From the human T2T-CHM13v2.0 reference genome, Homo sapiens: a DNA stretch of 64,000 bases. Made by a program: the position numbers and the translations under genes. Each line of letters opens with the position of its first letter. Within the stretch, counting starts at the first letter, position 1. This document shows positions 1-64,000 of this stretch, piece by piece. The notes below the pieces were generated by a model that made no database searches, was not told where the DNA came from, and saw nothing but the letters and a program-made list of their open reading frames with translations. Where the stretch lies: positions 11,296,001 to 11,360,000 of the forward strand of contig CP086569.2 in assembly GCA_009914755.4 (NCBI GenBank), read 5' to 3'.

Positions 1-192
1 AACCTACAATGCATGGCCCATTGAGGCCAGCACCCTGCCAAGTATTATCGCCTGAAAGAGGGATAGCATTAGGAGATACATCTAATGTAAATGACAAGTA
101 AATGGGTGCAGCACACCAACATGACACATGTATACATAAGTAACAAACCTGCACATTTTGCACATGTACCCTAGAACTTAAAGTTTAATAAA
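1..192 (+). mobile_element. L1 3' end fragment (ORF2 C-terminus/3'UTR) ending in A/TA-rich tail
   Basis: Matches the L1PA-type 3' end almost base for base: ...gggatagcattaggagatacatctaatgtaaatgacaagtaaatgggtgcagcacaccaacatg...gtaccctagaacttaaagtttaataaa. Confidence 0.85.
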
Positions 193-2761
193 TATATATA
201 TGGAAAGACACTGACAGCAGGAACTCTGCAATGGTTCTCTATCTAAAAGAAGTGGGCTGTTGGGATATAACGGCTACTTCACACCTTCCTCTTAATACTA
301 AAACCAATATCCCCAAATCAGAAAACAAACTACTAATAAATCAGATGCCTGAATTAAAATGATACGTCACTTAAGAGCACTCCCTTAGATGAATTGCAAT
401 GCCTCACTGGTGCGTTCTATTAAGATATTGGGGTGTCCAGGTCTTGCAAAAGACTGGTGAGATGGTACATTCATTAGGTAAGTCTATTTCTCTGCCATGC
501 CTCAGCATTCACGTGGGAGTGTGCCGTTTTCTCGGTGGCACCAGTGACCACACCACTAATGTGGTCTGCACTATCTTTCTTTGGCCAGACTCAACACAGC
601 CTCCAACAGTCTCTCAGCTTCTGCTAGAAAAGCCAGAGAGAAGAGTCTGTCTGGCTTTCTAATTGGGCCTCAGTGGGTTTCTGTCCGGCTGCTGTAAAGA
701 GCACGTGATTTATAAAGAAGGCTTCATTTTGTGACAGGGTTCCATTTCAATTCTCTTACAGCAGAATTCAAGGGGTTCTGGCCAGCTAGCATGAACCCTC
801 TCTTAGCCTATTTGTGATATGCTGGCCTACCCATCTCACAGTTCTGCAGAAACCATTCACCATGACCAGAAAGGGAGTGACATGCCCAAGGTAAAAGGCT
901 TCCTGGGAGACAACCTACAGAGAAGGAAACCAATCAAGACAACAGGTCAACAAACTCCTTCTGGGACACTGCCCCTGTGTGCAGCTCTTAAGTGTGGGTC
1001 CAACAAGGCCCTGTGTTCAGCAGGAACAAGAGGCCCAGCCACGGACAGCCTGGGGGGACACAAACCACCCCCAGTCATGACCAAAGTCTTGGAAAACTGG
1101 GAATAGAAGAGAATTTCCTGAACTCGAACAGAGAACCTACTCAAATCCTGTGCAAACATCAAAAATAAGTAAGCAAACAGATAACCGAATGCACTGTTTA
1201 TGGACTAAAAGCAGGGAAATCATTATTTTCAGATAATATGCTACTGTGAATAGAAAATCCAAGAAAATCTAGGGACAAATTAAATAATGTGTAACTATAA
1301 AACTAGTAGAAAAAAAGTCCAGCAAAATGCAAGATAAGAATATACAAAAGTTAACTGAATTGTTACATTAGCAATAAACAATTGAAAAACATTCAAAAAA
1401 CACTATAATACCACCAACAATAACCAAAGTCAACTAAAAAAAAAATCTAACACAATATGTGTGAGACCTTTATGGAGAAAAGTAATACTACATAGCATTA
1501 TCTTTTTGAAATAAAGAAATAAATGAAGGTAGACCCAAATAAATGAAGAGCTATACAATGATCATGGACATTAGGCTTTAATATCTTCAAGATGAAAATT
1601 CTCCACAAAATATAAACTTGATGTAACTTCTAATAAAACCCTGATAGGACTGTTTGTAGAACTTAACACTCTGATCTTAAAGCTCAAAGAAGACAGAGAG
1701 CCAGATAAAACCAAGATAACTCTGGAGAATAAGAGGACACTCATTCTACCAACTGCTGAGGCTTACCAGAAAAAGTTATAGTATAAAAACAGTATGGTTT
1801 AGACAAAGACAAATAGATGGATTTAAAAAGCACAGAACCTTAGTTTGGGCTTGTAAATATCAGACTCCCATATGAGTTGGGGGAAAGGGAAGAATTAATA
1901 AACCTATGAGGCTGACACTAGCAGGTACTCATATGGAAAAGATGAGAAATAGAGCCCCACACCACTCCAGACACGCAAATCCATTCCAGAAGCATTGACT
2001 ACTGTCACATGAAAAGCAACGCAACAAACCTCTAGAAGAAAAAGTAAGAGGCAATGCCTTCATGTAAGGTCCTGAAGACAGGATTCTGGCTGCTCAATAA
2101 ATACTGCTTTGTTGCTGTGTAAGAAGATAACACAGACTTAGTGGGTTAGAGCAACAGAAATGTGTGGCAATGCACTCTCATCATGCTGAGGTCAGAAGTC
2201 CTAAATGAATTCCACTGGGCTAAAGGCAAGGTGTTGTCAGAGCTGGCTCCTTCTCAAGATTCTGGGGAATAATCCACTTCCCTGCCTTTCTCGGATGTTG
2301 GTGGTGACCTGTACTCTGCCATTCATGGCCCCTTCCTCCAGTTTCAAAGTGGGTCACTCCTATCTCGGCTTCCATCTTCACATCACCGTCTGCAGCCAAA
2401 TCTCTGCAGCCAAATGTCCCTCTTAAAAATAATGACCCTTGTGATGACATTCAGGGCCCACCTGGATAACTCAAGATAATTCCTCCCATCTCAAGATCCT
2501 TAACTTCATCACATCTGCAAATCTCATTTTGCCATATGAGGTCGCACATTCAGAGGTACCAGAGACTAGGACCTGAATATCTTTGGGAGCCATTAATTAG
2601 CCAGCGACAAATATGTTCAACTGTTATTTGCTGAATAAAACAAGGAGAGAAAGAAGATGTTTCTTTCTACAAGGCATCGGGTATAAGGCATGAAGGGACA
2701 GAAAAATTGGACAATGTAAAAGTTAAGACTTCCATCAGACACAACAGTAAGAAGACACCTC

Positions 2762-3044
2762 AGGCCAGGCATGGTGGCTCATGCCTGTAATCCCAACACT
2801 TTGGGAGGCTGAGGTGGGTGGATCACTTGAGGTCAGGAGACCAGCCTGGCCAACATGGCAAAACCCTGTCTCTACTGAAAATACAAAAAAATTAGCTGGG
2901 CGTGGTGGTGCACACCTGTAGTCCTGGCTACTTGGGAGGCTGAGGCAGGAGAATCGCATGAACCCAGGAGATGAAAGTTGCAGTGAGCTTAGATCGTGCC
3001 ATTGCACTCCAGCCTGGGTGGCAGGAAAAAAAAAAAAAAAAAGA
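2762..3044 (+). mobile_element. Alu element (full length, poly-A tail 3028-3044)
   Basis: Starts ggccaggcatggtggctcatgcctgtaatcccaacactttgggaggctgagg and ends gtgagc...ccagcctgggtggcagg followed by A17. Confidence 0.92.
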
Positions 3045-3384
3045 AGACACCTGAAAGGGACCTTTACAACATAGGACAGAGTGCTGTGGAAAATCTGGGA
3101 AGAATTCCTACAGGGCAAAAAAGAAACAATTCCAGATGCAAATGGGTACAGTCCATCACAGGGGACACCTGAAGGGCTAGTTGGCATGGGAGAACACATC
3201 CCAAAGGTACCAGGAAAACAAGCAATGCCAAGGCCCACAGTGAAAATGCAGTCTGAGGATGGGGAAGGGAATGCAAAGTGGGACTGTTCTGGAGGCTCCT
3301 GGGGACTCTGTCATCCCCCACTAAAGCAGCCCTCAAATTCTCACTGCTATGAACTGAACTGTCTTCCTCTAAAATTCGTATGCT

Positions 3385-3745
3385 AAGGCCCTAACCCCCA
3401 ATGTGATGGCATTTGGAGGTAGGACCTTTAAGAGGTAATTCAGGTTATGAGATTACAAGGGTGGGGTCCTGATCTCATAGGACTAGCATCCCTATAAAGG
3501 AAGAAACATCAGAGAGCCAGCATGTGTGTTCATGTGTGGTCACGCATTCCCATCTCCCTGCAACCAAACATGTGTGGACACAGTCAGAAGGTAACCCTCT
3601 GCAAGCCAGGAAGCAGTCCCTCACTGGGAGCTGAATCAGCCAGCTCCTTGATCTCAGAGGTCCAGCCTCCAGAAAGGTCAGAAAATAAATTTCTGCTAAG
3701 TCATCCTATCTATTCTGTTATAGCCTGAGCTGCCCAAGATACCCA
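3385..3745 (+). repeat. Fragment of a common MaLR-type LTR interspersed repeat (family not named with confidence)
   Basis: Carries the characteristic motifs atgtgatggcatttggaggtagg...gggtggggtcctgatctcatagg...ccagcctccagaaaggtcagaaaataaatttctgctaagtcatcctatctattctgttatagcctgag. Confidence 0.5.
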
Positions 3746-5194
3746 CCTTCTACAACATCATGTGTAAAACATAACAGAGTTGATGGGGAAAAAGTTGAGA
3801 AGGCCACTCTGACATATGCCATTTTGTCCCCAGAGCCCAGCAGAAACCAGGAAAATCCCTGCTGTGTTATTTCAGTTCCATCAATGACACCTTAAATGAC
3901 AGTCTATGTTGGCAGCCTTCATCCCTGGGCTGCTGAGCCTCCTGAGACATGTCTGCCTCCAAAGCAGATGGCTTCCAATAGAAACCAGTTGCTTCAAAAC
4001 TGAAAACTAAGTTTGCAGACAGCCTTCTTTAAGAAGTTTACTTTTGTTAACCACAAATAAAATTCTAAGTCCACCACCAATTGAAAGGATCCCCCAGCCG
4101 CTCTTCGCCAAGGGCATTCCAAAGTAAAACTGAAAAACTAGTTCAAGGCATGACGGGAAGTGGGGATTGAACATGCCTCATTATATGTGCCTCCCTTTGT
4201 AATTCAGGCACAACTGACCAGCGTTAACATTAAAACAAGAGATCTCAAGATGGACAAAATGGACTCTTTGTAGCAATAAGATACCAAATTCCAACGTGAC
4301 TCTAGTATAGCATCACATGATAGACAGCAGGTCCTGAAAGAAAACAACGTATTTTTTTTACCAAAATATATTTCTTTGACATATTTTGAAATGGCCCTGC
4401 AAAGCTGTCTCTTGTGGGGAAAATTTACACTCTGTAGAGAATCCCCTTACCTTTCCAGGCCTCTTCCTGATCCAGGAGAGATTAACTAAGAGGCTGGCAT
4501 CTTTTTAGGTCTGTTAAGAGACATTTACCCTCTATTCTCTGAGTCTGCTACCTGGAATCTTCTACCACATAATAAGAACCTTGGTCTCCACAACCCCTTA
4601 TCTCAAGCCAGACATTCCTTTCTATTGATTCCAGGTCTTTACATAATAACAACTCTTTCAACCAATTGCCAATCAGAAAATCTCTAAGAATCTACCTATG
4701 ACCTGGAAACCCTCCCCTGACTCCACTTTGTGTTGTCCCACCTTTTTGGACTGAACCAATGTACACCTTACATGTACTCATTGATGTCTTCCTATAACTT
4801 CTACCCCCTAAAATGTATAAAATCAAGCTGCAACCCAACTACCTTGGGCACATGTTCTCAGACCTCTGAGACTATAAAATGGGCCGTAGTCACTCATAGT
4901 TTGCTCAGAATAAACATCTTTAAATATTTCACAGAGTTGACTATTTTTCTTTGGCATTTACTTAGACACAGGAGGAAATGTCTTTGCAGTCTGTCCACAG
5001 GCAGGGCAGCATCCTCAAATCTGGTAGACAGTATGGAGGCTCCCTAAGCCATTGCAACAGCCTCTCTTTACACTGAATGAGACACCCCTGCAGCATTTTC
5101 TGCTTTTTGTTCTGGAGCATCACATGATCTCTATGGACACTTGGTGAATTAACCAATGAACTGGAAACAGCTTAAATCCACTATCTTATTCTAC

Positions 5195-5560
5195 TTTTTC
5201 TTGCTATAACAAGATACCATAGGCTGGGTTATTTATAAAGAAAAGAAGTGTATTTCTTACAGCTCTGGATGCTGAGAAACTCAAGAGCATGATGCGGCAT
5301 CTGGTGAGGACCTTCTTGCTGCATCATGACACGGCAAAGGGCATCACATGGTGAGAGGGTGAGATCATGCATGTCAGCTCTGGTCTCTCTTCCTCTTCTG
5401 TTGAAGCCATAAGTCCCATCATGGGGACCCCATGCTGATGATCTTATTTAATCCCAGTGACCTCCCAAAGGCCCTACCTCCAATCGACAGATGAATTTGG
5501 GGATCAAGCTTCCAACACATGAAATTTGAGGAACATGTTCAAACCGTAGCAGCCACCAAC
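5195..5560 (-). mobile_element. MaLR LTR (THE1/MST-like), minus orientation
   Basis: Reverse-complement-type THE1/MST LTR motifs: ataggctgggttatttataaagaaaagaagtgtatttcttacagctctggatgctgag...cacatggtgagagggtgagatcatgcatgtc...ccccatgctgatgatcttatttaatcccagtgacctcccaaaggccctacctcc. Confidence 0.6.
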
Positions 5561-5849
5561 AGGAAACTAAGTAAATGATTGTATAGTAATACCAGGTAAA
5601 ATTATAGAACAGTAAAGAGAAATCAAGTAACATACATTGGCATGTGACAGTGAAATGGGGAAATGTCAATTTCAAAAGAATAGATACATTTATCTAAACA
5701 CTTTCATACATGAATTAAAAATATAGATGGCAATGGCTATCTTCCCCTATCTATAGCCCAACTTCAAAACAGTGATTGCTGCTTTAAAACAGGGAAAACT
5801 GATAGAACAAGTGGCAGTTATCTCAAAATAAATAAATAAATATATATAG

Positions 5850-6274
<425 letters not shown>

Positions 6275-8032
6275 CTACTTTTCTGTGTTTATAATGCTTT
6301 TAACTAAAAATAAAAACTTTAGAAATTAGATGACCATGGCACAGGGTCTGCCTGTAATGGTCTTTCCAGTGCAAGCCCTTGATATATCAAATCTGTTCAT
6401 TTTGGAAGCTGGACAGATGTGCTTGTGGGGGGATCTCAGTGGATGAGAACATGGCAGGCTGTGCTGCTGCAGGGAGGCAGAGCTGATGCTTCTTGAGGGC
6501 TTCCTGCAAGTCAGCCTACCAGCTAGGCCTACATTTTAGTATCTCTTGTCAGTCCCGGGAGAATGTGATAGGAGGACGTTGTGACTTCCCCTTATCTGAT
6601 AGATAAGGAGCCTTAGAAGATAAGCTCCTGGTGCATCACAGCCAGAAAGAGAGGCATCTCACCCTCAATCCAAATTCAAGATTCTCCAGACAATTTTCAA
6701 AAAATAGTCTGCTTGTGCAAAAAGGAGCTCAGTGGAAACTGCCCCAAATCTTTGCAGTGAGAGGTCTCAGAGGAGTGAAATTTGAATCAATTCACTCCCC
6801 ATCTTTCACGCAAATCACACACCCTCTTCAACAGGGAGGCTGGAGGAGGACAGAAGGCAGAATGCAAAATATCTATACATGCGTGCTTTTTATTGTGCAC
6901 TTCTAAATTAATAGGTTTTATTTTTCTAGAGCAGGTTTATGTTTATAGGAAACTGAGCTGATAGTACAAGAGAGTTCCCACTGATCCAGTTCCTAGTTTG
7001 TAGTCTGTCTGCTCTAACAAATCTGTTGCACTTAGGATCTAAAAGGAAATGTAAAATCAAAATACAACCCTTCCAGATGCCAGTGGCCTCCAAATTTTCA
7101 GGTGCCCTGTGTTTGTTCCTCAGCCTCCCGTGATTGGCTTGGGTCCATCTGGAGAGTTCTGGCTCCTGGGTTGTGAATGTAAGGGAGGGGTGTGGCAGTC
7201 GAGACTAGCCACTAAAATCATCCCCAAGTACAAGCCAAGTTCTTAAAATCCCAGTACCTGGCAGTAGAGGGCTGGGAGATTAACTGGCCTTTGAAGATTA
7301 AATATCACAGCACATTGCATCTCAGCAGTGTCTGTCTAGGCAGAGGGGCTTTGGCATTAAACAGACCCAGCAACCTAGGCTACTGCAGAGAAGACAGAAG
7401 CATGACCAGGTTCTATTCCAGCTCCAGACCTAACACCAGAGCAGCCACAGAATAACCCAGCAGGCCCCAGTGTCCCCAGTGAGGGGCTGACCGCAGGGTG
7501 ACCCACCTAAGACACCTCCAATTCACAAAAGGGCCTCATGACAGCTGCTGCACCTTCTAAACTATGGGTTACCAGAAACTAAGTTAAATTACTGTGCCTA
7601 GGAACTGGGAACATCACACAACAAAATCACACAGCTCTGAGACCTCTATGGAGCGATGAAATGTCACTGGTAAACTAAGATGTGCCTGTTACTAAACATA
7701 TTTAGTGTACAGATGTGCTTGTAAACTAAACAGATTTCAAATCAAGGGTAAGAACTCTCGACAGCTTTCTGTGCCGCACCCAATTCCATCAAAAGCCGGC
7801 CTCAGGCATCTATCTGTTGGGGGCCTAGGAGAGATGCCAAGTCCTTGAGTCTGAAGGGCACTTTCCAATCACCTGCTTGGGGACGGCCTTGACTCCACCA
7901 TGAGTGGGACTGTAGCTACTCCATCCTGCCATCATCTGTAATGACAGTATTTAAGCCGGAGGTGGGTTCCTTTAATTCCTATTATTCCAATGTTTGTGGG
8001 AACCCAGCTGTCCTTTGCAATCTTAACTTTAA

Positions 8033-8485
<453 letters not shown>

Positions 8486-9220
8486 TAGGATGCTATGCTG
8501 TGCAGCAGCCCCACAGCCTCAAGGCCCCTAAAGCATGAAGAATGAAGCCCAAACACCAGGTGGGAAGGCTGTTCTCGCTTCTCTCTGTGAATCCTGGTCA
8601 AATCCCAGAAAGGGAGATCATTCATCCCAGAAATCTTCCTCCTGGGAACTTCTCAGCCGTTGAGATTTGGATGCCAGGGGTTGCCTGGGGACCTGGGAAT
8701 CATTCACCTTGAAATACACCCAAGTGAAACAGGGGCTCAGCCAAGGTTGAGAACTGGCAACATCTTTTATGTGGCGTTGTCATGTAACCTTTTCTCAGGA
8801 GCAGAGACACTTCTCATCCTCGGGCCTACCTCCTGGAACACTTCCCGGCTGATCTCACAGTCCAGCCCTACCAACTTCTCAGGACCCAGTGCAGACCACG
8901 TCCGGGGAGCACCCTCCACGAGCACTCTGTCGGGAAGCCGTCTCCTCTGTCCTCTGCTGAGCATGAGTGGAGGACAACTCTCCAACAAAAACTTCTACAC
9001 ATTTCCAATCTTAGTATAGCAGACATCAAATATGTGGTCAAACTACATACATAGGAAGAATTGAATTATATAATTATATTCAAGCATTTTAAAATAATTC
9101 CCCTTCAGTTTGTTTTGCAGTTATTTTACATAATCAAATGTCTTCCTGATATACTTTCCAACCCAGTGGTTGTCAAGCTCTGCTTTGTTTTCTAATTGCA
9201 TCAGAATTATCCACAAGTCT

Positions 9221-9514
<294 letters not shown>

Positions 9515-10019
9515 TAAATCAGCACAACTCAAGATTTAAGAAATAAAAATTTCCAAGAGAAGAAACCCAGGAATATGCATTGAAAATGTCTCCCTCAGGT
9601 GATTCTGATGTGATATGTGGTCTGAGTTTAAAATGCAAGGAAAATTACCTTCCCTGCCCTCCAGTTGGCCCTTATGTCCAGATGTCTCTCTTTCCTTTTC
9701 TCACTGTGCTCTCTCCTTCTGTGCCTTTGTTCTATTCTCTCTCCACTTCTCATCCATATGCCAAGCCCTCTTCCATCAATTGTCTTAAAACTCCAAATGG
9801 TCAGTCGCCTCTAAACTTTCCTCTGTCTCATGAACAAGTTATGCAGGCAAAAGTAGAATTTAAGCTTGGACCAAGCTGAATCAAGAGCTGCAATTAAAGG
9901 TTTCCCTAAGCCCAGAGGGGACCAGCGAATACTTATAGAAGATTTTGGATTTCCTCTGAATGCATAAGCCTCTCGGTAACCTGATTCTATAGACCAAATG
10001 TCATTGTCCCCCTCAAATT

Positions 10020-10330
10020 CAAGTGCTGATATCTAATTCCCTATGTGATGACATTTGGAGGTAGGGCCTTGGGGAATGATTAGCTCATGAAGGCAGGGGC
10101 CACAGGAGTGGGATTAGCAGCCCCTATTGAAGGCACCATAGAGAGCTCCCTCATCCCTTCTGTCATGTGAGGACATGGTAGAAACATGGCTGTCTGTGAA
10201 CCACAAAGCAAGCCCACACCAGACATGGAATCTGCTAACCACTTGACCTTGAATTTTGCCATCTCCAAAACTGAAAGAAACAAATTGGTTTATAAGCTTC
10301 CTCATCTATGGCATTCTGTTTTGACCCCAG
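10020..10330 (+). repeat. Fragment of the same MaLR-type LTR family seen at 3385-3745
   Basis: tatgtgatgacatttggaggtagggccttggggaatgattagctcatgaaggcagggg...ctgtcatgtgaggacatggtagaaacatggctgtctgtgaaccacaaagcaagc...ccacttgaccttgaattttgccatctccaaaactg...ggtttataagcttcctcatctatggcattctgttttgacc. Confidence 0.55.
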
Positions 10331-10771
10331 ATTAGCTAAATACACCAAAATATCAACTTGTACACCAAATTTTGGAAATGGATGCTAAAACTTTGATGGC
10401 AAAAGGTGACTGATCTGCCTGAGAAATGAAACTACATGATCCCTTTTTCCACAAAGCTGGAGGGAGAGTCAACAAGAGCAAAAATAGGTCAAATTCTTCT
10501 AAAAGCCATACCTGAAGGGTTTTCAATATCACTTGATCAGATCGTAATTTAATCACACAAAGAGCCATAACAAAACACACAACTATCAGAGGTTTTCAAT
10601 GTCACCTTAAAAACATTATCTACAATATTAGGGAGTGAAAGAAGTCATGGAAGTTTCAAAAAGTCAAACTTTATTTCAGTGTTATGGTAGAAATTTGAGA
10701 TTCTTAGTTAAGCTATGAATAAATCCTTGGGCAGGTGCAGGCATGGAGATTCTGGGGTGCAGATGCTGAGT

Positions 10772-11470
<699 letters not shown>

Positions 11471-11526
11471 TTTCCACTGGAATTTCCAAACCTGAAAACG
11501 ACCTCACTGAATTTAAAGGAATTTCA

Positions 11527-11790
<264 letters not shown>

Positions 11791-11946
11791 TCAGAAAAGA
11801 AAGATTCTCACTCCTGCCATTCCTGAAGCAGGAGCCTTGAGATGTGGGGATGCAGCACAAGAACATCTTGCTCTCTTGAGCATCTCCCACCAAGTGAGCT
11901 GTCTATGGGGCTAACTCTAGGATGTGGGTGCCTGGTTATCAGGATT

Positions 11947-12514
<568 letters not shown>

Positions 12515-12679
12515 TGGTTACCAGAATTCTAAGTTCTGTTAGGGTCTGTTGCCAAGGAAGTGAGGTCACTTCTTTAAGGCTCTGTCCCCTTGGCCTCCTC
12601 CTTCCAGAAGACCTACTCAGGACCCCAGTGGGCTGCTGACTGCTCACCTTCCCCACAGGTCAACTCCTTACCTGTACAC

Positions 12680-15210
12680 AGTTATGTCCACCCAGGGCCT
12701 GCTTGGACACCTGCACCTGATGTTCACCAGGGGCCTAGGAATCCACTTGGGGCCTCGGAACCTACAGGGGCCTAATGTTACCCTGCAGATTGGGTAGCCA
12801 CCGGGGGACCAGGCATCAACCTGGGTACTGTGGTTGACCTGTGGGCTAATGTCCAGCTGGGGATTGGTTATTCACCTGAGGACTGATGCGTACCTGGGGC
12901 TGAATGTCCCCCTCAGGGTGAATTCCACCTCAGGCCTGTATGTCCACCTGGGGCCTGATGTCTGCCTTAGTTCTGTGTCCCACTGGGGCCTTGTGTTCAC
13001 CGGGGACTGGTATCCAGCTGTGGCCTGATGATCTACTGCATCCTGTTGCTCACCTACGGCCTGGTGTCTACCTGGGGCTTGGTGATCACCTGGGAGCTGG
13101 ATATCAACCTGGGGCCTGGGTGTCCACTTAAGGCCTGATGTGGGCCTGGGGCCTGATTGTCCACCTGGGGACTGGGTGTCCACCTTGGGTCTGATGTCTA
13201 CTTGAAGTTAGGTGTCTACCTAAGTCTTGGTGTCTACCTGTGCCCTGATGTCCACATGAGTCTGGGGTTCGGTTGGGGCCTGCTGTACATCTGGGAACTT
13301 GGTGTCTATCTGAGGCCTGATGTCTACCTGGTGACTGCCATCCTCTTGAGGCCTGCTATCCACCTGGGAATGGTTTATCCATGGAAACGGTTATGTCCGC
13401 CTGGGGCTGGATGTTGCCCAGCGGCTAGATGTCCACCTGTGGCCCCGTGTCCACCTAGGGCCTGATGTCCACCTGGGGCATGGTGTTCACCTGAGACCTG
13501 GGTGTTTACATAGGGCCTGATGTCCAGCTGGTGCCTAGGTGCCCACCGGGGGCTTTGTGTTAACCTGGGGACTGGTATCCAGCTACGTCCTAATGACCAC
13601 CTGGGTTGAATTATTCACCTAGAGTTTGGTATTCACTTAGGGCTTGAGTGTCAGCCTTAGACCTGGTGTCCACCTGGGCCTTGTGTATCAAACTAGGGGT
13701 TTGGTATCCAGTTGAGACATCATTTGCACCTGGGGTCTGAGTGTTCGCATGAGGCCAGATGACCACTGGGGACCTGAATGTCAACCTGGGTTCTGAAATT
13801 CACTGGAAGCCTAGGTATCCAGCTGGGGCCTGATGTCCACCTGGGACTAGGTGTCAACATGTGGCCTGATGTAAACCTCTAGTTCAGTGCCCATCTTGGG
13901 CCTGATGTCCACTGGGGGACTGATGTTCACCTTTGATCTGAAATCTACCTGGAAACCGTGTATTCACCCATGGCCTGATGGTCACCTGGGGTTGAATGTC
14001 CAACTGTGGCCAGATGTGCACCCGGATCCTGGGCATCCACCTGGGGCCTGATGTTCATCTGGGGCCTGGAGTTCAACTGAGGCACGATGTCCACCTGAAG
14101 CCTAATGTTCATCTGAGTGCTGAGTCTAATGTACTCCTGGGTTCTAGTGTCCTCTTGGGACCTGATGTCTACCAGGATCCTGGTATCCACTTGGGGCCTG
14201 GTATCCACCTAGGACTTGATATTCACCTGGGGCCTGGGAATCCACTTGATAACTGGTGCCCATCAGGGTCTTATGTTCACCTTGGGACTGGGTAACCACC
14301 TGAGGCCTGATGTCCACTTAGGGCATAAGTGTTTAGCTGGGGTCTAGTGTTCACATGGGGTCTGATGTCAACCTTGAGCCCAGGTATTCACCAGGAGACT
14401 AGTGTCCAGCTGGGACCAGATGTTCACTTGGGGCCTGGTGTCAACTTGAAGCATGGTTGTCAACCTAGGACCTGATGTCCAGTCCAGTGTCCACCTTGGG
14501 CCTGTTTACTACCTGGGGCCTGTGTGTCCACATAGACCCCGATGTCAATCTGGGGCCTGGGTATTTACCGGAGGCCTGGATATTCATTGGTACATTATGT
14601 CTACTGGAGTCTTTGTGTCAATCTGAGCTCTGATGTCCACTTAGAGATTGGGTATCCACCTAAGGCCTGTTGTTTACATGGGGCCTGTAACACGAGGTTC
14701 CAGATAAACTCAGATGTCCACCTGAGGCCTGATGTCCACCTGAGTTCTGAGTGTTAACATAGGGCCTGCTGTCAACCTGGGACCTAAGTATTTACCTAGG
14801 GCCTGGGTGTCCACCTGGGGCCTGACTTCCAAATAGATCTTGTGTCAACAGGTGGCCTGATGTGCACTTTGGGCCTAGGTAACTTCTTGATGACTAATGC
14901 CCACATGGCTCCTAAGGACCTTCTGAGGCCTGGTATTAATTTAGAGACTGGTATACACCTGGTGTCCAGGTATCCACTTGGGACCTGATGTTCACCTGGA
15001 GTGTATGAATTCACGTGGGGCCTGGTGTCCACCTTGAGTGTGTGTATCCAATTGAGTGTGATGTCCACCTGGAGTCCAGTGTATACCCGGGGCCTGATGT
15101 ACACATGGGGCCTGGGCATCCATCTAGGACCTGATATTCAGATAAGGGCTGGCGTTCTCCTGGCCTGGTGTCCACATGGAGCCTGGATATACACTTGGAG
15201 CCTGATGTCC
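12680..15210 (+). repeat. Degenerate 18-bp minisatellite array (core ~TGGGGCCTGATGTCCACC), + orientation block
   Basis: Consecutive ~18-bp units can be read directly: gggcctgatgtccacc / tggggcatggtgttcacc / tgagacctgggtgtttac... Units are only about 70-85% identical to one another, and the 18-bp period (a multiple of 3) produces the many spurious ORFs. Confidence 0.95.
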
Positions 15211-17340
15211 CAGGTGGATACCTGGGCCCCAGTGGTCATCAGATCCTAGGAAACTCTCAGGCCCCAGGTGCACATAAAGCTACAGTGGCCACCTAGGCCA
15301 CAGGTTGATACACAGGGTCCAGGTGGACACTGGGTGCAAGATGAACACCAGGCCCCTGGTGAACACAAAGCCCCAGGTGTCTACCTAGTCCTCAAGTGGA
15401 CACCAGGCACTAGATTGACACACAGGTGCCAGGTGGATATCAGGCCGCAGGTGAACACCAGGCCCCAGGTGGTTGGGTTACTTATAGCATAGGTGGCCAT
15501 CAGGTCCCAGGTCTATATCCACTCCCCACCTGAAAATCAGGATCCAGGTGGATACCCATGTTCTAGGTGAACACCAGTTTCCAAATGGATATCAGGCTCC
15601 AAGTGAACACACAGGCCCCAGTTCAATACCAGCCTCAGGTAGACATCAGGACCCAGGTGGACCCCAGGCCCAATGTGCATGCCTAGTCTCTTGGAATACA
15701 TCATTTTCAAGGTGGACACCCAGATTCCTTGTAGACATCTGGTGCCAGGTGGATATCTGCCTGCAGGAGGACATCAGGCCCCAGGTGGACCCCAGGCCCA
15801 ACGTGCATGCCTAGTCTCTTGGAATACATCATTTTCAAGGTGGACACCCAGATTCCTTGTAGACATCTGGTGCCAGGTGGATATCTGGCTGCAGGAAGAC
15901 TTCAGGCCCCAGGTGGAGACTCAGTACACAAGTGTAAATCGGGCTCCAGTATTTCATCAGGCCCCAGTTAAACACTTGACTAAAGGTGTGCATCAAGACC
16001 CAGGTTGACACCCAGGCTTCAGTGCACACTAGGCCCAAAGTGTACACCTGTGCCAAGGTGGGCATCAGGCCCAAGGTGTACACCAGACTCCAAGTGGACA
16101 TCAGGTTGCAGGTTGACACCAGTCTCTAAGTAGATCCTTAAGCCCCAATTGGTCATCAGGCCCAAGGTGGATAGCTTGACCCCAGGAGGTCTCCAGGTCC
16201 CAGGCAGGCCTCAGGTGGACACTAAGCCCTAGATTAACACAAGGTCTGAGATGGTTTCAGCCCCTGTGTGGACTTTAGTCATAAGGAGCTTACTTAGGCC
16301 CTAAGTGGACATCAGGCCCCAGGTTGACACAATGAACCATGTAGAAGTCAGGCTCTAAGTAGACACCCAGGCCCTAGGTAAATACTTTGGTCCCAAGCCA
16401 ATATCAGGCCCTATGTGGGCACCCAGACTCCAGGCAGATGTCAGGCCCCAGGTGAACACTGAACTCAGGGTGGTCATCAGGCCCTAGGTTGACACATAGG
16501 CCACAGGTAGACAACAGGCGTAGGTGAACTTCAGGCTAAATATGAACGTCGGGCTCCAGGAAGAAGTCTGTGCCCCAGTTAAACACCGGGTCTTAGGTAG
16601 ACATCAGACCTCAAATGGATGCCCAGGCCCCAGGTGGATATAAGGCCTCAGGCAAACACCAGATCCCAGGTAGACATTAGACACAAGATGGACACTCAGG
16701 CCACAAGTGAACATCTGTTCCCAGATGGACATCCATCCCAAGGTGGACATCAGGCCAGAGATGTACACCCAGGCCCCAGGAGAACCCCAGGCCCCAGGAG
16801 GACACTCAAGCGCCAGAAGGACACCCAGTCCCTAGGTAACTAAAAGGCCCCAAGTGGACATGATGTTCCAGATGGATATGAGGCCCTAAGTGGATACTAG
16901 GCCCAGGTGGACCCCAGGTCTCAGGGGCACACCAGGACCCAGGGGAACACCAGGCCCTGGGTAAGCCTGCAGTCCCAGGTGGACATCAGGTGCCAGGAGG
17001 ACACCAGGACCTAGTTGGTCATCAAGCCACAGCTGAACACCAGTTCCCCATGAACACCAGTCCTCAGGTGGGCACCTAGTCCTCCCGTGTGCATCAGGTG
17101 CCAGGCTGACATAGGCACCAGCTGAACTCTGGGCCTCAGGTGAACATCAGATCCCAGGTTGTCACCCAGGCCCCAGGTGAACACCAGGTTTCAGGTGGAC
17201 ACGAGGTCCTAGGTGGATGTCTATGCTCCTAGTGAACCTCAGGCCCTAGTGGACACTCAGGCCCTTTATAGACATCTGGCTCCTTGTGCACTCCCAGCGC
17301 CCAGGTGGACATGAGACCCCAGAGGAAAACCAGTCCTTAG
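15211..17340 (-). repeat. Same 18-bp minisatellite in inverted orientation (core ~CCAGGTGGACATCAGGCC)
   Basis: At 15201-15220 the unit switches from ...cctgatgtcc to caggtggatacctgggccccagtgg...; the units from there on are the reverse complement of the upstream block. Confidence 0.9.
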
Positions 17341-17361
17341 TCATCTAAGACTGAATTCCCC

Positions 17362-17765
17362 TAGGGCTGGAGACTGAGTATTCACCTTGGGCCTAGGAAT
17401 CTACCTGGGGCCAGATGTTGATCTGGGGCCTGATGTCTACTCAGGTTCAGCTGTCCACTTAGGGTGGGGTGTTTTTCTGGGACCCAGAGTCTACCTGAAA
17501 TCTTGGTATCAACCTGGGGCCCATGTGTCCACTTGGAGTCTGATGTGCACTTGAAACCTGAATTTTCACCTAGGATCTGATGAGCACTTGGGGCGCAAGT
17601 TTCCATCTGAAAATCAGGCTCTAGTTATACGTCTGGGCCCCAGGTATACCCTGGACACCGAAAGAACTCCAGCCCCTATCTTAACATGATGTCCTAGGTG
17701 GATGCCCAGGTGTCATGTCTACATTAGGACTCAGGTAGACACAACTCCAGGCGGGCATCAGGCCT
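17362..17765. repeat. Short + orientation (17362-17608) then - orientation (17611-17765) blocks of the same minisatellite
   Basis: The + units read gggcctaggaatctacctggggccagatgttgatctggggcctgatgtctac; they are followed by - units ccaggtataccctggacacc...ctaggtggatgcccagg. Confidence 0.8.
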
Positions 17766-18137
17766 GATATTGGCTCTATGTCTCCACCCAAATCTCATGT
17801 TGAATCGTAATCCCCATGGGTTGAAGAAGGGGTGTGGTGAGAGGTGATTGAATCATGGGGGCAGTCTTCCCACTTGCTGTTCTCGTGATAGACTTCTTAT
17901 GAGATCTGGTTATTTGAAAGTGTGTAGCACATCCCCCTTCTCTCTCCCTCCTCCTCCCCCATGGTAAAAAGGGCTTGCTTGCTCTTGGCTTTATATCATG
18001 ATTGTAAGTGTCCCGGGCCCACCCAGTCATGCTCCCTATTAAGCCTGAAGAACTGTGGGTCAGTTAAACCTCTTTTCATCATAAGTTGCCCAATATCAGG
18101 TAGTTTTTTATAACAGTGTGAAAATGGACTAATACAA
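17766..18137 (+). mobile_element. Solo MaLR LTR (THE1/MST-like) inserted into the minisatellite
   Basis: tgatattggctctatgtctccacccaaatctcatgttgaatcgtaatccccatggg...ggtgattgaatcatgggggcagtcttcccacttgctgttctcgtgatag...ttataacagtgtgaaaatggactaataca. This matches the THE1 consensus at its start (TGATATGGTTTGGCTGTGTCCCCACCCAAATCTCA) and its end (AGCAGTGTGAGAACGGACTAATACA). Possible 5-bp target-site duplication AGGCC/AGACC. Confidence 0.8.
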
Positions 18138-18149
18138 GACCTTAGGATA

Positions 18150-21100
18150 ACAACCATGCTTCAGGCCATAGGTGGACATCTGGCTGCAACTGGACACTAT
18201 TCCCCAGGTGGATACCTAGGCTCAAGGTTGACATTAGTCCCCAGCTGAATACCTATGCCCTAAGTAGACATCAGGCCTCAGGCTGACACTCAGTCTAAGC
18301 TCAACATTAGGCTCAGGTGGACACCCAGACTCCAGGTGGATACTAGACCCCAGGGGTACACCAGACTCCTGGTAAGCATAAGTCCCCAGGAGGACACTAG
18401 AATCCAGTTGTACATAAAGCCACTGGTTGACTCCAAGCCCTCAGATGAACACCAGGCCAACTAGTGGACATTAGGCACATGAGAATACTTGGGCACCAGG
18501 CAGGTATCAGGCCCCGGGTAAACATCAAACTTCAGGTGGACATCGTTCTCCATGTAAACTCTAGCCCCAGCTAAACATCAGGCTCCAGGTGGAAGCCCAG
18601 ACCCCAGGTGCACTTCTGGCCACAGTTGGACATCTGTCCCCAGGTGAATATCAGACCATAGATGGATAGCAAGTCCCCAAGTGGACATCAGGTCAAAAGA
18701 GAATATAAGTCTCTAGGAAGACATCTGGCCCCAGGTGGATACTGAACTAGAGGCTTACATCAGACCCCAGATTGACATTCAATCCCCAGGTGGTCATGAC
18801 ACCTCAATTGGACACCAAGTCCTCAGGTTGATAACCAAGTCCCAGGTGGACACCACGTCAAATATGAACACAAGACCTAAGGTTGTCATTCAAGCCCCAA
18901 GTGGACACCAGGCCCTAGGTGAATAATATGACCCAGGGGATCATTGGGACCCAGCTGCATACCAGTCCCCAGGTTTACACGAGGCCCCCAGTAGGTTCCT
19001 AAGCTCTAGTTGGACATGAAGTCTCCAGTAGACACCCAGGACTAAGGTGGACATCAAGCATCAGATGGACGTCTGGCTGCGGATGAACATCAAGCCTCAC
19101 ATGGATACCTAGTCCGCAGGTAGGCATCAGGCCCCAGTTTGACATCAGTTTCTGGGTGGATCCTTAAGCCCCAGGTGGATATCCAGTCTCCAGCTGAACA
19201 TCAGCCCCTCATGGACGCCCAGTCCCCAGGTGAATATCATCAGGTCTCAGGTGAACACAAGTCCCCAGGCAGACATCAGACACCAGGTGTACACTCAGAC
19301 CCCAAGAGGACATCTGTCCCCAGGTTGACATCACTCTCAAGGTGTACATTAGGCCACAGATGTACACCCAGGTCCAAGGCAGACATGAGTCCCCAGTAAA
19401 ACTCAAGGCCCCAGGAGGATACTCAAGCCCTAGGTGGATGCCCACACCCCAGGTAATTACAAGGCCCCAGGTGGATACCAGATTCCAGATGAACATTAGG
19501 CCCCAAGTGGATACCTAGGCACCAGGTAGACACCAGGCTCCAGGTACATCCCCTGGTCTCAGGTGCACACTAGGTCCCCAGTGAACACTGGCTCCAGGTA
19601 AGCACCCAGTCCAAGGTAGACACCATGACCCAGGTGGTCATTAGGCCACAGCTGAACACCAATCTTGAGTGAACACCATATCCCAGGTGGTACCTAGTCT
19701 CCAGGTGGATATTGGGCCCCACGTGGACACCCAGCCCCCAGGTGAACATCAACCTTCAGGTGGACATCATGCCTCAGGTGAACTCCGGGTCCCAGCCCAG
19801 CTGAACATCAGGCTGCAGGTGGATGCCTAGGTTCCAGGTGCACAACAGGTCACAGCTGGACATTCAGCCCCAGGTGAACAACAGACCATGGGTGGATAAA
19901 CAGTCCACAGGTGGACATCAGGTCAAAGGTGAACATCAGTACTCAGGTGGACATCAGGCTCCAGGTTGACATTAAGCCCAAGGTGGACACTGAACTAGAG
20001 GTTTACACCAGGCCCCAGGTTGACACCCAGGCTCAGGTGGACATTGGGCCCCAGGTGGTTACCTAGGCCCCTAGTAAACCTCAGATTCTAGGTTGTCATT
20101 CAGGCCCCCAGTAGTCATTTGGCCCCATGTGGACACTCAGGCGCCAGGTTCACATGATGTCTTAACTGGACACCAAGGGGCCAGTTTGATACCCAAGTCC
20201 TGTGTGGGTGCCAGGTCCAGGGTTACACTCAAGCCCCAAGTGGACACCAGGCCCTAGGTGAATAACACAACCCATGTGGTCATTAGGCCCCAGAATGACA
20301 CCAGTCCCCAGGTTAACAGGAAGCCCCCAGTGGGCACCTATGCCCCAGCTGGACATCAGGCCTAAAGTGGACACCCAGGATCAAGATGGACATCAGGACT
20401 CAGGTGGACATCTGGTGACAGGTGGACATCAAGCCTGATGTGTACCTTGTCCCCGGGTGGTCATCAGGCCCCAGTTCAACACCAGTCCCTGGGTGGATTC
20501 CTCGGCTCCAAGTGGACATCCGGTCTTCAGCTGAACATCAGACCCCAGGTGAACACCAGGACTTAGGTGGACATTAGGCCCCTGGTGGACATAAAGTACC
20601 AGTGGACATCCATGCTGCAGGTGGACAACAAGGGCCCAGATGGGCATCAGGCCCCATTTGGACATTGAGTCCCCAGGTGGATATCAGGCCTCAGGGTGAA
20701 CCCAAGGTCCAACATAGACATCAGGCCTTAGGTTGACACTCAAGCACCAGATGGACTGCTGCACCTAAGCAGAAAATAAACCCCTATCTGGATATCTAAG
20801 ATACATGTATACAACAAGCTCCAGACTGACATCCAGACCCCAGGTGGACACCATACCCCAGGTGAACAGCAGGCAACAGTTTGGCACCAAGTACCTAAGT
20901 GAAACAAAGCCTTAGGTGATTACCAGGCCATAGGTAGTCATTAGTCTCCAGCTGGACAATAGTCCCTAGGTGGATACCTAGGCCCCAGGTGGACACTAGA
21001 CCCCAAATTAACACAAAAACCAAGTAAAAAATCAAGCCCCAAGTGGACAACCAGTCCCTAGGAAAATACACAAATCTCAAGCTGACACCAGGCCCTATTT

Positions 21101-21900
21101 GGACACCCAAGCCCTAGGTGGACTTCAGGCCACAGGTGAACACTGAACTCTAGAAGGTCTTCAGGCCCTGTGTTGACTACCTGGCCCCAGGGGGACACCA
21201 GGCATAGATGAACTTCAGCCACCAGCTGTACATCAGGTTCCAGGCAAATGTCCAGGCCCCAGGTGGATATCAAACCTCAGATGAACACCAGGCCCCAGGT
21301 AGACATCACAAACTAAGTGGACACTCAGGCCCCTATTGAATATCCATCCCCAGGTGGACATCCATCCCAAGGTGGACATGAGGCCACAGATGTACACTTA
21401 AGCCTAAGGCAGACCCCAGGCCCCAGGAAAACTCCAGGCTCCATGAGAGCACTCAGACCTCAGGTGGATGCATTGGTCCTAGGTAAATACAAGGCCCCAG
21501 ATAGACATCAGGCCCCAGTGAACACCAGAGCCCAGGTGGGTACCTAGTCCCCAGGTGTGCAACAAGCAGAAGGTTGACCCAGTCCTCAGCTGAACTCTGG
21601 GACCCAGCTGAACATCATAACCCAGATGGTCACTCAGGCTCCAGGTGAACACACGGTCTTAGGTAGACATCAGGTCCCACATGAACACCCAAGCCCCAGG
21701 TAGATATCAGGCCTTAGGTGTACACCAGACCTCAGGTGGGCATCTGGCTCCAGATGGCCGTAGGTGGATAACTAAACCTCTCATGGATATCAGGCCCCAG
21801 GTAGACACCAGGCTCCAGGCGAACATCTAGCCCCAGGGGGACATCCAGCCCCTGGTGAACATCAGGGCTCACATGGATAAACAGTTTACAGATGGACACC
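18150..21900 (-). repeat. 18-bp minisatellite, - orientation block (continues to the boundary with the 190-bp satellite)
   Basis: Units read ccaggtggacatcaggcc / ccaggtggatacctaggc... Confidence 0.93.
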
Positions 21901-21902
21901 TG

Positions 21903-24900
21903 CCACAGGTGCCTCACCTCTACTCCCTGAAACCTCACTTCCCCTCATGGGCCTTCTGTCCGACTTGGGGTACCCCTAGCCACCCTAGGCACACAGTGGA
22001 CTCGAACCAGGGGTGCCAGCGTCCCTGGGGCTCAGCACAAGGGTTCATGGGAATACACTTTCGTCCGTGGGGGACCCAGTCCTCACTTCTCGGCGGCGCA
22101 TTTTTTTTTTTCTCTGCCCCAGGTGCCTCACCTTCCCCTCATGGGCCTTCTGTCCACCTTGGGGTACCCCTAGCGGCCCGAGGCATACCCTGGGCTCGAA
22201 CCAGGGATGCCAGGGTCCCCGGGGCGCAGCGCAAGGGCTGATGGGGAGACACTTTCTTCCGTGGGGGACCCAGGCCCCTCTTCTCTGAGGCGCTTTTTTT
22301 TTTTTCTCTGCCCCAGGTGCCTCACCTTCACCTCATGGGCCTTCTGCCCGCTTTGGGGTACCCCTAGCGGCTCGAGGCACAAGCTGGGCTCGAATAAGGG
22401 TCGCCAGGGTCCCCGGGGCCCAGCGCAAGGGTTGATGGGACGACACTTTCACCCATGGGGGACCCAGGCCCCGCTTCTCCGCAGCGCAGTTTTTTTTTTT
22501 ATTTGCCCCAGGTGACTCACCTTCCCCTCATGGGCCTTCTGTCTGCTATGGGTTACCCCTAGCAGGCCAGAGGCGCACCCTGGATTCCAGCCAGGGATGC
22601 CAGGGTCCCCGGGGCCCAGTGCAGGGGCTGATGAGAAGGCACTTTCGTCCGTGGGGTACCCAGGCCCTGCTTCTCTGTGGCGCGGTTTTATTTTTTTCTT
22701 TTCTGCCTCAGGTGCCTTACCTCTCCTCCCTCAAACCTCAGCTTCCCCTCATAGGCTTTCTGCCCGCCATGGGGTACCCCAAGAGGCCCGAAGCGCACCC
22801 TTGTCTTGAACCAGGGGTGCCAGGGTCCCCTGGGCCCAGCTCAGGGGCTGATGGGAAGACACTTTCGTCCGTGGGGGAACCAGGCCCCGCTTCTCCGCGG
22901 CACAGTTTTTTTTTTTTTTCTGCCTCAGGTGCCTCACCTTCCCCTCATGGGCCTTCTGCCCGCTTTTGGGTAACCCTAGTGAGCCCAAGGCGCACCCTGG
23001 GCTCGAACGAGGGTCGCCAGGGTCGACGGGGCCCAGCGCAGGGGCTGATGGGAAGGCACTTTCATCCGTGGGGGACCCAGGCCCCGCTACTCCGTGGTTC
23101 GGTTTTTTTTTTTTCCTCTGCCCCAGGTGCCTCACCTTTCCTCCCTCAAACCTCACCTTCCACTCCTGGGCTTTCTGCCTGCGTTGGAGTACCCCTAGCG
23201 ACCCGAGCGCACCCTGGGCTCGAACCAGGGATGCCAGGGTCCCTGGGGCCCAGTGCAGGGGCTGATGGGAAGACACTTTCGTCTGTGGGGGACCCAGGGC
23301 CCGCTTCTCGGCGGCGCGGTTTTTTTTCTCTGCCCCAGGTGCCTTACCTTCCCCTCAGGGGCCTTCTGCCTACGTTGGGATACCCTAGCAGTCCCGAGGT
23401 GCACCCTGGGTTCAAACCAGGGACGCCAGTGTCCCCAGGGCCCAGCGCAGGGGCTCATCGGAAGGCACTTTCTTCCGTGGGGTACCCAGGCCCCGCTTCT
23501 AGGCGGAGCGGTTTTTAATTTTTTTCTGTGCTCCAGGTGTCTCACCTTCCCCTCATGGGCCTTCTGCCCGCCTTGGGGTACCCCTAGCAGGCCGAGGCGC
23601 ACCCTGGGCTCTAACCAGGGACACCAGGTTCCACAGGCCCAGCTCAGGGGCTTATGCGAAGACACTTTCGTCTGTGGGGGACCCAAGCTCTGCTCCTCTG
23701 CAGGGTTGTTTTTTTTTTTTTTTTTCTCTTCCCCAGGTGCCTCACCTTCCCTTCATGGGCTTTCTGCCCGCCTTTGGGTACCCCTAGCGGGCCCGAGGCT
23801 CACCCTGGTTTCGAGCCAGGGATGCTAGTGTCCCCGGGGCCCAGCGCAGTGCTGATGGGAAGGGACTTTTGTCCGTGGGGAACCCAGGGCCCACTTCTCC
23901 GAGGTGAGCTTTTTTTTTTTCTGCCGCAGGTGCCTCACCTCTCCTCCCTCAAACCTCACCTTCCCCTCATGAGCCCTCTGCCCGCCTAGAGGTACCGCTA
24001 GCGGCCCGAGGCACACCCTGTGGCTGAACCAGGGACGCCAGGGTCCCTGCGGCCCAGCACAGGCGCTGATGGGAAGACACTTTCGTTCGTGGAAGACCCA
24101 GGCCCCGTTTCTCAGTGGCGCGGTTTTTTTTCTCTGCCCGGGTGCCTCACCTTCCTCTAATGGGCCTTTTGCCCGCTTTGGGGTACCCCTAGCGGGCCCT
24201 ATTCGCACCCTGCGCTCGAACCAGGGTCGCACCACGAGGTCCAGCGCAAGGCCTGATGGGAAGGCACTTTCGTCAGTGGGGGACCCAGGCCCCGCTTCAC
24301 TGCGGCGCGTTTTTTTTTTTCTGCCACAGGTGCCTCACCTTCCCCTCATGGGCTTTCTGTCCACCTTGGGGTACCCCCAGAGGTCCGAGGCGCACCCTGG
24401 GCTCAAACCAGGGAAGCCAGGGTCCCTGGGGCCCAGCACAGCATCTGATGGGAAGGCACTTTCTTCCATGGGAAACCCAGGCCTCCCTTCTCCGTCGAGA
24501 GGTTTTTTTTTTTTCCTCCGCTCCAGGTGCCTCACCTTCCCTTCATGGGCTTCTGCCCACTTTGGGGTACTGCTAGCGGCCCGAGGCGCACACTGCGTTC
24601 GAACCAGGGTCACCAGGGTCCACGGGGCCAAGCGCAGGGGCTAATGGTAAGGCGCTTTTGTCTGTGGGGGTCCCAGGACCCCCCTCTCCGTGGCGCATTT
24701 TTTTTTTTTCTTTTTTCTGCCACAGGTGCCTCACCTCTCCTCCCTCAAACCTCACCTTCGCCTCATGGGCCTTCTGCCTGCCTTGGGGTACCCCTAGCGG
24801 CCCGAGGCGAACCCTGGGGTCGAACCAGGGACGCCAGGGTCCCTGGGGCCCAGTGCAAGGGCTGATGGGAAGATACTTTCTTCCATGGGAGCCCAGGCAC

Positions 24901-26977
24901 CGCTTCTCCGCGGCGCATATTCTTTTTCTTTCGGCTGCCCCAGGTACCTCACCTTCCCCTCATGGGCCATCTGCCTGCTTTGGGGTACTCCTAGTGGAGC
25001 GAGGCGCACCCTGGGCTCGAACCAGAGTCATCAGGTTCCCTGACGCCCAGCGCAAGGGCTGATGGGAAGACACTTTCGTCTGTGGCGGACCCAGGCCGCG
25101 CTTCTCAGCGGCGCGGTTTTTTTTTTTCTTGCCACAGGTACCTCACCGCTCCTCCCTCAAACCTCAACCTCCCCTCATGGGCTTTCTACCTGCCTTGGGG
25201 TACCCCTAGCGGCCCAAGGCACACCCTGGGTTTGAGCCAAGGTCGCCAGGGTCCACGGGGCTCAGCACAGGGCCTGATGGGAAGGCACTTTCGTCTGTGG
25301 GGGCCCATGCCCTGCTTCTCCGTGGCTCGGTTTTTTTTTTCCTTCCTGCCACAGGTGCCTCACCTCTCCTCCCTCAAACCTCACCTTCCCCTCATGGCCC
25401 TTCTGTCTGCCTTGGGGTACACCTAGCAGCCCGAGGTGCACTGTGGGCTCGAACCAGGGACTCCAGGGTCCCTGGGGCCTAGCGCAAGGGCTGATGGGAA
25501 GACACTTTCGTCCGTGGGGGGGGGGGGTACCCAGTCCCCGCTTCTCCGTGGCGAGGTTTTTTTTCTTTTTCTCTGCCCCAGGTGCCTCACCTTCCCCTCA
25601 TGTGCCTTCTGCACGCTTTGGGGTAACCCTAGCGGCCCAAGGCGCACCCTGGGATCGAACAATGGAAGCCAGGTTCCACGAGGCCAAGCGCAGTGGTTGA
25701 TGGGAAGACACGTTCTTCCTCGGGGACCCAGGCTCTGCTTCTCTGCGGCGTTTTTTTTTTTTCTTTTCCCCAGGTGCCTCACTTTCCCGTCATGGGCTTT
25801 CTGCCCGCCTTGAGGTACCCCTAGCGGGCCCGAGGCGCACCCTGCTTTCGAGCCAGAGATGCTAGGGTCTCCGGGGCCCAGTGCAGGGCTGATGGGTAGG
25901 GACGTTCGTCCGTGGGGGACCCAGGCCCCACTTCTGGGCGGCGCAGTATTTTATTTTTTTCTCTGCCCCAGGTGTCTCACCTTTCCCTCATGGGCCTTCT
26001 GTCTTGGGGTACCCCTAGCAGGCCGAGGCGCACGCTGGGCTCCAGCCAGGGATACCAGGGTCCCCAGGGCGCAGTGCAAGCGCTGATGGGAAGACAGCTT
26101 CTTCTGTGGGGGACCCAGGCCCCACTTATCCGCGGCGCGGTTGTTTTTTGTTTTTTTCTCTGCCCCACGTGCATCACCTTCCCCTCATGGGCCTTCTGCC
26201 CGCTTTTGGGTACACCTAGCGGCCTGAAGCACACCCTGGTCTCGAACCAGCTACGCCAGGGTCCCCTGGGCCCAGCGCAAGGGCTGATGGGAAGACACTT
26301 TCGTCCGTTGGGGACCCAGGCTCCGCTTCTCCGTGGTGCAGTTTTTTTTTTTTTTTTCCTGCCACAGGTGCATCACCTCTCCTTCCTCAAACCTCAACTG
26401 CCCCTCAGGGATTTCTGCCCGCCTTGGGGTACCCCTAGCAGGCCCGAGGCGCACCCGGGGCTCGAACAGGGTCTCCAGTGTCCACAGGGCCCAGCGAAGG
26501 GACTGATGGGAAGGCATTTTCATCCGTGGGGGACCCAGGCCCAGCTTCTCCTAGGCGCGGCTTGTTTTTTTTTTTTTTTTTTCTGCCACAGGTTCCTCAT
26601 CTCTCCTCCCTCAAACGTCAACTTCCCATCATGGGCTTTCTGCCCGACTTGGGGTACCCCTAGCAGCCAAAGGCGCTCCCTGGACTCGAACCATGGATGC
26701 CAGGGTCGCCTGGGCCCAGTGCAGGGGCTGATGGGAAGGTACCTTCATCCGTGGGTACCCAGGCCCCGCTTCTCAAAGCTGCGGTTTTTTTTCTCCACCC
26801 CAGGTGCCTCACCTTCCCCTCATTGGCCTTCTGCCTGCTTTGGGGTAACACGAGCGGGCCCGAGGCACTCCTGGGTCTCGAACCAGGGTCGCCAGGTTCT
26901 CGGGGCTAGCGCAGGAGCTGATAGGAAGGCACTTTCATCAGTGGGGACCCAGGCCCGGCTTCTCCAAGGCGCTGATA

Positions 26978-27011
<34 letters not shown>

Positions 27012-28539
27012 CTGCCACAGGTGACTCACCTCTCCTCCCTCAAATCTCACCTTCCCCTCATGGGCTTTCTGGCTTCCTTAGGGTACCCTAGCGTGCCGGA
27101 GTCTCTTCTGGTCCTTGAACTAGGGTCGCCAGGGTCCAGGAGGCCCAGCGCAGGGGCTGATGAGAAGGCACTTTCGTCTGTGGGAGACCCAGGCCCCACT
27201 TCTCCTCGGCACGTTTTTATTTTTCTGCCGCAGGTGCATCACCTCTCCTCCCTCAAACCTCACCTTCCCCTCATGGGCCTTCTGCCTGCTTTGGGGTACA
27301 CCTAGCGGGCCCGAGGTGCACCCAGGCCTAGAACCAGGGTCGCCTGGGTCCACGGGGCCCAGCGCAGGGACGGATGGGAAGGCACTTTTTTTCCATGGGA
27401 GACCCAGGCCCCGCTTCTCCGTGGCGTGGTTTCTTTTTCTTTTCTGCCACAAGTGCCTCACCTCTCCTCCCTCACAGCTCACCTTCCTCTCATGGGCTTT
27501 CCACCGCTTTGGGGTACCCCAAGTGGCCCAAGGCTCTCCCTGAGCTCAAACCAGGGACCCCAGGTTCCCCGGTGCCCAGCGCAGGGGCTGATGGGAAGAC
27601 ACTTTCATCCGTGGGGGACCCAGGCCCCAGCTCTCCACTGCGCGGGTTTTTTTTTCTTTGTCTGTGACAGGTGCCTCACCTCTCCTGCCTCAAAACTCAC
27701 CTTCCCCTCATGGGCTTTGTGCGCCCAAAGCCCCACTTGGGGTGCACTTAGCGGCTGAGGCACACCCTGAGCTCGAACCAGGGACACCAGGGTCCTCGGT
27801 CCCAGTGCAGGGACTGATGGGAAGACACTTTGTCCGTGGGGCGCCCAGGCCATGCTTCTCCGCAGCAAAGTTTTTTTTTTCTCTGCCCCAGGTGCCTCAC
27901 CATCCCCTTAGGGGCTTTCTGCCCACCTTGGGGTACCCCTACTGGCCCGAGGTGGACCCTGGGGTCAAACCAGGGATGCCAGCGTCCCCAGGGCCCAGCG
28001 AAGGGGCTGATGGGATGGCACTTTCATCCGTGGGGGACCCAGGCACTGCTTCTTGGTGGCGCATTTTTTTTTCTCTGCCTCAGGTGCCTCACCTTCCCCT
28101 CATGGACCTTTTGTTCGCTTTGTGGTACCCCAAGCGGTCCCGAGGCGCACCCTGGGCTCGAACCAGGGTCGCCAGGGTACACCAGGCCCAGCATAGGGCC
28201 TGATGGGGAGGCACTTTCATCCGTGGTGGACCCAGGCCCCACTTCTCTGAGGTGCGGTCCTCTTTTTTTTTTTTTTTTTTTTCTGCCCCTGGTGCCTCAC
28301 CTCTCCTCCCACAAACTTCAACTTCCACTCATGGGGCTTCTGTCCGAGTTGGGGTACCCCTAGTCGCCCGAGGCGCACCCTGGGCGCTAACCAGGGATGT
28401 CAGAGTCCCTGGGGCCCAGCGCAAGGGCTGATGGGAAAAAACTTTCGTCGGTGGATGACTCAGACACCGCTTCGCGGCGCATTTTTTTTTTTCTTTGCCC
28501 CAGGTGTCTCACCTTCCCCTCATGGACCTTCTGACTTTC
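21903..28539 (+). repeat. GC-rich satellite, ~190-bp unit (about 34 copies; about 14 copies are a ~210-bp variant with an extra tctcctccctcaaacctcac segment)
   Basis: Unit consensus CTCTGCCCCAGGTGCCTCACCTTCCCCTCATGGGCCTTCTGCCCGCCTTGGGGTACCCCTAGCGGCCCGAGGCGCACCCTGGGCTCGAACCAGGGACGCCAGGGTCCCCGGGGCCCAGCGCAGGGGCTGATGGGAAGACACTTTCGTCCGTGGGGGACCCAGGCCCCGCTTCTCCGCGGCGCGG(T)8-18. Each unit ends in a T-run, and the minus strand carries GGTTCGAGCCC (tRNA B-box) within a CCCTGG-TTCGAGC-CCAGGG stem-loop. Confidence 0.95.
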
Positions 28540-28870
28540 TGCACCTGCTCCGGCGCTGTGGGCCCCCCTGCGCCTGCGCCGGCGCTGTGCACCTTTGCGA
28601 GGGCGGAGCTGCATTCTTCCCAGCACCCACACGGAGAGCATCGCCAGGGCGGAGCTGAGTTCTCCTCTGCACACACTTCGGAGATACAGCAAAGGCGGAG
28701 CAGTGTTCTCCTCAGCACAGACCTGGGCAGGCTGGGGTCTCCGTGAGGGCGGAGCTGCGTTCTGCTCAGCATAGACCCGGGGGACGCCGCGAAGGCAGAG
28801 TAGCGTTCTCCTCAGCACAGACCTTGGGGGCACTGACTCGCTTTGGGACAACTCGGGGCCGCATAGACGG
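28540..28870 (+). promoter_or_regulatory. CpG-rich island within the subterminal block; candidate TERRA-type (subtelomeric) promoter oriented toward the TTAGGG array
   Basis: High CpG density is visible (ccggcgctgtgggcccccctgcgcctgcgccggcgctg..., gacgccgcgaagg). Human TERRA promoters are established to be subtelomeric CpG islands containing the 29-37-bp repeats of this same family, so promoter function here is inferred by homology only. Confidence 0.3.
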
Positions 28871-29246
28871 TGAATAAAATCCTTCCTGTTTGCAGCCCTG
28901 AGTAATCAGGGTCGGCGACCAGTTAGAAGGGTTCAGTGTGGAAAACGGGAAACCAAAAGCCCCTCTGAATCCTGCCCACCGAGGTTCTCCCCAGCCAAGG
29001 CGAGGCAGCCGCAGTGCGAGATCCACACCGCAGCCTCAGAAGACAAATGCAGCATTCCTAATGCAGACATGACACCCAAAATATGACACCCCCATTGCTC
29101 ATGTAACAAGCACCTGTAATGCTAATGCACTGCCTCAATACAAAAATATTAATATAAGATCCGCAATCCCCTTGCTGCCATGCAGTCCTAAGACAGAGAT
29201 CATAATAATCAACATTGACATAGTCAATACAAACGTAGTAACGAAC
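28540..29246 (+). repeat. Subterminal (telomere-adjacent) repeat block of the TAR1 family, including five 47-53-bp tandem repeats at 28601-28842
   Basis: gggcggagctgcattcttcccagcac.../gggcggagctgagttctcctctgcacac.../ggcggagcagtgttctcctcagcacagacc.../gggcggagctgcgttctgctcagcatagacccggg.../ggcagagtagcgttctcctcagcacagacc. From memory these are the reverse complement of the sequence immediately proximal to (CCCTAA)n at the GRCh37 chr1 p-arm start (ctgtgctgaggagaacgcaactccgcc...), and gcattcctaatgcagacatgacacccaaaatatgacacccccattgctcatg resembles telomere-adjacent sequence at several chromosome ends. Confidence 0.7.
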
Positions 29247-29554
29247 CTAGGGTTAAGGCTGGTGTTAGGGTTAAGGGTTAGGGGTTAAGTTTAGGGTTAG
29301 GAGTTGGAGATAGGGGTTGGGGTCAGAGTTAGGAGTTAAGAGTCAATGTTTAGAGTTAGGGGTTAAGAGAGGTTAGGGGTTAGGGATAAGGGGTTAGGGT
29401 TGGATTAGTGTGAGGGTGAGAGTTGTGGTTAGGGGTTAGGCTTAGGGGTTACAGTTAAGGGTTAAGGGTTAGGGTTAGGGGTTAGGGTTAGGGTCAGGGG
29501 TTAGGGGTCAGGGGTTAGGGGTCAGGGTCAGGGGTCAGGGTCTGGTTCAGGGGT
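29247..29554 (+). repeat. Degenerate interstitial telomeric repeat array, (TTAGGG)n-like on the + strand
   Basis: ctagggttaaggctggtgttagggttaagggttaggggttaagtttagggttagg...ggttagggttaggggttagggttagggtcaggggttaggggtcaggggttaggggtcagggtcaggggtcagggtc. Confidence 0.95.
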
Positions 29555-32099
<2,545 letters not shown>

Positions 32100-32100
<1 letters not shown>

Positions 32101-32245
32101 GTGAGGAACAACCAAATTGTTTTCTGCAGCAAGGGCATCATTTTCTATTCCTAGCAGCCAGTTCATGAGGGCTCCAACTTCTCCACCTCCTTAGCAACAT
32201 TTATTTTCTGTGTCATTGTTATGAAAGCCTTACTTGTGGGTGCAG
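32100..32245 (-). mobile_element. ~145-bp L1 ORF2 (Cys-rich region) fragment; a near-identical direct duplicate of 33460-33610
   Basis: ctgcagcaagggcatcattttctattcctagcagccagttcatgagggctccaacttctccacctccttagcaacatttattttctgtgtcattgttatgaaagccttacttgtgggtgcagagtggcat is about 90% identical to 33483-33610. Confidence 0.85.
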
Positions 32246-32289
32246 AGTGGCATGAATGAAGTCAATTAACATGTTTATTACCTCACAGA

Positions 32290-33455
32290 ATAGTTACCTT
32301 TTTGTGTGCATGTGTGGGATAAGAAAACTTAACCCTATCCCCTGTGACTGAATAGTGGCCATTCCAGCTGCTCCAGGCTCCGGCAGAGGAAGACCAGGGT
32401 AGGTGGCTCCACCAGGGTGACCCTCAGGTCTGGCGCTCACGCATTCCAGAAGCCACCCAGACCATGCTCCCCTGCCTGGGCGCCCAAGCTGCAGTCGCCC
32501 TCTGTGTGCAGGCAGCAGCTGCCTGGCAACCCCCGAGCCCACTCGCGCTCCCACCATCGCAGAACCAGGGCCAGGTGTCCCAGTGGCTGCGGCCAAGCCA
32601 GGCATTCTGCCCTGCGGCAGCAGCTGCACAGGAGCGAGAACTGAGAACCCACCGCTCAACCCCACATGGGGTGACTGCCGAGTGCCCATACAAACGGCTC
32701 TGATCTCCCTCAGGTGGAGGAGTGGGCGGGAGGCACGGCCTGGGGGGCCCTCAGCCTGGGCGCGCTGGGTAGATCCCAAGGCCAACCAGGCCACGCACCT
32801 CCAGCTCGCCTGGGCACCCGAGCTGCAGCCGCCTTCTGCGTGCAGGCAGCAGCCTCCAGGCAACTCCCGAGCCAGCCCACACTCCCCACATCTCGGATGC
32901 AGGGCCAAATGTCCCTGTGGCTGTGGCCAAGCCAGGCGGTCTGTCCTGCAGCAGCTGCACAGGGGCGGTAACCGGCCCTCAGCCCCATCCCCGGTGGCTG
33001 CAGAGGGCCCCTGGATAGAGATCTGGAGCTATGGCAGAGGAGGAGACGGGTGGGGGCAGGGTCTGGCAGGCTCTCAGCCCAGGGGTACCCGCGATCCAGA
33101 GGCCGCCCAGGGTATGCTCCACCAACTGGGTGCCCAGCTACAGGCGCCGGGCAACTCTCAAGCTGGCTGGCGGTCCCAGCCTCGCAGAACCGGGGCTAGA
33201 TGTCGCCGTGGCTGCGACCAAGCCAGGCGGTCTGCCCGGGGGCGGCTGCACCGGGGCAGGAACCGACCCTCAGCCCCATCCCCGGTGGCTGCAGACGGCC
33301 CCTGGGGTGGCCCCGATCTCTCTTCGGAGGAGAAGAGGGGCGGGAGTCACGGCCAGGCGGGCCCTCAGGCAGGAAGGGATGCGCGCCTGCGATTCCGGGA
33401 CGTCCCGCGCCAGCCCAGGAGAACCCGCAAGCCAGCGGCGCCTGTTTCTCTGTGT
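32290..33455. repeat. CpG-rich ~1.2 kb block made of three ~320-330-bp tandem units (VNTR-like); identity unknown
   Basis: The repeating anchor appears at 32471-32540, 32804-32873 and ~33123: ...cagctcgcctgggcacccgagctgcagccgccttctgcgtgcaggcagcagc...cccgagcc... ...gtggctgcggccaagccaggc...ctgcacagg... CpG density is high, especially at 33060-33455. Confidence 0.85.
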
Positions 33456-33459
33456 GATT

Positions 33460-35870
33460 CTTTGAGGAACCACTAAACTGATTTCCACAGCAAGTGCATC
33501 ATTTTCTATTCCTAGCAGCCAGTTCATGAGGGCTCCAGTTTCTCCACCTCCTTAGCAACATTGATTTTCTGTGTCGTTGTTACGAAAGCCTTACTAGTGG
33601 ATGCAAAGTGGCATCTCATTTGGGTTTTGTCTTGCATTTTATTAATGAATAACGGTGTTTAGCATCTTTTCTTGTCCTTCTTAGACATTTGTGTATCTTC
33701 TTTGGTGAAATGTCTATTCAAGTCCTTTGCCTATTTTTTAATTGGGATCTTAGAAATTCTGTTGTTGAGTTGTGGGATATTAAGCTTTTATCAGATTCAC
33801 ACTTTGATTTTATCAGATACATATATTCTCACATATTATGGGTTGTCTTTTCACTCCCTTGATAGTATCCTTTGATGCATAAAGGGTTTTTATTTTGATT
33901 AAATCTAATTTTCGTGTATTTTCTTTTGTTATCTGTGCTTTTCTGTCATATTTCAAAATACACTTAAAACTGAAAGGTCATAAAGGTTTACCGTGTGCTT
34001 TCTTCTAAGAGTTACATATTTTTAGTCCTTACATTTAAGTCTTTTATTAATTTAGAATTAATTTTTGTATATACTGCAAGGTAGGGGTCTAACTTCTCTC
34101 TTGTGCACTGACATCCAGCTGTTGAAGAGACTGTTCTTTCCTCCCTTGACTAGATTTGGCCACCTTGTTGAACAGTCACCTTGTTGAACAGACTAACTTG
34201 TAGGATCTCAAATCTATTCTATTGTATTTGTCTGAAAGTCTATTGGTCTTATTCCAGTACCATACTCTCTTGATTACTGTAGATTTGTAGTAGGCTGTGA
34301 AACTGAAAAAATGTGAGTTTTCCAATGTTCTTTTTCAAGACTGTTTTGTCTGTGAGATCCTTTGAATTTTTGTATGATTTTAGAATGAGTTTCTTTGTTT
34401 CTGCAAAAATGCCTTTGGGAGTTTGATGGTATTGCATTGAATCTGTAGATTACTTTAGATGGTATTGTCATCTTAACAATATTGTCTTACAACCCGTGAA
34501 CACAGAATGTCTTTCCACTTATTTCCACTCTCTTTAGTTTTTTTCAGCAAAGTTTTTGTATACCACCACGGTTAGATTTATGCCTGAATAACGTATTCTT
34601 TGATGTCATTATAAATGGAATTTTTAAAATGTTTTCATAGTTCTTTACAACTATATAGGAATATAGCTCATTTGCCTATGTTTGTTTGCATCCTGCCTCT
34701 TTTATTAGTTATAATCCATTTTGTGTTTTGTTTGGAGCTTTGTACCCATAAGATCATGTGTAGATATAATTTTACACCTATTTTTTATTTCCAATTTAGA
34801 TGCCTTTTATTTCTTTGTCTTGCCTAATTGCTCTGGCTAGAACTGCCAGTGCTACGTTGAATACAAGTGGCAAATGCACTATCCTTTTCTTCTAGATGTT
34901 AGAAAAACAGCTTTCAGTGTTTCATCATTGATCATGATATTAACTGTTGGGTTTTTGTACATCCCATTGTCATGTTGCAGAAGATCCCTTCTATGCTTAG
35001 TTTATTGAGTATTTTTATTATAGAAGGGTGTTGTATTTCATCAATGTTTTCTCTGCATCAATTGAAATCATCACGTGCTTATTCATTTTACTTTTACAGC
35101 ATATTACACTGATTGATTTTTTATATGTTGAACCACCCTTGCATTTTGGGGATAAATCTCAAAGGGTGATAGTTTACAATCCTTTGATTATACGGTATTG
35201 CTGCTAGTATTTTGCTAGTATTGCTAGTATTTTGCTGAGATTTTTGCTTATATATTCATAAGGGATATAGTGCTGTATTTCTCTTGTGCTCTCTTTGTCT
35301 TTGGTATGAGGATAATGCTGTTATCAAAAAATGAATTAACAAGTATTCCTTCTTCATATATTTTGTCAGAAGAGTTTGAGAAGAAATGGTATTAATTATT
35401 CTTTAAATGTTAGGTTGACTCACCACTTAATGCAGCTATTTGGTCACAAATGTTTCTTTGTTAATCGCTTTCGATTACTAATTCAATCTCCTAGGTTATA
35501 GGTCTGTTCAGATTTTCTCTTTCTTCTTGAGCCACTTTGGTAGTTTGTGTCTTTCTAGCGATTCATCCATTTCATCCAGGGCACTTAATTTGTTGCTAGA
35601 CAGTTGTTCACAGTATACTCCTGTAATCCTTTTGTATTTCTGTAAAGTTGGTTGTAATGGCTCTGCTTTCATTTATTATTTTAATAATTAGTCTTCCATC
35701 TTTTGCTCAGTCAATATAGTGAAAGGCTTGATCTTTCAAAGAATCCACATTTTTTCATTCTACTGCTCTCCAATCTTCTATTTTATTGATTTATGCTCTA
35801 ATTATGTTCTTTATTATTTCTTTCCTTCTGCTAGCTTTGGATTTAGTCTTCCACCTGAATTTATTTTGGG
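33460..35870 (-). mobile_element. Older L1 (L1M/L1PB-type) ORF2 region in antisense
   Basis: Antisense ORF2 runs from the Cys-rich region (33460-33610) through the 34274-34471 ORF (...KVIYRFNAIPS...) and the RT region (ctggctagaactgccagtgctacgttgaatacaagtggc at ~34830). It reaches ~35870 (tttccttctgctagctttggatttagtcttcc). Confidence 0.9.
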
Positions 35871-36410
35871 AGTGATATTGTTGTAACTTCATGGAAATAA
35901 TACTAGATAGAAAGTTAGCAGATGGATTCTCTATCTGATGAGAGTTTTGGGCAAATCGAATACCAAGTTGCCAAGTTTTTTTTCTCTGACGCAAAAAACA
36001 ATTTAGCAGCCGGTGAGAAACTCTCACAGCTCTGGATGTGAGTTTAGGACACTGCATTTCTACCATTCAATTTCTTACTAGTTTTTTGCACAGGGATCAT
36101 GGCACAAGTTGCAGTTTCCACCCTGCCCATGGAAGATGAGGAGTCCATGGAAGATGAGGAGTCCATTGAAGATGAGGAGTCTGTTGAAGATGATTCCGTG
36201 GAAAGCAGGATGGTGGTGACATTGCTCATATCAGCTATCGAGTCCACGGTGAGACCTTCTGTTCTAACATGATATAATTGGGTAGAACTGCGTGGTAGAT
36301 AAGGTTGATTTGTTTTTGTAGAACTTATAATTTTATGATTTGTAGTTCTAATGAGTAGATCTTTTTCTGGAATGGTAGTTATGGTCAAACACTTCTAACA
36401 AAATGTGCCA
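35865..36410 (+). repeat. Copy A of a ~550-bp tandemly duplicated segment (period ~1960 bp) carrying a GTF2I-like exon
   Basis: Homologous to 37827-38335: ...tttgggagtgata..tggaaataatactagatag...ctcacagctctggatgtgagtttaggacactg.atttctacca.tcaatttcttact... Confidence 0.9.
36099..36248 (+). pseudogene. GTF2I-like first coding exon (acceptor ...ttttttgcacag|, ATG, GT donor); encodes [50 protein letters not shown] with an in-frame expansion of an 18-bp (EDEES-type) repeat
   Basis: The translation resembles the N-terminus of TFII-I as I recall it ([33 protein letters not shown]...). It is followed directly by gtgagacc. Fragment or pseudogene status is inferred from the surrounding repeat context and the lack of downstream exons in this window. 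Confidence 0.5.
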
Positions 36411-36510
36411 TGTTGTCCAGCCTGGTCTCAAAATATGGGGCTCAAGAGACCTGCTCACCTTGGCCTCCCAAAATACTGGGATTACAGGTGTAAGACCCTG
36501 AATCTGGCCA
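36402..36510 (-). mobile_element. Alu fragment (right-arm piece)
   Basis: tgtgccatgttgtccagcctggtctcaaaatatggggctcaagagacctgctcaccttggcctcccaaaatactgggattacaggtgtaagacc. Confidence 0.8.
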
Positions 36511-36514
36511 GATA

Positions 36515-36850
36515 TTTTTCTTTTTATGGCTGAATAATACTCTGTGTATGTATATGTTACATTTTCTTTATCTATTCACCTACTGATGGGCATTAGGTTT
36601 GGGCGACCTTTTGGCCACTGTGAATAATGCTGCTGTTAATCGGGTGTACAAACACCTGTTTGAGTCCCTGCTCTCAGTTCCTTTGGGTATATATGCTTAA
36701 AGGGTGTTGATGGATCATATAATTCTGTGCTTCATATTTTTAAGGAGCTGCTAAACCATTTTCCACAGTGGGCTGTACCATTTTACGTTCCAAAAAGCAA
36801 TGCATACAGCTTCCAATTTCTCTATAGCATTGCTGACAGTTAATATTTTC
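36515..36850 (+). mobile_element. L1 3'-region fragment, sense orientation (old L1M-type)
   Basis: ggctgaataatactctgtgtatgtatatgttacattttctttatctattcacctactgatgggcattaggtttggg...ctgctgttaatc... matches the sense strand of the L1 3' region. Confidence 0.75.
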
Positions 36851-37007
36851 TGTTTATGTATTGTATTTTTAGAGTGTTTGAAATTAATCTGAGGCTTTTT
36901 GCTGATACCAAAATATTAGGAAAGGTTATCCAAAAATAATACTGCTTATTATAAGGGATTTTACGTGTTACTTGATGCTCTGTGATCTGTTTTCTAAGTA
37001 AGAAGAG

Positions 37008-37311
37008 GAACTTCTTGGCTGGGCACAGCGGCTCATGCCTGTAATCCTAGCACTTTGGGAGGCTGAGGCAGGTCGATCACAAGGTCAGGAGTTCAAGACC
37101 AGCCTGGCCAACATAATGAAACCCAGTCTCCACTCAAAAAAAAAAAAAAATTAGCTGGGTGTGGTGGTGGGGGGGTGCCTCTAATCCCAGTATTCGGAAG
37201 GCTGAGGCAGAGAATTGATTAAACCCATAAGGTAGAGGTTACAGTGACTGAGATTGCACCACTGCACCCCAGTCTGTGTGACAGAGCGAGAGTCCATCTC
37301 AAAAAAAAAAA
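37008..37311 (+). mobile_element. Alu element
   Basis: ggctgggcacagcggctcatgcctgtaatcctagcactttgggaggctgaggcaggtcgatcacaaggtcaggagttcaagaccagcctggcc... followed by a poly-A tail. Confidence 0.92.
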
Positions 37312-37482
37312 GGAAAGAAAGAAAGAAGAGGAACTTCTCTCCACCCAGCCTCATTCCACTGCACCAACTCTTCTCTGTCGGGTTGTGCAGGGGAGAAAGG
37401 GAGCTTGGCACCTCTTTGCTGTGTTGAATTGTGGTAGCCCATCACTGGGTTGTAAAGTTCCTTGCCTCCTTTCCTCCCCCCC

Positions 37483-37762
37483 TTTTTTTGAGACAGAGTC
37501 TCACTGTGTCGTCCAGGCTCAGGTGAAGTGCTGTGATGTCTGCTCCCTGCAAGCTCAGCCTCCTGGTTTCAAGTGATTCTCCTGCCTCAGCCTCCCAAGA
37601 AGCTGGGACTACAGGCACATGCCACCACACCTGGCTAACATTTTTTTATTTTTAGTAGAGATAGGGTATCACCATGTTGGGAGGCTGGTCTTGAGCTCCT
37701 GACTTCAGGTGATCCACCCACCTTGGCCTCCCAAAGTGCTGGGGTTAAAGGCATGAGACACT
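37483..37762 (-). mobile_element. Alu element, minus orientation
   Basis: tttttttgagacagagtctcactgtgtcgtccaggctcaggtgaagtgctgtgatgtctgctccctgcaagc...cctcccaaagtgctggggttaaaggcatgagacac. Confidence 0.9.
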
Positions 37763-37826
37763 GAGTTCATCCACCTCCTCTTTTACTTGGGAGAAATGCA
37801 CAGATTCTGGGTGCATGTGCATTTGT

Positions 37827-38335
37827 TTTGGGAGTGATAATTGATCTAACTTATGGAAATAATACTAGATAGTTAGCGGATGGATTCTGTATCTGATGAG
37901 AGTTTTGGGCAAAACGAATTCCTAGTTTCTGAGTCTTATTTTTCCCCTGATTCAAGAAAACTGTGAATTATCCAGCTGGTAAAAAACTCTCACAGCTCTG
38001 GATGTGAGTTTAGGACACTGGATTTCTACCACTCATTTTCTTACTACTTTTCTTGTGCAAGGATCATGGCAGAAGTTGCAGTTTCCACCCTGCCCATTGA
38101 AGATGAGGAGTCTGTTGAAGATGAGGAGTCCTTGGAGAGCAGGATGGTGGTGACATTCCTGTCAGCTCTCGACTCCATGGTCAGACCTTCTGTTCTAACA
38201 TTCTGTAGTTCGGTAGGACTGGGCGGTAGATAAGGTTGATTTGTTTTTGTAGAACTTACAATTTTGTGATTTTTAGTTCGAAAGAATAGACCTTTGTCAT
38301 GAACACCTCTGACCAAATGTGTGTGTGGAATTTCT
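37827..38335 (+). repeat. Copy B of the duplicated GTF2I-like segment
   Basis: See copy A; roughly 85-90% identity over ~510 bp. Confidence 0.9.
38066..38179 (+). pseudogene. GTF2I-like first coding exon, copy B; encodes [38 protein letters not shown] and is followed by a GT donor
   Basis: ATG at 38066, upstream acceptor ...cttgtgcaag|gatc, downstream gtcagacc. This is a closer match to the recalled TFII-I N-terminus than copy A. Confidence 0.5.
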
Positions 38336-38593
38336 ACACTGATTTTTGGACAATCTGGATCCCAACTGGGTATCCCACAATTCCATCCTGACACTCCCTG
38401 CAGTTAGTGCAGACCCCGCAGGATGGGGACTCAGTCCCAGGAATCTACCCTCACTCCACATGCCAATTGAAAGTCTTGGGTTGTTACATGTAGTTTTGAC
38501 CAACCAGTTAGAAAACACGGTTTCTTGACCCCCATTGGTGGGTGGAATCATTTGCTCGGACAGCTTGCAGAAATTAGAAAAACAGATTGTTTT

Positions 38594-38890
<297 letters not shown>

Positions 38891-38960
38891 CAATTTACTT
38901 TATTTTACTGGTTCATTTTAAAGGCTAAATCTCAGAAACAGCCAGTGAAAGAGATGTACA

Positions 38961-39302
38961 TGCTGGGCACAATGGCTCATGCCTGTAATTTCAGCACATT
39001 GGGAGACTGAGGTGGGAGCATCGCTTAAGTGCTCAGGAGATTAAGACCAGCCTGGGTAACATGGTGAAAATCCATCTCTACAAAAAGATTTTTCTAAAAA
39101 TTAGCCAGGCACAGTTATCTATAGTTCTAGCTACTCAGTGCCTATAATTCTGGCTACTCAGGAGGCTGAGGTGAGAGGATGAGAGGATGGGGCTTGAGCT
39201 AGGGAGGCATAGGTCACAGTGAGCCACGATTGTGCCATGGCACTCTAGGCTGGGAGACAGAGCCAGACACTGTCTCAAAAAAAACAAAAACAAAAACAAA
39301 AA
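38961..39302 (+). mobile_element. Alu element with an (AAAC)n-type tail
   Basis: tgctgggcacaatggctcatgcctgtaatttcagcacattgggagactgaggtgggagcatcgcttaag...ctgggagacagagccagacactgtctcaaaaaaaacaaaaacaaaaac. Confidence 0.9.
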
Positions 39303-39818
39303 ACACACAGGGCAAGGTATGTTGAGAGGGGTACAGAACTTCCATGTCCTCTATTGTGCATGTTACCTTCCTGGTATCTCCCTTGTGTTCAGCAACCCAG
39401 ACATTCTCCAACTCCAGTTGTTGAGGGCGCTTATGAACGCTTCATTATGCAGGCATGATTGATGAAGTCATTGACCATTGGTGATTAAGTCAGTCTTCGG
39501 CCACTATTTCTTCCTGGAGCCCAGTGGGTGAGGCTGACAGTTCCAAGCCTCTAATCACATGGTTTGTTCTTCTGACAACTACCAGCCCTTTTTCTGAAGC
39601 TGTCTAGGAGCTTTCAGTCACCCAGTCATCTCAGTAACATCACCAAATCCATTCTTACTATGGTGATCCCAAAGGTATTAAAGGCTCCTGTGTTAGAAAC
39701 CTGCGACTAAGACCAAATATTGAAACAGAAGATGCCCCATCACCTTCATCACCAAGGCCTTTATAAGAACTTGAGAAGCTCTGTGCCAGGATGAGGGGCA
39801 GAAACCAAATGTGTATTT

Positions 39819-40271
<453 letters not shown>

Positions 40272-40632
40272 AATCACAAGAGGTCTTTATAAGTGAAAGA
40301 GGGAGGTAAGAGAGTCGGAATTGAAGGAGATTTGATGATGGAAGCACAGGTCACAGAGGGAGATTCGAATATGCTTTGCTTCTGGCTTTGAAGATGCAGT
40401 TAGGGGCCATGAGCCAAAGAATAGGGGTGGCTTTAGCAACTGGGAAAAGCAAGGGAACACATTCTCTCCAGAACCTCCAGAAGGGATGCAGTCCTGCTGA
40501 CACCTTGACTTTAGCCTTAATAGACCTATTTTGGACTTCTGGCCCCCAGACCTGTTAGGTAGTAGATTTGTGGTGTATTAAGCCACTAAATGTAGGGTAC
40601 TTTGCAACAGCAGCAAGAAGAAATGAACATGA

Positions 40633-40930
40633 AGCCAGGGGTGGTGGCCCACACCTATAATTCCAGCTATTTAGGAGGCTGAAGCAGGATGGTTGATTTG
40701 GCCCAGGGGTTCAAGATAAGCCTGGGCAACAAAGTGATACCCTGTCTACATGGAAAAGAATTAGTGGCTGTGGTGGTATGCACTTGTAGTCTTAGCTACT
40801 AGAGGCACTGAGGCAGGACGATTTCTTGACCTAGGAGCTCCAGGTCTCAGTGCATTGTGATCATGCCATTGCACCCCAGTCTGAGTGACACAGCGAGATT
40901 GTATCTTAAAAAAAAAAAAGAAAAAAGAAA
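40633..40930 (+). mobile_element. Alu element
   Basis: agccaggggtggtggcccacacctataattccagctatttaggaggctgaagcaggatgg...gcaccccagtctgagtgacacagcgagattgtatcttaaaaaaaaaaaag. Confidence 0.9.
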
Positions 40931-41550
40931 TGAGTGAGCATGGCAGGAATAGGAACAGATAGCAATATTAAATAGAGTGGTCAGGGTTGGCCTCCTAAGT
41001 GAAAATTGAGCAAAGACTTGAAGGAGGGGAAGGAGCTGGCCAAGGTACTGAGGGAAGGGCATTGTAGGCAGAAACAACAGAATAAAGATGCGAAGAGGGA
41101 ACTCCGTGGTGTGTCTGAAGCTCAGGAAAGAGGCCTGTGGAGCAGAGAGAGGGAGAGAAGTAGGGAAGGAGGCCAGGGAGTTGTTGGGTGCAGATCAGTA
41201 CAGATTGTGTAAGCCCTGGGAGGCTATTGCTGGGGCTTTGGCTTTTATTCTGTCTGAGATGGGAGATGCGGAAGGGTTCTGAGCAGAGAGGTGACACAAA
41301 TTGTCTACTGATTTAAAACCATCCCATGGTGGCTGAGTTGAGAAAGATTGTGGGAAGATTTGGGTAGAAGCAGGGAGGCCAAGCTATGGCAACCTCCAGG
41401 TGGGAGATGATAGTGGTTTTGACCAGGGTCCTGGCAATGGTGAGAGATGGTTGATTCTTGCTGAAATACTAAGTAATTAAAAAAAAAAAACAACACTACG
41501 GCTTTTCCCAGTTATATGAATATGGGATGCTGATTAAAGAAATCTTAAGT

Positions 41551-42000
41551 CGGGCCAGGTGCAGTGGTTTATGCCTGTAGCATCAGCTCTTTGGGAGGCA
41601 GAGATGAGAGAATTGTTTGAGTCGAGGAGTTTGAGTCCACCCTGTGCAACATAGCAAGACCTCCTCTCTATGCAAATAAAAATTAATAAAATGTAATTAT
41701 CCAAGCATAGTGGTATTTTCCTGTACAACCAGTTACTCAGGTTGTTGAAGTGGGCAGATCTCTTGAGAGAGGGAGTTTGAGGCCAGCTTGGGCAACATAG
41801 CAAGGCTCCTCTTTCTACAAAAAAATAAATAAATAAATAAATAAATAAATATTAGCTGGGTGTTTTGGTGATCATCTGTGGTCATAGCTATGGTGAGGCT
41901 GAGGCAGGAGGATCTCCGGAGCCCAGGAGGTCAAGGCTGCAGTTAGGTATGAGTGCACCCCTGCATTGCAGCCAGAGTGACAGAGTGAGACCCGGTCTCA
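41551..42000 (+). mobile_element. Composite Alu (Alu with a duplicated left-monomer-like arm and an (AAAT)n tract at 41822-41850), followed by a right arm
   Basis: gggccaggtgcagtggtttatgcctgtagcatcagctctttgggaggcagag... ...aaataaataaataaataaataaat... attagctgggtgttttggtgatc...gccagagtgacagagtgagacccggtctcag. Confidence 0.8.
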
Positions 42001-42406
42001 GAATACAGATACAAGTAAAGAAATCTCAACTCAGAGCAGTCTGTTTGTCACTATGCAGCCTTTGCAACCCCATAGCTGCGCGATTGGATTTGTGTTGCTG
42101 GAGGTGAGGAGACCTGTGCCCAGGTGTTGTTGCCTGTCTAATCAGTTTATTTTAAAATATATTAATGAAATTTATTTCATCATACTTTATGGTCTCATAC
42201 CTGAGTGGTTTTTTGAATTCTCCTTTGAATAGCTTGTAACTATTCAAACCTCTTATTGGTTCTATAATTAATTCTTTTTCTAATTAGCTTTTTAAAAATC
42301 AGAATTGATATTAGACTAATCAGTTGTTAATGAGGAGATGAAATTGAGTTGTTTGTACACTTTATCTAAGATAGTGTCATATTGGCTAACTCAAATCAAT
42401 AGTTGA

Positions 42407-42768
<362 letters not shown>

Positions 42769-42913
42769 CTCTTTTTTCAGTCTTTAATAAACTGCTGCCA
42801 TCATTTCAGACCACTTGCTATTTTAGGCAGTTAGAAATTTTTCACTGGAATTCATGTAAAGAAAGACCATGGGTGTTTGTACTGGATTTAGGATTCATCA
42901 TTCGACTGCATGA

Positions 42914-43695
<782 letters not shown>

Positions 43696-43768
43696 CATTT
43701 TTAAAATAATAACGTTATTGAAATATGATTAACGTATCATGCAATTCATTTATCAAAGTACACAATTC

Positions 43769-44075
43769 AGGCCAGGTGCAGTGGCTAGTTCCTATAACGC
43801 TAAGACTTTGGGCAGCTGAGGCAGGTGGATCGCTTGTGTTCAGGAGTTTGCGACTAGCCTGGGCAACATGGCAAAACAACATCTCTAGCAAAAATACAAA
43901 AATTAGCTGGGTGTGGTGGCTCATGCCTGTAGTCCCAGCTACTTGGGGACATGAGACTGGAAGATCACTTGAGACCAGAAGCCATAGGTTGCAGTGAGAC
44001 CAGATGGCACCACTGCACTACAGCATGGGTGACAAAAGGATACCCTGTCTTTAAATAACTAAAGAAAAAAAGAAA
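43769..44075 (+). mobile_element. Alu element
   Basis: aggccaggtgcagtggctagttcctataacgctaagactttgggcagctgaggcaggtggatcgcttgtgttcaggagtttgcgactagcctgggc...ctgggtgtggtggctcatgcctgtagtcccagctacttgggg. Confidence 0.88.
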
Positions 44076-44632
44076 GTATACAATTGAGTGGTTTTTAGAA
44101 TATTCAAGGAGCTGTGCATCCATCACCACAGTCTTTCTTAGAAGTGATTACCCACTTATGAGTTACCCATTTATGAGTGAGAAACCCTCACCTCTTAGCC
44201 ACTACCTCCTACATCCCCCATGTTCATAGGCAACCACTGATTTATTTTCTGTCATTGTAGTTTTGCCTAATCTGGACCTTTTATAGAAATAGAATTGTAT
44301 AATGTGTGATCTTTTGTAGTTTCCTTTTTTTTTCTCTTAGCAGAATGTTTTCAAATTTCTTTCATGTTATAGTGTTATCAGGATTTCTTTCCTTTTACAG
44401 CTGAGTAATAGTTTATGTTTATCCATTCATTAGTTGATGGACATTTGTGTTGTTTTTGCGTATTCACCATCATGAGTCAGGCTGCTATGAACATTCGTAT
44501 GTAAGTTTTAGTGGGAACATATATTTTTATTTCTCTTGGATTTACACTCAGGAGTGAAATTGTTGCATTATGTGATTATTATACATTTAGTCTTTGAGAA
44601 ACTGCCACGTTGTTTTTCAAAGTGGTTACACT

Positions 44633-44765
44633 GGTCAGGCACAGTGGCTCACACCTTTAATCTCAGGTATTTGAGACGCTGAGTTTGGAGGATTTTCTTA
44701 GCTCGGGAGTTAAGGACAAGCCTGGGAAACATAGGGAAACAATGTCTTGATTTTTTAAAAAAATC
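44633..44765 (+). mobile_element. Alu left-monomer (FLAM-like) fragment
   Basis: ggtcaggcacagtggctcacacctttaatctcaggtatttgagacgctgagtttggaggattttcttagctcgggagttaaggacaagcctgggaaacatag. Confidence 0.75.
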
Positions 44766-44862
44766 AAATGCCAGGAGAACACCCAAATTGATTACACCAT
44801 TTTATGTTCCCACCAGTAATATATGTGAGTTCCAATTATTCCAATTGTCACCAACTTTTTTT

Positions 44863-45150
44863 TTTTGAGACAAAATCTTGCTCTGTTGCCCAGGCTGGAG
44901 TGCAGTGACATGAACATGGCCAGTGCAGCTGTGACCTTCCAGGCACAAGTGATCCTCTCACCTCAGCCTCCTAAGTAGCTGGGACTTACAGGTGCATGCT
45001 ATCATGTGCAGCTGATTTTTACAGTTTTTGGTAGAAATGGGGTTCTGTCATGTAGCCCAGGTTTGTGTCAAACCCCTGAGCTCAAGTGATCTGCCTGCTT
45101 CAGCTTCCAGAAGTGCTGAGATTACAGTTGTGTGCCACCACACACGACTC
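44863..45150 (-). mobile_element. Alu element, minus orientation
   Basis: T-run followed by gagacaaaatcttgctctgttgcccaggctggagtgcagtgacatg...cagaagtgctgagattacagttgtgtgccaccacac. Confidence 0.88.
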
Positions 45151-45777
45151 GTGTAACCACTTTGGAAAGGAGCCACTGAGCTTGGCCTTCACCAGTATGT
45201 CAATATTTGTTAATATCGTTTTATTGTTTACAATTTTTCCATTTTTAAAAACTTATTCTTTTACCTGTATTATTGATTATAATAAACAATGAATAATTTT
45301 GTAGTAGAGTTGAGTCCCCCCAAAAAGTATTTATTGTTTAACTGAAGTAGTTTTTTTTAAACCTGGATATATATTTTTTCATTTTCACTCTATTTTTAGT
45401 GTTTATTTTTAAAAATTATTTATATGTATTTTTATTTTAATAGGTGTTTGAGAAACAGGTGGTGTTTGCTTCCATGAATAAGTTCTTCAGTGTTGATTTC
45501 TGAAATGTAGTACCCCTCATTACTCATTAAATTATATATTAAGTCATTATAAAATCATTAATAAACCAAGGACTTTAGTAAAATGGGAATTTTATTTTAA
45601 CTTGCAACCTGGGACGTAACTGTCAAAAAAATTAGAGAAATTACCACATTAAGGTTTTAAAATCTTGAACTGAAAAATGAAAACCTTGGTGCACCTAAGA
45701 ACCACCAGCCCACTGGTTAAGGTGAACAAAACTAAATGAAAAAATAAAACCAAGAAAACCAAACTCAGGATTATTAG

Positions 45778-46146
<369 letters not shown>

Positions 46147-47462
46147 TAATTTTATGTATATTCCATGTCAGAATACATCTTATTTTTGAATATTTGATGA
46201 CTTTAGGATACTATATTAACTCTTAATTGAATTAATACAAGTTTAGGTGTAAAGATGATGTTTATGTTGACAAAAATTATTAATGTTTTACATATATGAA
46301 AGTAACAATATCATATATTTTTCATACTTGTAGAATACTTTGAAATCTATTATTAGCTAATATTTTATATTCATTTTGGGTTTTCACATTATTGTTAGAT
46401 CCAGAGAAAAGTAACATTTTGTGAATACTCAAATCATAAACATTTTGCTGGATTCATTCATAGAGACTTTATTTAAAAAGTGCACTAATTGAAGTTTTAC
46501 ATCATTTTATGGTTCATCAAACACAGCAACTGAATACTGTCATATAGCAACATTACAGATGTTAGTCTAACATAAAACTCATAATACATTTTAAAAAGGG
46601 TAAAAGGAAGGGAAGGAAAAAGGATACAAGGCTGTAGAAAGATTTTAAAAACAAACGTCATATGAGCCTTTGCCTGGAGTTTCATATTTTGTGAAAAGCA
46701 GTTTGTAAGTAGAGGATTCGTAAGTGCACCTGGTACATGGCAGTGGCACAGACACAGCAGATAGTCAATAAAATGATCTTTAACTTCTGATCTAGGTTAT
46801 TTTTGTTGTTGTTCATGTATTAACCTGTGAAACTCAGCCAATAGATGGAGTGGCATTGACCTGTACGACTTCCAAGATCCCATCCAAACTTAGTGTGCTC
46901 TGAAGTTCTCCATAATTTATTGTCTGTTCCAACCAACATTCAGCATAAGCTACAGCTTATATTGTTAATAATCCTTCTATGTTTATGTGCTGATTTGCAA
47001 ATAAGTGGGCCTATATAGTCTTTATCTAGTGTTGGATTGGGGTCAAAAGTTTTATGAAATCATTGTTTTTAGTATACGTACAGATGGATAATTGTATAAA
47101 TAAGTACAGATGTGTATAAATGTGTGAGTATACATACATACATTTTCTAGCTCCTCTAACAAAAGGGCCTAGAAACAACATCATCCCAGTAACAATGAGA
47201 GCACCATTCTCCAATTAAAGGAACCAAGGCTCCTTGGGGACATATTTGATATCAGGATTGGGCAGGGAAAATACAAGATTAGTTTGAAATATTTTGTCAT
47301 GTTAGAAAGAAAGGAAACGCTCACAAAATGGGGAAAATGTGAAAAGGAAACAGAATCCACTTTGAATAAACTTCCATGGCCAAATTTGAGAAAATTGGGG
47401 CAATAAAATAAATAACAATAATAATATATTACAATCTACAGAAGAAAATTTTCAATTAATCC

Positions 47463-47874
<412 letters not shown>

Positions 47875-49418
47875 TCATAGTAATAATTGTTGCAAGAAAG
47901 AACCTTGGAGTGATGCTAAGATTAGTGGTGAATATATGTTGGGAAAGAACATTTTTGCATAATATGAAAGTATCTTCCCACAAGATAATTATAGAATAGT
48001 AACTTCAAAGTGGAGATGTCAACTTAGCCAAGTGATCAAAGTTAACATTACTAATAATAAGATAAATGAACTTCATGCAACTTCTTATATGATGCACTGA
48101 GTAGGACAAAACATCAATTCTATGGTATTCTTAGACAAAATGTATAACTTTAGTCCTAATCGTGAGAAAACATCAGACTAACTGAAATTGAGGAGGGACA
48201 ATTTACAAAATAACTGCCAGTATTCTTCAAAAGCATTTTAGAAAGACTGAGGAATTCGCCAGAGACATGGAGACATGTCAACTAAGTGCAATGGAGAACA
48301 TGCGTTGTATCATGAACCAGAGATGGACAACAGTAGGATATATACAATAACACCCCAACATTTGAACATTAAACAAAATGCTTCAGAAAAACCCATTGGT
48401 CAAGAAAAGTTTCACACACAAAAAAAAGTTTAAACTGAAAGAAAATTTTTTAAAAACTTAATAAAATGTGGGATGCAGATAAATCCTTTCTTAAAGGTAC
48501 ATTTATAGATGTAATATATTGAAAATAAAAGGCTTCAATCAATGACCTTTAGGTTCTTTTTTAAGAGGCTAAAAAAATGAGCAAAGTATATCCAAATTAA
48601 GAAGAAGGAAGATGATAAAGATAAAAATGTAAACCAACAACATAGCAAATAACAAAAGGTGGAGCTAATTAATATACCCACAAATTGGTTCTTTGAAAAA
48701 AATTTTTTAATAAACAATGGCTAGCAAGATTTATCTTGAAAAAAATTAGAGAAGCTACATAATGTAGATAATGGGAATTAAATAGAGGATGTAACTACAG
48801 AACCTACAGACATCAATATAATTATGAAAACTTTAGGCCAATACATTTGACAATTAAAATAACTGGGAAATTATTTGTAAAACTAATTCTTAAAACTGAT
48901 GCAAAATGAAATAGAAAAAGTAATAGCTTCTCTATGTATTGAAGAATTTTTTTAATTTAAAAAGATTTCTATAATTACAGTCTACATGGTTTCTTAGGTG
49001 AATTCTATCAAACATTTAAGAAAGTACAGAGAGTCCTCAACTTACGGTGGTTTGACTTGTGCTCTTCTGACTTGATAATGGTGCTTTCATCTGTGTACAT
49101 TAATGATGAGCATCAATATGACCAGTTTTTCACTATCAGTATAGTTTTCAATAAATTTCATGAGATACTCAATATTTTAAAATGGGCCTTGTGGTACATG
49201 ATTTTGCCCAATTGTAGGATAATGTAAATGTTCTGAGCAAGTTTAAGGTAGGCGAGGTTAAGTCATGATATTCAGTAGGTTAAATATATTAAATGCATTT
49301 TAGACTTACAATATTTTCAATTTAGGATGAGTTCATTAAGACATAAGACCATTGTAAGTTGAGGAGTATCTATAATATCAATCTTGAACAGACTCTTTTT
49401 AAGAAATAGAATTTAAGG

Positions 49419-49728
<310 letters not shown>

Positions 49729-51564
49729 AATCTAAAGGGACACTTCCTATCTTATTTTATGAACCCAGTATTGCCCTGATTCCAAATCGAGACAAAGGCT
49801 TTATTCAACTTTGATGTTTATCCCTCATAAACATAGACTCAAAAGTCCTTAAAACATAATAACCAATTGAATGTAGCAGTACATAGAATGGATAATAAAC
49901 TGAACAAATTAAATTTCTAGCAAGATTGCAAGTTTAATTTATTATTTGAAAGATCAGTTTAATCAATTTTATTCACCTGGATGGTTACATCTGGCAAAAC
50001 TCAGCAAACTGTGCACTTTAAAATAGGAATATTTATTTTATGTAAATTATGTTTGAATACAATTGATTTTTTTAAAAAAATGTTTCCCAGAGTGATCAAA
50101 GTGGACGGCAGGGAACAGTAAACATCAGTGCTTATGTTATAGCTACTAGAAGCCTCCCAATTCCAACGACATGTTTTCAAGCAGGTCTGATCCTTCCCCT
50201 GGAGGATACCTCTGACCCAGGTGTGCTACAAATGCATTGCCCATAGTTGCTTCTGTCACCTTAGTGATGGAAGTGACAAGAGGGTACTGGAGAAAGAAAA
50301 GGTGTACAGGGTTCCAAATGTACTTTCTCTTTCCAAAGGACCTTTGTGAAGCCAGAGGAAAGAGAACAAACAAGCTGCTAAATAAGTCACAAGTGTGTAC
50401 TCCTACAGTTTTGCGATTAACTAAATAGGACATTCAACAGATAAAGTTTGTTTTACATAGTTACTCCTCTGATAGGATGAACTTGTGGATTGTGAGATAG
50501 GGCTGATATAACCTGTTTTCTCTCTGCCTCTTTTTTTTCCCCCAAGTTTTGTGTGCAATACATTAGGAAAAATATAATTGGGCTATAAAGCTACAAAAAT
50601 GTCTTCCTGGCAGTTCCATGCTTGTTTCCATGTGGTGCCTATGTTTGGCATTGTGTTCTCATTTGCACTTTCCTACTTGATTAGTTAATGTATGAAGGAC
50701 AAGCCTGATCTCTACTGTGAATTTCTACCAAGATATTCTGGTAGAAAAATGAGTATGTAATGGTGCTGTGGAATGCTAAAGTGTGCAAAACATTAAGAAT
50801 CTAAAAATATGCTCATTTCCAAGTTTTGTCCCAGAGCAACTGTGCACTCTATATCGCTACTGCTATTTAAAGTTATCCATTTGCATGTCTAAAAAATAGA
50901 TTCATACTGATTGTCCCATTTGATCTCAAAAAACTCCTGAATGTGAGAGTCGTGATCAAGGGACGCTTCATGAAATGTTCCAAAGTTAAAGTGTGCAATG
51001 AAACCAGATTTATCATAGCTTTATTTAAAATAATTATTTCTAAAATTGTTGTTGTTTAATTATAAACTGTATCCTTTCAGGATACTTGGAAGATCCATAG
51101 CAGTGTTTTTATTTTCACAGAACAAGCATAAATTATTTATGAAATAATAACTCAGATACAGAGATTACTTCCTATTGGCCTTACATATGAATATAAATAA
51201 ATACATATTATGAACATGCACATACTTATTTTATAATTATGTAAATGTGTGTGTAATGTTATATATAAGTTCAATAAAGTCATGCTTATACATGGTTTCA
51301 ATTCATGCTTCTAAAAACCACTCAATGTAGTCATTATCATATGTTAATAAATAATCTCTGAAAATGTGCTTCTAGTAGTTGCACAATATCCCATCATAAA
51401 GATTGTCATGCTGTTTTTAAGTCATACTTTTGGGTATATAAGTTATATCTGATATTTTTCTGCTACATATATGCTATTATAAATCTATTAGTAGTTGATT
51501 TTCTGTGAACACATATGATTGTTTCCTCACAACAGTACAAGAGTTGGTTGTAACTTTATTTCCT

Positions 51565-53600
51565 TCCAACATTTATTTTAGGTTCAGCGGGTACATGTGC
51601 AGGTTTATTATATGGATAAAATGTGTGTCAATGGGATTTGGTGTACAGATTATGTAGTCATCCAGGTAGTGAGCGTAGTATCTAATAGGGAGTTTTTTTA
51701 TCCTCACTCTCCCCCCACCCTCCACCCACAGTAGACCTTGTGTCTATTGTTCCCTTCTTTGTGTCCATGTGGACTCAATGTTTAGCCCCCACTTATAAGT
51801 GAGAACATGCAGTGTTTGTTTGGTTTTCTGTTCCTGCATTAATTCACTTAGAATAATGGTATCCAGCTCCATTCATGTTGCTGCAAAATACATTATTTCA
51901 TCCTATTTTATAGGTGTGTAGTATTCCATGGTGTATGTACACTGCATTTTTTTAATCCAGTCTTCTGTTAACAGGCATCTAAGTTGATTCCGTGTCTTTG
52001 CTATCGTGAATAGTGTTATAATGAAAATATGCGTGCATATGTCTATGACAGAATGATTTATATTCCTTTGGGTATATACCCAGTGATGGGATTGCTGGGT
52101 TGAATGGTAGTTCTGTTTTAAGTTATTTCAGAAATCTCCAAACTGCTTTCCACAATGGCTGAACAAATTTACATTCCTGATGAAACTGGAGAGTTCCCTG
52201 ACTCCCCTTGGCAGGATGTGCAACAGGGGTGTGGCTTGTCTGCCCACTATGTGTGCTGTCAAACCCCTTATTGGGCAGGGGAACATGCAAACAGGCAGGT
52301 GCAATAGGCAGGGCAAGTGGCCATGGTACTGTCTAGGGGTGGGTGCCTGCGACTCCCACAGCCCAAGTGGGCATGTGTTACAGTGCACTCTTTTAGCTTT
52401 GCCATCCACAGGCGGCTTAAATGTTAACCTGTTCAGTGCCCTCTTGGTACCCAGTTCCTTGTCCAGCATCCAGAAGGAATTAAGTTGCACACAGACTTGA
52501 GGATGGTGAATGTGGGGGTTTTATTGAGTGGTGGAGGTGGCACTCAATGGGATGGATGGGGAGCTGGAAAGGGGATGGAATAGAAGATGATCTTCCCTGG
52601 GAGCTTTGCCATCCGGAGGCTGATCTCTCCAACCACTGCCAGCCAAACTCCTCTTGGCATTCAGATGCTCCTTCTCTTCTTTCTGCCACATCATTCTGCA
52701 ATTCTGCTCTTCTGTTCATCTCCTCATCTGCTTGTCTGCTTCTGGAGCCTGGGGTCTGGGACATATATGGGTACAGGACAGGGGGTGCATGCTGAGCTGA
52801 AAGACAACTTTTGGGTGCAAAAGCAGGAATGCCTGTTCCCATTTAGGGTGATGGGTTTCCAAGCTTGTGGGCAGGGCTTTGCCAGGGAACCACTCTCTTC
52901 TACCCAGTATTTCCCTGTCTCCTTTCTATATCACCACCAGCAGTGTATAAGCATTCCCTTTTTTTCCACAAACTCGGCACCGTCTGTTTTGTTTTGATTT
53001 TTTAATAATAGCCATTCTGACCGGTGTGATATGGTATCTCATGGTTCTGATTTTCTGATGATTAGTGATGTTGAATATTTTTTCATATGGTTGTTTGCCA
53101 CACATACGTTGTCTTTTGAAAAAAGAATCCACAGACGGCTTAAGTGTTAACCTGTTCAGTGCCCTCTTGGTACCCAAGTTCTTGTCCAGCATCCAGAAAG
53201 AAGTTGCACATGGACTTGAGGATGGTGAATGTGGGGGTTCATGTTCTTTGCCTATTTGTAGTGGGTTTGCTTTTTGCTTATTGATTCTTTATACATGCTG
53301 AGTATTAGACATTTTTCAGATATGTAATTTGAAAATATTTTCTTCTGTTCTGTAGGGTGTTCTCTGTTGATAGTTTCTTTTGCTGTGCTGAAGCTCTTCA
53401 GTTTCATTAGGTCCCACTCGTCAATTCTTCTTGTTGCAATTGCTTTTGGAATCTTCATCATGAAATCTTTGCCAGCGTCTATGTCCAGAATGATATTTCC
53501 TAAGTTATCTTCTAGGGTTTATATAGTTTTGGGTCTTACATAAGTCCTTCATCCATCTTGAGTTGATTTTTGTATATGGTGAAAGGAAGGGAGTGTACAT
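51565..53600 (-). mobile_element. 5'-truncated L1 3' fragment (3'UTR through ORF2 C-terminus) in antisense, interrupted by a ~740-bp insertion
   Basis: tttattttaggttcagcgggtacatgtgcagg (antisense L1 3' end) ...cccacttataagtgagaacatgcagtgtttg...ccaaactgctttccacaatggctgaacaaatttacattcctgatg | insert | ...ccattctgaccggtgtgatatggtatctcatgg...tcttacataagtccttcatccatcttgagttgatttttgtatatggtgaaaggaagggag. Confidence 0.9.
52210..52950. mobile_element. Unclassified ~740-bp insertion inside the L1 (probable LTR or other interspersed repeat); a ~110-bp piece of it re-occurs at 53128-53240
   Basis: L1 collinearity breaks at ~52210 and resumes at ~52955. 52410-52525 (acaggcggcttaaatgttaacctgttcagtgccctcttggtacccagttccttgtccagcatccagaagg...gacttgaggatggtgaatgtgggggtt) is repeated at 53128-53240. 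Confidence 0.5.
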
Positions 53601-53604
53601 GCCC

Positions 53605-56600
53605 CTGTGATATTGTTCCTAATATCCAGGTTGGGAGAGGATATTATACTCAATATTGCAGGAGGTGTCGACCACCCTGAATATTACTTTTAATATCCGG
53701 GGAGAGAGGGTGATATTACTCTCAATATCATCCTCTCCCACCACACCCTTCATAGTACAAACAATATCAAAGAGGGTCTGTGCAACACGTGCAATATTGG
53801 GAGTAATATCCTCCCCCAACATGGATATTAGAAACAGTATCACAAGGGGTTGTACACCACCTGCGATATTGGAGAGTACTATCATTTTCTTTCCCCATGG
53901 ATATTTAGAACAATATCACAAAGGCGGTGTACAACCCCTGCTATATTGGGAATAATACTGTACTTTCCCCACCTAGATATTAGGAACAATATCACGGGGG
54001 GTTATACACCACTGCATCATTGGGAGTAATATCATCCTTTCCCTCCCTGGATATTAGGAACAATACCTCATGGGTGTGTACACCCTGTTCCATATTGGGA
54101 TTAATATTTTCTCCCTTGCTGGACATAAGGAACAATATAACGGGGGGTATACACTCCTTATGATATTGCCAGTAATATTATAGACTCTCCCCAGGGATAT
54201 TAGAAACAGTATCAGAGAGGGGTGTACATCCCCTGTGATATTGGGAACATTCTTTCTTTCCCTGGATATTAGGAATAATATCACAAAGGTGTTGTATACC
54301 CCCCGTGACATTTTAATTAATATAATCTTCCCCACTGAATATTAGGAACAAATTCCCAGGGGGTTGTACACCACCTGCAATATGGACAGCTATATCATTG
54401 TCTCTCCCCTGAATATTAGGAACAGTATCACAAGGGGGTTGTACACCCCCTGTGATATTGGGAGTAACTTTATACCCTTTCCACATGGATATCAGGAACA
54501 ATATCACAGGGTGGGTGTACACCCACTGCGATATTGGGAGTAATATCATCCTCTACCCCCTGGGTATTATGAACAATATCATGGGGAGGGGGTGTATACC
54601 CTCTGTGATACTGGGAGTAATATCATCCTGTCCCCTCTGGATATTGGGAATGATATTACAGCGGGGCTGTACCTTTTCTGCACTATTGGGAGTGGTATCA
54701 CCCTCTCCCCCTATGGATATTAAGAACAATATCAAAAAGGGGGTGTACACATCCTGCGATATTGGGAGTAATATTGTCCACTCTTCCCCTGGATATTAGG
54801 AACAATATCACAGGTGGAGTGTACACCCCCTGCTATTTTACCTGTAATATTATTCTCTCCCAACCTGGATATTAGGAATAATATAACAGAAGGGGTGACA
54901 ACCACCTGTGATATTGGGAGTAATATCATTCTCTCCCCCCATGGATATTGAGAACAATATCACAGGAGCAGTTTACACCTCCTGCGACATTTAGAGTAAT
55001 ATCATCCTTTTCCCCCATGGATATTAGGAACAATATCGCATGGGAAGTGTACACCCCCACCATATTGGGAGTAATATTTTCTCCCTTGCTGGACATTAGG
55101 AACAATATCACGGGAATACACACCCCCTGTGTTATTGCCAGTAATATAGTAGTCTCCTCCCAGGATATTAGGAACAATATCACAAGGGGGGTGTACATGC
55201 CCTGTGATATTGGAAGTAATATCATCGACTCCCCCCACGGATATTAGTAACAATATCAGAAGGGGTGTACAACCCTTGCGATATTTATAGTACTATCATC
55301 CTATACCCCCTGGATATTAGGAACAATACCACGGGGGGGTGTATACCCACTGTGATATTGGGAGTAATTTCATCCTCTACCCCTTGGATGTTAGGAGCAG
55401 TATCACAAGGGGGGTGTGCACCCTCTGCGATATTAAAAATAATACCATTCTCTCCTCCTCTGGATACTAGGAATAATATCACAGGGCTGGTGTGCACCCT
55501 TTGCATTATTTGGAGCAATATCACCCTCTCCCCAACTTGATATTAGAGACAATATCATGGGGGGTGGCGTGTAACACCCTGCACTGTTGGGAGTAATATG
55601 ATCTAGTCTTCCCCTGGATATAAGAAACAGTATCACAGAAGGGGTCTACACCTCCAGAGATTTTGGGAGTAATATCATCCTCTCCAAATCTGGATATTAA
55701 GAACAGTATAATGGGGTGTGGGGAGTAATATGTTGGGAGTAATACAATCCTCCCCCCACTTGATATTAGGAACAATATCGCAAAACGTGTGTACAACCAC
55801 TGTGATATTTGGAGTAATATCAACATTTCCCCACCTGGTATCACGGGGAGAGTGTACACTCCTTACGATATTGGAAGTATCATTGTCTCTCACTCTCGAT
55901 ATTAGGAAAAATAGCACAGGATGTGTGTACACTCCCTGTGATTTTGGGAAGAACATCATACCCTTCCATCTTTGATATTAGGAACAATATCACAGAGGGG
56001 GTGTACAACTTCTGCGATATTGTAGTATTCTTTCTTCCCATGGATATTAGGAATGATATCCCGGGGGGCATGTTGTACAACTCCTGTGATACGGACAGTA
56101 ATATCATTGTCCTTCCCCCTACATATTAGGAAAAATATCACAAGGGGAGTGTACACCCCCTGGATATTAGAAACTATCACAGGGGAGCTGTACAACCTCT
56201 TTGATACTGTGAGTAATACCATTGTCTCCCCTCCTGGATATTAAGAACAATATCATAGGGTGGGTGTACACCCCCTGCAATATTGGGAATAACATCATCC
56301 TCTCTTCCCCGGGATATTAGGAACGGTATCACACGTGGGGTTTACACCCCCTGCAATTTTGTCAGTAATATTACTTCTGGATGTTATTGAATATATCACA
56401 GTGGGGGTGTACACCCCCTGTGATATGGGGAGTAATAGCATCCTCTTTCCCACTGGATACTACAAACAATATCGCAGGTTGTGTACAACCTCCTGTGATA
56501 TTGTTCACAATATTTAGGTGAGGAGAGGATGATATTACTCCACATATTGCAGGGAGTGTTACATCCCCTGTAATATTGTTCATAATATTTAGAAGAGGAC

Positions 56601-57397
56601 AGAATGATATTACTCCCAATATAGTAAGAAGTATACACTCCCCTGTGATACTGTTCATAATTTTTAGGGGATTAGAGGATGATATTACTTCCAATATCAC
56701 AGGGAGTGTACACTGGTGATATTGTTTATAATTTTCAGTGGATTAGAAGATATTATTCTGAATATCACAGGGGTTGTACATCCCCATGTGATATTGTTAA
56801 TATCCAGTGGGAAAGAGGATGATATTACTCCCCATATCACGGGGGATGTAAACCCATTTGTGGTATTGTCACTTACATCCAGGGGGGAGAGGATGATATT
56901 ACTCCGCATATCATAGAGGGTGCACACGGCTGTAATGTTGTCCATAACTTCCACAGGGGAAGATAAAATTATTCCCATGTTTCAGAAGGTGTACACACCC
57001 CTGTGATAGTCTCTGTAACATTTAGGGAAGAAGGGGATGATACTACTCCAGATATTTCAGGGGGTGTACACCCCCCTGTGATACTGTTCGTAACGTTTAG
57101 GGGGAAGAGGATGATATTACTCCCCATATCGAAGGGATTGTACATCTCCTTATATATTGTCCATAACATCCAGGGCAGGAGAGGATATTACTACTCCCCA
57201 TATCGCAGGGGTTGGACACCCCCCCTGTAAATATGTCTAACATCCAGGCAGGGACAGGAGGATATTATTCCCCATAACGCAGAGAAAGTAAACCTCCTGT
57301 GATATTGTCCATAACATCCAGTGGGGAGAGGATGATATCACTCCCCATATTGCAGGGGGTGCACACTCCACTCTGATATTGGCCATAATATCCGGGG
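53605..57397. repeat. ~76-bp satellite, each unit containing a ~32-bp perfect palindrome; mostly + orientation with inverted blocks at 53605-53800 and 56480-57397
   Basis: Unit ~GGATATTAGGAACAATATCACAGGGGGTGTACACCCCCTGTGATATTGGGAGTAATATCATCCTCTCCCCC. Successive unit starts at 54412, 54488, 54563, 54641 and 54715 give a period of 74-78 bp. The core ATATCACAGGGGGTGTACACCCCCTGTGATAT is self-complementary. Confidence 0.95.
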
Positions 57398-57751
57398 GGG
57401 GGAGGTGAAGTATGAAGTCACTACACATATCGCAGGGATTATTAGTATCAGATTGTTTGAAGGGCTCACAGTAAGGGTAGTAGTAGGGCGAGTTCTAACT
57501 CAAATAGGGGAAATGTGATGGCTACTAGAAAGAATTTTATGGAGAAGAGAATGTGGGCAGAAGATAGAGGGTCAAATCTGCATTCATAAGGGCTAGATTT
57601 TTCTATATATATTTATTTTATACATATATATATATATTTTTTTCTCTCTCTCTATATATATATTAAGTTGTGGGAGCCAAAATGTAATAATTATTAGTAA
57701 CAGGGCTAATAGGGTGTTGATTACTAGGGTTAATGTTAGGTGAATTACTGT
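57398..57751 (-). pseudogene. mt-ND3-derived sequence (NUMT), interrupted by a (TA/TC)n microsatellite at ~57600-57660
   Basis: The reverse complement reads ...attctcttctccataaaattctttctagtagccatcacatttcccctatttgagttagaactcgccctactactacccttactgtgagccc... (cf. ND3 [27 protein letters not shown]). The reverse complement of 57660-57750 is the ND3 start ...taatcaacaccctattagccctgttactaataattattacattttggc. Confidence 0.85.
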
Positions 57752-57823
57752 TTTTCGGATGCTATCGAAACTTTGGAAATCATGGTACTATTTATACTAA
57801 AAGAGTAAGATCCTCATCAATAA
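57752..57823 (-). pseudogene. mt-tRNA-Gly-derived sequence (NUMT)
   Basis: The reverse complement ggatcttactcttttagtataaatagtaccatgatttccaaagtttcgatagcatccgaaaaa aligns with human mt-tRNA-Gly, ACTCTTTTAGTATAAATAGTACCG... Confidence 0.75.
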
Positions 57824-58395
57824 ATAGAAACATACAAGAATAGTCATACTACATCTACAAAGTGTCGATATCAGGCAGCAGCTTCAAAGGCAAAGTGATG
57901 ACTAGATGTAAAGTGGTATTTTAGTTGGCGGAGAAGGCAGACTGAGGAATGTTGATCCAATAATGACGTGAAGTCTGTGAAAGCCTGTAGCTATAAAAAA
58001 TGTTGAGCCATAAATACCATCAGAAATAGCAAAGGGAGCTTTGAAGTATTCTGAGACTTGTAGGAGGGTGAAGTAGATACCTAATATAATTGTAATAAGT
58101 AGTGCTTGGATTGTATGTTTTTCATTATTTTTTGTTAGGCTGTGATGGGCTCAAGTAATTGAAACTCCTGATGCAAGTAATACAGATGGATTCAGGAGGG
58201 GTACTTCCAGGGTGTCAAGGGGAGAAATACCTGTCGGGGGTCAATGTCCTCCTAATTCTGGAGTAGGGGCTAGGCTAGAATGGTAGAATGCTCAAAAGAA
58301 TCCAGCGAAGAGAAATATTTCTGAGATAATAAATAGGACTATCCCATATTGGAGGCCTTTTTGAACAGTCGTTGTATGGTGGCCCTGAAATGTAC
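57824..58395 (-). pseudogene. mt-COX3-derived sequence (NUMT), C-terminal ~190 codons
   Basis: The reverse complement translates with the mitochondrial code to ...[82 protein letters not shown]...[24 protein letters not shown]..., which matches COX3. Confidence 0.88.
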
Positions 58396-58700
58396 TTTCT
58401 CTGATACAGACCACCCTTGGTCAATTGAATACAGATCAATCACTTTAAGTAAGCTAAGTTCTTACTAAATTGATGAGACTTAAACCCACGAAAACTTAAC
58501 AGCTAAACTCCCTAGTCAACTGGTTTGAATCTACTTCTCCAGCCGCTGGGGGATAAAAGGTGAGAGAAGCAGGATTGAAGCTGCTTCTTTGAATTTACAA
58601 TTCAACGTGAAAATCACCTTGGGACTGGTAAAAACAGGCCTTGACCTCTGTTTTTAGATGTACAGTCTAATGCCCTACTTAGTCATTTTACCCTTTTTTC
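58396..58700 (+). pseudogene. mt tRNA cluster-derived sequence (tRNA-Ala/Asn, OriL, tRNA-Cys/Tyr region; NUMT)
   Basis: ...atcaatcactttaagtaagctaagttcttactaaattgatgagacttaaacccacgaaaacttaacagctaaactccctagtcaactggtttgaatctacttctccagccgctggggg...gaagctgcttctttgaatttacaattcaacgtgaaaatcacc... is collinear with human mtDNA between ND2 and COX1. Confidence 0.85.
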
Positions 58701-58711
58701 TCACTTCATTT

Positions 58712-59770
<1,059 letters not shown>

Positions 59771-59774
59771 TATA

Positions 59775-62405
<2,631 letters not shown>

Positions 62406-62479
62406 CGCTGCACTGTATAGAACAAAGCAGGCAGAGGAAGGTGGGATAACCTTGCTAGCTGAAGCTTCTGGCTCTCTTT

Positions 62480-62830
62480 TTTTCTTCTTCCCATGCAGGA
62501 CACCTGATTCCCTTCTTCCTGCCCTCGGACATGAGACTCCAGGTTCTTATGCCTTTGGACTCTGGGACTTGCACCAGCGGCTTCCCCGAGGCTCTCAGGC
62601 CCTCGGCCTCAGACTGAAGACTGCACTGCGGGCTTTCCTGGTTTTGAGGCTTTTGGACTTGGACTGAGCCACTACTAGCTTCTCTCTTTCCCTACCTGGC
62701 AGACAGCCTATTGTGGGACTGCCTTCTAACCGTGTGAACCAATTCTCTCTGGTAAACTCCCTTATACATATACGTGTATCTTGTTGGATCTGTCCCTCTG
62801 GAGAACCCTAACTGATATATTTTGTTTATT
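62480..62830 (+). repeat. Interspersed-repeat-like segment (LTR/DNA-transposon-type motif family; not named with confidence)
   Basis: ggacttgcaccagcggcttccccgaggctctcaggccctcggcctcagactgaagactgcactgcgggctttcctggttttgaggcttttggacttggactgagccactactagcttctc...gtgaaccaattctctctggtaaactcccttatacatatacg...ctggagaaccctaactgatat resembles a high-copy human repeat. Confidence 0.4.
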
Positions 62831-63778
62831 TTTTCTCCACTGCCCTTTCCTCTGCTTCTAGGCTTACCTAGACCACCACCATTCTTTCCCCCTTTCTAAA
62901 GTAAAAGTTGTTTTTTTTCTCACTAAATGCATGGTATTCTGCCCGTTTTCCATGGCTTCCCTCAGCCTTGCTCTGTTTATTCTTGCTCTCTTAAGAGGAA
63001 ATCCCTGCCTCTTCCGTGGCTTTTCCCACTTGGTCTACTTACTGGTTTCTGTTGTTCTCAGAGACACACTGAGACCTTTCACATCTCACTGTCACTTCTT
63101 GGAAGGGCTCTCTACCTCGTCTGCCTGCTGAGCAACCTCTTGGGGAGACACGGGCACTCCTGAGTCACTGAACTTGAGCTATTTGGTGTTGGTATGTTAA
63201 TTTATCTTCTTAGACCACTTACCACTTCCTTAACTTCAAAAGAGAAGAATAAGTATTATTTTCCATGGTCAATATGAAGAGTAGAAATAACTTATACAAA
63301 ATGCATTGCAGTTAAGTGATAATAAATGGCCGTGAATGCCCTTATTAATGTTATTCTATCAGTCTCAGCTCAGATACCATCTGCTCTGTGAGCTCTGCTC
63401 TGAATCATATCTGCTTCTTCTCTGGGTTTCTTGTGCTCTGTTCTTAACTACTTTAAAGCAGTAATTGTTCTGATTCTAATTAGTGATCCTTCCCAATAAA
63501 ATTTTAATTTCATAGATCTCTTCCCCCCACCCCTGCCCCAGCCTAACCAGTGTTTTCTTACTTTATTGTGTACAGGCTACATCACTGGTCTTCTTTTATT
63601 TGTGGCTAAATAAATGTTGTGTTAGAAGAGTAAAGAGTTCCCAGTTACATGGGATCTATAGTTCTACAAAATGAATGTATACATAATCCATGTAAATATT
63701 TCATTTATTTTAAGACAATTTTTTAATTTTTAAATTAAATTTAATTTGTTCATGTGTGTGAGACCAGAGTGAGAACAG

Positions 63779-63840
63779 AGATGGTGGCGGTGAGGGGTGG
63801 TGGTCTCACCATGTTGCCCAGGCTGGTCTTGAACTCCCCT
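63779..63840 (-). mobile_element. Short Alu-like fragment
   Basis: The fragment reads gagatggtggcggtgaggggtggtggtctcaccatgttgcccaggctggtcttgaactcc. Confidence 0.6.
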
Positions 63841-64000
63841 TCAAGTGCCCCCCTCCTCACCTGGCCCTCCTCACCTTGCCTCCTCCCCTCTCACTCCTAT
63901 GCCAGCCCCTGCCATTCCCCACCCCCTCTGTAGACTGCAAGACTCAACAAGTGACTTGCTGAGCAAACTCTGCTGAGAAGAGGTCTGTTTAGGGACACAG

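What the first reader, a model, noticed from the sequence alone, without database searches (positions are those of the whole stretch)
28540..29554. Interstitial subtelomere/telomere junction: TAR1-family subterminal sequence running into a degenerate (TTAGGG)n array
The + strand carries, in order, five 47-53-bp GGCGGAGCTGCGTTCTCCTCAGCACAGACC-type repeats, a ~400-bp subterminal unique segment (..gcattcctaatgcagacatgacacccaaaatatgacacccccattgctcatg..), and ~300 bp of degenerate TTAGGG / TTAGGGG / TCAGGGG units. This is the order and orientation seen at real chromosome ends, with the telomere to the right. Here the array is internal and is followed by 35 kb of L1, Alu, pseudogene-fragment and satellite DNA. 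Such islands mark ancestral chromosome ends or subtelomeric duplicon boundaries.
Basis: partly seen in the sequence, partly recalled or inferred. Interest (0 to 1): 0.8.

Follow-up and report, generated by a model that had tools for sequence, protein, structure and literature searches.

The report
Fossil chromosome end inside a duplicated segment
This is a roughly 1-kb relic of a primate chromosome end (the promoter-like repeats next to a telomere plus the first ~300 bp of the telomere) fused to a broken L1 element and then copied to many genomic sites; it is a well-documented kind of sequence, so the call is correct but ordinary.

Summary
On the + strand lie two 29-bp units (28535-28593), five 46-54-bp GGCGGAGC...CAGCACAGACC units (28600-28830), 274 bp of 'pre-tel' sequence (28831-29104), a 143-bp extra segment (29105-29247) and a 308-bp degenerate TTAGGG/TTAGGGG/TCAGGG(G) array (29248-29555). 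The array then abuts an antisense L1 ORF2 fragment.

Published primers for real human chromosome ends map here collinearly, in the right orientation, with 1-3 mismatches (ChIP-F 5); the background is 5-9. Nine human-derived metagenome contigs with the canonical 61-29-37 end structure align to 28535-29104 at about 82% and then run straight into telomere repeats.

About 25 other contigs share the window's whole structure. At least 15 carry the same array|L1 junction, so that junction formed once and was then duplicated. Two contigs keep the same array but grade into canonical TTAGGG. One joins the array to different DNA.

The 61-bp and 29-like tracts are absent. This matches the interstitial TERRA-like promoters next to internal telomeric arrays already catalogued in T2T-CHM13 (67 loci, 55 lacking the 61-bp tract). 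Novelty: already known. Interest is low.

The parts
21933..28534 (+). Left flank: CpG-rich tandem array of 195-219-bp units, each with a poly-T run. It ends abruptly against the 29-bp units. It is co-duplicated with the block in about half of the related contigs.
   Evidence: TRF. BLAST chains of L002, L011, L016, L019, L023, L024, L030 and L034 run through it. It is unrelated to the canonical chromosome-end contigs and has no copy elsewhere in the window.
28535..28593 (+). Two '29-bp repeat' units, the core TERRA-promoter repeat. Both contain CCGG; only the second keeps GCGCCTGCGC, an NRF1-like motif.
   Evidence: Direct repeat with 29-bp spacing. The 3' part of the published 29-bp-repeat oligo OT maps at 28564-28580 with 3 mismatches. 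The units align to the 29-bp tracts of chromosome-end contigs. CCGG lies at 28550 and 28579 and the NRF1-like site at 28570. PMC6600276 states that every 29-bp repeat carries an HpaII site and an NRF1 site.
28600..28830 (+). Five 46-54-bp GGCGGAGCTGCGTTCTCCTCAGCACAGACC-type units, the tract the literature calls the '37-bp repeats'.
   Evidence: the repeat finder family D1. Primers sub3 (3 mismatches, 28662-28681) and ChIP-R (1 mismatch at 28705-28725; 2 at 28759 and 28805) map here. All five units align one-to-one with those of chromosome-end contigs.
28831..29104 (+). 'Pre-tel' segment, the conserved single-copy sequence that lies directly next to the telomere at canonical chromosome ends.
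   Evidence: Primers TF, ChIP-F, TR, 10qF and Subtel2 map at 28892-28989 in the correct order and strand with 2-5 mismatches. Identity to end contigs L017, L009 and L003 is 82.7-82.9%, and in those contigs telomere repeats start right after ...CTCATG(T/G).
29105..29247 (+). AT-rich 143-bp segment between the pre-tel and the array. It is absent from the canonical ends sampled and present in every window-like copy. It may be the 'spacer' that Santagostino et al. describe at 5p, 6q, 7q and 12q; this is not verified.
   Evidence: Alignments.
29248..29555 (+). Interstitial telomeric array: degenerate TTAGGG, TTAGGGG and TCAGGG(G) units with the G-rich strand on +. It is more regular towards the right and is truncated at the L1 junction.
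   Evidence: TRF and unit parse with shuffles. The same degenerate units are conserved position by position in paralogous contigs. In L024 and L034 the array continues for at least 300 bp and grades into canonical TTAGGG.
29554..29556 (.). Breakpoint between the telomere array and L1: GGGGTT|CCACTCTG in the window, GGGGTC|CCACTCT in the paralogs. There is 0-2 bp of possible microhomology.
   Evidence: The same junction occurs in 15 contigs by motif search, and in four more by alignment. An uninterrupted L1 copy in L029 shows what L1 reads across this point.
29556..30914 (-). Right flank: an L1 ORF2 fragment in antisense orientation that breaks at about ...RVNRQ(L/P)T(E/T)W. An Alu-like insert lies at about 30291-30464. 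The 3' part of this L1 is missing from the window.
   Evidence: Pfam RVT_1, E=7.7e-9, on 30501-30953(-). L011 and L022 lack 30291-30464.

Best explanation
The block 28535-29555 is a relic of a real chromosome end. It consists of the distal part of a TelBam3.4/TAR1-type subterminal element (29-bp repeats, '37-bp' repeats, pre-tel, an extra 143-bp segment) followed by the variant-repeat-rich first ~300 bp of its telomere.

In an ancestor, the proximal variant region of that telomere was joined end to end to a break inside an L1 ORF2. The join was probably non-homologous, with at most 2 bp of microhomology, and it turned the telomere into an internal array. The fused segment was then spread by segmental duplication into a multi-copy family, and the window holds one somewhat diverged copy.

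Today it is mostly decaying, probably germline-methylated DNA. At most it may act as a weak 'iTERRA' promoter reading into the array and as a low-affinity TRF1/TRF2 binding site.

Shown: the homology and orientation relative to real ends; the shared junction in many copies; the array inherited unit for unit; sister copies whose arrays run on into canonical TTAGGG or into different DNA.
Inferred: that the ancestor was terminal; the end-joining mechanism; the order of events; any present activity.
For: (1) Eight published primers or oligos designed on real human ends map collinearly at 28564-28989 on the expected strands. Seven have 1-3 mismatches and ChIP-F has 5; next-best sites and eight control primers have 5-9.
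(2) Class B contigs (L003, L004, L007, L008, L009, L013, L017, L032, L035) carry the 61-bp, 29-like and 10q primers at 0-3 mismatches (sub2 4-5 in most). They align to 28535-29104 at about 82%. At least seven of them (L003, L004, L007, L008, L009, L013, L017) then run into telomere repeats at the contig end.
(3) About 25 class A contigs share the window's structure. They are 96.4-97.9% identical to the window over 28828-29440, with the same degenerate units in the same positions.
(4) The identical array|L1 junction is present in at least 15 contigs from many samples. The flanking L1 is co-duplicated out to at least 32.1 kb.
(5) L024 and L034 have the same left side, but their arrays continue for at least 300 bp and become canonical TTAGGG at the contig end. 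L023 has the array joined to different, mariner-like DNA at another position.
(6) No L1 ORF2 sequence lies anywhere left of the junction, so the block is not a simple insertion into an L1.
(7) Ten of 29 conserved CpGs are lost in the window, seven of them as TG or CA.
Against: - The related contigs are short-read metagenome assemblies of contaminating human DNA. They are probably collapsed consensus sequences of paralogs, so copy numbers and fine phylogeny are unreliable.
- Whether L024 and L034 are present-day telomeres or just longer internal arrays cannot be told.
- No contig is more than 98% identical to the window, so the window's own locus, and even its species, is not established.
- The microhomology estimate depends on one other L1 copy and on my recollection of the L1 consensus.
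- No expression, methylation or protein-binding data were available for this copy. It keeps only two 29-bp units, one of them decayed.
Confidence: 0.85

Rival explanations
1. This very locus is the founding site: an ancestral chromosome end or fusion point that sits where the event happened, and the other copies derive from it.
For: The window is the outlier of the family. It is 2.1-3.6% from every sampled copy, while most of those copies are 97-100% identical to each other. That is compatible with an older or founder copy.
Against: Any single copy of a family of at least 15 is a priori unlikely to be the founder. The outlier status is equally explained if the contigs are collapsed consensus sequences of high-copy subfamilies. 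The left flank (the 195-bp array) and the right flank (L1) are both co-duplicated, so nothing singles this copy out.
Confidence: 0.07
2. The array is a 'short ITS' (short interstitial telomeric sequence): telomeric repeats added by telomerase or captured during double-strand-break repair inside otherwise unrelated DNA.
For: This is the commonest origin of human interstitial telomeric sequences (10.1101/2025.05.15.654290).
Against: The array is about 308 bp long and highly degenerate. It is contiguous with 570 bp of subterminal sequence in the native orientation. Its variant units are shared with copies that continue into canonical telomere repeats.
Confidence: 0.01
3. The array|L1 junction is an assembly artefact, a false join of a telomere-containing read to an L1.
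For: Telomeric and subtelomeric repeats are classic sites of misassembly.
Against: The same junction, to the base, occurs in at least 15 independently assembled contigs from different samples.
Confidence: 0.02
4. Functional overlay, not exclusive of the origin story: the copy is an active interstitial TERRA (iTERRA) unit. The 29-bp repeats drive RNA polymerase II transcription through the pre-tel into the UUAGGG-like array.
For: Transcription was detected from all tested interstitial loci flanked by TERRA-like promoters, and array length correlates with expression. The region 28535-28830 still has GC 0.66 and CpG observed/expected 0.65, with one intact NRF1-like site.
Against: Only two 29-bp units remain and one has lost its CpGs. 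Ten of 29 conserved CpGs are gone, mostly by deamination-type changes, which suggests long-term germline methylation. No expression data exist for this copy.
Confidence: 0.25

Closest known systems
[quoted passage not shown]
   Same: The element order is 29-bp repeats, 37-bp repeats, pre-tel and then an internal telomeric array. The 61-bp tract is missing. The locus belongs to a multi-copy duplicated family, and satellites lie nearby, as expected for pericentromeric or acrocentric locations.
   Different: I could not check the locus against their Supplemental Table S3, which is not held. The 143-bp segment between pre-tel and array is not mentioned for type K in the text. The window may not be from CHM13, or even from human.
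Canonical 61-29-37 TERRA promoter, i.e. TelBam3.4/TelSau2.0 and the TAR1 subterminal repeat at real chromosome ends (Brown 1990 and Nergadze 2009, as summarised)
   Same: The 29-bp units carry CCGG and an NRF1-like motif. There are five '37-bp-tract' units and a pre-tel, all oriented towards the TTAGGG strand, at about 82-83% identity.
   Different: There are no 61-bp or 29-like tracts. Only two 29-bp units are present. An extra 143 bp precedes the array. The array is internal and truncated, and the CpGs are partly decayed.
The 2q13-q14 ancestral telomere-telomere fusion site
   Same: TAR1-type sequence flanks degenerate internal telomere repeats.
   Different: The fusion site has head-to-head TTAGGG/CCCTAA arrays with a TAR1 on each side. 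Here there is one array, no CCCTAA and no inverted partner.
Degenerate internal (TTAGGG)n islands at subtelomeric duplicon boundaries (Flint 1997 and Riethman and colleagues; from my own knowledge, not checked here)
   Same: A degenerate array several hundred bp long marks a boundary between two unrelated blocks of duplicated DNA, oriented as a former end.
   Different: Whether this window lies in a subtelomere, a pericentromere or an acrocentric short arm could not be determined.
Short ITSs inserted at double-strand breaks
   Same: Internal TTAGGG-like repeats.
   Different: Those are short, nearly exact and flanked by unrelated unique DNA. This array is long, degenerate and attached to subterminal sequence.

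Membership tests
TAR1 / TelBam3.4-type subterminal element (61-29-37 TERRA promoter family) | Tract of 29-bp repeats, each with an HpaII site (CCGG) and an NRF1 motif | tested here: met
   Two units lie 29 bp apart. CCGG is at 28550 and 28579 and GCGCCTGCGC at 28570. They align to the 29-bp tracts of end contigs. Only two units are present and the first is decayed.
TAR1 / TelBam3.4-type subterminal element (61-29-37 TERRA promoter family) | '37-bp repeat' tract distal to the 29-bp repeats | tested here: met
   Five units at 28600-28830. Primers ChIP-R and sub3 map there. The units align one-to-one with those of end contigs. The period here and in the end contigs is 46-54 bp, not 37.
TAR1 / TelBam3.4-type subterminal element (61-29-37 TERRA promoter family) | Conserved pre-tel segment between the last 37-bp-tract unit and the telomere | tested here: met
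   Primers TF, ChIP-F, TR, 10qF and Subtel2 map collinearly. The whole aligned element, 28535-29104, is 82.7-82.9% identical to the end contigs; the literature range for the pre-tel is 65-100%.
TAR1 / TelBam3.4-type subterminal element (61-29-37 TERRA promoter family) | 61-bp repeats (CTCF-binding) and 29-like segment proximal to the 29-bp repeats | tested here: not met
   Primers sub1, sub2 and PR reach only background (5-7 mismatches) anywhere in the window. In the canonical end contigs sub1 is at 0-3 mismatches, and in L017 all three are at 0. A 195-219-bp array lies there instead. Absence is the rule for interstitial copies (97 of 106).
TAR1 / TelBam3.4-type subterminal element (61-29-37 TERRA promoter family) | Significant alignment to the Dfam/Repbase TAR1 consensus | not testable with these tools
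   No repeat library was available. Membership rests on homology to contigs and primers from TelBam3.4-family ends.
Subtelomere-derived interstitial telomeric sequence | Several hundred bp of degenerate TTAGGG variants, contiguous with subterminal sequence and oriented as at a real end | tested here: met
   308 bp holding 21 T[TC]AGGG, with G:C = 145:15. It lies directly distal to the pre-tel and the extra segment.
Subtelomere-derived interstitial telomeric sequence | Internal position: non-telomeric DNA continues beyond the array | tested here: met
   L1 (RVT_1) follows, with 34 kb further of repeats and satellites. The junction is confirmed in at least 15 independent contigs. The chromosomal position itself is not testable.
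Fusion ITS (2q13-q14 type) | Head-to-head TTAGGG and CCCTAA arrays with inverted subterminal elements on both sides | tested here: not met
   No CCCTAA in 29001-30000. No second or inverted copy of the block in the window.
Short ITS (telomerase or double-strand-break repair insertion) | A short, near-perfect (TTAGGG)n tract inserted into otherwise continuous unrelated sequence | tested here: not met
   Only two TTAGGGTTAGGG dimers occur in 308 bp. The left flank is subterminal sequence, not the other half of the L1.
Active TERRA / iTERRA transcription unit | Unmethylated CpG-island promoter and transcripts reading into the UUAGGG tract | not testable with these tools
   Only sequence proxies are available: GC 0.66 and CpG observed/expected 0.65 over 28535-28830, with 10 of 29 conserved CpGs lost.

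The most novel reading that the evidence does not exclude
The family preserves three states of one and the same telomere-proximal array: running on into canonical TTAGGG (L024, L034), joined to L1 (the window and at least 15 contigs), and joined to unrelated mariner-like DNA at a different repeat (L023). If the first state is a living telomere and the other two are independent captures, then one particular chromosome-end type was internalised at least twice. That would make it a recurrent telomere-capture source. The window, as the most diverged copy, could then be close to the founder of the L1-joined lineage and might still feed the iTERRA pool.
Probability: 0.2. Interest if true: 0.35.

Novelty: already known. 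Interest (0 to 1): 0.15.

Why it matters
Internal relics of chromosome ends record past end-joining and duplication events. They also mark unstable, duplication-rich regions such as pericentromeres, acrocentric short arms and subtelomeres. According to recent work they contribute a sizeable share of telomeric-repeat RNA. This copy adds nothing new in kind. In a complete reference it would already be annotated as TAR1 plus (TTAGGG)n, and it falls within a catalogued class of 67 loci. Its only modest value is as a clean worked example: one junction formed once and was then copied, and sister copies show alternative fates of the same array.

Tried and rejected
- Scans of viral contigs and genome contigs with GAATCCTGCSCACCGAGRTTCTC found nothing. 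Two of the 38 metagenome hits (L005, L021, from soil) are chance matches with no other homology.
- Exact-protein look-ups of three window ORFs, tried in order to locate the source contig or species, found nothing.
- Rfam at gathering threshold gave only a marginal tRNA hit far away. Rfam at E<=1 over 27400-29700 and 30200-30700 gave nothing meaningful, so the Alu call rests on my own reading. ARAGORN found no tRNA, so the 'GGTTCGA'-like motif in the 195-bp unit is not a tRNA.
- Pfam gave nothing for the GC-rich ORFs at 32.3-33.5 kb or for other ORFs.
- Nergadze 2009 and Baird 2000 are not held, and the supplements of the key preprint are not held. The reference Xq promoter sequence, the locus table and the 'spacer' sequence could therefore not be compared directly.
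- The published 12q-STELA primer has 2-3 mismatches in every contig, so none of them is 12q, and the idea that L024 and L034 are the 12q end is unsupported. Three primers I recalled from memory (15q F and R, '12q-197A') were mapped but are not used as evidence, because I could not verify them.
- The TELO-composite ('ajax' 49-bp array plus 'teucer') of Hoyt et al. was considered. The period is similar to that of the 46-54-bp units, but no sequence was available to test it.
- The hypothesis that the block was inserted into an L1 was rejected, because the missing L1 3' part is nowhere in 1-29552.

Full report
OBSERVATION

The repeat finder places five GGCGGAGC...CAGCACAGACC units at 28600, 28646, 28692, 28746 and 28792, with spacings of 46, 46, 54 and 46 bp.

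From 29248 TRF reports a degenerate array with periods of 6, 7, 13 and 32-33. The kilobase 29001-30000 holds 15 of the window's 29 TTAGGG and no CCCTAA. The 314-bp stretch contains 21 T[TC]AGGG. In 100 dinucleotide shuffles of the window the per-shuffle maximum for any 314 bp averaged 2.8 and never exceeded 5. The stretch has 145 G against 15 C. It becomes more regular towards its right end, where TTAGGG, TTAGGGG and TCAGGG(G) units dominate. The block occurs once in the window and has no inverted partner.

IS IT SUBTERMINAL SEQUENCE OF REAL CHROMOSOME ENDS?

No human genome or repeat library was available, so I used two independent substitutes.

The first substitute was published oligonucleotides designed on real ends. 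The TERRA-promoter and TERRA primers for Xq/Yq/15q/16p/9p come from PMC6600276 Table 1. The 10q TERRA primer comes from PMC4218956. The 'Subtel2' primer of the telomere-fusion assay comes from PMC2847243. They map collinearly and on the expected strands:
- OT 3' part at 28564-28580, 3 mismatches
- sub3 at 28662-28681, 3 mismatches
- ChIP-R at 28705-28725, 1 mismatch, plus 2 mismatches in two further units
- TF at 28892-28912, 3 mismatches
- ChIP-F at 28909-28929(-), 5 mismatches
- TR at 28923-28943(-), 3 mismatches
- 10qF/Subtel2 at 28967-28989, 2 mismatches

The next-best sites for these primers, and the best sites for eight unrelated control primers, have 5-9 mismatches. The primers for the 61-bp repeat (sub1), the 29-like segment (sub2) and the sequence just upstream of the 29-bp tract (PR) find only background.

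The second substitute was one scan of public metagenome contigs with GAATCCTGCSCACCGAGRTTCTC. It returned 38 contigs, 36 of them primate DNA that contaminates microbiome assemblies. Nine contigs form class B: L003, L004, L007, L008, L009, L013, L017, L032 and L035. These carry the 61-bp, 29-like and 10q primers at 0-3 mismatches (sub2 4-5 in most); L017 matches sub1, sub2 and PR exactly. Class B contigs therefore have the canonical 61-29like-29-37-pre-tel structure of human ends. They align to window 28535-29104 at 82.7-82.9%. At least seven of them then run directly into telomere repeats at the contig end, right after ...CTCATG(T/G). The orientation, with the telomere to the right, is also confirmed.

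WHAT IS DIFFERENT FROM A CANONICAL END?

- The element is cut off proximally. At 28534/28535 it abuts a 6.5-kb CpG-rich tandem array of 195-219-bp units (21933-28534) where the 29-like and 61-bp tracts should be.
- Only two 29-bp units remain. Both contain CCGG, but only the second keeps the NRF1-like GCGCCTGCGC. PMC6600276 states that every 29-bp repeat carries these sites.
- Between the pre-tel and the array lie 143 bp (29105-29247) that the canonical ends lack. Santagostino et al. describe a 'spacer' in that position at 5p, 6q, 7q and 12q. I could not obtain its sequence, so the equivalence is only a possibility.
- Ten of 29 CpGs conserved in the relatives are lost in the window, seven of them as TG or CA. 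This is the signature of long-term germline methylation.

THE JUNCTION AND THE FAMILY

Right of 29555 the minus strand encodes L1 ORF2. Pfam RVT_1 hits 30501-30953(-) at E=7.7e-9. The L1 breaks at about ...RVNRQ(L/P)T(E/T)W. Its 3' part is missing, and no ORF2 sequence occurs anywhere in 1-29552. The block is therefore not a simple insertion into an L1.

About 25 contigs (class A) share the window's whole architecture. They are 96.4-97.9% identical to the window over 28828-29440. They have the same 143-bp segment and the same degenerate array units position by position. So the array's degeneracy was inherited and did not arise locally.

Fifteen contigs carry the identical junction...GGTTCAGGGGTC|CCACTCT..., and four more align across it. 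The co-duplicated flank reaches at least 32.1 kb on the right and 25.3 kb on the left. Some copies lack the Alu-like insert at about 30291-30464 (L011, L022), so duplication continued on both sides of that insertion.

The junction therefore arose once and was propagated by segmental duplication. Comparison with an uninterrupted L1 copy in L029 leaves 0-2 bp of possible microhomology, which is compatible with non-homologous end joining. That mechanism is an inference.

SISTER STATES

L024 and L034 come from two independent assemblies. Both have the 195-bp array, the subterminal element and the same proximal array. Where the window turns into L1, they continue for at least 300 bp of variant repeats that grade into canonical TTAGGG at the contig end. 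This is the pattern of a telomere's proximal region; whether these copies are truly terminal cannot be told.

Other variants exist:
- L023 has the array joined to unrelated, mariner-like DNA at a different repeat.
- L015 and L037 have the pre-tel cut at 29046 and joined to an inverted copy of the window's 12.5-22.9 kb region.
- Several copies have other left flanks, starting at 28535-28557.

The block is thus a module in a patchwork of duplications.

MOST LIKELY HISTORY AND FUNCTION

A chromosome end of this type lost capping or met a break. Its proximal telomere was joined to a broken L1, and the product was then duplicated many times. The window holds one diverged copy.

Present-day function, if any, would be weak transcription into the array (iTERRA) and low-affinity shelterin binding. 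Only six YTAGGGTTR sites and two TTAGGG dimers remain. The preprint reports transcription from every tested interstitial locus of this kind, but nothing here tests this particular copy.

COMPARISON WITH WHAT IS KNOWN

Santagostino et al. [quoted passage not shown] These loci lie in segmental duplications concentrated at pericentromeres, subterminal regions and acrocentric short arms, and the authors interpret them as derived from subtelomeres by recombination. The window fits that description feature for feature.

It is not the 2q13-q14 fusion site, because there is no head-to-head array. It is not a short break-repair insertion of telomeric repeats.

LIMITS

- The related contigs are short-read metagenome assemblies and are probably collapsed paralog consensus sequences.
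- None exceeds 98% identity to the window, so the locus and even the species remain undetermined.
- The Dfam TAR1 consensus, T2T mapping, and expression and methylation data were out of reach.

VERDICT

The kind of element is already known, so interest is low.

Noticed in passing
window 12849-21863: About 9 kb of 18-bp/37-bp minisatellite (TCCACCTGGGGCCTGGTG). It is written on the + strand up to about 15135 and as its reverse complement (CCAGGCCCCAGGTGGACA) from about 15258 on, so two blocks face each other. Contig L015 matches 12459-22939 at 85-95%, inverted relative to a truncated copy of the subterminal element.
   Followed up: partly
window 21933-28534: A 6.5-kb CpG-rich (observed/expected about 0.45-0.5) tandem array of 195-219-bp units, each with a 10-20-nt poly-T run. 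I could not name it. It has no tRNA or Rfam match, is unrelated to the 61-bp/29-like tracts, and is co-duplicated with the subterminal block in about half of the related contigs.
   Followed up: partly
window 32290-33460, flanked by 32102-32253 and 33463-33614: Four GC-rich tandem units of about 290-335 bp sit inside old L1 sequence, bracketed by a 152-bp direct repeat at 90% identity. Long stop-free frames occur on both strands but have no Pfam match. In contig L029 this segment lies inverted and directly left of the subterminal element.
   Followed up: partly
window 53760-57388 and 60712-62404: A 74-76-bp satellite with a palindromic core (ATATCACAGGGGGTGTACACCCCCTGTGATAT). There is a 148/220-bp higher-order period at 61552-62404, and the orientation appears to flip between blocks. 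I suspect a gamma-satellite/SATR-type pericentromeric repeat, from memory only.
   Followed up: no
window 58626-58692 (-): A marginal Rfam tRNA hit (31.1 bits against a gathering score of 29, E=0.016) that ARAGORN does not call. It is probably a tRNA-derived relic or a chance match.
   Followed up: partly
window 30291-30464: An Alu-like antisense insert with a poly-T lead-in inside the L1. It is present in most paralogous contigs but absent from L011 and L022, so the family was duplicating both before and after this insertion. Rfam gives no SRP/7SL match, so the Alu call rests on my own reading.
   Followed up: partly
L024 1-420 and L034 1-420 (minus strand): Two independent contigs in which the same subterminal structure and proximal array continue into TGAGGG, TAAGGG and TTAGGG variants and then canonical TTAGGG up to the contig end. 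This is either a living telomere of this end type or a much longer internal array.
   Followed up: partly
L023 2270-3108: An alternative distal junction: the array ends at ...GGGTTAGGGTTAAG|AAAGCTGG and is followed by unrelated DNA that includes mariner-transposase-like antisense sequence. This is a second, independent truncation of the same array.
   Followed up: partly
window 28828-29440 against L001-L038: The window is 2.1-3.6% from every window-like contig, while most of those are 97-100% identical to each other. Either the contigs are collapsed consensus sequences of high-copy subfamilies and the window is a divergent singleton, or the window comes from another ape.
   Followed up: partly
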